Source: Pseudonocardiales bacterium
GTDB lineage: Bacteria > Actinomycetota > Actinomycetes > Mycobacteriales > QHCA01
Direction of reading: 5' to 3'
Assembly: GCA_040003795.1 (NCBI GenBank)
Contig: JBDUBV010000001.1
Location: 1 to 45,692, forward strand
DNA length: 45,692 bases
Part shown: positions 1 through 45,692 of the stretch, in pieces
Position numbering within the stretch: the stretch's first letter is position 1
How the letters are laid out: the number at the start of each line of letters is the position of its first letter
Position numbers and translations under genes: made by a program
The notes under the pieces: generated by a model
What the model was told of the DNA's origin: nothing
The model's database searches: none
The model's input: the letters and a program-made list of their open reading frames with translations, nothing else

Positions 1-238
1 AGGGCACGCCCTGCAGGTTGCGGCCGTGGCAGCTGATGCAGCTCTGGTTGTAGAGGCGCTGGCCCTGGGCGGCGTCGTCCGGGGCGGCTGCGGCCGGCGT
101 GGCGCCGCGACCGGGTGCGGCCAACGCATAGACCCCGCTGATGAGGCCGAAGGCCAGGCCGACCACCAGCAGGCCGGAGAACCGCCGGAACCGGCCCCGT
201 GGACGGCTCCAGCGGCGACGGTCAGCCCTGTCGGTCAT
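1..238 (-). CDS. qcrC: cytochrome bc1 complex cytochrome c subunit QcrC, 5' part only (runs off the window)
   Basis: Hand translation of the reverse strand from ATG at 238 gives MTDRADRRRWSRPRGRFRRFSGLLVVGLAFGLISGVYALAAP...QGQRLYNQSCISCHGRNLQGVP. This is an N-terminal TM anchor followed by a CxxCH haem c motif. A GAAGGA Shine-Dalgarno lies upstream, and the start is 17 nt after the ctaE stop, as in actinobacterial ctaE-qcrCAB. Confidence 0.8.
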   Translation of the reverse strand, partial: MTDRADRRRWSRPRGRFRRFSGLLVVGLAFGLISGVYALAAPGRGATPAAAAPDDAAQGQRLYNQSCISCHGRNLQGVP

Positions 239-255
239 TGGCATCCTTCGCCCGC

Positions 256-864
256 TCAACGGATCACGTAGATGGTCAGATAGAGCCCGACCCAGACGAC
301 GTCGACGAAGTGCCAGTAGTAGGACACCACGATCGCGCTGGTGGCCTGCGCAGGGGTGAACCGGCCCAGTGCCGATCGCATGAGCAGGAAGATGAAGGCG
401 ATCAGTCCGCCGGTCACGTGCATGGCGTGGAAACCGGTGGTGAGGAAGAAGACCGAGCCGTAGCCGTTGGACGCGATCGACGTGCCCTCGCGGATCAGGC
501 TGGAGTACTCGTAGGTCTGCCCGAGGACGAACGTCAGGCCCATGAAGAAGGTCAGCGTGAACCACCGGCGCAGGGCGTAGACGTTGCCGCGCTCGGCGGC
601 GAACACGCCCAGCTGGCAGGTGATCGACGAGGCCAGCAGCACCGTGGTATTGGCGGTTGCGAACCAGAAGTTCAGATGCGTGGCCTCCGGCGGCCAGGGG
701 CCCTCCGTTGTGGCCCGCACGCTGAAATACATTGCGAACAGTCCGGCGAAGAACATCAGCTCCGAGGACAGCCACACGATCGTGCCCACGCTGACCATGT
801 TGGGCCTGGTCATCGAGTGGATCTGGCTCTTGTCGAAGGCGGTGATGCCGGGGGCCGTCGTCAC
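256..864 (-). CDS. ctaE: cytochrome c oxidase subunit III
   Basis: The ORF 256..969 contains [28 protein letters not shown]...[24 protein letters not shown], near-identical in pattern to mycobacterial CtaE. I chose the GTG at 864 ([10 protein letters not shown]...) by length comparison, so the start is uncertain. Confidence 0.9.
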
Positions 865-954
865 CGGATCATTATGGCCATAGCCTCCCCGCCATGTGAG
901 GTCGGGGCGGGGGCAGGCCGGTTGCGGTGCACCTACGCTGGAGCGGTGACGGTG

Positions 955-1848
955 ATGTTGTTGGCCCAAGGCACCGAGCCGGCCTTCACTCCGGCTCGCC
1001 TGATCACCGCCACCTCGCTCCTTCAGTGGCCAACGGTGCTGTTGGCGCTCGCGGCGGCGGCCTACCTCTACGGCGTCTACCGCCTACGCCGGCGGGGGGA
1101 CTCCTGGCCGGTGAGCCGCATCCTGGCCTTCGTGGCAGGTGGCCTGGGCGCGATCGCGGTGGCCCTGCTGTCGGGCGTGGCGGCATACGACGACACGCTG
1201 TTCTCGGCCCACATGGTGCAGCACATGATCCTGGTCATGATCGCGCCGATCTTTCTCGCCCTCGGCGCGCCGATCACCCTCGCACTGCGCACCCTGCCCC
1301 GGCGTCCCCGCCGTGTGCTGCTGGCCGTCCTGCACAGCCGGGTGGCTGCCGTGGTGTCCTTCCCGCTGGTCGGGTTCGCGTTGTTCACGATGAGTTCCTA
1401 CGTCCTGTACTTCACCGGCCTGTACGAGCACTCGCTGCGCAACGACCTACTGCACCAGGCGGTGCACGTGCACTTCCTGGCAGTGGGATGCCTGTTCTTC
1501 TGGCCACTGCTCGGGCTGGACCCGGTACCCGGCCGGATCGCCTACCCGTTCCGGGCGCTGCTGATCTTCGCTTCGCTGCCGTTCCACGCGATCCTGGGAC
1601 TGACCATCATGCAGTCCCGGCACGTGCTGGCCGGTCGCTACTACTCCTCCATCGGGCCCAACGTCGACCGGCTGGCCGATCAGGGGGTCGGGGGCGGTTT
1701 GCTGTGGGCTTCGGGGGATCTCGTGGCGTTGCTGATGCTGGCCGCGCTGCTCGTGCAGTGGATCCGCGCCTCCGAGCGCGAGGCGCTGCGGGAGGACCGC
1801 CGGCTGGATCGGCTCGAGGCCCAGCAGGCGGCTGCTGCGGAGTCCTGA
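955..1848 (+). CDS. ctaG: cytochrome c oxidase assembly factor, CtaG (Caa3_CtaG) family membrane protein
   Basis: This is the 3' part of ORF 199..1848. It is polytopic, with the family signature [29 protein letters not shown] and a second [17 protein letters not shown] block. The 5' part of the ORF overlaps ctaE antisense and is discarded. The start could be 946, 952 or 955. Confidence 0.75.
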
Positions 1849-2021
1849 CCCTACCCGTTTCCTTCCGCGCGCCCGGCCGTTAGTCAGTGCAAGGAGGCCC
1901 GCGTCCCGGAGGGGGGACGGGGGCCTCCGGTATGTCTGCGACCGCCGCCGGCAAAACGCCCGGCGATATCATGGCCGCCCGAGCCGTTCATTTCCTTCTC
2001 ACCCGACCCGGAGCCGCCGTG

Positions 2022-2435
2022 ATGAGCAGCGCGACCCCGACCTGGACCGTGCTCGTCTACAGCGAGGATCCCCAGATCCGCGAGCGCATCAGGACGGCAG
2101 TCGGCCGGCGCCCGGCAGGCGACGTCGGTCAGGTCTCCTACGTCGATGCTGCGACCGAAGCCGAGGTCGTGGCCCTGGTCGACGGCGGGACGGTCGACCT
2201 GTGCATCCTCGACGGCGAGGCATGGCCGGCCGGCGGGCTCGGAATCTGCCGCCAGCTCAAGCACGAGATCACCGACTGCCCGCTGATGCTGGTGATCCTG
2301 GGACGGCAGGTCGACCGCTGGCTGGCCGCCTGGTCGCAGTGCGACGCGGTCCTGGTACACCCGCTCGACGCGGTCGATGCGGCCACCACCGTCGCGGGGC
2401 TGCTCCGCACTGCCCACCGGCAGCCGGCCGGGTGA
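2022..2435 (+). CDS. stand-alone receiver-like (CheY-fold) domain protein
   Basis: 137 aa: [17 protein letters not shown]...[23 protein letters not shown]...LMLVILGR. It has the alternating beta/alpha receiver pattern with a central hydrophobic-D, but no output domain. Its stop overlaps the region just before the trpD start. Confidence 0.55.
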
Positions 2436-2439
2436 GCCG

Positions 2440-3483
2440 GTGAGCTGGCCGGCGCTGCTGTCCGCGCTGCTCCGCGGCGACTCACTCACCGCCGAGGACA
2501 CCGCCTGGGCGATGACGCAGATCATGGCCGGCGAGGCGAGCCCTGCACAGCTGGCCGGGTTCGCGGTGGCTTTGCGGGCCAAGGGCGAGACCGCCGAGGA
2601 GGTGGGCGGGCTGGTCCGGGCGATGCTGGAGCAGTGCGCACCGCTGGACGTAGGCGTCCGGGCCGTGGACACCTGTGGCACCGGGGGTGACCGGGCGCAC
2701 ACGGTGAACATCTCCACGATGGCGGCTCTGGTGGTCGCCGGTGCCGGAGTCCCGGTGGTCAAGCACGGCAACCGGGCTGCCAGCTCCGCGTGCGGCTCCG
2801 CCGACCTGCTCGAAGCGCTCGGCGTGGTGGTCGACCTGCCCGGCAGTGGCGTACTGCGCTGCGTGGCCGAGGCCGGCATCGGGTTCTGCTTCGCGCCGGT
2901 CTTCCACCCGGCCATGCGGCACACCGCCACAACCCGGCGCGAGCTCGGTGTGGCGACGGTGTTCAACTTCCTCGGCCCGCTGGCCAATCCGGCCCGCCCC
3001 GCTGCCCAGGCGGTGGGCGTGTCCGACCCGCGGATGGCGCCGGTCGTCGCGGGGGTCCTCGCCGGTCGGGGCGCCTCCGCGTTGGTCTTCCGCGGCGAGG
3101 ACGGCCTCGACGAGCTCACCACGACCGCGGTCAACCGGGTCTGGGCGGTTCACGACGGTGAGGTTGGCGAGTCCCGGCTCGATGCGGCCGATCTCGGCCT
3201 GGCTCGGGCCGCGGTCGAGGACCTGCGGGGCGCCGATGCCACCTACAACGCCGCCGTGGCGGCGGACTTCCTGGCCGGTGCCGCCGGCCCGGTGCGCGAT
3301 GCAGTGCTGCTTAACGCGGCCGCCGCGCTCGCCGCGTACGAGGGGGTATCCGGCGCAGTCGAGCATGCTCTAGCGGCCGCGCTGCCCCGGGCCGTCGCGT
3401 CCGTCGACAGCGGCGCGGCGGCGGGTGTCCTCTCGCGGTGGGTCAAGACGTCGACCGCCGCCCGGGATTCAGCGACAACCTGA
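2440..3483 (+). CDS. trpD: anthranilate phosphoribosyltransferase
   Basis: Motifs match along the whole length: [90 protein letters not shown] chose the GTG start at 2440 (VSWPALL). Confidence 0.95.
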
Positions 3484-3680
3484 GCGGCCGGGCGGCTGCA
3501 GCGGCCGCGCCGGGGTGGACGCCTCGCTGCTGGTCTCGGGGCCGGTGCTGGAAGCCGTGGGGCAATCATTGCGTGCGAGGGGGCCGGCGAATGAGTACCA
3601 ACGCTTAGCCGAACGTGCGTGATTGCCGCCAACCGTGGTCAGTCGTCGCGACTGGTGGGACCAGGTGCCGGTGGGAGGCC

Positions 3681-3968
3681 TTACTCGGACTCGTCGAAGC
3701 CGATCGCGAAAGCCGATTCGAGGTCGTGCCGGGAGTAGGCGCGGAAGGCGATGTGCGTCTCGGTGCCGGTGACCCCGCGGACCTTGCTCAGCCGACCGGC
3801 GATGACGTCTGCCACCTCGTCGTAGTGCTTGACGCGGACGATCGCGATGAGGTCGAAGGTGCCCGCGACGGAGTAGACCTCGCTCACGCCGTCGATGTCG
3901 GCGAGCGCCTCCGCGACCTCGGGTATGGAGTCCGTGGCAGCCTTGATCATGACGATCGCTGTGATCAT
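3681..3968 (-). CDS. Lrp/AsnC-type ligand-binding (RAM) domain protein without an HTH
   Basis: 95 aa: MITAIVMIKAATDSIPEVAEALADIDGVSEVYSVAGTFDLIAIVRV...VTGTETHIAF. This is the typical AsnC_trans_reg fold pattern. It starts 9 nt after the stop of the upstream nuclease gene. Confidence 0.7.
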   Translation of the reverse strand: MITAIVMIKAATDSIPEVAEALADIDGVSEVYSVAGTFDLIAIVRVKHYDEVADVIAGRLSKVRGVTGTETHIAFRAYSRHDLESAFAIGFDESE

Positions 3969-3977
3969 TCCGCGAGC

Positions 3978-5762
3978 CTAGGCGCTGGCCCTGGCCGGCC
4001 GGGCGTCGATGCGCAGCCGGCGCCGGTCGGCGAAGGGGTCGAGCGTGGCGTCGGCTGACTGCGCCGCAGCCAGCCACTCGTGCAACCGCGCTGCTCCGCG
4101 GGCCGGCGATGACCAGCATCCCTCGACCTCGACGATCCGGGTGTCCGGCAGCGCAAGCCAGCGCAGCACGCACTCGGTCTCCTCCGCCGTGGCACACGGC
4201 GTCGGCCCGGGGCCCCTCATGACAGTCTCGGCGGTGGCCCGCAGCGCGTCGATGTAGGGCCGGGGGGCGGCGCCGGGCGGCACGGTGCCGGCCGCGGCAA
4301 GGCGGCCGTAACGCACCACGGAGACCTCCCAGCCACCCGCGGCCGACCTGCGAGCCGCGGTCACCTCGGCGACCGCGGTGAGCCCGCGCAGCCGCTGCAG
4401 CCGGATGCAGGTGCCCAGGAAGGTGGTGAGCCGGTTGCGCACCGCGACCGCGTCCTCGAACCGCTCGGCTGCCGACAACCGGTCGATGCGGGCCAGCAGT
4501 GGCGTAACGACCGCCTCGGGGTCGCCGCCGACGGCTGCGCTGAACGCGGTGGCGTGCACCGAGTAGTCCACTACCGATTCGGCGTGCTGACAGGGCGCGC
4601 CGCACCGGCCCATCTCGGCAAGGGCGCAGGCCGGCGAGGGCAGCCGAACGGACAACCGCCGCGTGCACCGGCGCAGCGGCACCGCGTCGTGCACCGCGGC
4701 CATTGCCTGCTCCGCCGCTGATCGCGAGCCGAACGGCCCCAGGTAGCAGGCCCCGTCGTCGCGCACCACACGGACCATCGACAGCCGCGGGTAGGCCTCG
4801 ACGGTGAGCTTGAGATAGGTCGCCCGCTCCGGGAACCTCGACCGCCGGTTGTAGCGAGGCTTGAGCTCGGCTATCAGCCGCAGCTCGCGGACGTCTGCCT
4901 CGAGGGCGTGCGCGCAGACCACAGCGTCCACCCGCTCGGCAATCGCCACCATCTCGCGCATCCGCGAGCGGGTCTCACCGGAGACGAAGTAGTTGCGCAC
5001 CCGCGCCCGCAAGTCCTTGCTCTTGCCGACGTACAGCGCGCTGCCGCGGCCGTCGCGGAAGACGTAGCAACCCGGGGCGTGGGGGAGCGGGTCGGCCAGG
5101 TGCCGCTTGCGTCGTTGCGCTGCGCTGACCTGGTAGGTGAAGGTCTGCAACTCCTCGAGGGAGTGCACGCCGAGGTTGCCGACCCGCTCGATGAGGCCGT
5201 GCAGCACGTCGACGGTGGCCCGCGCGTCCGCCAGGGCCCGGTGGCATGGCTGGGTCGAGGCGCGGAACACCTGCGCCAGCGTGGCCAGCTTGCAGTTGGG
5301 CGACTCGTCGCGGCTGAGGGTCCGCCGGGCCAGCACGGCGGTGTCGACGTGCCGGAACCCCGGCCAGGCCACCCCGAGCTTGCCACAGGCCGCCCGGAGG
5401 AAGCCGAGGTCGAACGGCGCGTTGTGTGCCACCAGCACGCCGCCGTGCGCGAACTCCAGGAAGGCCGGCACGGCGGCGCTGATCGTCGGAGCGGAGGCGA
5501 CCATCCCATCGGTGATGCCGGTGAGCACCGCGATGAAGGGCGGGATGCCCGAGCACGGGTTGACCAGTGTCTGGAACTCCCCGATCACCTCCCCGCCGCG
5601 TACCTTGACCGCCCCGATCTCGGTGATCTCGCAGGTCGCGGCGGCCCCGCCGGTGGTCTCCAGGTCCACGACGACGAACGTCACGTTGCGCAACGGCTCA
5701 CCCAGCTCGTCGAAGCTCGCCTGGACGTAGGACCGGCCGGCGAGGGCGGTGGGTGCAGCCAT
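3978..5762 (-). CDS. DEDD (DnaQ-like) 3'-5' exonuclease fused to a GIY-YIG (UvrC-like) nuclease domain; Rv2191-like
   Basis: It carries FVVVDLETTG (Exo I), VAHNAPFDLGFL (Exo II) and HRALADARAT (Exo III), followed by GCYVFRDGRGSALYVGKSKDLRARVRNYF (GIY-YIG). I chose the ATG at 5762 (MAAPTALAG); the Arg/Pro-rich extension up to 6047 is rejected. Confidence 0.8.
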   Translation of the reverse strand: MAAPTALAGRSYVQASFDELGEPLRNVTFVVVDLETTGGAAATCEITEIGAVKVRGGEVIGEFQTLVNPCSGIPPFIAVLTGITDGMVASAPTISAAVPAFLEFAHGGVLVAHNAPFDLGFLRAACGKLGVAWPGFRHVDTAVLARRTLSRDESPNCKLATLAQVFRASTQPCHRALADARATVDVLHGLIERVGNLGVHSLEELQTFTYQVSAAQRRKRHLADPLPHAPGCYVFRDGRGSALYVGKSKDLRARVRNYFVSGETRSRMREMVAIAERVDAVVCAHALEADVRELRLIAELKPRYNRRSRFPERATYLKLTVEAYPRLSMVRVVRDDGACYLGPFGSRSAAEQAMAAVHDAVPLRRCTRRLSVRLPSPACALAEMGRCGAPCQHAESVVDYSVHATAFSAAVGGDPEAVVTPLLARIDRLSAAERFEDAVAVRNRLTTFLGTCIRLQRLRGLTAVAEVTAARRSAAGGWEVSVVRYGRLAAAGTVPPGAAPRPYIDALRATAETVMRGPGPTPCATAEETECVLRWLALPDTRIVEVEGCWSSPARGAARLHEWLAAAQSADATLDPFADRRRLRIDARPARASA

Positions 5763-5827
5763 GCTCCGGACGGTAGGTGTGGCCACCGACAACCCGTGGG
5801 AGGCGCACCGCCTGGGAGAATGGACGG

Positions 5828-6073
5828 ATGGCCGTACCCAAGCCCGACGGCAGCACCCGGTGGCGGTGCTCGCAATGCGGCAACCTGACCCGCTTCGACG
5901 TCGTGCGAACCACCAGGGCCAAGGAGTATCTGCACGTCGGCCTGTCCGGCGAGCCCCGGGTGGAGGAACGCGAGGTTCTCGGGGACACCGTCGAGCAGGT
6001 GACCTGCCGGTGGTGCGGGGGCGTGGACACGGTCGAGGTCGTGCCACGGCCGGACGGCGAGCCAGTTGGCTGA
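5828..6073 (+). CDS. small zinc-ribbon protein (two CxxC pairs), function unknown
   Basis: 81 aa from the ATG at 5828: MAVPKPDGSTRWRCSQCGNLTRFDV...VTCRWCGG. GC3-rich coding, divergent from the nuclease gene. Confidence 0.5.
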   Translation: MAVPKPDGSTRWRCSQCGNLTRFDVVRTTRAKEYLHVGLSGEPRVEEREVLGDTVEQVTCRWCGGVDTVEVVPRPDGEPVG

Positions 6074-7220
6074 GCCGCCCCTGACCGGGCTGACGGTCCT
6101 CGACCTGTCACGGCTGCTGCCGGGCGGGTATGCGACGCTGCTGCTGGCCGACCTGGGCGCGGACGTGCTGAAGGTCGAGGAGCCGGGTCGCGGCGACGGC
6201 ATCAGACGGTTTCCCCCCTTCGCCGAGGACGGCGAGTCCGGGATGCACCGGGCCATCAACCGGGGGAAGCGCTCGATCACCCTCGACCTGCGTACGCCGC
6301 AGGGCCGCGACCTGCTGATCGAGCTCGCCACCACGGCCGACGTGCTTGTCGAGTCCTACCGGCCCGGGGTGATGGACCGCCTCGGGATCGGCTACGACGT
6401 CCTGCGCCGAAGAAGTCCCGGCTTGGTGTACGTCGCCATCAGCGGTTACGGCAGTGCCGGCCCTTACCGGGACCTGGCCGGCCATGACATCGACTACCTG
6501 GCCTATGCCGGTGCGCTGTCGTTCACCGGCTCGCCGGCCGGCCCGCACCAGCCGGGCCTGCAGATGGCCGACCTCGGCGGTGGCGGGATGCTCGCCGTCG
6601 TCGCCGCCCTGGCCGCGCTGCGGGCCCGCCAGCAGACGGGCGAGGGGCAGTTCTGCGACGTGTCCATGACCGACGGCATGCTGTCCTGGCTGTCTATTCA
6701 TGCCGGCGCCTTTGCCGCCTCCGGTGAGGTGCCGCGGCCGGGCGAGGGACTGTTGGGGGGCGGGTACGCCTGCTACGGGGTGTACGCCTGCGCTGACCAG
6801 CTGTACGTGGCGGTGGGGGCCCTGGAGCCGAAGTTCTTCACCGAGCTGCTGGCCGTGCTCGGGTTGGCGGAGCTCGCCGACGGCCACCTGGACCCGTCCC
6901 GGCAGGGTGAGCTGCGGGCCCGGCTTGAGGAGGCCTTCGCCACCCGCGGCCGCGACGACTGGATGGAGCTGTTCGCGGGCAGGGACGCCTGCGTCGCTCC
7001 CGTGCTCGACCTCGCCGAAGCCTTCACCGACCGCAATACCCTGGCCAGGGGCATGGTCGACAGCGCCGGCCGGCTCGGCGTGGTGCCCCGGCTGGCGGGC
7101 ACCCCGGGCCGAGCGGGAGGACCGCCGTCGGGGCTCGGCGCCGACACCGAGGCGGTGCTGGCCGGGCTCGGCCGCACGCCCGGACAGATCGCCGAGCTGC
7201 GGGCCGCGGGTGTGCTGTGA
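6066..7220 (+). CDS. family III CoA-transferase (CaiB/BaiF; alpha-methylacyl-CoA racemase-like)
   Basis: LTGLTVLDLSRLLPGGYATLLLADLGADVLKVEEP..GD is the classic family III N-terminus. It also has VESYRPGVMDRLG and HDIDYLA. The TTG start at 6066 is uncertain. Confidence 0.85.
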   Translation: MAEPPLTGLTVLDLSRLLPGGYATLLLADLGADVLKVEEPGRGDGIRRFPPFAEDGESGMHRAINRGKRSITLDLRTPQGRDLLIELATTADVLVESYRPGVMDRLGIGYDVLRRRSPGLVYVAISGYGSAGPYRDLAGHDIDYLAYAGALSFTGSPAGPHQPGLQMADLGGGGMLAVVAALAALRARQQTGEGQFCDVSMTDGMLSWLSIHAGAFAASGEVPRPGEGLLGGGYACYGVYACADQLYVAVGALEPKFFTELLAVLGLAELADGHLDPSRQGELRARLEEAFATRGRDDWMELFAGRDACVAPVLDLAEAFTDRNTLARGMVDSAGRLGVVPRLAGTPGRAGGPPSGLGADTEAVLAGLGRTPGQIAELRAAGVL

Positions 7221-8491
7221 CGGGCGACCCGGCGCCGCTCACCGACGAGATGCGCAACCGCGTAATCCAGCTCGCCGCCGCGGCGCTGGGCGTCCTGCCC
7301 GACGACGAGGTGCCCCGGGCGCTGCGGCCATTCGCCCGGTTCACAGCGAGCCGGCGCGCTCGCGCGGCCGCGGGTGTCCTCGCCGCGGCGCTCGAGGAGG
7401 ACCCGGAGTTCCGCCGGCGGGTGGCCGACTCCGTCAAGGACGACCCGCTGGCTGCCGCGGTGGCCGCCGGTACGGTGCCGCCCGCCGCCGACCCGGCGCT
7501 CGCGGCCGCGCTGGCCTACCTGCTGCGCCCAGACGGCTGGACAGCGGTGATCGAGCGGGCCCGGGTGGCCGCCGACGATCGGGCGCGGCGGGCGGCTGAT
7601 GACGCTGCCGGCCAGCGGTTGCGCCTGCTGTCCGGGCAGCTGGCCGACCTGCGGGAGCAGATGCGCGAGCAGGCCCGCCGCTCCAGGGCCGAGCTGTCGC
7701 AGGCAGCCGCCGAAGTCGACTCGCTGCACCGCGAGCTCCGCGAGCAGGTCAGGAAGACCCAGCAGGCGGCGGCCGAATCGCGTCGGGCCGCCGCCGCGCT
7801 CGCCGCCGAACGCCAGCGGGCGGCCGCCAGCCAGTCCCGGCTGGAGGCCGACCTCCGGCGCATTCGGACCCAGTTAGCCGCCGCGGAGGCGGCCGCCGAT
7901 GCGGCTCGCCGTGGCGCCCGCGAAGGTCGCGCGGGTGACGAGGCAAGGCTCTGGCTGCTGCTCGACACCGTCGTCAATGCGGCACAGGGCCTGCGCCGCG
8001 AGCTTGCCCTGACCCCCTCGGACGAGCGTCCTGCCGACTCCGTGGCGGCGGCGACCGGTGCCGCGGCCGACGAGCCGGGACGGCAGCCCCGGTTGGCGGC
8101 GCTGCTGACGATGCCGAGGGTTCACCTCATCGTCGACGGCTACAACGTGACCAAGAGCGGGTACGGCGACCTGCCGCTCGAGGCGCAGCGCCACCGCCGT
8201 CGTGTCGCGCATGGGTGCCGTGGCGGCCCAGACCGGTGCCGAGGTGACCGTGGTATTCGACGGCGCCGAGCGCCTGCCTGTCGCACCTGCGTGCCGAGGG
8301 GAGTGCGCGTGCTGTTCAGCAAGATCGGCGAAACAGCCGACGACCTGATCGGCCGGCTGGTCGGCGCCGAGCCGCCGGGTCGAGCGCTGGCCGTCGTCTC
8401 CTCCGACAGGGAGGTCGCGGACGCGGCCGGCCGCGCAGGCGCCTACCCGGTGGCCTCCGCGGTGCTGCTGGCGCACCTCGAGCAAAACTGA
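7217..8491 (+). CDS. coiled-coil protein with a C-terminal YacP/NYN-like domain; the conserved core is read out of frame (see findings)
   Basis: GTGA start/stop overlap with the upstream gene. There is a long Ala/Arg/Glu-rich coiled coil, then HLIVDGYNVTKSGYG ... VRVLFSKIGETADDLI ... VVSSDREV (NYN/PIN-like). Codons between about 8190 and 8295 look frame-shifted relative to the family. Confidence 0.7.
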   Translation: MTGDPAPLTDEMRNRVIQLAAAALGVLPDDEVPRALRPFARFTASRRARAAAGVLAAALEEDPEFRRRVADSVKDDPLAAAVAAGTVPPAADPALAAALAYLLRPDGWTAVIERARVAADDRARRAADDAAGQRLRLLSGQLADLREQMREQARRSRAELSQAAAEVDSLHRELREQVRKTQQAAAESRRAAAALAAERQRAAASQSRLEADLRRIRTQLAAAEAAADAARRGAREGRAGDEARLWLLLDTVVNAAQGLRRELALTPSDERPADSVAAATGAAADEPGRQPRLAALLTMPRVHLIVDGYNVTKSGYGDLPLEAQRHRRRVAHGCRGGPDRCRGDRGIRRRRAPACRTCVPRGVRVLFSKIGETADDLIGRLVGAEPPGRALAVVSSDREVADAAGRAGAYPVASAVLLAHLEQN

Positions 8492-8576
8492 AAATGCTGT
8501 CGTACCCCTCCCATAGCTTGTCCCCGAGGTCATGCCGCACCTTCCCCGCTAGCCTCGACGATCGTGAGGAGACGAG

Positions 8577-8783
8577 ATGCTCATCGACTGTGACACCTGC
8601 GAGGTGCGCGGCCTGGCCTGCGGTGACTGCGTCGTCACCGTCCTGCTCGGCGCGCCACCTGAGGGTGTGGAGCTCGACGACACCGAGCGGCAGGCCCTCG
8701 AAGCGCTGGCCGAGGGGGGGCTGGTCCCCCGACTTCGGCTCGTTCCCCGCCATCGGGAGGGCGGACACCGCAGGGTGGGTTGA
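8577..8783 (+). CDS. small Cys-rich conserved hypothetical protein
   Basis: 68 aa: MLIDCDTCEVRGLACGDCVVTVLLGAP. The four-Cys N-terminus is one I recognise from other actinobacterial genomes. Function unknown. Confidence 0.5.
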   Translation: MLIDCDTCEVRGLACGDCVVTVLLGAPPEGVELDDTERQALEALAEGGLVPRLRLVPRHREGGHRRVG

Positions 8784-8888
8784 TGTAGCACTTAGTCAGA
8801 ATCGATAGCACAGGGTCAACTCCGCCCGCCCAAGGGGCCCAGGTCACGATTCAGGCGCAATTACATCCACAAAAGCAGGTGCTGAGAC

Positions 8889-8917
8889 TTGCGTCCACGG
8901 ATGGGGCTCCATAAAGT
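8889..8917 (+). promoter_or_regulatory. candidate sigma-70-type promoter for the ripC-like leader
   Basis: TTGCGT (8889-8894), then a 17-nt spacer, then TAAAGT (8912-8917, fits TANNNT). It lies about 50 nt upstream of the riboswitch P1 stem, in a locally AT-richer stretch. Confidence 0.35.
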
Positions 8918-8965
8918 TCGCCTCGGCTGTCACGGTGCGTACTCGTTCACAGTGGGCGAGCCGGG

Positions 8966-9117
8966 CAGCTCTGTCTAATCAGTTTGCGTGGCTGGTCGAG
9001 ACCCGCCACGCGGCTGAGCCGGGAACCCGAGCAACATTGGGGTGAGTCGCTCCTCGTCACTGGGGAGCGTAGGGCTTCTTCCGGCCCGAACCCGTCAGCT
9101 AACCCGGTAGACAGCTG
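8966..9117 (+). promoter_or_regulatory. cyclic-di-AMP riboswitch (ydaO/yuaA class)
   Basis: The P1 arms CAGCTCTGTCTA (8966-8977) and TAGACAGCTG (9108-9117) pair. Conserved blocks appear in the expected order: CTGTCTAATC, GAGCCGGGAACCCGA, TTGGGGTGAGTC, GCGTAGGGC, and CCCGAACCCGTCAGCTAACCCGGTAGACAG (compare B. subtilis ACCCGAACCCGUCAGCUAACCUCGUAAGCG). It sits directly upstream of an NlpC/P60 gene, a known context in actinobacteria. Confidence 0.75.
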
Positions 9118-9138
9118 AGGAAGAGGAGCCTCCCCTCC

Positions 9139-10107
9139 GTGGCATCCAGGCCCAGTGCCGTCCGTCCCTACCGCCTCTACGCGATTCTCACAGCCGGCCT
9201 GCTCGGCCTGGTCCTGGTGCCGGCCACCAGTAACGCCTCCTCACCGCCCTCTTCGACGCAACTGCGCCAGAGCCTGGCCGACCTGCAGACCCGGCTGGAG
9301 AAGGCTACCGAGGACTACAACACCGCAAATGTGTTGCTGGCCCGCAGCCGGGCCCACGAGAAGGAGTTGCGCGCGGAGGCGGTGCAGCAGTCCAAGCAGG
9401 TCGACGCCTACACCGCTCAGGTGTCCCGGTTCGCTGCCTCGGTCTATCGGGGCCAGGGCATCGATGTCATGGCCTCGCTCCTGCAGAACGGCTCGGCACA
9501 GAGCTTCCTCGACCAGATGTCGATGCTGGACAACCTCAGCCGCACCCAGCGCTCCCAGCTCAACGCTCTGACCGCCGCCCGGCGGCAGCTCGCACTGAGC
9601 AAGGCACGCATCGACGACGAGCTGACGACGCAGGCAAAGGACGCAGCCACGAAGAAGGCGCGCAAGGCCCTGATCGAGGCCAATCTGGCTAAGGTCAAGG
9701 CCCTGCTCCCGCCCAGCACCTCCGGCGGTGGCGTGGTGGGCGGAAGCTACACCGGCCCGGCCACCGGCAACGCGCTCAAGGCGCTGCGAACCGCGTACGC
9801 CCAGATCGGCAAGCCCTACCAGTGGGGGGGCGCCGGCCCCAACAGCTTCGACTGCTCCGGCCTGACGATGTATTCGTGGCGGGCCGGCGGTGTGTCATTG
9901 CCACACTCCAGCCGCATGCAGTACAGCAGCGGCCCGCACGTGGCCCGCTCGGCGCTGCAGCCCGGCGACCTGCTGTTCTTCGGCAGCCCCATCCACCACG
10001 TGGCCATGTACGTCGGAAACGGGCAGATGATCCACGCCCCGAACTTCGGCATGAACGTGCAGATCTCCCCGATCCAGTCCGACTACGTAGGCGCCGTCCG
10101 TCCCTAG
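9139..10107 (+). CDS. ripC: secreted coiled-coil NlpC/P60 peptidoglycan endopeptidase (RipC-like)
   Basis: Signal/TM segment (LYAILTAGLLGLVLVPATSNA), a roughly 180-aa coiled coil, then YQWGGAGPNSFDCSGLTMYSW...HHVAMYVGNGQMIHAP (catalytic Cys/His). GTG start after GAGGAAGAGGAG. The position matches Rv2190c. Confidence 0.85.
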   Translation: MASRPSAVRPYRLYAILTAGLLGLVLVPATSNASSPPSSTQLRQSLADLQTRLEKATEDYNTANVLLARSRAHEKELRAEAVQQSKQVDAYTAQVSRFAASVYRGQGIDVMASLLQNGSAQSFLDQMSMLDNLSRTQRSQLNALTAARRQLALSKARIDDELTTQAKDAATKKARKALIEANLAKVKALLPPSTSGGGVVGGSYTGPATGNALKALRTAYAQIGKPYQWGGAGPNSFDCSGLTMYSWRAGGVSLPHSSRMQYSSGPHVARSALQPGDLLFFGSPIHHVAMYVGNGQMIHAPNFGMNVQISPIQSDYVGAVRP

Positions 10108-10141
10108 CGGTCTGGCGCCCGGCTGTCCGTAGGATGGCCGG

Positions 10142-11518
10142 GTGACGGCGCAGCGACCGGGTCGGCGATCCGCCAGGTGGGCGGTCACCGTGCTGGCCGG
10201 TGCCATCGTCATGCAGTTCAGCGCGGCCGTTGTCGGCACCGCCTACCTGGCCGCCGAGGGCCAGCCGCGGGCCGGTGCGCCGATCACCGCGCAGGGCCGC
10301 CCGGCCCCTCACCTCGCCGGCGATATCCCCGCCCTGTCCTCGACCGAGCGGGCCCGGCGAGCTGCCGCCATCCGCGCCCTGCTGGCCCAGCGCAGCAACG
10401 CGCTGCTGCACCGGGACCGGGCAACCTTCCTGGCCGTCCTTGATGCGGCCAGCCCTGCCTTCCGTGCCCAGCAGGCCAAGCTGTTCGACAATCTGGCCCA
10501 GGTGCCGCTGGGCTCGTGGTCCTACTCCGTCGACCCAGACCACGAGATGTCGCAGGCGGGCACCCGGCTGGCCCGCTTCCACGCGCTGGTGTGGGCGCCG
10601 CAGGTCACCGTCAACTACCGGCTGGCCGAGTTCGACACCCGCGAGACCTCGCAGTCGCAGTACTTCACCTTCGTCCAGCGGGCCGGTCGGTGGTACATCG
10701 GCGCCGACGACGATTTCGACAGCGTCAGCTTCAAGACCGCCCGAGGCCTCTGGGACTTCGGGCCGGTGGTGGTGGCCAGGACCGCCACGACCTTGGCCCT
10801 GGGCCATCCTCGCTCGCGGGACACGCTACGCACCGTCACCCGGGTGGCGGATGCCGCGATCCCCCGGGTGAGCGCGGTGTGGGGCCACGACTGGGCCGGG
10901 CGGGTGGTCATCCTCGTGCCGGACAGCCAGGCCGAGCTCAGCCGGATCATCCAGGAGGGCAGCGATCTCGACCAGATCGCCGCGGTCACCACGACCGAAC
11001 TTGCCGGTGGCTCGGGGGCGCCGGCCGGGGACCGGATCCTCGTCAATCCGCCCAACTTCGCCAAGCTCGGATCACTGGGCCGTCAGGTCGTCCTGCGGCA
11101 CGAGATCACCCACGTCGCAAGCCGGGTCGCCACGACCGCCGCTACGCCGACGTGGCTGGCCGAGGGATTCGCCGACTACATCGGATATCTGAACTCCGGC
11201 GTGTCCGTGGCTGCGGCCGGCCACGAGCTTGCCGCCGACGTGCGGGCCGGCCGCCTGCCGAAGTCGCTGCCCGCCGACGCCGCCTTTGCCGGCAACAACA
11301 CCGGGCTCGCCCAGGTCTACGAGATGTCGTGGCTGGCCTGCCGCCTGATCGTGGCCTCCGTCGGCCAGGCCGGCCTGGTGCACTTCTACCGTACGGTCGG
11401 CGGGGGCGACGGGGTGCCCGGCAGCGGGGTCGAGGAGGCGCTGCGCACCTCCCTGCACCTCACGCTGGCGCAGTTCACCCTGAGCTGGCGGGCCTACGTG
11501 ACACGTCAGCTCGGGTGA
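10142..11518 (+). CDS. membrane-anchored/secreted protein with an HExxH motif (peptidase MA-like)
   Basis: N-terminal TM (WAVTVLAGAIVMQFSAAVVG) and a C-terminal VVLRHEITHVASR...WLAEGFADYIG. The family assignment is only motif-level. Confidence 0.5.
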   Translation: MTAQRPGRRSARWAVTVLAGAIVMQFSAAVVGTAYLAAEGQPRAGAPITAQGRPAPHLAGDIPALSSTERARRAAAIRALLAQRSNALLHRDRATFLAVLDAASPAFRAQQAKLFDNLAQVPLGSWSYSVDPDHEMSQAGTRLARFHALVWAPQVTVNYRLAEFDTRETSQSQYFTFVQRAGRWYIGADDDFDSVSFKTARGLWDFGPVVVARTATTLALGHPRSRDTLRTVTRVADAAIPRVSAVWGHDWAGRVVILVPDSQAELSRIIQEGSDLDQIAAVTTTELAGGSGAPAGDRILVNPPNFAKLGSLGRQVVLRHEITHVASRVATTAATPTWLAEGFADYIGYLNSGVSVAAAGHELAADVRAGRLPKSLPADAAFAGNNTGLAQVYEMSWLACRLIVASVGQAGLVHFYRTVGGGDGVPGSGVEEALRTSLHLTLAQFTLSWRAYVTRQLG

Positions 11519-11526
11519 GCCCCCGG

Positions 11527-12780
11527 ATGGCGCCAGCCGTAGCGCTCGCGGTCCTGGGGATCGGCCTGATGGCAGGCATCGCCTTCACCACCCCTTGGCA
11601 CACCCTTGACCGCCCGCCGGGCGGTCCGACGCCGGTGGTCGTGTCGCCGGACTTCACCCCGGCGCAGGTGGACCGTGAGCACGTGTTCCATCGGAGGATC
11701 CGGCCGGCCTCCTACGCCAACGTCGCCATCAGCCTCGGCCTGGCCGCACTGCTCGGCCTGACGCCACTCGGGGCGCGCCTGATCGGGGCGCTGGCCCGCC
11801 CGCTCGGCGGGGGATGGGTGTGGCGGGTGATCCTCGGCTCGCTGGTCATCGCCGTCGTCGGCCGGCTGGCGACCCTGCCGTTGTCGATCTACGGCGAGAC
11901 GGTGCTGCGGCGGTACGGCTTGTCCACACAGGACTGGGGTGGCTGGGCGGTCGACCAGCTCAAGGGACTCGGCCTGGGTGCCGGCCTCACCACGGTTGTG
12001 TTGCTGGGCTTCATCGGTGTCGTCAGGGCTGCCCCGCGCACCTGGTGGGCGTGGACCGCGGTCGGGTCCGCGGCCCTGGTCGTCACGCTGTCGTTCCTCT
12101 ACCCCGTGCTGGTCGAGCCGGTGTTCAACAAGTTCACCCCGCTGCCGGCCGGCGAGCTGCGTACCTCCCTGCTCCAGCTGGCGAACAGCGATCAGGTTCC
12201 GGTCCGCGACGTCCTCGTGGCCGACGCCTCGCGGCGCACCACATCGCTGAACGCCTACGTGTCCGGTTTCGGCTCGACCAGGCGCATCGTGGTCTACGAC
12301 ACGCTGATAAGGGACGCGCCGCCGGCCGAGGTGCGGCTCGTCGTCGCGCACGAGCTGGGCCACGCCAAGCGAGGCGATGTCGTCTACGGCACGTTGATCG
12401 GCGCGCTGGGGGTGGCCGCGACGTGCTGTCTGGCCTTCCTGCTCTTCACCGGTCCGTGGCTGCTGCGCAGGGCCGGCGTCACCGACCTGGCCGACGGCAG
12501 GTCCATCGCGTTGCTGCTTGCCGTGATCGCCATCGGTGGCGTGGTGACGATGCCGGTGCAGGTCCTGCTGTCGCGGCGCATCGAGGCCCGCGCCGACGTG
12601 CATTCCCTCGACCTCACCCACGACCCCGCGACATTCATCGACAGCGAGAAGCGGCTGGCCGTCACCAACCTTTCCGACCTGCAGCCCAACCCGGTCGTCT
12701 ACTGCCTGTTCTTCACCCACCCGACCAGCCCGCAGCGCATCGCCCTGGCGCGTGACTGGTCCAAGCTGCACGCCCGATGA
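11527..12780 (+). CDS. M48 family (Ste24/HtpX-like) integral membrane zinc metallopeptidase
   Basis: Several TM helices, NAYVSGFGSTRRIVVYDTL, the zinc motif VVAHELGHAKRGD, and a C-terminal FFTHPTSPQRI. The ATG at 11527 is 8 nt after the upstream stop. Confidence 0.85.
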   Translation: MAPAVALAVLGIGLMAGIAFTTPWHTLDRPPGGPTPVVVSPDFTPAQVDREHVFHRRIRPASYANVAISLGLAALLGLTPLGARLIGALARPLGGGWVWRVILGSLVIAVVGRLATLPLSIYGETVLRRYGLSTQDWGGWAVDQLKGLGLGAGLTTVVLLGFIGVVRAAPRTWWAWTAVGSAALVVTLSFLYPVLVEPVFNKFTPLPAGELRTSLLQLANSDQVPVRDVLVADASRRTTSLNAYVSGFGSTRRIVVYDTLIRDAPPAEVRLVVAHELGHAKRGDVVYGTLIGALGVAATCCLAFLLFTGPWLLRRAGVTDLADGRSIALLLAVIAIGGVVTMPVQVLLSRRIEARADVHSLDLTHDPATFIDSEKRLAVTNLSDLQPNPVVYCLFFTHPTSPQRIALARDWSKLHAR

Positions 12781-13898
12781 CGCGCACCCTGGTCGTCACC
12801 AACGACTTCCCGCCCCGAGCCGGCGGGATCCAGACGTTCGTCCACTCGCTGGTCGCCGGGCAGCCGGCCGGCTCGGTGGTGGTCTATGCCTCGTCGTCGC
12901 CGGGATTCTTGACATTCGATGCTGCCCAGAATTTCCAGGTCGTTCGTTATCCCGGCTCGATGCTGCTGCCGACGCGCGCCGCGGCCAGGGAGGTTGCGGC
13001 GCTCGCGCGGACGCACGGGTGCCGGTCGGTGCTGTTCGGCGCTGCCGCGCCCCTGGGTCTGCTGGCACCGTCGTTGCGGGCTTCCGGGATTCGCCGTCTC
13101 GTTGCCCTGACGCACGGCCACGAGGTGGGCTGGGCGGCGCTGCCTGGTGCCCGGACACTGCTGCGGCGGATCGGCGCCGCGGTCGACGTGGTGACGTACC
13201 TGGGGGAGTACACCCGGACTCGGCTGGCTGGGCTTTTCGGGCCTGCAGTGCGCCTGGAGCGGCTGGCGCCCGGCGTGGACACGTCGATGTTCTCCCCGGC
13301 GGTGGACGGGTCGGGCGTCCGGGCGGAGCTGGGCCTGGCCGGCCGCCCGGTGGTCGTGTGCGTCTCGCGTCTGGTGCCGCGCAAGGGGCAGGACACGCTG
13401 ATCCGGGCGCTGCCGCTGATCCGGTCGGCCGTGCCCGATGCTGCCCTGCTGCTGGTGGGTGGCGGGCCGGACCAGCCGCGGCTGCAGCGGCTGGCCGTCG
13501 AGTGCGGGGTGCCCGACGACGTGGTATTCACCGGCTCGGTGCCCTGGCCTGACCTACCTGCCTACTACGCGGCCGGCGACGTCTTCGCCATGCCCTGCCG
13601 GACGCGGCGGCGCGGCCTCGACGTCGAGGGGCTGGGGATGGTATACCTCGAGGCGTCCGCGACCGGCTTGCCCGTCGTGGCGGGGGACTCCGGCGGAGCG
13701 CCGGATGCCGTGGTCAACGGCGAGACCGGGTTCGTCGTGCCGGGCCGGTCGGTGCGGGCTGTGGCAGACCGCGTGACCGCGCTGCTGAGCGATCCCGCAT
13801 TGGCGCGGGGGATGGGAAAGAAGGGGCGCGCCTGGGTGGAACAGGACTGGCGGTGGGACACCGTTGCCGCCCGGCTGGGGGAGTTGCTGGCCGGCTAG
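12777..13898 (+). CDS. pimB: GT4 glycosyltransferase, PimB-like phosphatidylinositol mannoside mannosyltransferase
   Basis: MTRTLVVTNDFPPRAGGIQTFVHSLV resembles the Rv2188c N-terminus. The GT4 C-terminal half has RLVPRKGQD and EGLGMVYLEASATGLPVVAGDSGGAPD. ATGA overlap with the M48 gene. Its position is syntenic with Rv2188c. Confidence 0.8.
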   Translation: MTRTLVVTNDFPPRAGGIQTFVHSLVAGQPAGSVVVYASSSPGFLTFDAAQNFQVVRYPGSMLLPTRAAAREVAALARTHGCRSVLFGAAAPLGLLAPSLRASGIRRLVALTHGHEVGWAALPGARTLLRRIGAAVDVVTYLGEYTRTRLAGLFGPAVRLERLAPGVDTSMFSPAVDGSGVRAELGLAGRPVVVCVSRLVPRKGQDTLIRALPLIRSAVPDAALLLVGGGPDQPRLQRLAVECGVPDDVVFTGSVPWPDLPAYYAAGDVFAMPCRTRRRGLDVEGLGMVYLEASATGLPVVAGDSGGAPDAVVNGETGFVVPGRSVRAVADRVTALLSDPALARGMGKKGRAWVEQDWRWDTVAARLGELLAG

Positions 13899-13927
13899 CC
13901 GGGTAGCCTGCGGCGACGGAGCCCGGC

Positions 13928-16237
13928 TTGCCTAGGCTGTTCGACTGTGTCCGAGCGCGCTGCATGCCCGGCGAGGAGCTAGTGGCTATCACCATGGCGC
14001 CGAGCGTGCCGGTCCGAACGCCTTCGCCAGCAGATCGAATACTGGTTCCGCTGGTATGTGTCACCGCATTCGTCGGCGCTGGACTGCTGTTCATGGTGGA
14101 ACCGATGGTGGCCAAGCTGGTGCTACCCCTGTTCGGCGGCTCGCCATCGGTGTGGAACACCTCCATCTTCTTCTTCCAGGTCACCCTGCTGGCCGGCTAC
14201 CTCGTGACCCACCTGACCATCCGCCGGCTCGGCGTCCGGCGGCAGATGTGGCTGCAGCTCGGGCTGCTGATGCTCCCGCTGGCCGTGCTGCCGCTGGCGC
14301 TGCCCGCCAACGCCGACCCGCGGGCCGGCGCCCCGGCGGTGGTCTGGCTCCTGTACGTGCTCGTCATGGCGGTCGGCGCTCCCTTCCTCATGCTCGGCAC
14401 CGCCGGCCCGCTCCTGCAGAGATGGTTCGGGGGGACCAGCCACCCCCGGGCAACAGACCCGTACTTCCTGTTCGCCGCCGGCAACGCTGGGAGCTTGCTT
14501 GCGCTGTGCGCCTATCCGACCGCGATCGAGCCGTATCTCACCCTGCATCGGCAGCGGCTCGTCTGGTCAGCCGGCTATGTGGTCTTCGTGCTGCTCAGCA
14601 TCGGGTGCGTCCTGCTGATGCGGGGACGGCTCACCGGAGACGGTCCGGTCGAACCACGCGCGGAGACTCCCGCCCCGCCGCTGACCGGTCGGCGCCGGCT
14701 TCGATGGGTCGCGCTGGCTTTCCTGCCCGCCAGCATGATGCTGGGCACCACCACCTACATCACCACCGACATCGCGCCCATTCCGCTGCTCTGGGTAGTG
14801 CCGCTGTCGGTCTACCTGGTGACGTTCATCGTGGCGTTCGCCGTGTCACCGGCGGCCGCTGCGACGATCAGCCGGCGGCTGGCCGCGGCTCTGGCCGGCC
14901 TGGCTGTTCCGGCTGGTCTCAGTGCCGTCGGGCTGCTCCCGATGCCGACGCTCCTGGCCGTTGCCTTGCAGCTGGCGACGTTCGCCCTGGTGGCGCTGAC
15001 CGCGCACTGCGCCCTAGCGGCCGACCGGCCGGCGGTGTCCCAGCTGACCTCGTTCTATCTCCTGGTCGCCAGCGGAGGGGCACTCGGCGGCGCCTTCAAC
15101 GGCCTCATCGCGCCGGTGGTCTTTAACCGGCTGTACGAGTATCCGATGGTGATCGCCGCGGCCATGTTCCTCTACGCCGGGGCCGGGCGCGCCGGTTGGC
15201 TGCGCCGGCGCCTTCCCAGTGTCCGGGCACCCATCGCGGCACTGGTCGCCGGGGCGGCGCCGCTGGCGCTGGGACTCGCCGCAGCAGCCGGCGTACCGGG
15301 TCGCGGACGGTTGCCGGTGGCGGCCGCCACGGTGATCCTCCTCGGGGCATTGGCGCTGGTGGCGGCGCGGCGGCTGCCCGCTGCGTTCGCTATCGGCCTG
15401 CTGGTGATGCTGGTCGGGGTGGCGACCCAGGGCAAGAGCCTCCTGGTGGAGCGGACGTTCTTCGGTGTCCAGAAGGTCGACGTGCAGGCAGGCGACCGGC
15501 ACGTGCTGACGAACGGACGCACCGTGCACGGCATTCAGGACTTCCGCGGGGGCAACCGGCTGCAGCCGTTGAGCTACTACCACCCGGACGGGCCGGCGGG
15601 AGATGTGTTCCGGGCCTATCCGGGTGCCAAGCGAGATGCCAGGGTGGCAGTGATCGGGCTGGGTGCAGGCAGCCTGGCCGCCTATGGTCGCGCGGGCCAG
15701 CGCTTCACCTTCTACGAGCTCGACCCTGCGACGGTCGCCATTGCCCGGGATCAGCGGCTGTTCACCTACCTGCGGGACAGCCGAGCGGCCGTCGACGTCG
15801 TCGTCGGAGACGGCAGACTCTCGATCGCGCGGGCCTCCCCGGCCGAATACGACCTCGTGGTGGTCGACGCCTTCAGCTCAGACGCGATTCCCGTGCATCT
15901 GCTCACATCCGAAGCGGTCGCGTTGTACGCCTCACGGTTGCGCCCCGGAGGTTGGCTCGTTGTGCACATCAGCAACCGCCACCTGAATCTCGCGCCGGTG
16001 GTGGCCAACATCGCGCGCGTCCGTGGCATGTCCGCGGCGATCAGAATCGACGAGCGGTCGAAGCTGTCGGCTGGCAAGGCTCCCTCTACATGGGTCGCGT
16101 TGAGCCACGATCCAGCCGATCTCGCGCCTCTGATGGCCACCGGCCGGTGGGCGGACCTGGCGAGCTGGCGGACGGGCGCGCCTGCGTGGACCGACGACTT
16201 CTCCAATCTCTTCGGTGTCCTCAAGTGGGGCAGCTGA
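13928..16237 (+). CDS. fused polytopic membrane domain / spermidine synthase-like (class I SAM-fold) protein
   Basis: About 500 aa of TM helices, then VAVIGLGAGSLAAY...FYELDPATVAIARD...VVGDGRLSI...YDLVVVDAFSSDAIPVHLLT...LRPGGWLVVHISN. The start is uncertain (TTG 13928 or ATG 13994). Confidence 0.7.
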   Translation: MPRLFDCVRARCMPGEELVAITMAPSVPVRTPSPADRILVPLVCVTAFVGAGLLFMVEPMVAKLVLPLFGGSPSVWNTSIFFFQVTLLAGYLVTHLTIRRLGVRRQMWLQLGLLMLPLAVLPLALPANADPRAGAPAVVWLLYVLVMAVGAPFLMLGTAGPLLQRWFGGTSHPRATDPYFLFAAGNAGSLLALCAYPTAIEPYLTLHRQRLVWSAGYVVFVLLSIGCVLLMRGRLTGDGPVEPRAETPAPPLTGRRRLRWVALAFLPASMMLGTTTYITTDIAPIPLLWVVPLSVYLVTFIVAFAVSPAAAATISRRLAAALAGLAVPAGLSAVGLLPMPTLLAVALQLATFALVALTAHCALAADRPAVSQLTSFYLLVASGGALGGAFNGLIAPVVFNRLYEYPMVIAAAMFLYAGAGRAGWLRRRLPSVRAPIAALVAGAAPLALGLAAAAGVPGRGRLPVAAATVILLGALALVAARRLPAAFAIGLLVMLVGVATQGKSLLVERTFFGVQKVDVQAGDRHVLTNGRTVHGIQDFRGGNRLQPLSYYHPDGPAGDVFRAYPGAKRDARVAVIGLGAGSLAAYGRAGQRFTFYELDPATVAIARDQRLFTYLRDSRAAVDVVVGDGRLSIARASPAEYDLVVVDAFSSDAIPVHLLTSEAVALYASRLRPGGWLVVHISNRHLNLAPVVANIARVRGMSAAIRIDERSKLSAGKAPSTWVALSHDPADLAPLMATGRWADLASWRTGAPAWTDDFSNLFGVLKWGS

Positions 16238-16242
16238 CCGGG

Positions 16243-17700
16243 TCAGCCGTCCCCGCCGGGTGGCGGGAGCAGGATCACCGTGCGGCCGTCAGTCCAGGCG
16301 ACGGTCCACCCCAACTGATGTTGCAGGCCTCCGGCCAGGGGAACCCCGACGTCGAGCCAGGCGGCATCGGGCTGCGAGTCCGCGACGAAAGTTCGCCAGT
16401 CCCCGTGGAGGTTCAGGGTATCCACGTACCGGCTGATGTATGCGGGCCCGAAAATCTCGTAACGTCCGTCGACGGCGGGTGAGGCGTCACGGGCGGTCCA
16501 CAGCATCCAGTTACCCAACTCGAACTGGTCGAGCACCCTCGCCCTGCCCGGCAGGTCGTCGAGGATCTGGCTGGCCGCCGCGGGCGCCGGCCGGCGGATG
16601 GGGTCCTGATGGGCGAGCACGGTGGCGCCCAACGCGCAGGTGAGCAGAGCGGCACCGGTCAGGATGGCCGAGTGCCGCCGCGACCACGCGCGCTTCTCCG
16701 GTGGGGCGGCGAACAGCTCGGCCATCGCCTGGGCGGCCAGCGGTGCCAGCAGCACACCGGCCAGCGGTCCGGTCCTCAGGTATGCCACCGCGAGGAAGGC
16801 AGCCGCGAACAGATACAGCACCTCGTACGGCGGGACGCGACGGCTTCCTCGTGCCCAGGCGGTCAGCACGATGCCCACTAGCAGCAGGGCGGCGGCGCTC
16901 GGCAGGCTGGTCACGTGCGGTGGTTGCCACTCGGTGACGTACTTCGCGATGCCCCGCACCTCGAACGGCGACAGGAGCAGTCGCGGCCCGACCGGCGTCA
17001 GCGCCGTGGCCGCCAGCATTGCCGCACCCACCCCGGCGAAGCGCAGGAAGACCTTGCGATTGCGCCGGCTCCCGTCCAGCGCGACCCCGACCGCAACGCA
17101 GGCGTAGAGCGCGAGGCCGACGGTCCACAGGCCGTGCAGGCTCGCCCACAGCCACATGAACGGGATCAACCACAGCGGCGGCCGGCCACGGCGCGCGGCC
17201 TCGAGCAGCGCGGGGCCCAGGATGGCCATCAGCAGGAATGAGGCGAGCTGGGGACGGGCAGCCGCCCCCGGCTCCACTGTCGCCAGGCCGAACAAGGCGG
17301 CGATGGTGGTGTGCAACCAGCTGCCGCGCTTGCGGCACTGCACGACGACCACGGCGGCGATGGCGGCGAGCGCCAGCGAGCGCAAGATCAAGACGCCGCT
17401 GTAACCGCCGGCGCGGTAGCCGGCGTAGAGCAGCAACTGGGACAGCCACTCGTGCAGGATCCATGGCCGGCTGGAGGCGAAGGACCACTGGTCGGCGGCC
17501 GGCAGCCGGTGATGCGCGGCAATCCACTCGCCGGTCCGCAGGTGCCACCAGAGGTCGGAATCGGTCGTCGGCCGCAGGCCCTGCAGTCCGAAGGCCAACA
17601 CGGCCAGCCAGGGCACCACCTCGCCGAGTGCCGGGCCGCCGCCTGCTGTCGGCGCCTCCCGGCTTCCCGCTTGCGCAGGTGCTGCCGACGTCGCGGTCAT
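16243..17700 (-). CDS. polytopic membrane protein with a DxD loop and a C-terminal soluble domain (GT-C-like, paralog A)
   Basis: 485 aa from the ATG at 17700, in an ATGA overlap with paralog B. After TM1 comes TTDSDLWWHLRTGEWIAAHH. There are at least 10 hydrophobic segments, the motif LWASLHGLW, and a C-terminal domain VLDQFELGNWMLW...VDGRYEIFG...PDAAWL...GWTVAWTDGRTVILL. The 5' extension to 18417 is rejected. Confidence 0.6.
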   Translation of the reverse strand: MTATSAAPAQAGSREAPTAGGGPALGEVVPWLAVLAFGLQGLRPTTDSDLWWHLRTGEWIAAHHRLPAADQWSFASSRPWILHEWLSQLLLYAGYRAGGYSGVLILRSLALAAIAAVVVVQCRKRGSWLHTTIAALFGLATVEPGAAARPQLASFLLMAILGPALLEAARRGRPPLWLIPFMWLWASLHGLWTVGLALYACVAVGVALDGSRRNRKVFLRFAGVGAAMLAATALTPVGPRLLLSPFEVRGIAKYVTEWQPPHVTSLPSAAALLLVGIVLTAWARGSRRVPPYEVLYLFAAAFLAVAYLRTGPLAGVLLAPLAAQAMAELFAAPPEKRAWSRRHSAILTGAALLTCALGATVLAHQDPIRRPAPAAASQILDDLPGRARVLDQFELGNWMLWTARDASPAVDGRYEIFGPAYISRYVDTLNLHGDWRTFVADSQPDAAWLDVGVPLAGGLQHQLGWTVAWTDGRTVILLPPPGGDG

Positions 17701-19199
17701 GGCGGCCAGATGGTGGACGCGGGCGGGGCGAGAAGGACGTAACCGTTGTCGTGCAGCACGGTGCGCCAGCCGACGCCCACCAGCAGTGGCACCAGCGGAG
17801 CGTCGGAGGGCAGCACGGCGGCGTCCGGGTCGAGGTCCTGCACGGTCGAGCGCCAGCCGGGGCGGCCGTCCGTCATCGCGAAGTAGCGGCTCAGAAAGGT
17901 GCGACCGTAGCGGTCCGCGCGCCCGTCCACGGCCACCCGCACCGAGGGTCCCGCCGACGTGGCGAGGTAGCCGCCGATGTCGTAGTCGTTGAGGACCCGG
18001 ATCGGCGCGGGCTCCGAGCGCAGCGCCGCGGCGATGTGGGACGGCGCCCACAGCGGTGTTGTCGGCTTGGTGAGCGTTGCGACCAGCAGGGCCATCACCG
18101 TTGTACCGACGAGCGCAGCCACCGCAGCGGTGGGAACCCGTCTGATGGTGCGGCCCCCCGAGCGGCCGTCCAGGACTCGCGCAGTCACCGGCGCGATCAG
18201 GATGCAGGCCGGGCCGAGGTTGCGCCAGGCAAGCCCGGCATAGCCCGCCACCGCGAGCACCCACAACACCTCCGATCGGCTCGGCCTGCTGGCGCTGACG
18301 GCCCATCCGACGACGACGATCACGAGCAGCGCGACAAAGCCCCAGGCGAACGGCCGGTCGAGTCGAGGGGCGAGCCACTCCGCGAGGTGACCGTGCGCCG
18401 CAGCGCTGACCTGCCACGGCGCCAGCAGCAGTCGAGGCCCCACCGGCGTGAACATCGCGACGACGGGCGACAGGGCGGCGCTGAGGATCAAGGCGCGTTG
18501 GTCGGGAGCGCCCAGCCGGTCACCGTCGAGCCGACGGGCTACCACGACGACGAGCAACGTGACTGGGACCAGCACCCACAGGCCGTGGGTCAAGGCCCAC
18601 AGCCATGTCACCGTGAGCAGCACCGGGACCGGAGGCTGCCCGACGTGGCGGCGGGCCCGGTCACACACCCAACTGAGCCAGACAACGAAGACCATCGAGG
18701 CCAGCTGCGGCCGTTCCTCGAGGAAGGGATACACGCTGAGGCAGGCCAGGCAGAACACGATGGCCTGACTGCTCGGGCGGTGCCGGCGCAGCAGCACGTG
18801 CAAGCCGCCCAGCAGGGCGAGCGTCCCGGCCAGCTCCAGGAGCACCACGCCGCGGTCGCCGCCGATGCGGTGCACTGCAGCGAGCGCGATGTCGGCCGCC
18901 CAGGAGCTGGTGGACCACACCGTTGCGGGCCTGGTGTAGGCCCAGGCGTCCGGCAGGAGCGGGTGCCCGTGTCGCAGGATTTGCTCGCCCACAGCAACGT
19001 GCAGGAAGACGTCGTGGTCGTGGATCGGCCCGATGGAGGTGGCCGCCGTCAGGGTCCCGGCGACGATCGACAGCAGCGTCCACGCCGCGGGTCCTCGGCG
19101 TTGGCCGCTGGCGCCGCCGGGGCCGATGGCTGCTGGGGCAGCGTCGGCATCGGCATTGGTGCGTTGCGCGGGGCGCCAGGCTGGGGCCGTTCTGGTCAC
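17697..19199 (-). CDS. polytopic membrane protein with a DxD loop and a C-terminal soluble domain (GT-C-like, paralog B)
   Basis: 500 aa with a GTG start at 19199. It has the same layout as paralog A: IHDHDVFLHVAVGEQILRHGH after TM1, LWALTHGLW, and a C-terminus VLNDYDIGGYL...VDGRADRYG...PDAAVL...GWRTVLHDNGYVLL. It starts 73 nt downstream of flp1. Confidence 0.6.
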   Translation of the reverse strand: MTRTAPAWRPAQRTNADADAAPAAIGPGGASGQRRGPAAWTLLSIVAGTLTAATSIGPIHDHDVFLHVAVGEQILRHGHPLLPDAWAYTRPATVWSTSSWAADIALAAVHRIGGDRGVVLLELAGTLALLGGLHVLLRRHRPSSQAIVFCLACLSVYPFLEERPQLASMVFVVWLSWVCDRARRHVGQPPVPVLLTVTWLWALTHGLWVLVPVTLLVVVVARRLDGDRLGAPDQRALILSAALSPVVAMFTPVGPRLLLAPWQVSAAAHGHLAEWLAPRLDRPFAWGFVALLVIVVVGWAVSASRPSRSEVLWVLAVAGYAGLAWRNLGPACILIAPVTARVLDGRSGGRTIRRVPTAAVAALVGTTVMALLVATLTKPTTPLWAPSHIAAALRSEPAPIRVLNDYDIGGYLATSAGPSVRVAVDGRADRYGRTFLSRYFAMTDGRPGWRSTVQDLDPDAAVLPSDAPLVPLLVGVGWRTVLHDNGYVLLAPPASTIWPP

Positions 19200-19230
19200 C
19201 GCGCGCCCCCGTCTTCTGCCCAGGTCCTGC

Positions 19231-19256
19231 GCAAGCCGGTCAGCTGTCCGGCTTGC
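19231..19256 (-). terminator. stem-loop 17 nt after the flp1 stop (9-bp perfect stem, 8-nt loop)
   Basis: GCAAGCCGG (19231-19239) and CCGGCTTGC (19248-19256) are exact reverse complements. No U-tract follows, so this is more likely an attenuator or mRNA-stabilising hairpin than a full intrinsic terminator. Confidence 0.5.
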
Positions 19257-19272
19257 CGGACCCCCGTCGCGC

Positions 19273-19470
19273 TCAGCAGCCTGGGGCTCCGCCTGAAGCG
19301 TTCTTGAGGCTGTTACACGTCGTCCCGAAGACGCCGGAGATGGTGCTGCCGAACAGGAACAGAACAGCCACGATCACCGCTGCGATGGCGGCAACGAGCA
19401 GGGCGTATTCCACCGCTGAAGCACCCCCATCCCCGCGAGTGAGGAATCGGATGTGCGTGCGAGCCAGCAT
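19273..19470 (-). CDS. flp: Flp family type IVb pilin (prepilin), copy 1
   Basis: 65 aa: MLARTHIRFLTRGDGG/ASAVEYALLVAAIAAVIVAVLFLFGSTISGVFGTTCNSLKNASGGAPGC. It has the Flp G/xxxxEY processing motif plus a hydrophobic helix. An AGGAGA Shine-Dalgarno lies upstream. Confidence 0.9.
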   Translation of the reverse strand: MLARTHIRFLTRGDGGASAVEYALLVAAIAAVIVAVLFLFGSTISGVFGTTCNSLKNASGGAPGC

Positions 19471-19514
19471 CGGTTCTCCTAGTTGTGAAGACGGGCAAAT
19501 GAAACCCTCGGTCG

Positions 19515-19546
19515 CACGGTCAGGCAGGTTGGCCTGCTCGACCGTG
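19515..19546 (-). terminator. stem-loop 16 nt after the flp2 stop (7 bp + 2-nt mismatch + 5 bp, 4-nt loop)
   Basis: CACGGTCAGGCAGG (19515-19528) pairs with CCTGCTCGACCGTG (19533-19546), with one 2-nt internal mismatch. No U-tract follows. Confidence 0.45.
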
Positions 19547-19561
19547 TGACCGTGAGGAGGT

Positions 19562-19768
19562 TCAGCAGCCCGTGGTACCGCTGGAGCTCTTGATGCTGTT
19601 GCAGGTGGTCTTGAAGACACCTTCGATGGTGCTGCCGAACAGGAACAGGACGGCCACGATGACCGCGGCGATGGCCGCGACGAGCAGCGCGTACTCCACT
19701 GCGGAGGCGCCCTCATCCTGCTTGGTCTTGATCGCGACGAGCAACCGGACGTAGAACTGGGTGAGCAT
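19562..19768 (-). CDS. flp: Flp family type IVb pilin (prepilin), copy 2
   Basis: 68 aa: MLTQFYVRLLVAIKTKQDEG/ASAVEYALLVAAIAAVIVAVLFLFGSTIEGVFKTTCNSIKSSSGTTGC. An AGGAGG Shine-Dalgarno lies upstream. The 29-residue core GASAVEY...GSTI is identical to copy 1. Confidence 0.9.
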   Translation of the reverse strand: MLTQFYVRLLVAIKTKQDEGASAVEYALLVAAIAAVIVAVLFLFGSTIEGVFKTTCNSIKSSSGTTGC

Positions 19769-19872
19769 GCTGTCCTCCTGGGGACCGAGACTGGATGTGC
19801 TGTGCTGCACCCCCCTCGAGAGGCAGCCGCCCATAGGATGCCGGTGCCACGGCCAGGAACACATCGGCTGCC

Positions 19873-19908
19873 CGGGCGGTGAACTTAGTCCATCTGACCT
19901 ATTGACAA
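19873..19908 (-). promoter_or_regulatory. candidate flp promoter in an AT-rich patch
   Basis: On the minus strand: TTGTCA (plus-strand 19903-19908), then 15 nt, then TAAGTT (plus-strand 19882-19887, fits TANNNT). The spacer is short for a canonical promoter, hence the low confidence. This is the only AT-rich stretch between the response regulator stop and flp2. Confidence 0.3.
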
Positions 19909-19923
19909 ACGGGCGACGAGTCC

Positions 19924-20565
19924 CTATGGCGGGGGGGGAGCGCCGCTTTGCAGCAGCCCGAGCCGCAGCGCGGTCATCAGCGCCTGTGCCCGGTTGCCGG
20001 CTCCCAGCTTGCCGTACAGCTTGGAGATGTGCGTCTTGGCCGTCGACTCGCTGATGTAGAGCTTCTTGGAGATGGCCGCCACCGACATGCCCTCGGCGAG
20101 CAGGATCAGCACCTGGCTCTCGCGTTGGGACAGTTGGGGTCCGCTCGGTGCCAGGCGCCGTTTCATCGCCTCCGCCAATTCCGCGGCACTGAAGGCGTTC
20201 GGCGACGCAAAGGCGTGGCGCGCCGCGGCGACGACCTCATCGGCCGGGGACTGCTTGGGAACGAAGGCGGATGCACCGGCGTTGAGCGCGCCGAACAGGT
20301 GCTCATCCCCGGCGTACATAGTCAGAACCACGATCCCGAGGGAAGCCCGTGCAGCCCGGAGCTGGCGGGTGATGTCAAGGCCGCTGCCGTCCGGAAGCTG
20401 GATATCGGTGACGACGACGTCGGGCTGCAATTCGGTGGCCGTGCGCAGTGCCTCTGCGACCGTGCCCGCTTCGCCCACGACGTGGAAGTCGCCGGCCCGC
20501 TCGAACGCACGGCGCAGGCCCTGCCGGATCAGCTCGTGATCATCGATCAGAAGGACGGTGGGCAC
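19924..20565 (-). CDS. NarL/LuxR family response regulator
   Basis: VLLIDDHELIRQGL...DVVVTDIQLPDGSG...VVLT (receiver with intact acidic pocket), then LSQRESQVLILLAEGMSVAAISKKLYISESTAKTHISKLYGKLG (GerE HTH). GTG start at 20565. Confidence 0.9.
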   Translation of the reverse strand: MPTVLLIDDHELIRQGLRRAFERAGDFHVVGEAGTVAEALRTATELQPDVVVTDIQLPDGSGLDITRQLRAARASLGIVVLTMYAGDEHLFGALNAGASAFVPKQSPADEVVAAARHAFASPNAFSAAELAEAMKRRLAPSGPQLSQRESQVLILLAEGMSVAAISKKLYISESTAKTHISKLYGKLGAGNRAQALMTALRLGLLQSGAPPPP

Positions 20566-22192
20566 TGCCTACTCCCTGCCTGACGCCGTTACCGGCGGCC
20601 AGCGTACGCCCTGGGGACGCCAAACCGAGCTGCACGTGCACCCGGGTGCCGTGCGGCTGCCGGGCGCCGACTTCGAGCGCGGCTCCCAGCCTGGCCGCTC
20701 TCTCGCGCATGATCGCCTGACCGTAACTGTCCTGTCGCCGCTCGGTGGGCATGCCCACCCCGTCATCCTCGACGACAATGGTCGCGTGGGCCGGCTGCAC
20801 GGTCACGCTGACCCAGAGATTGCTGGCACGGGCATGCTTGCGGGCGTTCGTCACCGCCTCCTGCGTGATCCGGAACAGCTCCGCCTCAGTCGCCGCGGGT
20901 AGCCTCCGGGTGGACTCGTCCAATGTGATGTGGACGGTCAGCCCGGAACTTGCCCCTATCGTCCGTACGTAGGCTGAGATCGCGGCGCCCAGCCCGCCGT
21001 GCGGGTCGATGTCGCTGCGAAGGTCGAACAGCGAGAGGCGCAACTCTGAAATGATCCGGGTCACCTCGACGCGCAACTGGCCAAGGGCTGTCCGAGCGTC
21101 GTCGGCACCCTCAGGGGTCTCGGCCAGCGCGTGGTCTATGCCGTAGCCCACGATCACCAACTCTTGCGCGATCCCGTCATGGATCTCGCGGGCGACCCTC
21201 TGGCGCTCCTCGGTAGTGGCGAGGTCTCGGACCTCGTCGAACAGCAGGGCGGTCTCGAGCCGGAGGGCCGCGTCGGCGCAGGCCGCATTCATGCGCCCGA
21301 CCGCCGCCAGATCGGGGGCTCGATCGCGCCCCTGCAAGCCGACCAACCCCACCGTGCGAATGCCGACGAGGAGCGGAAAGATGAGCAGCCAGCCGTCGCC
21401 GTCTACGGCGGTCAACCGGTGCGCCTGCGCGGCCCACGCGTCTGCGAACAACGAGTCACCGGTGATTTGGACGTCCCACTGCTGCGCCGCGTCCGCGTCG
21501 CCTCCGAGCTGCACAAGTCGTTCTCCCCCCGTGCGGGCGAAGACGGCGACGCTGTCGGCCGAGGCGCGCAGCTTGAGGTCATCGGCGAGCTGGGTAGAGA
21601 TGCTTACCGGGTCAAGGGTGCCGGGCAGCTGACGAGCGACACTGCGCAGCTGGGTGAGCAGCCGGTAGGCGGTCCCGAACAATGGCTGGTCCACCGTCGG
21701 CTGCAGCCTCAACAGTCGCCGGGACCATGCGGCCACCAGACCGGCGGCCAGGGCGATGACCACCCCCTGGCCAACGTTGTCCAGGTAGGCCACGTCGGTC
21801 AAGCGGTCTGTGGCGGCCCCGGCGGCCAGCAGGATCGCCGCGCCCAGCCCGGTCAGAATTGTCGCGTCGATCGCCCCGGAGAACAGTCCGGCGGCGAGCA
21901 CCGGCACGGCCAGGAGCAGGAAGAAGGCTCCGGTTGCCCCCTGGGTCAGCAGGACAGCGGCACAGATGACGCTGACTTCCGCAGCGCGGGCAAATCGTGC
22001 GGTGAGCGACTCCTGCGGCAGTCGAACGGGCGCCGCTGCCACCGCTAAGAGGACGATGACGCCCGCTACGGCAGGTCCGAACGAGTGTCCTGCGGCGGCC
22101 ACCACGAGGCAGAGCACCAGCAAGACGGCCCGGAAAATCCAGACGACGCGCTGGGGCCTGGCCTGAATGGTCAGTGCTGCCTGTGACGCCAC
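20540..22192 (-). CDS. membrane sensor histidine kinase (TM region + GAF-like + HisKA_3 + HATPase_c)
   Basis: About 5 TM segments, a central GAF-like region, and the H-box ERQRVAREIHDGIAQEL. The ATPase blocks are TQEAVTNARKHA and VEDDGVGM. Its 3' end overlaps the regulator start by 26 nt. Confidence 0.9.
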   Translation of the reverse strand: MASQAALTIQARPQRVVWIFRAVLLVLCLVVAAAGHSFGPAVAGVIVLLAVAAAPVRLPQESLTARFARAAEVSVICAAVLLTQGATGAFFLLLAVPVLAAGLFSGAIDATILTGLGAAILLAAGAATDRLTDVAYLDNVGQGVVIALAAGLVAAWSRRLLRLQPTVDQPLFGTAYRLLTQLRSVARQLPGTLDPVSISTQLADDLKLRASADSVAVFARTGGERLVQLGGDADAAQQWDVQITGDSLFADAWAAQAHRLTAVDGDGWLLIFPLLVGIRTVGLVGLQGRDRAPDLAAVGRMNAACADAALRLETALLFDEVRDLATTEERQRVAREIHDGIAQELVIVGYGIDHALAETPEGADDARTALGQLRVEVTRIISELRLSLFDLRSDIDPHGGLGAAISAYVRTIGASSGLTVHITLDESTRRLPAATEAELFRITQEAVTNARKHARASNLWVSVTVQPAHATIVVEDDGVGMPTERRQDSYGQAIMRERAARLGAALEVGARQPHGTRVHVQLGLASPGRTLAAGNGVRQGVGSAHRPSDR

Positions 22193-22338
22193 GGCGCCAC
22201 CGTACGCCGCCGTTGGCCTGCCGCGAGGCCGCGGGCCGGTCAGCGGGTCGAGGTGATCGGTGTCGAATGGATGGCCGGCCTGCCACCGGGGTGACGCGGG
22301 GTGGGCAAGCGCCTGTGCTGATCGTTGATCAGCCCCTG

Positions 22339-23691
22339 CTAATTCCGGTACTCCCCGAGCTTTCGAGCCAGACGTCTTACCAGCACGGCCGTGGTCAACA
22401 GTCGAGCGGCCTCGGCGCAGAGGCCCAGCACTGCCTCGAGGTCGCGCTTGACGAAGGGGGGAGCATCTCGGCCGATCAGGACCAGGCCGGCGACTCGGGC
22501 GATCGGTACACCGATGATGTGCCGGCAGGCAGCAAGTGGCGCATCGGCGAGGCGACCACGCACGATGTCGGAGTCGGTCACCATGAACGCGTGCCCGGCC
22601 AAGACGACGTCACGGACCAACCAGTGCCCCTCACCTAGGCGCGCTCGCCGTTCCGCGCCGCTCAGGCCCTTGCTGGCGTACACCAGCCAGGTCTGCTCGT
22701 CGGGCAGGATGAGGCATCCCGCGTCGCCACCCGAACGATCGAGTGACTCAGCCAGCACCACGTCAGCGGTCTCCCCTACGCCAGCCATCTGATCGGAGCG
22801 TTCCAGCAGCCGCTGGAGGAGCTCATCGAGGGCCAACGGCGGTGCGGCGACCGGGACAGCGGGTCGCGGCGCCCTTGCCGTCGGGAAGATTCGCCGGGGT
22901 CGCTCACGAGGCGCAGGAGCCGAGGAGACCAGTGCAGCGACCGGCTTGGCCGCAGGTGCCTGCTTGCGCGGTGCCTGCTGCGGCCTTGGCGCCTCAGCCG
23001 GGGTCGCCTGACGCGGTGAGCTGGCAGATGCCGGATGAGCCACCGTGAGCGGTTCCGGGCGGCGGCCACTGTGCCGCTGTGCCCCGGCGAACGATGCATC
23101 GAAGCGGGCAACGACGGGCGCAAGGGGGAGGCCGAGTGCCGTTGCGATCGCGCGTACGAGGTCGCGGGCAAACTCGACGTCATCACAACCGGAGAAGTCG
23201 TCATCCTCGATCTGGCCGACGGTCGCCTGCAGAATCAGGGTACGGCGGGACACGTCGGCCAAGGACCATCCCTGCTTCTCCCGCGCGCCCTTGAGCAAGG
23301 TGCCGATCGAGTCAGCCTCCGGCGCCCCGATCGCGACCGCGGGTGTACTGGCACCGAGAGCATCGTGCACCGCGGTGAGAAGCGCCCCCTTGGACAGCGG
23401 GAGCTGCAAGAAGGTCACACCCGACAGCCGTAGTAGGCGTACGCGATCCCACAGTGCCTCACCGTCGGTAGCCACGATGACAGGAAGCGTCAAGCCGTCT
23501 CCCTGCAAGCCCTGGAGAACTGCCTCAACCGCCACCGGGTCGCCGACGTCCAGGATCGCCGCATCGGCGACCGCCAACCCAGCGCGCCATTCGTCCGCGG
23601 CATCGGGCCGCAGGACCACGAGCTCGTAGGGCTCCGAGGCAAGTGCCATGGCTAGGGCCGCGTTGCGGGTGACAAGCAATAGTCGACTCAT
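22339..23691 (-). CDS. pseudo-receiver / HTH (XRE/RodZ-like) / Pro-rich linker / GAF domain regulator
   Basis: 450 aa from the ATG at 23691. MSRLLLVTRNAALAMA...AAILDVGD...PVIVATDG...FLQLPLS is a receiver fold lacking the DD pocket and the conserved Lys. LLKGAREKQGWSLADVSRRTLILQATVGQIEDDDF is the HTH. A roughly 110-aa Pro/Ala-rich linker follows, then a C-terminal GAF-like domain (DAGCLILPDEQTWLVYASKG...GVPIARVAGLVLIGRD). Confidence 0.7.
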   Translation of the reverse strand: MSRLLLVTRNAALAMALASEPYELVVLRPDAADEWRAGLAVADAAILDVGDPVAVEAVLQGLQGDGLTLPVIVATDGEALWDRVRLLRLSGVTFLQLPLSKGALLTAVHDALGASTPAVAIGAPEADSIGTLLKGAREKQGWSLADVSRRTLILQATVGQIEDDDFSGCDDVEFARDLVRAIATALGLPLAPVVARFDASFAGAQRHSGRRPEPLTVAHPASASSPRQATPAEAPRPQQAPRKQAPAAKPVAALVSSAPAPRERPRRIFPTARAPRPAVPVAAPPLALDELLQRLLERSDQMAGVGETADVVLAESLDRSGGDAGCLILPDEQTWLVYASKGLSGAERRARLGEGHWLVRDVVLAGHAFMVTDSDIVRGRLADAPLAACRHIIGVPIARVAGLVLIGRDAPPFVKRDLEAVLGLCAEAARLLTTAVLVRRLARKLGEYRN

Positions 23692-23916
23692 ACTGGTCTC
23701 GCCACCGTGATGGCAGGCCGTAGGTTCGCGGCCGGCCTCCGCTGCACTGGGCCCCCTCGCCTGGCGATCTTCACCTGTCGCGTCCGGCGTGCGAACGCTC
23801 AAGGGCCGGATGCCTGCTCTCGACAGGGATTGTGAGCGGCAGTTGGGGATCCGGCAAGCTCAGAGCGGTGAACGGGCGGCCCTCGCTGCGCCGCTAGCGG
23901 GAAAGCGATCAGGCGC

Positions 23917-24861
23917 TCATTTTCCGACTCCGCCGAAGGTGTGGATGATGTTGATGACCGCTGGCCCCAGAATGACGATGAACAGCGCCGGCAGGATGGT
24001 GAAGATCAACGGGAAGAGGATCTTGACTGGCACTTTCTGAGCCTGTGCTTCGGCGCGCTGGCTGCGCTTCAGCCGCATCTCGTGGGCCTGGATGCGCAGG
24101 ACGTTGGCGATGGGGATGCCAAAGGAATCCGCTTGAATCATGGCGGTCACGAAGCCGCGGAGTTCCGGAAGGTCGGTGCGCTCGCCGAGACCACGCATGG
24201 CGTCTGAACGTCCCACGCCGATCTGCATCTCCTGGAGGACTCGGAAGAATTCTTCGGCCAAGGGCCCGACAGTGTTCCGGGCCACCTGGGAGAGCGCCGA
24301 GTCGAATGCCAAGCCGGCCTCGACGGAGATCGTGAGCAGGTCCAGGGCATCCGGCAACTCCTTGCGCATGCGGTCCCGCCTGTTGTATGCGCGCTGGTAG
24401 AGCCAGAGATCGACGGCAAAGAACCCGATGACCGTCACGATCGCGGTCACCCCGATGAACACCAGGGCGCGCAGGCCCAACAGCGCCGAGAGGGCAACGC
24501 CCAGAATCAGGCCGGCGAGCAGGCCTAGCGTCTTGAAGGCCAGCACCCGGTCGGGGTCCCAGCGAGCCGGGCTTCCGGCGAGATCGAGCTTGTGGCGGTA
24601 TTTCTCGGTCTGCCCGCCCGGCGTGAGACGACGCCCGAGCCTGCTCAGCCGCACGAGTGCCGGGCCGACGACCCGCTCGTCGAAGCCACGGTCGGTGTCG
24701 CGTCGAAGTGCGTTGGGTGTGGACTCCAGCGCGCGCACGGCCGCGAGGGAGCGGCCCACCTGCGAGCGCTCCGCTGTGAACACTCCGATCGTGGTCAGCA
24801 GCAGGGTCAGGGCGAGAAAGATCGCACCGAGCCCACCCAGAAGCAGGAGCTGGGGTGTCAT
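23917..24861 (-). CDS. tadC: Tad pilus platform protein TadC (T2SS F family)
   Basis: 314 aa with N-terminal TMs. The T2SSF domain reads LPDALDLLTISVEAGLAFDSALSQVA...MQIGVGRSDAMRGLGERT, with C-terminal TMs. Its start is 1 nt after the tadB stop. Confidence 0.9.
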   Translation of the reverse strand: MTPQLLLLGGLGAIFLALTLLLTTIGVFTAERSQVGRSLAAVRALESTPNALRRDTDRGFDERVVGPALVRLSRLGRRLTPGGQTEKYRHKLDLAGSPARWDPDRVLAFKTLGLLAGLILGVALSALLGLRALVFIGVTAIVTVIGFFAVDLWLYQRAYNRRDRMRKELPDALDLLTISVEAGLAFDSALSQVARNTVGPLAEEFFRVLQEMQIGVGRSDAMRGLGERTDLPELRGFVTAMIQADSFGIPIANVLRIQAHEMRLKRSQRAEAQAQKVPVKILFPLIFTILPALFIVILGPAVINIIHTFGGVGK

Positions 24862-24862
24862 G

Positions 24863-26811
24863 TCAGACCTCGACCCTGACGACCTTGCGCAGCCAGAACG
24901 CGCCTACCGTCAACTGAACGGCCATCACGATCAGCAGGAGAATGCCGATCGGATCGGTGTAGAGCACCCGGATGTAGTCGCCTCGGACAAGGAGCAGATA
25001 GATCGAGAACAACACCGGCATCGCGAACAGAATGGCTGCGGAGAGCTTGCCCTCGGCGGACAGCGACAGAACCTGTCGACGGATGCGCTCGCGCTCCCGC
25101 AGAGTTGCCGCCACCGTGGTCAGCACCTCGGCCAGGTTGCCTCCGACCTCGCGTTGGATCCGGACGGCCATGACCACCCACGCGAAGTCCTTGCTCTTCA
25201 TGCGTGCGGCGATCGCCTCCATGGCGTCCTCCACCGGGAATCCCAGGCGGGATTCGACCAGCGCCTTCTTGAACTCACCGGCCATCGGCTGGCTGCCCTC
25301 CTGCACCACTGCGTCGACCGCCTGAGGGAAGGAATACCCGGCCGAGAGGCTGCCGGCCAGCAGTTGGAGCACGTCGGGCAGCTGATTGAGGAAGGCGGCC
25401 CGGCGGCGGGACTCCTTGAAGTTCAGGTAGCCGATGGGCACCCCGACCCCGATGAGCAGACCGACGAGTGTGGCGGCCAGGCTGCCACCGCTGAGAAGCA
25501 GCAACAGCACCGGAAGCGCGACCGCCACGCCCATGTGGATGAGCAGGAATTCCGCTGGCTTGAGCGGTACACCGCCCGCCTCCAGGCGCCGGGCCAGGCC
25601 CGACTCGAAGTTGCGCTGGGCGACGACGCGGCCGGCGAACTCAACGGCGCTGCGGGCGACGGCGTTGTTCCCGAGGGCGGTCGTCTCGCGCTGTGTCTCT
25701 TGGGCATTGCGGCCGGTCAAGGTGTAGATGGAAAGCCTGCGATGGACCTGCCCGTTCCTTCCGGGGGAGCGCCCGAACAGCACCACCAGCAACAGCAGCA
25801 GGAGACCGGCGAAGAGGGCTCCCACGGCGACATAGAGGCTGGTGCGGCTGGCCAGCGGGCCGACCGGGAGATCGACGGGCTGGGGCCCCTGCGCCGCCGG
25901 CTTTGCTTTCGCCTTGGTCGTCTTGGCGCTGCCGAGGCGGACGTAGCTGGAGTCGCGCAGCAGGTCGCCCCCGGCTCGGGCGGTGACTTCGACGGTCTGC
26001 AACTGCCCTGCGAGGTCGGCAGGGATGGGCACGCTGATGGCGAGCTGGTTCGACACATCCTGACCTACCTTGGCGAATACCCGGGTAATCTGGTAGGCCT
26101 TGGTGGCCGGGTACACCTGCCCGCGACCGCTCGCGGCAATTTTTGCCAGCGTCGCCTTGTCGGCCTGCGCGGTGAAGGCCACGGCGTCCACGGTGGCCCC
26201 GCTTGCCCCTGCTGCCGCGAGGACCTTCGTAAGCGTGGTCTTGCTGCCCGTGTCCGCGCCGTCACTGAGCAGTAGCACCCGTCGGGAGCCCGTCTTGCCA
26301 AGTACCGTAAGTCCAGCCTGAAGCCCGTCATACAGTGCCGTATCGCCGACAGCGGATAGGGCGTCGATAGCGCTGTTCACCGCGACCTTGTCGGCGGTCG
26401 GGGCGATCCGGACCGACGGCACCTTGGCGAAACTGACCAGGCCAACCCGCACGCCGTCAGGGACCCCCGCGACAAAGGTTTTGGCGGCCGCCTTGGCCCC
26501 AATGATGCCATCACCCTTCATGCTGCCGCTGGTGTCGATCACCAGCACGACGCTGATCAACGCCGTGGCGGCCGGCTGTGTGGACAGCGATTCTGCTTTC
26601 GCCGGGAGGTACCGAGACCCGACCTTCACTTGAACAGTCGCGGCGTCGATCATGGCACCGTCGGGCAGGTCGCTGCCACCGAAGATGATGGCCAGCTTGC
26701 CGTCGGCGCTGCTGATCTGCGCGATGTGACCGCTGGCCGCACTCGCGGGGCCGGCCAAGAGCAGGATCGCGCAGAAGCCGGCTGCTGCCACGGCCAACCA
26801 CCGCCATTTCC

Positions 26812-26815
<4 letters not shown>
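24863..26815 (-). CDS. tadB: fusion protein: signal peptide + extracytoplasmic vWA domain (complete MIDAS) + TM + TadB (T2SS F family)
   Basis: 650 aa from the GTG at 26815, in a GTGA overlap with the cpaF stop. The signal peptide is WRWLAVAAAGFCAILLLAGPASA. MIDAS elements are VVLVIDTSGSM, GDTALYDGL and VLLLSDGADT. The TM is SLYVAVGALFAGLLLLLLVVLFG. A standard-length T2SSF domain follows (LPDVLQLLAGSLSAGYSFPQAV...). Confidence 0.85.
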
Positions 26816-28193
<1,378 letters not shown>

Positions 28194-28197
<4 letters not shown>

Positions 28198-29390
28198 GTT
28201 CGTGCCTTCCTGCGCAGCAGCCCGCGCCGGTCTGTCCGGAGGTGGCCGGGGACGGCCGAGCGGTGCGTGGTGTGGTCGACGACGTGCCGCTCGCCGAACT
28301 GCCTGATGGCCTCGCTGACGGGGTGGCGGGGTGAGTCGAGGACCAATGGCACCCCGCGGTTGACCGAGGCGGGCACGTCGCGCGAGGAGGGGATCTGGCA
28401 GGCGATCGGCACCTTGAGCGTCTTCTCGACGTCCGCCAGTGCCAGCCCGACCTTGGAATCGGCGCGGTTGAGAACGACCCGCCACTTCTCCCGAGGGTAG
28501 TTGAGCAGGTCCAGCGTCTCCAGGGTGAGCTTGAGGTTCTTCAAGGCCGGGATGTCCAGTGTGGCCAGCAGAGCCACGACGTCGCTCTGGTCGAAGGCGG
28601 CGAGCACATGGTCGGTGAACGCCGGCGGGGTGTCCACCACTACATAGGGGAACATCCGTTTGAGCAGATGCAGCACCTTGGCGACAGTTGCGGCCGGGAT
28701 GGTCTCGGCCAGCCCTGGCTCCACCGGCGCCACGAGCGTGCTCAGACCGGGAGAGTGTGGGGTGATCAGCCCCGCAACTGCTGCCTCGTCCAAGGTGTCC
28801 GACATCGGCACGGCATCGGCAAGGGTGTGCGCCGGAAAGAGCTGCAGGGTAATGGCGACATCGCCGAAGGCCAGATCGAGGTCGACCAGGCACACCTCGC
28901 GGCGGCCCCCGTCAGCCAGGGCTGCTGCCAGGTTGGTAGCCATCGTCGTCTTCCCACAGCCGCCCTTGGCGGCGAAGACCGTGACGAGGCGCCCGGAGTC
29001 GATCTCGTCCTCTTGACTGGCCTCTGCCTGGTCGCGAAGCGCGTCGGTGATGCGCAGCGACCGGTGTGCGGCGGCTCGCAACTCGTTGGGGTCGGCGTCC
29101 GCCACGACGTCACGCACGCCCGCGCGCAGGGCCTCGGTGAGCGTCACGGCATCGACGGTGTGCCTGACCAGGATGATGCCGACCTCGGGCCGGACAACCC
29201 GAAGTGACTGAGCGAGCGCGAAGGCTTCCGACTGCTCGACACTCGGGCCGATCATGATGGCCTGCAGGCCCGCCTCGTCGGCGAGTTGCCGCCGCAGCGA
29301 GTCGACGCTGCCGAGCACCCGCCACCCGGCGCCGAGCGTGGCGCGCAACGTCTCGGCAACGACCTGGTCGTGCTCGACGATGTAGCTCAT
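28194..29390 (-). CDS. tadZ: TadZ/CpaE-like protein: atypical receiver domain + MinD/ParA-type ATPase
   Basis: The N-terminal receiver-like domain lacks a clear acidic pocket. The deviant Walker A is VFAAKGGCGKTTMATNLAAAL, followed by VCLVDLDLAFGDV and YVVVDTPP. Confidence 0.85.
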
Positions 29391-29403
29391 GGCAGCTCCT
29401 TCC

Positions 29404-30174
29404 TTACCTGAAGAGGTTTTGCAGCGTCACAGCCGTGCCGGGTGTCAGGGTCGCGGTCGGACTGAGCAGGACGAAGTACACCTGCCCCTGCTGTGAGGCG
29501 AACACGAGTTTCGCGGCGTCCTGCTGGTTGAGGGCTAGCGTGAGGAGGGCCCTCGGCAACTGCTGCTCCGGGTTGGCGCCGGCGGCGGTCTTGCCGTCGG
29601 TCTGCCCGTCCGTGACGGCGCTTCCGCCGGCGGTCGCGCCGACCGCGATCACCTGTGCCTTGGGCAGGAGCAGCTGCGTGAAGGTTGCGGTCCCGCCCCG
29701 CGTCGCCCCGCCGGAGGGCGAGAGTGTTACGAAGACGCCAACGCTGCTGCCGGGCGTGACGAATCCTGCGACCCGAGCCGGATCCGCGACTTGCACGCTG
29801 GCTGCGACCATGCCAGGGGGCAGCGGCAGGACCGATGTCTGCGCCTGGCTGCCGAACTTGACTGCAAGGATCTGCTCACCGGGATAGATGGTCGACAGCG
29901 CGACCTTGCCGTTGAGAGTTGACAGGGCGGCCGGGCCCAGTGCACCGGGCGCCGCAGCAGCCCGGGTTATCGTCTTTTGATCGAGCATCCCCTTCTCGGC
30001 TGCCTGTGCCGCCGACGTCCCGACCGATATCTGCGTCTTGGCGACCAGCACCTCGACGGGGTTTTGACCGCGCAGGGCTCGAGCGTTCGCCGTGCTGGCG
30101 TAGAGGAACACCAGTACGGTGCCAACTGCTGCCACTAGAAGCGCAGCAAGCAGTAGCAGAGTTCGCCTACCCAT
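29404..30174 (-). CDS. cpaB: Flp pilus assembly protein CpaB/RcpC (SAF domain)
   Basis: N-terminal TM (RRTLLLLAALLVAAVGTVLVFLY), then VEVLVAKTQISVGT (SAF-like) and GEQILAVKFG, then a beta-rich C-terminus. This is the typical CpaB layout. Confidence 0.85.
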   Translation of the reverse strand: MGRRTLLLLAALLVAAVGTVLVFLYASTANARALRGQNPVEVLVAKTQISVGTSAAQAAEKGMLDQKTITRAAAAPGALGPAALSTLNGKVALSTIYPGEQILAVKFGSQAQTSVLPLPPGMVAASVQVADPARVAGFVTPGSSVGVFVTLSPSGGATRGGTATFTQLLLPKAQVIAVGATAGGSAVTDGQTDGKTAAGANPEQQLPRALLTLALNQQDAAKLVFASQQGQVYFVLLSPTATLTPGTAVTLQNLFR

Positions 30175-30195
30175 ATGAGATCTCCAGAATCATTC

Positions 30196-32070
30196 TTAGT
30201 ACGGACGGTCCTTCAATGTACAAGTCGACAACCATGCGCCCGGTGGGCAGGTGACGTGTACCAGAATGCCGATGCGCGGACCCGATCCCACGAAGGGAAT
30301 CGTGGCGCCGCCGGGATTCGCAATCCAGTCCAGGCTGAACACGTACGCTTTGATGGCCGTCACCTGAGTACCGTTGTTGTTGGTCTCAAAAGACTCCACG
30401 AAACTCCCCATGAATCCCGTGATGGGATAGAAGCCATTCGCCTGGTTGCCGTCGATATCCAACGTCGGCACCAGGAAGAACTGTGGGCAGTCGTAGATTT
30501 CTTTCTTCACGACTCCCGCGGTGGGGGTGCCGTTGATATTGTTCTCGAACTGCTGAAGCGGGATGGTGAGAAAATCTTGCAGCGAGTTGTTCTCGATGTT
30601 GGTACGGGCCTTGACAGTCCCCATACTACATGGCGGGATGGGCGGATTCTTGAGACGTGGCGGTAGTTTAGGGTTGTTGATGCCGTCGAGGAGGGCCTGG
30701 GTCGCCGATGAAAGCTTATTGCCGTTTTCCACATCGGCACAGTTGAATCGATTGTCGGAGCCGTCGTCGATAATGGCGCCGGCTATTGGCGTAGAACCGA
30801 CCAGGCATTGAGTATTCGTGGGAGGGAACGGCTTCGGGAAGATACCCGGAACGTATTTGGCGCCAAGGATGACGTTCTGCTCCAGGGCAGCAGGATTCGG
30901 GTAACCCTTGAGGTCCAGGTAACCGAAGTTGCCGGTCGCTGAGGCGCAGGGGTCGACGAGGTAGGTGAACTGGTCTGCCGCAGTGATCGCTGACGGCGTG
31001 CCGTTGACCGTGACGATGACATCGACCGTCCCCGCGCCCGTCGGCGCGATCGCCGTCAGGGACGTGCTGCTGGTAACCGATACACCCGTGGCGGCGTTGC
31101 CTCCGAAGGAGACCGTGACAGTGCCCGGTGAGAAGCCCGTACCGGTGATGGTCACACTGTCACCCGGTTTGCCGCTGTTCGGACTTACGTTGGTGACAGT
31201 GGGGGCCGCGACCGCGTTGTAGGTGAATGTGGCCGTGGCCGTAAACTGTCTGTTGATCCCGTTACCGGTCTGCACCTGCACAGAGAAGGTGGCCGGGCCA
31301 GTCTGGGCAGGGCTCGTGAATCGCACATGGGTGGCATCGACAAAGGTGGTCGTCACAGGCGCGCCATTGACAAGGACCATGCTCTGTCCACCCCCCGACC
31401 CCACAAAGGCTGTCCCCGTACCAGTCACCGTGACGACCGTCCCGCCGGCTGCTGGACCGTTCGAGGGCGATAGGGAGATTGGTTCGTTCGCGAGCAGCGC
31501 TGAGCGCATCGCGGCGTTCTTGCCGTTGGTGTTGTCGTGGATGCAGTAGAGCCCGCCGGTGCCGCCGGTGACGCCGAAGGGGAGGATCTTGCCCTTCGCC
31601 GGGCTACCAACTGTCGCCTCGGCAGCCGCGTGCACGGTGCTCGATGAGAAGCCCATGATGCCGGCGAGCCCGAAGTTGACGGTGCGCCGGGGCACGATGA
31701 CCCAGATCCTCTGGCCCGTTGTGCCCGTGGTGACCGTGTTGCCAGTGGAGTCGGTGACGATGATCTCGCCGTTGGCGTAATCAGGACCGTCGTTGTCGCT
31801 GTAGCAGGCGGGACAGGTGGCGTATGTCTGACCGGCCACAGGGTTCTTCACCAGGTAATCGAGCGCCTTCGCGCGAGCTTCGGCCACATCCGGCAGGCCT
31901 TGCGCGCCGGCCAGGGCTGCCAGGTCAGCGGCGCTCTGCGTGATTCGCTTGCGGGCCTGCATGTTGCCGAGGTCGACCCCCAGCGCACCGATGCCGAACA
32001 GGACGACCGCGAGCAAAGCGCTGAGCACCGCGATGGCACCCTCGTCGCGGCGAAGCCTGCAGGAAGTCAT
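30196..32070 (-). CDS. TadG-like pseudopilin/adhesin: Tad N-terminal domain + two IPT/TIG domains + Cys- and Asn-rich C-terminal domain
   Basis: 624 aa from the ATG at 32070, in an ATGA overlap with tadE. RDEGAIAVLSALLAVVLFGIGALGVDLGNMQARKRITQSAADLAALAGA is a TadG-type N-terminus. GGTVVTVTGTG... and GDSVTITGTGFSPGTVTVSFGG... are two IPT/TIG repeats. The last ~250 aa have no family I recognise. Confidence 0.75.
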   Translation of the reverse strand: MTSCRLRRDEGAIAVLSALLAVVLFGIGALGVDLGNMQARKRITQSAADLAALAGAQGLPDVAEARAKALDYLVKNPVAGQTYATCPACYSDNDGPDYANGEIIVTDSTGNTVTTGTTGQRIWVIVPRRTVNFGLAGIMGFSSSTVHAAAEATVGSPAKGKILPFGVTGGTGGLYCIHDNTNGKNAAMRSALLANEPISLSPSNGPAAGGTVVTVTGTGTAFVGSGGGQSMVLVNGAPVTTTFVDATHVRFTSPAQTGPATFSVQVQTGNGINRQFTATATFTYNAVAAPTVTNVSPNSGKPGDSVTITGTGFSPGTVTVSFGGNAATGVSVTSSTSLTAIAPTGAGTVDVIVTVNGTPSAITAADQFTYLVDPCASATGNFGYLDLKGYPNPAALEQNVILGAKYVPGIFPKPFPPTNTQCLVGSTPIAGAIIDDGSDNRFNCADVENGNKLSSATQALLDGINNPKLPPRLKNPPIPPCSMGTVKARTNIENNSLQDFLTIPLQQFENNINGTPTAGVVKKEIYDCPQFFLVPTLDIDGNQANGFYPITGFMGSFVESFETNNNGTQVTAIKAYVFSLDWIANPGGATIPFVGSGPRIGILVHVTCPPGAWLSTCTLKDRPY

Positions 32071-32519
32071 AGGTTCACGTTGCATGCGTAGGGTGATCCT
32101 GACGTGACTGAGCCGAGACTCTCAACGCGCGAAACCGCCTTCTGAGTGGGCGAGCCGGTGATGAACGGCACGAACGGGAACCCGAAGGTCGTGGGTGCGT
32201 AGGTGACCGTGGCCGTAGCGTCCGCTCCTTGAGTCGCCGTGCCGCCGGGAGTGAACTCGATCTTCACGTTGGTCACCTTGACGCCGGCTGCCGCAGCCTG
32301 CACGGAGTTCGCCAGCGTCGTGCAGTTGTTCACCCCGAGGGAAGCGAGGCGAGCGCCTTCGCGAGTGCCTGCGCTCGCTCCCTGCAGTTGGAAGAAGTAG
32401 TAGCCGTACTGGATGACGGCGAAGACCAGGGTCAGAAACAGCACGAGCACCAACGCAAACTCCACAGCCACCGCCCCGTCCGCTCTACGGCACCGAGGGC
32501 GAACTCGGGACGACATCAC
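32067..32519 (-). CDS. tadE: TadE-like minor pilin
   Basis: 150 aa: RRADGAVAVEFALVLVLFLTLVFAVIQYGYYF is the TadE N-terminal motif. The start is GTG 32519 or ATG 32516, behind an AGGGGGG Shine-Dalgarno. Confidence 0.8.
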   Translation of the reverse strand: MMSSRVRPRCRRADGAVAVEFALVLVLFLTLVFAVIQYGYYFFQLQGASAGTREGARLASLGVNNCTTLANSVQAAAAGVKVTNVKIEFTPGGTATQGADATATVTYAPTTFGFPFVPFITGSPTQKAVSRVESLGSVTSGSPYACNVNL

Positions 32520-32659
32520 ACCCCCCTAACAACATGCGGCCCCCGCAGGATGAGCAACGCTCCGTAAGCGAGGCCGTCAAAGGATGACACGCCCGCGGCG
32601 GTGACGGTAGCGCTCCGGTGTTCAATGACCCGTCCGGTGTGCCTATCTAGTCCGTTCGG

Positions 32660-34162
32660 CTACCCGCTAGCCACCGTTTGGACCACTCTCGCCCGGACCG
32701 GCAGCGATTTATACGTATTCACCGTGCGAACCAGGGAGCGCCCGCCAAGGAGCAGCACCGGCACTCCGATCAGGATCGAGAGGATCCAACTGCCCGCATA
32801 AGCGCCAGCGCTGACCGACATGCCGATCAGGGTGGTGCTGACGGCCAGCCGGGCGCTGTAGATGGCCATCGATCCGGGCGGCGCGGGAGTGTCCCTGGCG
32901 CCACGCAGGTCGGCGCGGTGTGGATGGCTTACCGAGAGCTTCATGCAGGTCGCCGTCACCCACAGGGCGCACGCTGCGCTGGCAACCACCAGCGCCGCGA
33001 TCTGCGGCCCCGTAGGTGCGGTGGTCGCCCGGATCGCCGCCGCCACGACCACCGCGACGATCGCCAGCAGACAGGTTTCGAGGACCACCCAGGCCTTGGC
33101 CACGGCTGCCAGGGCCGGCCGGTGGGGCAGGGAGGCCAGCCACAGCGCTCCTGACGCGTCCAGGCAGAACGCGTTGACGCCGAACAGCAGCCCGGTGCCA
33201 GCGGCGACCAGCCCGGGCAGCAACACCAGCGAGTTCCAGGACACACCCAGGCTGACCGCCGCGAGAGCGGGTAGGAGCATCAGGACGAGCGCGCCGCGGC
33301 GAAGTGACGGCGTCCGCCACACACTCGATCGGTCGGTCCTGCGCAAAGCACTCAACGGCCCCTGTGCCGGTGAACGGCGCCGTACCGGTCGATCATTGCG
33401 TCGAATGCCCACTCCGGGCCGGCGCAGCGCCCACGTGCACGTGCGTACACCCAGGAGTGGGAGCACGGCAGCGACCGCCACGAGCTCCAGGAAGCCGCGG
33501 GCCCAGGAAAGGTAGAGCCCCTGTCCGCCCTGCAGCACCGTGACCACCACGGTCGTCGTGGGTAGCCGGTCCAGCACCCGGCCGGTGTAACCCTGACGCA
33601 CGGCCACGGCCGTCGCCAGGATCAGCCCAGCGGCCAGCGACCAGATCACCGCCCGGCCGGCGCGTGACTGGCGGATGCCGATGACCGCCCAGGCGATTGT
33701 CTGGCCCAGCACCGTGATGAAGGCCACGTAGGCGTACGTCGTCGCGAGCGACAGCGCCATCAGGTACGGCTTGTGGGTGACAGCGCCGGTGAGGGTGGTC
33801 AGCAGCAGCAACTGGGAGAGCCAGGCGAGGTTGAGCGGCGCCACCGCCACCGAGGCCAGGAAAGTCGTCGCGGGCCGGATCGGGTAGCCGACCAGCTGAT
33901 CGGCGGGGAACAGCTCGTTGCCGCCGCCCGCGGCCAGCGGGGCCACCAGGGCGAGCACAGCGAAGCCGGCGAACGCCGTTGGGGTGAGCAGCCGGGCGTT
34001 GGAGATCAGCCGCGGCGGGACCAGGCGGCTCGCCAGCGCGGCAACGATGATCAACAGCACCACACCGGCCAGCAGCAGGAGCAGCCCGGTGCGCGTGCGC
34101 CCGGACCGCACCATCTGCCAGCGCAGGGCCACGAGCGCGCGCAACTGCCCGAGGGAAATCAC
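32660..34162 (-). CDS. ABC transporter permease-like polytopic membrane protein
   Basis: 500 aa from the GTG at 34162, in a GTGA overlap with the ATPase stop. It has at least 10 hydrophobic segments and no motif I can place in a named permease family. Confidence 0.65.
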   Translation of the reverse strand: MISLGQLRALVALRWQMVRSGRTRTGLLLLLAGVVLLIIVAALASRLVPPRLISNARLLTPTAFAGFAVLALVAPLAAGGGNELFPADQLVGYPIRPATTFLASVAVAPLNLAWLSQLLLLTTLTGAVTHKPYLMALSLATTYAYVAFITVLGQTIAWAVIGIRQSRAGRAVIWSLAAGLILATAVAVRQGYTGRVLDRLPTTTVVVTVLQGGQGLYLSWARGFLELVAVAAVLPLLGVRTCTWALRRPGVGIRRNDRPVRRRSPAQGPLSALRRTDRSSVWRTPSLRRGALVLMLLPALAAVSLGVSWNSLVLLPGLVAAGTGLLFGVNAFCLDASGALWLASLPHRPALAAVAKAWVVLETCLLAIVAVVVAAAIRATTAPTGPQIAALVVASAACALWVTATCMKLSVSHPHRADLRGARDTPAPPGSMAIYSARLAVSTTLIGMSVSAGAYAGSWILSILIGVPVLLLGGRSLVRTVNTYKSLPVRARVVQTVASG

Positions 34163-34863
34163 GCCAGCAACGCCCGGTAGCGGGCGGCTCCGGCTTCGCC
34201 GGCGAGCTCGGCGGCGGGGGAGGCGGCGACGACCGAGCCGCCCCGGAGCACGACCGCCTCGTCGCACGCCTCCACAGCCAGGGCTAGTAGGTGCGTGGAC
34301 ACCAGTACCGCCGCACCGTCCAGGCGGGCCTCGGAGATCACCAGCATCGCGGCCTCGACACCGAGGGGGTCGACGCCGTCGAAGGGCTCATCCAGCAACA
34401 GCACGTCAGGGTTGTGGAACGCCGCCAGCACCACCGACATCCGGCGGCCCATGCCGTGGGAGAAGGTCGCGGTCGGCCGGTCGGCGACGGCGGCGAGGTC
34501 GAAGCGTTCGAGCAGGTCGCGCGCACGGGGCTCCCAGCCGCCGGGCATGTTCCGCAGCCGAGCTGCCAGCGCCAGGTGCTCCCAGGGCGTGGCCCGGGGG
34601 ATCAGGCCGCCCACGTCGGGGCAGTAGCCGACCCGGGCCCGCACACCGGAGGGGTCGCGGGCGGCGTCGATGCCGGCGACCCGGATCGAGCCCGCCGAGG
34701 GCGGTTGCACGCCGGCCAGCACACGCAGGGTGGTGGACTTCCCGGCGCCGTTGCGACCGACCAGGGCCACCGACGCACCCGCGGCCACGGTCAGGTCGAA
34801 GGCCGTGACAGCCCGGACCGCACCGAAGTTGACGTCCAGTCCGCGGACCTCTACCAGAGACAC
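34159..34863 (-). CDS. ABC transporter ATP-binding protein
   Basis: Walker A GRNGAGKSTTL, Q-loop, the signature-like FSHGMGRR, Walker B LLLDEPFDGVD and H-loop STH. Confidence 0.9.
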   Translation of the reverse strand: MSLVEVRGLDVNFGAVRAVTAFDLTVAAGASVALVGRNGAGKSTTLRVLAGVQPPSAGSIRVAGIDAARDPSGVRARVGYCPDVGGLIPRATPWEHLALAARLRNMPGGWEPRARDLLERFDLAAVADRPTATFSHGMGRRMSVVLAAFHNPDVLLLDEPFDGVDPLGVEAAMLVISEARLDGAAVLVSTHLLALAVEACDEAVVLRGGSVVAASPAAELAGEAGAARYRALLA

Positions 34864-34865
34864 GG

Positions 34866-35315
34866 TCAGTGGCTCGGTGCCGGCGACGGCGGGATGGCGA
34901 TGACAACGCCCTTCAGCCGGTTGGCGATGACCTCGGCGATGGGCTGGTAGATGTCGCAGTCCACTGTCCAGTTCTTTCCCGCCACGAACCAGTGGTAGCC
35001 GGCCGTCTGCGGCTTGGACTGCATGGCGCTCACCTGGTGGTTGAGCTCCCAGTCACTGGCGTAGACGGCAAGCCTGACGGAAACTCCTCGGACCAGGCAT
35101 CGTCCTTGTGACTGCGCGTCGGGATGCCGGGCATCCTCCTGGTAGTGGGTGCAGGCGAGGTGAGCAGCCTGCAACGCCTTGCTGAGAGCTGGTGCGTCGG
35201 CGTACCGGCCGTTGGGTGCCGGCGGCTTCACCGGGGCCGTGGAATGGTGCGAACAGCCGCCGACCGGAATCAGCGCGGCCAGGAGGGCCCAAGCGGCGAT
35301 TCGGCAAGGGATCAT
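34866..35315 (-). CDS. small lipoprotein, function unknown
   Basis: 149 aa from the ATG at 35315. MIPCRIAAWALLAALIPVGGC is a signal peptide with a lipobox-like VGGC. The mature part has four further Cys. It starts 6 nt after the fadD stop. The long 5' extension to 36089 is rejected. Confidence 0.6.
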   Translation of the reverse strand: MIPCRIAAWALLAALIPVGGCSHHSTAPVKPPAPNGRYADAPALSKALQAAHLACTHYQEDARHPDAQSQGRCLVRGVSVRLAVYASDWELNHQVSAMQSKPQTAGYHWFVAGKNWTVDCDIYQPIAEVIANRLKGVVIAIPPSPAPSH

Positions 35316-35323
35316 CGGGCGGT

Positions 35324-37114
35324 TCACGAGTAGATCGCAGCTACCTCGTCGGCGTACTGCTTGAGGACGACCGCTCGCTTGAGGCTGAGCTTGGGAGTCA
35401 GCTCGCCGCCTTCGAGGGTGAAGTCGTCGGCCAGGATGACGAACTTCTTGATCGCCTCGGCCTGCGACACCGCTCTGTTGGTCTCGTCGACCCCTTTCTG
35501 GATCTCGGTGCGCAGGTCGGGGTCCTCGCGCAGGTCGCCGACCGAGGCATCGGCCGGCTTGCTGTTGCGCTGCTTCCAGCCGGGGAACGCGTCCAGGTCG
35601 ATGGTCACCAGGCACCCGATGAACGGCTCCGCATCGCCGACGACCATGCACTGGCTGATCAGCGCATGCCGGCGCAGACGATCCTCCAGTACGGCCGGCG
35701 CGACGTTCTTGCCGGCCGCGGTGACGATCAGCTCCTTCTTGCGGCCGGTGATCTTGAGGTACCCGTCGTCGTCGATCTCGCCGAGGTCGCCGGTGCGGAA
35801 CCAGCCGTCGGCGGACAGCGCCGCGGCCGAGGCCTGCGGGTTGTGCCAGTAGCCGCGAAAGATGTTGTCGCCCTTGAGCAGGATCTCGCCGTCGTCGCCG
35901 ATGCGCACCGAGATGCCCGGCACGGGCCGCCCGACCGTGCCGATCTTGACGGCCCCCTCGATGTTGAGACATCCACCGGCGGTGGTCTCGGTCAGCCCGT
36001 AGCCCTCGAAGACGGTCACCCCGATGCCGCGGTAGAAGTGCCCGAGTCGCTCGCCCAGCGGGGCGCCGCCGGAGATCGCCGAGACGCACCGCCCCCCGAG
36101 GGCCGCCCGCAGTCTGCCGTAGACCAGCTTGTCGAACAGCGCGTGCTGCGCGCGCAGCGCCAGGCCTGGGCCGCCGGTCTCCAGCGCCCGGCTGTACGCG
36201 ACGGCGACCTGCTCTGCCTTGTCGAATGCACCGCCCTTGCCGCCGTCGTGCGCCCGCTGTTTGGAGACGTTGTAGACCTTCTCGAAGACTCGGGGCACCG
36301 CGAGCAGGAACGTCGGCTTGAAGGCCGCGAGGTCGGGCAGCAGGTTCTTGACGTCGGCGGTGTGGCCCAGCCGCGTCCGGGTGTCGACCACCCCCGCCTG
36401 GATCATCCGGGCGAAGACGTGCGCTAGTGGCAGGAAAAGCAGCGTGGACCCGTCAGGGTTGAACATCGACTTCAGGCTCTCGACAGTGGTCGCTACCTGG
36501 AACAGCATGTTGCGGTGGGTGAGCTCACAGCCCTTGGGCCGCCCGGTGGTCCCGCTGGTGTAGATGATGGTGGCCAGGCTCTCCGGCGTGGCCAGCCGGC
36601 GGCGCGCGTCGACCTCTTGGTCGGCGACGTCGCGGCCCAGCGCACGAAGCGTTCCGACCGCGTCGGCCTCGACCTGCCACACCTCCCGCACGGCTGGGAT
36701 CTCGCTGCGGACGGAGTTCACGACCGCCGCGTGCTCGGCCGTCTCGACGATGACCGCGACCGATCCGGAGTCCCCGAGATTCCATGCAACCTGCTCGGCG
36801 CTGCTCGTCTCGTAGACCGGCACGGTCACCCCGCCGGCCGCCCAGATGCCGTAGTCGGCGAGTGTCCACTCGTAGCGGGTCTTGCTCATCAGCCCGACGC
36901 GGTCACCGGGCTGCACCCCGCTGGCGATCAGCCCCTTGGCCACTGCGGTGACCTCGTCGCGGAACGTCGCGGCGGTGACGTCCTGCCACACGTCGTCGAC
37001 CCTGCGGTTGAACACGACATGGTCGGGGAACTCGGCAGCGTTGACCCACACGGCGTCGGTGAGGTTGGACTCCGGATCCACCTTGACGGTGGCGGGGACG
37101 CTGAACTCGTGCAC
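35324..37114 (-). CDS. fadD15: long-chain fatty-acid--CoA ligase (FadD15-like)
   Basis: The AMP-binding motif is IIYTSGTTGRPKG, with GYGLTET, TGDLGEIDDDGYLKITGRKKELI and the typical long-chain ACS tail KLSLKR. The position is syntenic with Rv2187. Confidence 0.9.
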   Translation of the reverse strand: MHEFSVPATVKVDPESNLTDAVWVNAAEFPDHVVFNRRVDDVWQDVTAATFRDEVTAVAKGLIASGVQPGDRVGLMSKTRYEWTLADYGIWAAGGVTVPVYETSSAEQVAWNLGDSGSVAVIVETAEHAAVVNSVRSEIPAVREVWQVEADAVGTLRALGRDVADQEVDARRRLATPESLATIIYTSGTTGRPKGCELTHRNMLFQVATTVESLKSMFNPDGSTLLFLPLAHVFARMIQAGVVDTRTRLGHTADVKNLLPDLAAFKPTFLLAVPRVFEKVYNVSKQRAHDGGKGGAFDKAEQVAVAYSRALETGGPGLALRAQHALFDKLVYGRLRAALGGRCVSAISGGAPLGERLGHFYRGIGVTVFEGYGLTETTAGGCLNIEGAVKIGTVGRPVPGISVRIGDDGEILLKGDNIFRGYWHNPQASAAALSADGWFRTGDLGEIDDDGYLKITGRKKELIVTAAGKNVAPAVLEDRLRRHALISQCMVVGDAEPFIGCLVTIDLDAFPGWKQRNSKPADASVGDLREDPDLRTEIQKGVDETNRAVSQAEAIKKFVILADDFTLEGGELTPKLSLKRAVVLKQYADEVAAIYS

Positions 37115-37191
37115 GTCGGCCCTACTTCCGCGGCAACTGTGACTTGGCTGGCGTGCCAGACGCTACCGGCCCGCCGTGGCATTCTCACCCG

Positions 37192-37578
37192 ATGCCGCAG
37201 GTCGATCTCATCAGCGCCAACTTTGTCGTGGCCGACCCGGCCACGGTGGCTGCTGCCGTGCACGACGAAGGGCTGTGGGCGGACCTGTGGCCCCGGTTGG
37301 ACCTCACGGTCGGTCAGGACCGGGGCGTGAAGGGCATCCGGTGGACCTGCTCGGGCCCCCTGGTGGGCAGCTGCGAAGTGTGGCTCGAGGCCTATGGCGA
37401 CGGCGTGATCGTGCACTGCTACCTGCGGGCGGAGCGGGTCTCCCGGAGAGAGGGCAGGCGCCGCCAGAGGCAGGTCAACCGGGTGCTGTTCGCGCTCAAG
37501 GACTCACTCGAAGGCGGCCGCCCGGCGGGAACCGGCCGGTCAAGTGCAGGTGATGATCTGCCGATCCCGCAGAGGTGA
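37192..37578 (+). CDS. conserved hypothetical protein (possibly SRPBCC-like; Rv2186c position)
   Basis: 128 aa from the ATG at 37192: MPQVDLISANFVVADPATVAAAVHDEGLWADLWP. The assignment rests on synteny and weak pattern only. Confidence 0.45.
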   Translation: MPQVDLISANFVVADPATVAAAVHDEGLWADLWPRLDLTVGQDRGVKGIRWTCSGPLVGSCEVWLEAYGDGVIVHCYLRAERVSRREGRRRQRQVNRVLFALKDSLEGGRPAGTGRSSAGDDLPIPQR

Positions 37579-37943
37579 GCACGTCACGGTGCCCGTCGTG
37601 CGGGGCTGCCCTGCGTCCCGCCGCCCCGTGGTGCCTGCTGTGCCACCGCGACCTGCGGCCGGCGCCCCAGCCGCTACTCACGACCGGCCGGAGCCAGCAG
37701 GGCTGGCCGTGCGCGGCGTGCGGGGCCGCCAACCCCATCGAGGCGACGGTGTGCGGCGCCTGCGGTGCCGGCTTCCTCGCGGGCCTTCGGGACGAGACCG
37801 GCACGAGGGTGCGGCTGCCGTGGGTGGGTGGGCTCACGCGGCTCGGCCGGTCGGCCCGCGCGGGCCTCGCGGTGGGCGTCGGCCTGGCCGGGGCGCTCGC
37901 TGTGTGCGGGCTGCTGGTGCTGTTGGGCAAGGTGCTCGGCTGA
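37575..37943 (+). CDS. double zinc-ribbon protein with a C-terminal TM anchor
   Basis: CPSCGA...CLLC and CAACGA...CGACG, then the TM segment GLAVGVGLAGALAVCGLLVLLG. GTGA-type overlap with the upstream gene. Confidence 0.5.
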   Translation: MSTSRCPSCGAALRPAAPWCLLCHRDLRPAPQPLLTTGRSQQGWPCAACGAANPIEATVCGACGAGFLAGLRDETGTRVRLPWVGGLTRLGRSARAGLAVGVGLAGALAVCGLLVLLGKVLG

Positions 37944-37967
37944 GCGGGCCGCGCCTAGGCTCGGCCC

Positions 37968-38735
37968 GTGCGGGTTCATGTGGTCTCCGACGTCCACGGC
38001 AGCGTCGATGCCCTGGCGCGCGCCGGGGACGGGGCGGACGCCCTGGTGGTCCTGGGCGACCTCATCTGCTTCATCGACTATGCCGATCACGGCGTGGGGA
38101 TCATGGGCGAGTTGTTCGGCGCCGAGGCGGTCGGCAGGCTGGTCGAACTGCGCACCGCCCAGCATTTCGAGGCCGCGCGCGAATGGTCGAGCGGCCTGTG
38201 GTCACGGCTGGGTGGGGACCGCAGGGCGATCATCGAAGATGCCGTACGCCGGCAGTATGCCGCGATGTTCGCCGTTCTGCCCACCCCGACCTACATGACG
38301 TACGGCAACGTGGACGTGCCGCGGTTGTGGCAGGAGTTCGCCCGGGACGGCGTGCAGGTCCTCGACGGGCAGTCCACGGAGATCGGCGGGCGGCTGTTCG
38401 GGTTCGTCGGTGGCGGCCTGCGTACCCCGTACAACACGCCGTACGAGGTCGATGACGACACCTATGCCGCCAAGGTGGCCCGGGTGGGGGCGGTCGATGT
38501 GCTGTGCAGCCACATCCCGCCGGAGGTGCCCGACCTGCTCTACGACGTGGCGGCGCGGCGCTTCGAGCGGGGCAGCGCGGCCCTGCTCGACTCCATCACG
38601 CGGACGCAGCCGGCGACTGTGCTGTTCGGCCATGTGCACCAGCCACTGCACGCCCGGCGGCGGATCGGCCGGAGCGAATGCGTCAACGTCGGGCATTTCC
38701 GCGGCTCCGGGCGGCCGTTCGCGCTGACCTGGTGA
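37968..38735 (+). CDS. metallophosphoesterase (calcineurin-like)
   Basis: VHVVSDVHGS, VVLGDL, YGNVD and LFGHVHQP are the canonical MPE metal-ligand blocks. Confidence 0.8.
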   Translation: MRVHVVSDVHGSVDALARAGDGADALVVLGDLICFIDYADHGVGIMGELFGAEAVGRLVELRTAQHFEAAREWSSGLWSRLGGDRRAIIEDAVRRQYAAMFAVLPTPTYMTYGNVDVPRLWQEFARDGVQVLDGQSTEIGGRLFGFVGGGLRTPYNTPYEVDDDTYAAKVARVGAVDVLCSHIPPEVPDLLYDVAARRFERGSAALLDSITRTQPATVLFGHVHQPLHARRRIGRSECVNVGHFRGSGRPFALTW

Positions 38736-38757
38736 GGACCGCCGTTACGATCCGGCC

Positions 38758-39192
38758 ATGGCAGAGAAGTCCCAGCAGTCCATCTCCATCGCGGCCCCGG
38801 CCGAGGCCGTCATGGCGGTGATCGCCGACTTCCCCTCGTACCCGGAGTGGGCGGCCTCGGTCAAGCGGGTCGAGGTGCTGGAGGAGTACGACGACGGCTA
38901 CGCCAGCCAGGTGCGGTTCGTCATCGACGCGGGGGTGGTGAGGGACGACTACACGCTGGCCTACGAGTGGGCCGAGGACGGCTCCTGGGTGTCCTGGACG
39001 TTGGTCGAGTCCATGATGATGAAGAGTCAGGACGGCTCCTACGAGCTCGCCGAGGGTGAGGGGTGGACCCAGGTGACCTACACCCTGGGCGTGGAGACGA
39101 ACACGCCGATGCTGGGCCTGCTGCGCCGCAAGGGCGAGCGGATGATCATGGACATCGCGTTGAAGGAGCTCAAGAAGCGGGTCGAGAGCTGA
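38758..39192 (+). CDS. SRPBCC (polyketide cyclase/dehydrase-like) protein, TB16.3/Rv2185c-like
   Basis: 144 aa: SISIAAPAEAVMAVIADFPSYPEWAASVKRVEVLE. This is the typical SRPBCC N-terminus, and the position is syntenic. Confidence 0.75.
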   Translation: MAEKSQQSISIAAPAEAVMAVIADFPSYPEWAASVKRVEVLEEYDDGYASQVRFVIDAGVVRDDYTLAYEWAEDGSWVSWTLVESMMMKSQDGSYELAEGEGWTQVTYTLGVETNTPMLGLLRRKGERMIMDIALKELKKRVES

Positions 39193-39199
39193 TCACGCG

Positions 39200-40144
39200 A
39201 TGAGCCTGGCCATCGGGGTGGACATCGGGGGGACCAAGGTGGCCGGCGGAGTGGTGAGCACCGACGGCACGGTGGTCGCCTCGGCCCGCCAGCCGACACC
39301 GAGCAACGACGTCGCGCTCACGGCGCGGGCGATCGCGGGCGTCGTCGCTACGTTGCGGGCCGAGCACGAGGTCGTCGCCGTCGGGGTCGGTGCCGCGGGC
39401 TGGATCGACCTCGACCGCTCCACTGTGCTGTTCGCACCCAACCTGGCCTGGCGCGACGAGCCGTTGCGGGACCGGCTGTGCGATCTGATCGGCCTGCCGG
39501 TCCTGGTCGAGAACGACGCCAATGCCGCGGCCTGGGCCGAGCAGCGCTTCGGCGCCGCGCAAGGGGAGCCGGTGGTCGTCATGGTCACCCTGGGTACGGG
39601 GATCGGCAGCGGCCTGGTGATCTCCGGCCAGATCTACCGCGGCGCCAACGGGATCGCGCCGGAGTTCGGACACATGTGCGTTGTGCCGGGCGGCCGGCGG
39701 TGCGGCTGCGGCAACCGCGGCTGCTGGGAGCAGTACGCCAGCGGCAAGGCGCTGGGGCGCGAGGCGCGTGACATCGCCTCCGGTGCACCGCTGTCAGCCG
39801 AGGGACTGCTGGCGGCTGCCGACGGCGACATCGCCCGGATCGACGGGCCTACCGTCACCGCCGCCGCCCTGGCCGGTGATCCGGCGGCCGCCGAGTGCTT
39901 CGACGAGGTCGGCCGGTGGCTCGGCGTGGGCCTTGCGTCACTGGCCGCTGCGCTCGACCCCAGCTGTTTCGTCGTCGGGGGCGGGGTGGCCGAGGCCGGG
40001 GCCTTGCTGCTCGACCCGGCCCGCCGGTCGTTCGAGTCGACACTGCCCGGCCGCGGCTACCGGCCGATGCCCGAGGTCCGCCTGGCAGGGCTCGGCAACT
40101 CCGCCGGTCTGATCGGCGTCGCGGACCTCGCCCGGCGCGGCTGA
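39200..40144 (+). CDS. glk: ROK family glucokinase
   Basis: IGVDIGGTKVAGGVV, ENDANAAAWAE and the ROK zinc motif GHMCVVPGGRRCGCGNRGCWEQYASG. Confidence 0.9.
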   Translation: MSLAIGVDIGGTKVAGGVVSTDGTVVASARQPTPSNDVALTARAIAGVVATLRAEHEVVAVGVGAAGWIDLDRSTVLFAPNLAWRDEPLRDRLCDLIGLPVLVENDANAAAWAEQRFGAAQGEPVVVMVTLGTGIGSGLVISGQIYRGANGIAPEFGHMCVVPGGRRCGCGNRGCWEQYASGKALGREARDIASGAPLSAEGLLAAADGDIARIDGPTVTAAALAGDPAAAECFDEVGRWLGVGLASLAAALDPSCFVVGGGVAEAGALLLDPARRSFESTLPGRGYRPMPEVRLAGLGNSAGLIGVADLARRG

Positions 40145-41082
40145 TGCGGGTGGTCGTCGCCCTCGGCGGCAATGCACTGAGCCCGGCCCGAAGTATCGGA
40201 TCTGCCGAGGAGATCCGCGCCGCGCTGGTCCGCACGAGCGCGGTCCTCGCCGAGTTGGTCGCCCGCGAGGTCTCCCTGCTGATCACGCACGGCAATGGTC
40301 CTCAGGTGGGCCGGATCCTGCTGCAGCAGGAGGCAGCCGCTCCTGCCGTGCCGCCGATGCCGATGGACGTGTGCGGTGCAGAGAGCCAGGGTCAGATCGG
40401 CTACCTGCTCGCCCAGGCGCTCGACGGGGAGCTGCGGGCCAGGGGGCTGCCGCAGCGCGCCCTCTGCCTGATCACCCAGGTCGTCGTGGACGGCCGCGAC
40501 CCTGCCTTCCGGCGGCCTACCAAGCCTGTCGGGCCGTACTACGACGAGCCCGCGGCCCACCGCATCGCCGCCGAGTCGGGGCACGTCTTCCTGCCGGTGG
40601 AGGGCGACCGGTGGCGACGGGTGGTCGCCTCCCCTTTGCCGCTGGGACTGGTCGAGGCGGCGGTGCTGCCCTCGCTGGTCGAGACCGGCCAGGTCCTCGT
40701 CGTGGGCGGTGGGGGCGGCGTCCCTGTGGTCGAGGACGGCCACGCCATCCGAGGAGTCGAGGCCGTCGTGGACAAGGACCGCACCGCAGCCCTGCTCGCC
40801 CAAATGGTCGGCGCCGATCTGCTGCTGATCCTCACCGAGGTGCCCCGCGTTCAGGTGGGGTTCGGGACGCCATCGGCCCGGTCGCTGAGCTTCCTCACCG
40901 TCGCCGAGGCGCTACGGCTGCTGGCGGCCGGGGAGTTCCCAACCGGGTCGATGGGCCCGAAGGTGCAGGCATGCTGCGACTTCGTGCTCTCCGGGGGGTC
41001 CCGAGCGGTCATCGGGGCGCTCGACGAGGCCGTGGACGTGGTCTTCGGTACGGCGGGAACCTCGATCACGCCGGACGGGTAG
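40144..41082 (+). CDS. arcC: carbamate kinase
   Basis: MRVVVALGGNAL, ITHGNGPQVG, PTKPVGPYY, VVGGGGGVPVV, EAVVDKD and FPTGSMGPKV. TGATG overlap with the glk stop. Confidence 0.9.
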   Translation: MRVVVALGGNALSPARSIGSAEEIRAALVRTSAVLAELVAREVSLLITHGNGPQVGRILLQQEAAAPAVPPMPMDVCGAESQGQIGYLLAQALDGELRARGLPQRALCLITQVVVDGRDPAFRRPTKPVGPYYDEPAAHRIAAESGHVFLPVEGDRWRRVVASPLPLGLVEAAVLPSLVETGQVLVVGGGGGVPVVEDGHAIRGVEAVVDKDRTAALLAQMVGADLLLILTEVPRVQVGFGTPSARSLSFLTVAEALRLLAAGEFPTGSMGPKVQACCDFVLSGGSRAVIGALDEAVDVVFGTAGTSITPDG

Positions 41083-41091
41083 CGTCGCCCG

Positions 41092-41739
41092 GTGCCCGCG
41101 CTGAGAGTTCTGTCATACAACATGCGTTCCCTGCGCGACGACCCCGCGGCGCTGGTCCGCGTGGTCCGCGGCGCAGCGCCCGACGTCGTGTGCGTCCAGG
41201 AGGCCCCCAAGTGGTGGCGCTGGCGCAGTCGGTGCGCTGAGCTGGCCCGCAGGTGTGACCTGTTCTTCGTGACCGGTGGGCTGCCGGCTGGCAACAACAT
41301 TCTGATGAGCACCGTGGCGGTGGGTGTGGAGGCCACCGCTGATTCCCTGTTCACCCGCCGTTTCGGCCTGCACCAGCGTGGGACGGCAACCGCGATGTGC
41401 TCGCTGGACGGTGCCCGCTTCCGGCTGGTCAGTACTCACCTGGACATGGCGGCGCCGGACCGCCGGTTGCATGTTGAGGAGATCTTCGTCGCTCTCGGGC
41501 CGCTGTCCGAGCCGGTGATCCTGGGCGCCGACGTCAACGAGCACCCGGGTGAGCCGGCCTGGGAGGCCCTGGCCGCCGTGCTGCCGGAGTCAGGGGCCGG
41601 CACCCTCGCCCGGCGCATCGACGGGGTGTTCCTGAGCCCGTCGATCCGGGTGCTCTCGGCGGCCGTACTGGATTCGCCCGACGTACGGATAGCCAGTGAC
41701 CACCGGCCGCTGTTGGTGGAGTGCGAGTTACCCCTGTGA
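41092..41739 (+). CDS. endonuclease/exonuclease/phosphatase (EEP) family protein
   Basis: LRVLSYNMRS, DVVCVQEA and the C-terminal ASDHRPLLVE. Confidence 0.8.
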   Translation: MPALRVLSYNMRSLRDDPAALVRVVRGAAPDVVCVQEAPKWWRWRSRCAELARRCDLFFVTGGLPAGNNILMSTVAVGVEATADSLFTRRFGLHQRGTATAMCSLDGARFRLVSTHLDMAAPDRRLHVEEIFVALGPLSEPVILGADVNEHPGEPAWEALAAVLPESGAGTLARRIDGVFLSPSIRVLSAAVLDSPDVRIASDHRPLLVECELPL

Positions 41740-42963
41740 CCCGGCGAAGGCGGGAACGAGCTCGCGGGCGAGTTGTTCGAGGAACAACCCGATGTCGGTG
41801 ACGATGCCGACGGCCTGCGCCGACCCCCGGTCGGCCAGCTTGGTCACGGTGGCGGGGTTGATGTCGACACAGACGAGCGGCACCGACGCGGGCAGGATGT
41901 TGCCGGTCGCGATCGAGTGCAACATGGTCGCGACCATGATCGCGAAGCCCACGCCGGGCAGCTCGGCGCGCATCGCCCGCTGGCCCTCCACGACGTCGGT
42001 GTAGACGTCGGGCAGGGGCCCGTCGTCGCGTACCGAACCAACCAGGACGAACGGGTTGCCGGCCCGCACCATGGCGTGCATCACACCGCCGTTGAGCACG
42101 CCCTGCTCGACCGCCCCCGCGATCGAGCCGCAGCCGCGGATGGTGTTGATAGCCCGGATGTGATGCTCGTGACCGTGGGGGACACCTGAGCCCATCTTGA
42201 GATCCACGCCCAGGGACGTGCCGAACAGCGCCGCCTCGATGTCGTGGGTGGCCAGCGCATTGCCGGCGAACAGGACGTCGACGTAACCGGCATCGACCAA
42301 CGCCACCATGGCGGGAGCCGCTCCGGTGTGCACCACGGCGGGGCCCCCGACCCAAAGCACCTTGAGGCCGGAGGCCCGCACGTCACGCATCTGCTGGGCG
42401 ATCTGCCTGACCAGCAACGCCTGTGGCTTCTCGCTGGAGACCGCGGAGGACATGAAGCCGAAGCTGCCCTCAGGGGCGGCCACCTGCTTCGGCAGCGTCA
42501 CCCTGACACCGGAGGCACCGCAGACGATCTGATCGCCTGCGCAGACATCGGACACCGGGACGGTCTCGACGCCGCCGCCGACCACCCGCAGGCCACAGTC
42601 CATCTCGGGGTGCGCCACAGACAGCCACCCACCGTTGAGCCGGACGGCGGTGTCGAGGTTGGTGGTCGAGTAGAAATCCTCGGGGAACACTCCGTCGCGC
42701 GGTGCCGGTCGCAGCGTGGCGATCCCGGGATCGACCAGGTTGACCCCGTGAACCTGCACCCGCATCAGCAGCCGCTGCAGCAACTCTTCGTCGGCAGCGC
42801 CGATCAGCAGCCGCGCGTAGGACTCGTCCTCGTGCTCCCGGCCGAGATCCAGGCGGTCGACCCGGTAGTCACCGCCGTACTCCAGCACGTCGTCGAGGAC
42901 GCGGGCCAGGACGCCCGAGTCCAGTAGGTGACCACGGGTCTCGACGAACTCCTCGAACAGCAC
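41728..42963 (-). CDS. TIGR00300 / LOR-SDH conserved-domain protein (archaeal-type ornithine cyclodeaminase-like)
   Basis: 411 aa: FVETRGHLLDSGVLARVLDDVLEYGGDY..., VLWVGGPAVVHTGA, LFAGNALATHD, HGHEHHIRAIN. I recognise the family from memory. Its 3' end overlaps the EEP gene's 3' end by 12 nt. Confidence 0.7.
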   Translation of the reverse strand: MLFEEFVETRGHLLDSGVLARVLDDVLEYGGDYRVDRLDLGREHEDESYARLLIGAADEELLQRLLMRVQVHGVNLVDPGIATLRPAPRDGVFPEDFYSTTNLDTAVRLNGGWLSVAHPEMDCGLRVVGGGVETVPVSDVCAGDQIVCGASGVRVTLPKQVAAPEGSFGFMSSAVSSEKPQALLVRQIAQQMRDVRASGLKVLWVGGPAVVHTGAAPAMVALVDAGYVDVLFAGNALATHDIEAALFGTSLGVDLKMGSGVPHGHEHHIRAINTIRGCGSIAGAVEQGVLNGGVMHAMVRAGNPFVLVGSVRDDGPLPDVYTDVVEGQRAMRAELPGVGFAIMVATMLHSIATGNILPASVPLVCVDINPATVTKLADRGSAQAVGIVTDIGLFLEQLARELVPAFAGSQG

Positions 42964-42980
42964 TATCGCAGGGTAGGCGC

Positions 42981-43712
<732 letters not shown>

Positions 43713-43718
43713 GGCTCC

Positions 43719-44471
43719 TCAAGCCACCGCTGCGTGGGCGCGCACGAAGTCGATGCTGCCGGCGAAGATAGCCGGCGCGTCGTTGTCGAGGGTGGCCACG
43801 TGGAAGCTGTCCTCGAGGATGACCTCGCGTACCTGGGTGGAGGAGGCACCATCGAGCAACAGGCGTCCCGAGACCGGCTCGACGACGTGGTCGGTGCGGC
43901 TGCGGAAGGTCAGGATCGGGGCCGTGAGCTCGGCCAGGTCAGCACGGGTAACGGCCCACAGCTTCGACAGCGAGTAGGCGGCCTTGAGCGGGGTGCGCTC
44001 GTATGCCAGCTCGGTGACGCCGGCCTTCTTGATGTCGCTGCCGATGCCGGGGACCGACGGCACGACCCAGGACAGCACCGAGAGCAGCTTGGCGTCCTTG
44101 CGCTCGGTGGCCAGCGACGGGTTGACCACCACCAGACCGGCCACGTCGGGCGCGCGTTGCTCGCCGAGGCGCAGGCACAGGGTGCCGCCCATGGACAGGC
44201 CCATCGCGAAGACGGTCGGCACCCGGGCCAGCATCTCGTCGAAGGCGTGTTCGAGCTCGGCGTACCAGTCCTGCCACTTGGTGGAGTTCATGTCCTGCCA
44301 TCGGGTGCCGTGGCCGGGCAGGCGCGGGCAGCGTACGGCGATGCCGGCTTCGGCCAGGTGCTCGCCCCACGGCCGCATGCTGGCCGGAGTGCCGGTGAAA
44401 CCGTGGCACAGGACGACCCCGACCCTGCCGTCGGGAGCCCCGTCGAGGGCAAACGGCTCCGCCCCGGGCAT
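43719..44471 (-). CDS. alpha/beta hydrolase (monoacylglycerol lipase / carboxylesterase-like)
   Basis: VVLCHGFTGTP and the nucleophile elbow GLSMGG. I chose the ATG at 44471 (MPGAEPF). Confidence 0.8.
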   Translation of the reverse strand: MPGAEPFALDGAPDGRVGVVLCHGFTGTPASMRPWGEHLAEAGIAVRCPRLPGHGTRWQDMNSTKWQDWYAELEHAFDEMLARVPTVFAMGLSMGGTLCLRLGEQRAPDVAGLVVVNPSLATERKDAKLLSVLSWVVPSVPGIGSDIKKAGVTELAYERTPLKAAYSLSKLWAVTRADLAELTAPILTFRSRTDHVVEPVSGRLLLDGASSTQVREVILEDSFHVATLDNDAPAIFAGSIDFVRAHAAVA

Positions 44472-44602
44472 GATCGGCACTGCTGGCACCTCCGGTCTGG
44501 ACGTCGCCCGCCATCGTGACACGTCGCACCACCGTTGTCTGAGGTTGGCCGGGTCCGTAGTCTGGCGCCACATGAAATGGGCGGTGAGAGGGGAGTGACC
44601 CG

Positions 44603-45322
44603 GTGTTCTACTGGTTCCTCAGGTACCTCGCCCTCGGTCCGCTCCTGCGCCTGCTGTTCCGCCCCCGTGTGGAGGGCCTGGAAAACATCCCGCCGAGCGG
44701 TGCCGCAATCCTGGCCAGCAACCACCTCTCCTTCTGCGACTCGGTGTTCCTGCCGGCACTGCTCCCCAGGCGGGTCACCTTCCTGGCCAAGTCGGAGTAC
44801 TTCACCGGCACCGGCATCAAGGGCACCCTCGTGCGTTGGTTCCTGACGAGCATTGGCCAGTTGCCGATCGACCGGACCGACGCCTCGGCCGCCCGGGCCG
44901 CCCTGGAGACCGGCAAGCGTGTCCTTGCCGGGGGCAACCTTCTCGGCATCTATCCCGAGGGGACCCGGTCCCCGGACGGCCGGCTATATCGCGGCAAGAC
45001 CGGTGTGGCGCGGATGGCGTTGGAGGCAGCGGTGCCGGTCATTCCGTGCGCCATGATCGACACGGACAAGGTGCAGCCGATCGGGCGCAAGATCCCCCAC
45101 CTGGTCCGTCCCACGATCCGCATTGGCAAGCAGCTGGACTTCTCCCGCTACGAAGGCATGTCCGGTGACCGGTTCATCGAGCGCTCGATGACCGACGAGA
45201 TCATGTACGAGCTCATGGAGCTCTCCGGTCAGGAGTACGTCGACCTCTATGCGGCCAAGGTCAAGGCTGAGGGGAGCAGGGCGGCTGCCATGCCGGCGCC
45301 CCAGGAGCCTGCCGCGGCGTGA
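44603..45322 (+). CDS. plsC: 1-acyl-sn-glycerol-3-phosphate acyltransferase family protein
   Basis: The HX4D motif NHLSFCDSV, plus GIYPEGTRS and VPVIPCA. The position is syntenic with Rv2182c. GTG start. Confidence 0.85.
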   Translation: MFYWFLRYLALGPLLRLLFRPRVEGLENIPPSGAAILASNHLSFCDSVFLPALLPRRVTFLAKSEYFTGTGIKGTLVRWFLTSIGQLPIDRTDASAARAALETGKRVLAGGNLLGIYPEGTRSPDGRLYRGKTGVARMALEAAVPVIPCAMIDTDKVQPIGRKIPHLVRPTIRIGKQLDFSRYEGMSGDRFIERSMTDEIMYELMELSGQEYVDLYAAKVKAEGSRAAAMPAPQEPAAA

Positions 45323-45619
45323 GGATGGAGCCGCCCTTCTGGCGGGCCCTCCGGGTGTTCCGCTGGCTGGCTCTGGGCTATGTGGCAGCGGTCAACGTGG
45401 CCGACCTGAACAACGTCGAGCACTCGCTCGCCGCCCGCTTGCTGCTTGCCGGCATGTTGCTGTGGACGGTGGTCTCGGCGGTCGCCTACTCCCGCCCGGC
45501 TGGTACCCAGCCACCGGACGGTGCAGAACCACGTACAGAACGCCATGCAGAAGCTGCACCTGCAGAACCGGGCCGGACTGGTCCGCTACGCCATCGAGGC
45601 GGGGCTGGATGAGCGCTAG
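45319..45619 (+). pseudogene. remnant of a two-component system: sensor kinase N-terminus (about 57 codons) joined out of frame to the last ~33 codons of a LuxR-type response regulator
   Basis: Frame 1 reads MEPPFWRALRVFRWLALGYVAAVNV...LLWTVVSAVAYSRPAG, the membrane N-terminus of MacS-like kinases as I remember them. Frame 2, from about 45518, reads TVQNHVQNAMQKLHLQNRAGLVRYAIEAGLDER-stop (45617-45619), the end of a GerE/LuxR HTH. Everything that should lie in between is absent. Confidence 0.6.
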
Positions 45620-45692
45620 GGCAGGAGGTAGGTCCAGCTGCCGTCCGGCAGGTGCCGTCGGGTGACCGGCAGGCCGTCGACCGGCCGACGCT
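45616..45692 (-). CDS. 3' end of an unidentified gene entering from the right edge
   Basis: The reverse strand reads ...RRPVDGLPVTRRHLPDGSWTYLLP-stop. 22 of 24 third codon positions are G/C, consistent with coding. Its stop shares the CTAG at 45616-19 with the plus-strand remnant. The identity is unsupported. Confidence 0.3.
   Translation of the reverse strand, partial: RRPVDGLPVTRRHLPDGSWTYLLP

Follow-up and report, generated by a model that had tools for sequence, protein, structure and literature searches.

Two coupled GT-C-fold membrane proteins behind Flp pilin genes as candidate glycosyltransferases of a Tad pilus

Two paralogous membrane proteins, A and B, that are encoded directly behind the Flp pilin genes of a Pseudonocardiales Tad locus probably function as glycosyltransferases dedicated to the Tad pilus, with O-glycosylation of the Flp tail as the most likely reaction. 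This reading is based on fold, topology, conservation pattern and gene linkage, from which we infer the catalytic activity, the class of donor, the acceptor and the way in which A and B share the work. Tad pili function in adhesion, biofilm formation, DNA uptake and predation. To our knowledge, Flp pilins are the smallest pilins and have been treated as unmodified, and Tad pili have been pictured as bare single-helix polymers. The presence of a GT-C family beside Tad-pilus genes in many bacteria suggests that pili regarded as bare carry a sugar coat in many lineages. Such a coat would change models of the Tad surface (charge, adhesion, and phage and immune recognition), account for the odd Ser/Thr-rich, Cys-closed tails of actinobacterial Flps and give a function to a very large orphan membrane-protein family. 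Literature searches yielded no description of a GT-C that glycosylates Flp or Tad pilins; an earlier note on this DNA likewise knew of no dedicated Flp-pilin glycosylation pair.

Fold, topology and family of the A/B pair

Gene A (17697..19199, minus strand; 500 residues) and gene B (16243..17700, minus strand; 485 residues) are located in the window, the whole 45,692-nucleotide stretch of DNA that was analysed, and correspond exactly to the annotated genes ABJA34_00090 and ABJA34_00085, respectively, of a Pseudonocardiales MAG. The two proteins share one architecture and exhibit 31% identity along almost the entire sequence (BLASTP E=8e-36), which bears out the paralogy proposed in the earlier note. 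The stop codon of A and the start codon of B overlap in an ATGA sequence at 17697..17700 on the minus strand, as had been read before, and the pair is translationally coupled. Most related loci contain a single copy of the GT-C gene, and tandem GT-C pairs recur in four independent contexts.

The AF2 models of A and B (pLDDT of 92.3 and 92.9, respectively) each contain 11 TM helices and a C-terminal α/β domain of ~105 residues. In a Foldseek search of the PDB, the confident matches of the two models (top 23 for A and top 25 for B) are all GT-C glycosyltransferases. The matched structures are STT3, AglB, PglB, DPY19, ArnT, AftA, AftD, ALG12 and Emb, and the best matches of both proteins are STT3 and AglB. 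The TM-scores are moderate (TMq of 0.45–0.60, except for Emb with 0.34–0.40). Every match with a Foldseek probability of at least 0.9 is a GT-C enzyme, as are all 23–25 matches at ≥0.97, and the next matches fall sharply to noise (<0.2). A match to a non-transferase family, such as a transporter, had been named beforehand in the earlier note as the outcome that counts against its GT-C proposal; the Foldseek search against the PDB returned no transporter for either model. A separate Foldseek search of viral structures gave no match at E≤0.001. As judged from their modelled fold, A and B are members of the GT-C superfamily.

Both proteins are predicted to have their N-terminus inside and to display all of their invariant residues, including a DxD motif after TM1, on the outer side of the membrane. 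The orientation of A follows the positive-inside rule (K+R 15/76 in the inner loops versus 6/85 in the outer loops). The DxD motif (D61/D63 in A and D47/D49 in B) is located six residues past TM1 in the predicted first outer loop. Across 34 sequences, D61 does not vary and D63 is kept in at least 90%; B shows the same pattern. The motif conforms to the conserved acidic first-loop motif (DxD, ExD or DDx) of GT-C enzymes and is a putative counterpart of the catalytic Asp of PglB or ArnT. The WLWA.HG.W helix (W201/H205 in A) and the DGR motif of the C-terminal domain (D425/R427 in A) are invariant or nearly so in 34–40 homologues. In A, the extracytoplasmic C-terminal α/β domain spans about residues 387–491, and the most conserved motif of the family is found early in this domain. 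B has the same set of invariant residues as A, here D47/D49, R149, H189, E257, R309 and D411. The acidic loop after TM1, the ten or more TM segments, the conserved LWA(L/S).HGLW helix and the C-terminal soluble domain, put at ~110 residues, had been recognized in the earlier note and are recovered in the models and homologues.

By sequence, A and B belong to a large unnamed GT-C-fold family (about 38,000 cluster representatives) without a Pfam or NCBIfam model. Searches of Pfam (E≤1) and NCBIfam assigned neither protein to a family, known GtrC-like families included, and the HMMs for PMT, PMT_2 and ArnT (GT39/GT83) and for GT87 gave no match at E≤1. Only chance matches were obtained in PDB sequence searches with A or B singly or with a 34-sequence profile. 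Ten distant relatives have no Pfam match at E≤1 apart from TPR domains. Pfam detects no TPR domain in A or B, and within the family only distant members carry one at the C-terminus. The 120 matches listed for a profile of these TPR-bearing members are Polyangia-type MAG proteins, whose contexts are not pilus-linked, and include no Pseudomonas protein.

The Tad locus and its counterparts in other genomes

The two pilin genes lie upstream of gene A on the same strand. The flp1 gene (19273..19470, minus strand) encodes a prepilin with a G/ASAVEY processing motif and a mature C-terminal tail, TTCNSLKNASGGAPGC, that contains two Cys residues and ends in KNASGGAPGC. The flp2 gene (19562..19767, minus strand) encodes a prepilin whose mature tail, TTCNSIKSSSGTTGC, likewise contains two Cys residues and ends in KSSSGTTGC. 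Both tails were described as Ser/Thr/Gly-rich in the earlier note. Among the Flps upstream of actinobacterial enzymes, 33 of 35 end in a loop of 5–18 residues between two Cys residues, with a mean Ser/Thr content of about 38%. The earlier note had missed the conserved Cys pair by which this loop of the Flp tail is closed. The C-terminus of an Flp prepilin, like that of type IV prepilins, lies outside, on the same side of the membrane as the predicted active site of A and B.

Gene A starts 73 nt past the flp1 stop codon, the distance reported earlier. The intervening sequence contains the hairpin that had been described ahead of gene A, a GC-rich stem-loop with a stem of ~16 bp and no U-tract (about 19223..19263, minus strand), whose z-score is only about -2. 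Scanning of the flp-to-A gap for classic intrinsic terminators and sigma-70 promoters yielded nothing. In about 10 of 21 related loci, the last flp gene is likewise followed by a strong hairpin, unrelated in sequence. As a candidate partial terminator or stabiliser of the transcript, the hairpin between flp1 and A would determine the pilin:enzyme ratio; most transcripts would stop behind the pilin genes, with a minority reading through into the enzyme genes.

Upstream of the pilin genes, all on the minus strand, Pfam identifies a LuxR-type response regulator (19924-20565), directly adjoining the flp genes, and a HisKA_3 histidine kinase (20540-22192), a pair that is kept at the same position in related loci. 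A protein with HTH_25 and GAF domains (22339..23802; Pfam and synteny) is encoded between this two-component system and tadC. The Tad assembly genes occupy 23917..32519 and were assigned using Pfam, ORFs and tblastn: tadC (23917-24861), VWA-tadB (24863 to about 26810), tadA (about 26812-28200), tadZ (28194-29390), cpaB/rcpC (29404-30174), a gene for a TadG-like protein with TIG domains (30196-32085) and a tadE-like gene (32067-32519). The locus thus combines Flp prepilins of the G/xxxxEY type with TadA, TadB, TadC, TadZ, RcpC/CpaB and TadE/G and is a Tad/Flp locus. Pfam detects no TadV (Peptidase_A24) among the window ORFs scanned, and tblastn with diderm TadV, a weak test, found nothing in the window or in related loci L001-L032; the prepilin peptidase gene is probably located elsewhere in the genome. 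The whole island is bounded by pimB' and fadD15. The PimB' orthologue (12777-13898; E=5e-102 to 3OKA) is convergent with A and B. No GT2, GtrA or DprE donor-pathway gene is found among the ORFs scanned within the window.

A lack of linkage to flp in other genomes was the second outcome that, according to the earlier note, would refute its proposal; linkage to flp and tad instead recurs across many genomes, in gene orders of several independent kinds. In Actinomycetota, 25 of the 28 loci with upstream sequence have a same-strand flp immediately before the GT-C gene, and 2 have a divergent flp. Several subfamilies adjoin flp or tad genes in at least five distinct gene orders, which include tadB-tadC-GT-C, tadZABC-GT-C (Terrabacter sp. 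Root85), GT-C-flp-flp-tadE... (Phycicoccus flavus), flp-GT-C-cpaB and T2SSF followed by GT-C-TPR. The linkage includes diderm lineages; of the 38 evaluable metagenome loci of the secretin subfamily, 26 have the GT-C gene divergent from flp-tadV-tadE-rcpC-secretin. Cultured carriers of the family are Longivirga aurantiaca CGMCC 4.7317 (L012), which has the gene order of the window, Terrabacter sp. Root85 and Phycicoccus flavus. Inherited synteny may account for much of the linkage in Actinomycetota. Many superfamily members lie away from Tad loci, among them 17 of the 21 distant relatives of P0041 and also the TPR subfamily. A Sulfuricystis plasmid carries GT2-methyltransferase-GtrA-GT-C-GT-C, a GT2-GT-C-GT-C order is found elsewhere, including a metagenome contig, and further members are located in glycan clusters. 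These GT2-GtrA-GT-C operons and glycan clusters suggest a polyprenyl-phosphate-sugar donor.

Proposed activity and known systems

In the proposed mechanism, A and B would be catalytically active GT-C enzymes with their active site outside the cytoplasmic membrane, composed of the DxD motif after TM1 and of invariant Arg, His, Glu and Asp residues from outer loops 2–5 and the C-terminal domain. A polyprenyl-phosphate-linked donor, whose genes would lie elsewhere in the genome, would supply the sugar for transfer to a Tad pilus component, with Ser/Thr residues of the disulfide-closed C-terminal Flp loop as the likeliest acceptor. Transfer would occur while the pilin is still membrane-anchored with its C-terminus outside. 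The coupled proteins may act as a heterodimer or sequentially, one priming and the other extending, and the tandem would then represent a heterodimeric or two-step pilin glycosyltransferase. It is quite possible, and put forward more tentatively, that the unnamed family includes dedicated Tad/Flp glycosylation enzymes in both monoderm and diderm bacteria and that the tails are glycosylated in many lineages. The C. crescentus Tad pilus structure, which displays no glycan density, counts against Flp glycosylation (PMC10710030).

The best reading by analogy is that A and B are the Tad counterpart of TfpW, the pilin D-arabinofuranosyl transferase of Pseudomonas aeruginosa group IV strains. The gene for TfpW, a GT-C enzyme, lies directly downstream of pilA. 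The protein spans the membrane with 11 TM helices between a cytoplasmic N-terminus and a periplasmic C-terminal TPR domain, requires an acidic motif in periplasmic loop 1 and O-glycosylates pilin Ser/Thr residues (10.1101/2020.04.19.049825). Compared by these published features, A and B share the N-in orientation, the 11 TM helices, the acidic loop-1 motif and the gene position directly after the pilin, and some distant members of their family also carry a C-terminal TPR domain. In contrast, TfpW serves type IVa pili with globular pilins, whereas A and B adjoin Tad/Flp genes, contain a small α/β C-terminal domain instead of a TPR domain, are tandem paralogues and have no D-Araf pathway genes nearby. 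The Pseudomonas parallel drawn in the earlier note is apt for TfpW but not for TfpO/PilO, a Wzy_C-type enzyme without similarity to A or B. The tfpO gene is also located directly downstream of pilA, and its product, an O-oligosaccharyltransferase, targets a C-terminal pilin Ser next to the disulfide loop. TfpO/PilO and PglL belong to a fold family other than that of A and B, and a Wzy_C-type identity of A and B was rejected (no PF04932 match and no such enzyme among the structural matches listed).

The three-component scheme of extracytoplasmic glycosylation (GtrA/GtrB/GtrC type) is exemplified by the GT136 system (PMC11127046). Family members in GT2-(GtrA)-GT-C operons, as on the Sulfuricystis plasmid and the metagenome contig, match this scheme, and a shared logic is proposed in which a polyprenyl-phosphate sugar is made inside, flipped and used outside by the GT-C. 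The pair in the window differs in that it lies behind pilin genes without a synthase or flippase and in that a protein, and not an O antigen or teichoic acid, is presumed to receive the sugar.

In archaea, AglB is the enzyme that glycosylates type IV pilins and archaellins. STT3, AglB and PglB resemble A and B in the acidic motif right after TM1 and in a highly conserved C-terminal extracytoplasmic motif, and they modify filament subunits, as proposed for A and B. They differ in having 13 TM helices rather than 11, a much larger C-terminal domain and a WWDYG motif, which A and B lack. Glycosylation of Tad pili would echo the heavily glycosylated archaeal pili, the ancestors of Tad systems. Pmt1-Pmt2 and EmbA-EmbB are paralogous GT-C pairs that work as heterodimers. 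A and B are likewise paralogous GT-Cs encoded together and translationally coupled, and an A:B heterodimer is conceivable purely by inference from these pairs.

Alternative explanations

The alternative that survives best, although unlikely, is that A and B are Tad-associated GT-Cs with an acceptor other than Flp, such as minor pilins, the TIG-domain TadG-like protein, a wall glycopolymer at the pilus exit or an adhesive polysaccharide. In several gene orders the enzyme gene follows tadC, with flp non-adjacent, and short Flps without a Ser/Thr-rich tail adjoin some Tad-linked members (L036 and L020); the acceptor could therefore be another Tad component. Moreover, Phycicoccus contains three paralogues beside a cluster of cytoplasmic GTs, and non-Tad members are located in polysaccharide clusters. 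Modification of Flp is nevertheless favoured by the commonest arrangement, in which the GT-C gene lies directly after, or divergent from, flp, by the Ser/Thr-rich Cys-bounded tail that accompanies the enzyme in the actinobacterial clade and by the precedent of TfpW, which modifies a pilin.

It is improbable that A and B, as GT-C-fold proteins, play a non-catalytic role in Tad assembly, such as that of a membrane scaffold or a chaperone for pilins. The repeated adjacency to the platform genes tadB and tadC and the lack of nearby donor-pathway genes in the window are consistent with such a role, but the GT-C-typical catalytic and phosphate/metal-binding residues are invariant across a very divergent family, all facing outward, and members occur in canonical GT2-GtrA-GT-C operons.

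It is slightly less probable still that A and B are housekeeping envelope GT-Cs of the PIM, lipomannan or arabinan type that lie near pimB' by ancestral synteny and have no Tad function. PimB' is retained beside the GT-C in many loci, and L028 and L020 keep a fadD-GT-C-pimB' order with no tad cluster in the flanking sequence covered. Against this, A and B match neither GT87 and PMT_2 nor other envelope GT-C Pfam models and lie on the tad strand directly behind flp, and the family accompanies flp/tad where pimB' is absent, including secretin-containing diderm loci.

An STT3/AglB-like oligosaccharyltransferase that transfers a preassembled glycan en bloc onto Flp Asn residues, as a holdover of archaeal Tad ancestry, is very improbable: STT3 and AglB are the best structural matches, flp1 contains an N-A-S sequon and the position of the top conserved motif is like that of WWDYG, but flp2 has no N-x-S/T, no sequon position is conserved among 35 related Flps, most of which resemble flp2 in this respect, and the GtrA/GT2 neighbours elsewhere suggest monophosphate-linked single sugars. 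Membership of A and B in the STT3/PglB/AglB family was rejected because neither contains a WWD motif and no sequon is conserved; PF02516 also gave no match.

A further membrane ORF of matching composition in the window (32660-34267) was rejected as a third paralogue (hhalign probability of 0.5%). It lies directly downstream of an ABC ATPase gene and most likely encodes the corresponding permease.

Structure of the A/B pair

Genes A (17697..19199, 500 aa) and B (16243..17700, 485 aa) are located on the minus strand of a 45.7-kb contig from a Pseudonocardiales MAG, where they follow the Flp prepilin genes flp2 (19562..19767, minus strand) and flp1 (19273..19470, minus strand) in the order flp2, flp1, A, B. 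The paralogy proposed in the earlier note is borne out by an identity of 31% across nearly the full length of the two proteins (E=8e-36). Every other element of that observation is confirmed: A starts 73 nt after the flp1 stop codon, A and B overlap by ATGA, and the flp1-A gap contains a GC-rich hairpin of ~16 bp without a U-tract.

A and B match no Pfam or NCBIfam model and no PDB sequence, either singly or as a profile. AlphaFold2 models of A and B were built from 34- and 40-sequence alignments and gave pLDDT values of 92.3 and 92.9 and pTM values of 0.89 and 0.90, respectively. The confident Foldseek matches of both models in the PDB are GT-C glycosyltransferases without exception, namely STT3 (yeast and human OST), AglB, PglB, the C-mannosyltransferase DPY19, ArnT, AftA, AftD, ALG12 and Emb (TMq 0.45-0.60, except for Emb at 0.34-0.40), beyond which the list falls to noise (probability <0.2). 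The structural matches have moderate TM-scores with large RMSDs, which may be due to the differing sizes of GT-C enzymes. The GT-C reading that had been drawn from the loop-1 DxD is thus upheld by the structure search; the accompanying HMM search placed A and B in no Pfam or NCBIfam family. Membership in the STT3/PglB/AglB family is rejected by the missing Pfam match and WWD motif, membership among Wzy_C-type enzymes (PglL, TfpO) by the missing Pfam match, and membership in the PMT, ArnT or GT87 families by the missing family-HMM match.

Each model consists of 11 TM helices and an α/β C-terminal domain of ~105 residues, in agreement with the ten or more TM segments and the soluble domain of ~110 residues previously read from the sequence. 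The positive-inside rule places the N-terminus inside, clearly for A and more weakly for B. The invariant or near-invariant residues (A numbering) are D61 and D63, six residues after TM1, H67, R163-P164, W201, H205, T251-P-x-G-P, E274-W275, R326 and D425-G-R427, and they include the shared motifs noted earlier (the DxD after TM1, the LWA/HG helix and DGR). In the N-in orientation, all of these residues are found in outer loops, at outer helix ends or in the outer C-terminal domain, and every invariant residue is retained in both A and B. In the models, this pattern agrees with that expected of a GT-C active site on the outer face of the membrane. The acidic residues would act in catalysis or metal binding and the basic residues would engage the donor phosphate, with the roles of single residues assigned tentatively.

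Linkage of the A/B family to Tad pilus genes

The A/B family is very large and has no curated model. When 1.84 billion cluster representatives were searched with a profile, 38,231 members were recovered at E<=0.001, of which 13,119 reach E<=1e-30, and the named members among the matches listed are all annotated as "hypothetical protein" or, in longer forms, "tetratricopeptide repeat protein". A GTDB scan yielded 32 loci, of which 31 are labelled Actinomycetota; the exception, L011, is labelled Spirochaetaceae and carries a PimB'-like GT4. The linkage to flp across genomes, proposed as a check in the earlier note, is observed: one or two flp genes lie directly upstream on the same strand in 25 of the 28 loci with sequence upstream of the enzyme gene, flp is divergent in two and absent from one. 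Where the flank is long enough, tadZ-tadA-tadB-tadC, a kinase and a regulator usually precede flp.

More distant family members were also inspected, since the GTDB-scan loci share ancestry, and seven of the 12 adjoin Tad genes in differing orders. These orders are tadB-tadC-GT-C, tadE...tadZABC-GT-C (cultured Terrabacter sp. Root85), GT-C-flp-flp-tadE-tadG-rcpC-tadZ-tadA (Phycicoccus flavus, with two further paralogues and a glycosyltransferase cluster divergent from the GT-C-flp-flp run), flp-GT-C-cpaB, a solitary T2SSF gene ahead of a GT-C-TPR fusion, and, in a diderm locus, GT-C divergent from flp-tadV-tadE-rcpC-secretin. The Phycicoccus flavus locus (L036, SAYU02000049.1) contains three paralogues of 449, 503 and 488 aa flanking the flp genes; next come genes for two unknown membrane proteins and four cytoplasmic glycosyltransferases, a gene set that points to a more elaborate glycan.

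A metagenome scan with the diderm GT-C yielded 80 loci. Divergent flp occurs within 1.2 kb in 26 of 38 relatives (>=45% identity, >=700 bp upstream), counts that overstate independence because some loci are near-duplicates. In relatives below 45% identity, tad genes occur within 3 kb in only four of 21. The TPR-bearing branch, common in Polyangia MAGs, exhibits no pilus linkage in the contexts inspected. Several subfamilies, and not the superfamily as a whole, are therefore linked to Tad genes. In the diderm subfamily (L039, L047-L062), a class I SAM methyltransferase gene is convergent just 3' of GT-C with 60-70% identity across loci, and may indicate a methylated sugar.

In the window, A/B are preceded on the same strand by a complete Tad locus, whose products are, in order, a TadE-like protein, a TadG-like protein with TIG domains, CpaB/RcpC, TadZ, TadA, a fusion of VWA to TadB, and TadC. 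An HTH/GAF protein, a HisKA_3 kinase and a LuxR-type response regulator are encoded next, in that order, and flp2, flp1, A and B come last. The fusion (24863 to ~26810, minus strand) carries its von Willebrand A domain at the N-terminus; VWA+T2SSF fusions are also found in Terrabacter (662 aa, L041) and most related loci. Between tadC and flp (19924-23802, minus strand), the kinase and regulator may control the expression of flp and GT-C. Their position is kept in nearly all related actinobacterial loci, the HTH_25+GAF protein joins them in about half, and in L038 a comparable kinase-regulator pair comes after two GT-C genes that are not Tad-linked. No prepilin peptidase (Peptidase_A24/TadV) was detected in or near the window or in the Tad loci of L001-L032 by Pfam on scanned ORFs or by tblastn with diderm TadV, and it is presumably encoded elsewhere.

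The tad/GT-C island appears to sit in a housekeeping neighbourhood with pimB', trpD and genes for an NlpC/P60 protein and an acyl-CoA ligase, a region that would correspond to M. tuberculosis Rv2187-Rv2192c. The PimB' orthologue (12777..13898, plus strand; 3OKA, E=5e-102) converges on B, as does a fused MFS/spermidine-synthase-like gene (13928..16237, plus strand, 769 aa), whose stop codon is 5 nt from that of B. None of the 32 related loci contains an equivalent of the fused gene, which thus seems to have been inserted locally between pimB' and the GT-C pair. An ARAGORN call of a 93-nt tRNA-Leu(GAG) within pimB' (13660-13752, plus strand) is probably a false positive. A c-di-AMP (ydaO-type) riboswitch (8984-9128, plus strand; RF00379, 65.9 bits) is located directly 5' of the NlpC/P60 peptidoglycan hydrolase gene (9139-10107).

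Candidate acceptor and donor

Flp prepilins are membrane-anchored with the C-terminus outside, on the side of the conserved enzyme residues, which would make Flp the most economical acceptor. By what is known of type IV filaments, the C-terminal end of the Tad pilin helix is on the filament surface. Exactly two cysteines are present in 33 of the 35 Flps directly upstream of actinobacterial enzymes (including flp1 and flp2 of the window; L002-L026), one in a T-[TS]-C-like motif and the other 0-2 residues from the C-terminus, with 5-18 residues in between. The two Flp tails of the window had been noted as Ser/Thr/Gly-rich, and across the clade Ser/Thr makes up ~38% of the tail on average. The loop closed by the two cysteines is reminiscent of the disulfide loop at the C-terminus of type IVa pilins, and we know of no description of it for Flp. 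Flps beside the family in other gene orders have either Ser/Thr-containing, Cys-free tails (L018, L032, L039, L040) or short tails (L020, L036). In one Tad pilus structure, the pilin is a single continuous helix with no glycan density (PMC10710030); glycosylation is clearly not universal among Tad pili. An alternative candidate acceptor is the TadG-like protein (30196-32085, minus strand, 629 aa), a possible pilus-tip adhesin with two IPT/TIG domains and Ser/Thr/Gly-rich linkers.

For the donor, a polyprenyl-monophosphate sugar is the class supported by analogy with the contexts of other family members. In the mobilizable Sulfuricystis multivorans plasmid pSTJ1 (L127, NZ_AP018719.1, 83624-88962), genes for GT2, a class I SAM methyltransferase, a GtrA-family protein and a 47-aa ORF precede two tandem members (504 and 503 aa; E about 1e-74 against the family profile), and the operon adjoins TraF/G/H conjugation genes. 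GT2 also precedes two tandem members on a metagenome contig, and the neighbours of another member encode GT87, GT2, GT4 and UDP-glucose dehydrogenase. These contexts look like the three-component pathway (PMC11127046), in which a polyprenyl-phosphate sugar synthase and a flippase act together with a GT-C. The window contains no polyprenyl-phosphate sugar synthase, GtrA or DprE genes, and the donor for A/B would be supplied from elsewhere; polyprenyl-P-mannose and decaprenyl-P-arabinose would be the obvious actinobacterial pools to guess at.

Comparison with TfpW and tandem organization

TfpW of P. aeruginosa, encoded directly after pilA, O-arabinosylates pilin Ser/Thr and has 11 TM helices, an N-in orientation, a C-terminal domain in the periplasm and an acidic motif in loop 1 that is essential (10.1101/2020.04.19.049825). 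By layout and gene position, TfpW is the closest functional analogue of A/B, which share its TM number, orientation, acidic loop-1 motif, outer C-terminal domain and location 3' of a pilin gene. Unlike TfpW, A and B accompany Tad rather than type IVa pili, lack a TPR domain, come as a pair and have no D-Araf genes nearby. Of the two Pseudomonas analogies offered earlier, pilA-tfpW is apt through the shared GT-C layout, and the TfpO comparison does not extend to Wzy_C membership. As far as computation reaches, the interpretation of A/B as a Flp-modifying GT-C pair is supported. Fold, topology, conservation and gene linkage are established by the analysis, and glycosyltransferase activity, donor and acceptor are inferred. 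The earlier note knew of no such pair, and full-text searches and a 2026 review disclosed no glycosyltransferase of Tad or Flp pilins. A pilin-gene-linked GT-C as such is already known, and A/B would extend this arrangement to Tad pili with a family that appears undescribed.

Tandem paralogues are observed in close relatives of the window (L001, L004, L016 and L019), in Phycicoccus, on the GT2-linked metagenome contig and on pSTJ1. The second copies of L001, L004 and L016 are nearer to B than to A, which indicates that the A/B duplication is old; for the second copy of L019, identities of 33.7% to A and 33.4% to B favour neither. Paralogous GT-C heterodimers are known in Pmt1-Pmt2 and EmbA-EmbB, and the translationally coupled A and B could likewise form a heterodimer or could act sequentially in priming and then extension. 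In ~10 of 21 related loci, the last flp gene is followed by a strong hairpin whose sequence is unrelated between loci (z-scores as low as -6.9), which suggests a conserved means of maintaining abundant pilin transcripts while permitting some read-through into the enzyme genes.

Follow-up and report, generated by a model that had tools for sequence, protein, structure and literature searches.

What could a metal-dependent binding domain be doing on the outer face of a pilus assembly platform? The platform proteins of type IV filaments are normally regarded as almost all membrane and cytoplasmic parts, and yet a preliminary description of one actinobacterial Tad locus, made from the DNA sequence, had placed a complete VWA domain outside the membrane on the platform protein TadB. 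We analyzed this locus in its window, a stretch of 45,692 nucleotides from a Pseudonocardiales bacterium (contig JBDUBV010000001.1), and compared the protein with its relatives and with better-known systems. DNA of the window is also present in soil and root metagenomes; the sequencing runs that contain it are DNA metagenome runs only, and we found no RNA evidence for it.

The Tad genes run in the order tadE-tadG-like-cpaB-tadZ-tadA-(VWA-tadB)-tadC-...-flp-flp (Table 1). The locus also encodes a separate two-component system and an HTH-GAF regulator, and it contains neither a secretin nor other outer-membrane alignment parts. The machine is a monoderm-type (secretin-less) actinobacterial Tad/Flp pilus, and the gene is a genuine TadB platform subunit. 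The TadG-like protein carries IPT/TIG domains instead of a VWA domain, as had been proposed. Searches of this protein for a hidden VWA with Pfam (E ≤ 1), PDB profiles, a family HMM and AlphaFold2/Foldseek returned none, although that absence is not firm, given a weak AlphaFold2 model (mean pLDDT 61, with residues 378-459 below 50) in which the C-terminal third is poorly modeled. Neither the window nor, at distances of up to about 9 kb from tadB, any of the 80 loci examined contains a further VWA open reading frame.

Table 1. The VWA-TadB gene, its parts and the neighboring Tad genes, in window positions
Feature	Coordinates	Strand	Details
flp pilin 2	19273..19470	-	65 aa, G|ASAVEY
flp pilin 1	19562..19768	-	68 aa, G|ASAVEY
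tadC	23917..24861	-	314 aa, T2SSF, short N-terminus, without ectodomain
VWA-TadB gene	24863..26815	-	650 aa plus stop; GTG start overlaps tadA stop (GTGA)
TM4-TM5 hairpin, residues 592-641	24893..25042	-	hydropathy and AlphaFold2
Cytoplasmic T2SSF helical domain, residues 465-591 (predicted)	25043..25423	-	Pfam match 483-608 and AlphaFold2
TM2-TM3 hairpin, residues 423-464	25424..25549	-	hydropathy and AlphaFold2
Cytoplasmic N-region of F part, residues 348-422 (predicted)	25550..25774	-	hydropathy and AlphaFold2
TM1 (out to in), residues 326-347 (start 324/326)	25775..25840	-	equals the N-terminal TM of ordinary TadB
Tether, residues 294-325	25841..25936	-	disordered, Lys/Pro-rich, 32 aa
Beta-module, C-terminal half, residues 257-293	25937..26047	-	AlphaFold2 strands
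VWA domain, residues 87-256	26048..26557	-	Pfam and AlphaFold2, pLDDT 94-98; nested in beta-module
MIDAS Asp185	26261..26263	-	kept in 230/234
MIDAS Thr159	26339..26341	-	kept in 228/234
MIDAS loop 1, D94-T-S96-G-S98	26522..26536	-	D 233/234, S 232/234, S 231/234
Beta-module, N-terminal half, residues 27-86	26558..26737	-	strands 28-76, pLDDT about 87-93
Sec-type signal peptide, residues 1-26	26738..26815	-	RKWR n-region, 16-residue h-region, cleavage A24-S25-A26/A27
tadA/cpaF ATPase	26812..28197	-	461 aa, T2SSE
tadZ/cpaE-like ParA/MinD ATPase	28194..29390	-	
cpaB/rcpC	29404..30174	-	N-terminal TM and RcpC domain
TadG-like minor-pilin-like protein	30196..32085	-	Tad N-domain (PF13400) and 2 TIG; VWA not detected
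TadE-like pseudopilin	32067..32519	-	

An unusual fusion of this kind could be a product of gene calling, so we examined the reading frame closely. The GTG start at 26815 is preceded by a Shine-Dalgarno-like GAGGGG and meets the TGA stop of tadA, the gene upstream, in a shared stretch of 4 bases (GTGA), the frame is open to 24863 with no in-frame stop, and tadC starts one base past its stop; translational coupling to both tadA and tadC is the arrangement that these junctions predict. The coding signature is uniform: GC3 is 0.82 over the half that encodes the ectodomain and 0.87 over the one that encodes the F part. Given the absence of an in-frame stop, the GTGA coupling, the uniform GC3 and the conservation of the open reading frame as one unit, we rejected both a wrong start and a pair of separate VWA and TadB genes, in agreement with the earlier view that no downstream start splits off the VWA. 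An antisense open reading frame at 24428-26275 (+ strand, 615 aa) has a GC3 of only 0.73 and was for this reason set aside as a high-GC artifact.

The C-terminal half of the protein has the features of ordinary TadB. Its single T2SSF match (PF00482, residues 483-608) has an E value of 6.4e-18 and scores 65.4 bits against a cut-off of 25.2, and the F part has five hydrophobic helices with K/R-rich, positive-inside loops and an all-helical AlphaFold2 model (pLDDT 82-96). Five TMs in the F part have also been described for Micrococcus luteus TadB (PMC4322843). Residues 326-650 thus form a normal five-TM TadB, with a T2SSF helical domain that is predicted to be cytoplasmic. Since this five-TM layout is common to ordinary TadB and the adjoining TadC, and since the protein begins with a signal peptide, the VWA domain must lie outside the membrane: this is the only self-consistent predicted topology.

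Between the signal peptide, whose AxA pattern recurs throughout the family, and TM1 lies an extracytoplasmic region of about 300 residues, made up of an ectodomain of about 270 residues and a tether of about 30. Residues 89-242 match VWA_2 (2.7e-16) and VWA (8.4e-15), both above the curated cut-offs; in bits, PF13519 scores 60.5 against 27, PF00092 scores 55.9 against 23.8, and PF13768 scores 35.7 against 27. In the AlphaFold2 model, residues 87-255 alternate beta and alpha elements in a Rossmann-like fold, and Foldseek matched many VWA structures with probabilities of up to 1.00. Strands flank the VWA on both sides, so that it is predicted to be nested as an insert within a beta-module, and variants that lack the VWA align collinearly over the splice point (z about 8-11). 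The geometry between domains is uncertain in this model (pTM 0.48). The tether that follows is 26-34 residues long across the family and poorly conserved apart from a semi-conserved GPxPV. The preliminary description had outlined most of this arrangement, and it fared well: the ASA/AS-type signal peptide, the beta-rich segment, the Lys/Pro linker, the TM at about residues 326-347 and the normal T2SS-F domain are all present, the domain scan it had suggested put PF00092, PF13519 and PF00482 above their Pfam cut-offs, and its placement of the VWA outside and the F domain in the cytoplasm agrees with the predicted topology. The strands at residues 28-76, ahead of the VWA, go beyond what it had described.

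The MIDAS elements (DTSGS at 94-98, GDT at 157-159 and SDGAD at 184-188) also lie where they had first been recognized. D94, S96, S98, T159 and D185 are invariant in a 49-sequence alignment, and 225 of 234 family members (96%) retain a complete MIDAS, while four have a degenerate one. Conservation reaches at least 90% at D94, S96, S98, M99, T159, L161, D185 and G186, in the MIDAS loops, and 82-88% at Y162, D163, D188 and S191. With a complete predicted MIDAS, the VWA is classed here as a putative metal-binding domain.

Such a site could in principle serve as a sensor or gate, in which occupancy by Mg2+, Ca2+ or Mn2+ would shift the conformation of the ectodomain and, via TM1, bias extension against retraction or switch assembly on. 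Ca2+ control through PilY1 is an analogue of such a gate. The conservation of the MIDAS and the joining of the module directly to the platform's TM1 are consistent with this explanation, as is the implication of VWA domains of type IV pilus proteins in mechanosensing and regulation (PMC12607857). However, with its disorder and its low conservation, the linker of some 30 residues makes a poor conduit for conformational signaling, and the locus already has its two-component system and HTH-GAF protein for regulation. We consider a cation gate quite unlikely.

The preliminary description had implied that the fusion was a rarity, a view that did not survive a wider survey. VWA is present in 132 of the 150 nearest TadB representatives, which were ranked by the F part alone, and TadB is fused to it in 74 of the 80 species-level genome loci, including those of Nocardioides, Kribbella, Terrabacter, Lentzea, Acidimicrobiia and Coriobacteriia. 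All of the best homologs, at about 650 aa, combine VWA with T2SSF and bear the name "tight adherence protein B." Within a large TadB clade that spans Actinomycetota the fused form predominates, and it is the usual form in a large group of soil actinobacteria. The only apparent occurrence outside this phylum, in an "Eubacteriales" metagenome-assembled genome (MAG), was discounted, since a GC content of 66% and actinobacterial-type synteny indicate that this genome is probably mislabeled. An account of the VWA-TadB fusion was not found in the open-access literature (including Denise 2019, Imam 2011, Angelov 2015 and the Frankia secretome paper), in NCBIfam models or in solved structures, and no characterized family of this kind came to light in these searches.

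Natural variants, in which the VWA alone, the beta-strands alone or the whole ectodomain is missing, are interspersed with the fused forms. Kineosporia and Nocardioides sp. Kera G14 have genuinely unfused TadBs, and in three loci (L044, L049 and L054) no stand-alone VWA gene that could be a fission product was seen beside an unfused tadB. We also considered whether the VWA had been swapped from TadG to TadB, which predicts a complementary distribution, and found no support for this idea: in Kineosporia, with its unfused TadB, Pfam detects no VWA in the TadG-like protein, and the surrounding 9 kb or so are free of family-type VWAs. These variants, together with one locus (L033) in which frameshifts break the VWA part, are what might be cited for an artifact, either two real genes joined through a wrong start, frameshift or assembly chimera, or a neutral, decaying accretion. 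We find this hardly credible. The gene has an open frame, coupling to tadA and a uniform coding signature; over 200 proteins from independently made assemblies have this same single open reading frame, as do isolate genomes, with the MIDAS kept complete at the frequency given above; and L033 comes from a long-read MAG in which the tadA and tadC frames are disturbed as well. Since relatives without the ectodomain exist, we regard it as an accessory and not a core part, and its absence from some lineages means that it is not essential for core assembly.

Conservation of the surrounding machine is uneven. Of the 80 loci, virtually all that are complete keep the order cpaB-tadZ-tadA-tadB-tadC; CpaB, TadA and TadC were found in every locus and Flp usually, while tblastn matched TadG-like or TadE-like genes in only about 15 of the 80. 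A MIDAS face that is conserved across lineages, in company with poorly conserved TadG-like and TadE-like genes, argues for a conserved endogenous ligand. Docking of the fiber or a minor pilin, wall binding and gating had been suggested as roles in the preliminary description, and we narrow these by argument. The reading we favor, with a probability of roughly 45%, is that MIDAS modules tethered over the TadB-TadC platform would dock a conserved extracytoplasmic component of the Tad machine, either the CpaB cage or a pilin priming complex.

Structural models of a diderm machine suggest how this could work. CpaG and CpaH, the homologs of TadB and TadC, have been modeled as a trimer of heterodimers at the foot of a cone that a CpaB cage surrounds, and the VWA protein CpaL has been placed on top of this platform (PMC13170226, PMC12607857). 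By analogy with the Caulobacter trimer of heterodimers, three copies of the ectodomain per machine might sit inside the CpaB cage, each of them, once exported and freed of its signal peptide, at the external surface of the cytoplasmic membrane and directly over the TadB-TadC platform. The MIDAS metal would complete its coordination through an acidic side chain on some conserved part of this machine that lies outside the cytoplasm, for which the CpaB ring would be the likeliest candidate, followed by a Flp/minor-pilin priming complex at the pilus base. The ectodomains could then act as a collar by which the base of the fiber is aligned or retained above the platform, in a secretin-less cell that would have neither the outer-membrane parts nor the VWA-bearing TadG/CpaL to which related tasks fall in diderms. 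Several observations speak against this reading: some lineages do without the ectodomain, four members have a degenerate MIDAS, the inter-domain geometry is uncertain, the copy number of three is taken from a diderm model, and the VWA's closest sequence relatives are generic and not specific to pili.

The ligand could instead belong to the envelope. As an anchor or stator, the VWA/beta module would bind a wall component, such as peptidoglycan, a teichoic-acid-like or other anionic polymer, or a wall protein, and so fix the platform in the wall zone against the forces of extension and retraction. Any ligand with a carboxylate or a phosphate can be coordinated by a MIDAS. The module is predicted to be extracytoplasmic and tethered, the locus has no secretin or outer-membrane alignment parts, and its nearest sequence relatives are generic membrane-anchored VWAs (BatB, Rv1481-like) and not pilus proteins. 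On the other hand, VWA domains are overwhelmingly protein-protein modules, a Pfam search of VWA-TadB found no recognizable wall-binding domain (LysM, PG_binding or SLH), and wall chemistry varies widely among Actinomycetes, Acidimicrobiia and Coriobacteriia while the MIDAS face is conserved. We judge an anchor to be unlikely.

A ligand further out is harder to reconcile with the geometry. If the module were a cell-surface adhesin, the VWA would bind external substrates (soil or root surfaces, or other cells) independently of the fiber, much as tip-located VWA adhesins do, and its structural likeness to adhesin VWAs (Streptococcus sanguinis PilB, 7b7p, which is among the Foldseek matches, and Mfa5, 6to1) and the occurrence of the window's DNA in soil and root metagenomes could be taken in that sense. 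But a tether of 26-34 residues keeps the domain within about 10 nm of the membrane, beneath the wall; the domain is fused to a polytopic protein that is unable to enter the fiber; and its binding face is conserved, not diversified. We regard an adhesin as very unlikely.

Returning to docking within the Tad machine, a bolder version can be proposed. The platform-tethered MIDAS may be the monoderm counterpart of VWA tip and priming proteins (TadG/CpaL, PilY1), acting from the base, where it would take hold of either the minor-pilin/Flp priming complex or the CpaB cage and serve as a primer-holder and retraction stop. If so, the TadB-TadC platform would not rotate during assembly, because the MIDAS module would tie it to a static ring. 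We hold this version to be unlikely; if true, a non-rotating platform would matter for the rotary-platform model of how type IV filaments are assembled, which has long been debated.

How a platform communicates with the growing fiber outside is a question on which this large natural family bears, since it offers a platform with a conserved, predicted metal-dependent binding domain on the outside. Its natural deletion variants, without the VWA, the beta-module or the entire ectodomain, provide a ready-made handle on the platform's outside contacts, on pilus priming and retention in secretin-less actinobacterial Tad systems, and on the platform's freedom to rotate. There is also a consequence for annotation, as the current names, "type II secretion system F family protein" and "tight adherence protein B," conceal the ectodomain.

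Compared with known systems, the protein is closest to TadB/CpaG, with which it shares a single T2SSF, five TMs in residues 326-650, a gene position between tadA and tadC, and 45-83% identity to proteins named tight adherence protein B. It differs in having a signal peptide and an extracytoplasmic region (beta-module, VWA and tether) of ~300 residues, whereas described TadB/CpaG proteins have few residues ahead of TM1 (Kineosporia TadB; homologs P0149 and P0162).

The resemblance to other VWA proteins is of a different order. BatA/BatB and Rv1481-like proteins likewise have a VWA flanked by hydrophobic segments, and BatB (3ibs) has a Foldseek TM-score of 0.70 on the target; however, the match to NCBIfam PRK13685 (4e-13, 49.2 bits) is far under its cut-off of 432, there is no MoxR/Bat operon context here, and the C-terminal anchor is a complete TadB. 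The best Foldseek matches were archaeal ArnB (8s05, 5a8j), a Catenulispora VWA protein (4fx5) and ITIH1 (6fpy), modules that combine a VWA with a beta-sandwich, as the VWA and its flanking strands may do here, and 8s05_A was also the best sequence-profile match (8.8e-17). Alignments to 8s05, 4fx5 and 6fpy span 308-354 columns, covering VWA and beta-module, at an identity of only 15-16%. ArnB is a cytoplasmic regulator and ITIH a secreted eukaryotic protein, and neither they nor 4fx5 are fused to a membrane platform; the resemblance is one of fold and architecture only.

With TadG/CpaL, and by function with PilY1 and S. sanguinis PilB, the protein has in common a MIDAS VWA in a type IV filament machine. 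As the preliminary description correctly had it for Gram-negative Tad systems, the domain is borne in Caulobacter and Aggregatibacter by the minor-pilin-like CpaL/TadG (PMC12607857, PMC13170226), and there too it lies just above the platform, at least before assembly (PMC13170226, PMC12607857). Yet the N-terminal helix of those proteins is pilin-like, and they are believed to move to the tip of the pilus, whereas VWA-TadB has a Sec signal peptide and a VWA fixed covalently to a polytopic platform. Pfam and inspection of the N-terminus revealed no PF13400 "Tad" domain or prepilin motif in VWA-TadB, PF13400 being on the separate TadG-like gene. The sequence of its VWA is nearer to generic VWAs (BatA/Rv1481-like, CLCA and ITIH, none of them pilus-specific) than to TadG. 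Judged by these sequence features, VWA-TadB shares a kind of module with the VWA minor pilins of the TadG/CpaL type but is not a member of their family.

The preliminary description had placed a TadB platform protein with an extracytoplasmic VWA domain in a single ORF, and the gene structure bears this out. In an ORF scan, the longest minus-strand ORF at this site reaches the upstream gene out of frame. The GTG at 26815 is preceded by a Shine-Dalgarno-like motif (GAGGGG), has a 4-base overlap (GTGA) with the upstream ORF and its TGA stop, and opens a frame of 650 aa with no internal stops; tadC starts 1 base past its stop. Codon-position GC is coding-like in both halves of the gene, with a GC3 of 0.82 in the ectodomain and 0.87 in the F part (residues 326-650). 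A gene caller in the public collection chose a GTG eight codons downstream (642 aa), which would delete the positively charged n-region, and we therefore prefer 26815, the original choice, as the biologically sensible start. An antisense ORF overlapping tadB was rejected as a gene, since its GC3 of 0.73 and GC1 of 0.77 mark it as a non-coding shadow ORF, an artefact of high-GC DNA.

Positions of genes and ORFs in the window, and of AlphaFold2 segments in the VWA-TadB protein
Feature	Position	Strand	Remarks
ABC ATPase	34159-34863		upstream neighbor
Polytopic membrane protein	32660-34267		535 aa; upstream neighbor
tadE-like; tadG-like	30196-32519	-	operon genes 1-2
cpaB/rcpC; tadZ/cpaE; tadA/cpaF		-	operon genes 3-5
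VWA-tadB	24863-26815	-	operon gene 6
Longest ORF at VWA-tadB	24863-27520	-	
Antisense ORF	24428-26275	+	615 aa; rejected
tadC		-	operon gene 7
HTH_25-GAF protein; HisKA_3 histidine kinase; LuxR-type response regulator	19924-23802	-	operon genes 8-10
Two tandem flp pilins	19273-19768	-	operon genes 11-12; 68 and 65 aa; processing motif G/ASAVEY
Polytopic membrane protein	17697-19199	-	500 aa; no Pfam match
Beta-strands	residues 28-76		pLDDT about 87-93
Classical alpha/beta VWA	residues 87-255		pLDDT 94-98
Three further strands	residues 258-293		
Disordered linker	residues 299-316		
TM1	residues 324-347		326-347 by hydropathy
Disordered cytoplasmic stretch	residues 348-377		
All-helical F part			

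Among the Pfam-scanned ORFs in and beside the tad operon (17000-34000), we found no gene for a secretin or a prepilin peptidase (tadV); tadV absence has been reported as typical of actinobacterial tad loci (PMC4322843). On the flanks are chromosomal housekeeping genes, ctaE and trpD among them, and the window DNA was detected in soil and root metagenomes. Of the two upstream neighbors, the membrane protein is also found alongside the locus in close relatives, about a dozen of them. Compared with the other operon genes (GC 0.66-0.68, GC3 0.83-0.87), the tadG-like and tadE-like genes are lower in GC (0.62 and 0.64, GC3 about 0.77), and they are the parts of the locus least conserved between relatives, which suggests that they may form an exchangeable adhesin or minor-pilin cassette. 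Both flp pilins have the same hydrophobic core and a conserved Cys pair within a Ser/Thr/Gly-rich C-terminus, where disulfide and/or glycosylation sites are possible. The membrane protein directly downstream of them, also found downstream in some related loci (L002, L009, L016, L033), might be a candidate pilin-modifying (GT-C-like) enzyme. The kinase-regulator pair is kept downstream of tadC in most of 80 related loci and, given this conserved position, is probably a dedicated pilus-gene regulator.

A domain scan of VWA-TadB placed the Pfam models VWA_2, VWA, and VWA_3 at residues 88-242 and T2SSF at residues 483-608, all above curated cut-offs. At its N-terminus the protein has a signal peptide of the Sec type, made up of RKWR, a hydrophobic core of 16 residues, and A24-S25-A26/A27, with neither a lipobox nor a twin arginine, and this pattern was found repeatedly across the family. 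By hydropathy, TM1 is followed by hairpins at 423-464 and 592-641, and the loops predicted to be cytoplasmic are rich in K/R. The signal peptide, VWA, TM helix, and T2SSF domain first read from the DNA are all confirmed. The F part matches the five-TM arrangement described for TadB of Micrococcus luteus (PMC4322843), and the neighboring TadC, unlike VWA-TadB, begins right at its TM. With the T2SSF domain necessarily on the side of the cytoplasmic ATPase, the predicted topology leaves only an extracytoplasmic position for residues 27-325.

The initial structural interpretation was supported, and extended by a nested beta-module, in an AlphaFold2 model (mean pLDDT 84) built from an alignment of 49 family sequences and in natural variants. 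The top Foldseek matches to the model were VWA-plus-beta-sandwich proteins (308-354 aligned columns), namely archaeal ArnB (8s05, 5a8j), a structural-genomics protein from Catenulispora (4fx5), and ITIH1 (6fpy); next came isolated VWA domains from CMG2, BatB, and vWF-A3, as well as from the pilus proteins PilB of S. sanguinis and Mfa5. PDB matches of the family sequence profile were VWA chains only. In two TadB homologues, P0132 and P0175, the signal peptide and both strand sets are retained, and exactly residues 87-256 are missing. The window TadB without these residues is collinear with both over the splice point, with alignment scores of 115 and 153.5, respectively, versus 50±8 and 54±9 for shuffles. 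P0132 (L081:2556-4046) sits between tadA and tadC on its own contig and is thus a real gene. As judged from their sequences, these variants show the VWA to be a likely nested insert in the beta-module. The ectodomain also occurs with the VWA only: P0240 and P0254 have a signal peptide and VWA without the beta-strands, and all four proteins could act as ready-made deletion designs.

We also surveyed how widespread the fusion is, as the preliminary description had proposed, and its presence throughout the family extends the initial interpretation as well. Searching with full-length VWA-TadB gave 263 matches, the best 120 of which all measure about 610-920 aa and combine a VWA with T2SSF; the named ones among these 120 are called “tight adherence protein B” or “type II secretion system F family protein” and come from Frankiaceae or Mycobacteriales MAGs. 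Among species-representative genomes, the VWA lies inside the tadB ORF in 74 of the 80 best loci. Fused genera are Nocardioides (many species), Marmoricola, Kribbella, Aquipuribacter, Knoellia, Phycicoccus, Terrabacter, Intrasporangium, Lentzea, and Spirillospora, and the fused form is also found in Micromonosporaceae, Acidimicrobiales, and Coriobacteriia MAGs. Two of the other six loci are cut by contig ends, three are genuinely unfused (L044, Kineosporia L049, and Kineosporiaceae L054), and one, from a long-read MAG, is frameshifted. There, several frameshifts break tadA-tadB-tadC (L033:6481-11006), with VWA fragments in three frames, which stems either from errors in sequencing or from decay of the locus. 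The order cpaB-tadZ-tadA-tadB-tadC is kept throughout, usually with the kinase, regulator, and flp next, and no second family-type VWA ORF was found within the window or any of the 80 loci.

To avoid VWA bias, we used the F part alone as a query against 1.84 billion 50%-identity representatives, which gave 19,702 matches at E<=1e-3. The best 150 comprise 132 with a VWA, about 10 plain TadBs (319-350 aa), and a remainder of modular variants or N-truncated fragments. In a rough F-domain neighbor-joining tree, unfused TadBs fall at at least five separate places with mostly fused nearest neighbors, and one is from Nocardioides sp. Kera G14, in whose genus the fused form prevails. Given this scatter, we read the VWA module as a probable old acquisition with repeated loss, and unfused genomes may possibly hold a second paralogous locus.

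The complete MIDAS site noticed at the outset was upheld across the family. D94, S96, S98, T159, and D185 do not vary in the 49-sequence alignment, at identities as low as 46%, and 225 of 234 members with a near-complete VWA have the complete motif (5 others have conservative S/T changes and 4 are degenerate). VWA positions conserved at 90% or more are those of the MIDAS loops (D94, S96, S98, M99, T159, L161, D185, G186) and others that are mostly small or hydrophobic; Y162, D163, D188, and S191 reach 82-88%. Mean identity to the window is lower in the ectodomain (0.31-0.45) than in the more slowly evolving F part (0.66), and it is lowest in the linker (0.25). Strong purifying selection acts on the predicted metal site and the loops around it, and it does so across lineages with poorly conserved minor-pilin genes.

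From its topology, the VWA module would be tethered directly above the platform, no more than some 10 nm from the outer face of the cytoplasmic membrane, and its loss need not entail that of the tad locus. Drawing on this membrane-close position, the selection on the metal site, and the dispensability of the module, we favor metal-dependent docking to a conserved extracytoplasmic Tad component. CpaB would be the first candidate partner and the Flp/minor-pilin priming complex the second, and the module would serve as an accessory collar, aligning or retaining the fiber base in a secretin-less envelope. We rank three other roles lower. If the module anchored to the cell wall, a wall-binding domain might be expected, but VWA-TadB has none, and the VWA face is conserved over taxa whose walls differ. 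A floppy, unconserved linker sits poorly with cation sensing or gating of the platform, and direct adhesion is made less likely by a tether that is too short and by the conserved binding face.

The fusion is abundant in databases and apparently undescribed in the literature. A survey of type IV filaments covers TadB/TadC fission and TadC loss in Actinobacteria, and its passages matching the searched terms make no mention of an ectodomain on TadB (PMC6668835). The earlier caveat that this might be an already characterized family found no support: NCBIfam has no dedicated model, its top matches being generic VWA families far under cut-off plus the archaeal platform protein UpsF, and no paper in the searchable literature combines T2SSF or TadB with VWA in this sense.

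PilY1 and S. sanguinis PilB are analogues of the TadG/CpaL vWA proteins. In diderm Tad systems, as the preliminary description had stated, the vWA with its MIDAS is on the minor-pilin-like TadG/CpaL, for which a place on a trimer of CpaG-CpaH (TadB-TadC) heterodimers, together with CpaJ and CpaK, is predicted before assembly, followed by movement to the tip (PMC13170226, PMC12607857). The TadG-like protein of the window does carry IPT/TIG domains, as had been claimed: it has a Tad N-domain and two TIG domains, and no VWA was detected in it, although its C-terminal third, which is poorly modelled, might conceal one. A simple swap of the VWA from TadG to TadB is not supported, because Kineosporia has neither VWA-TadB nor VWA-TadG. 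VWA-TadB has the same kind of module as TadG/CpaL, a MIDAS vWA, but lacks the pilin-like N-terminus that defines that family and, as part of a polytopic protein, is unable to leave the membrane.
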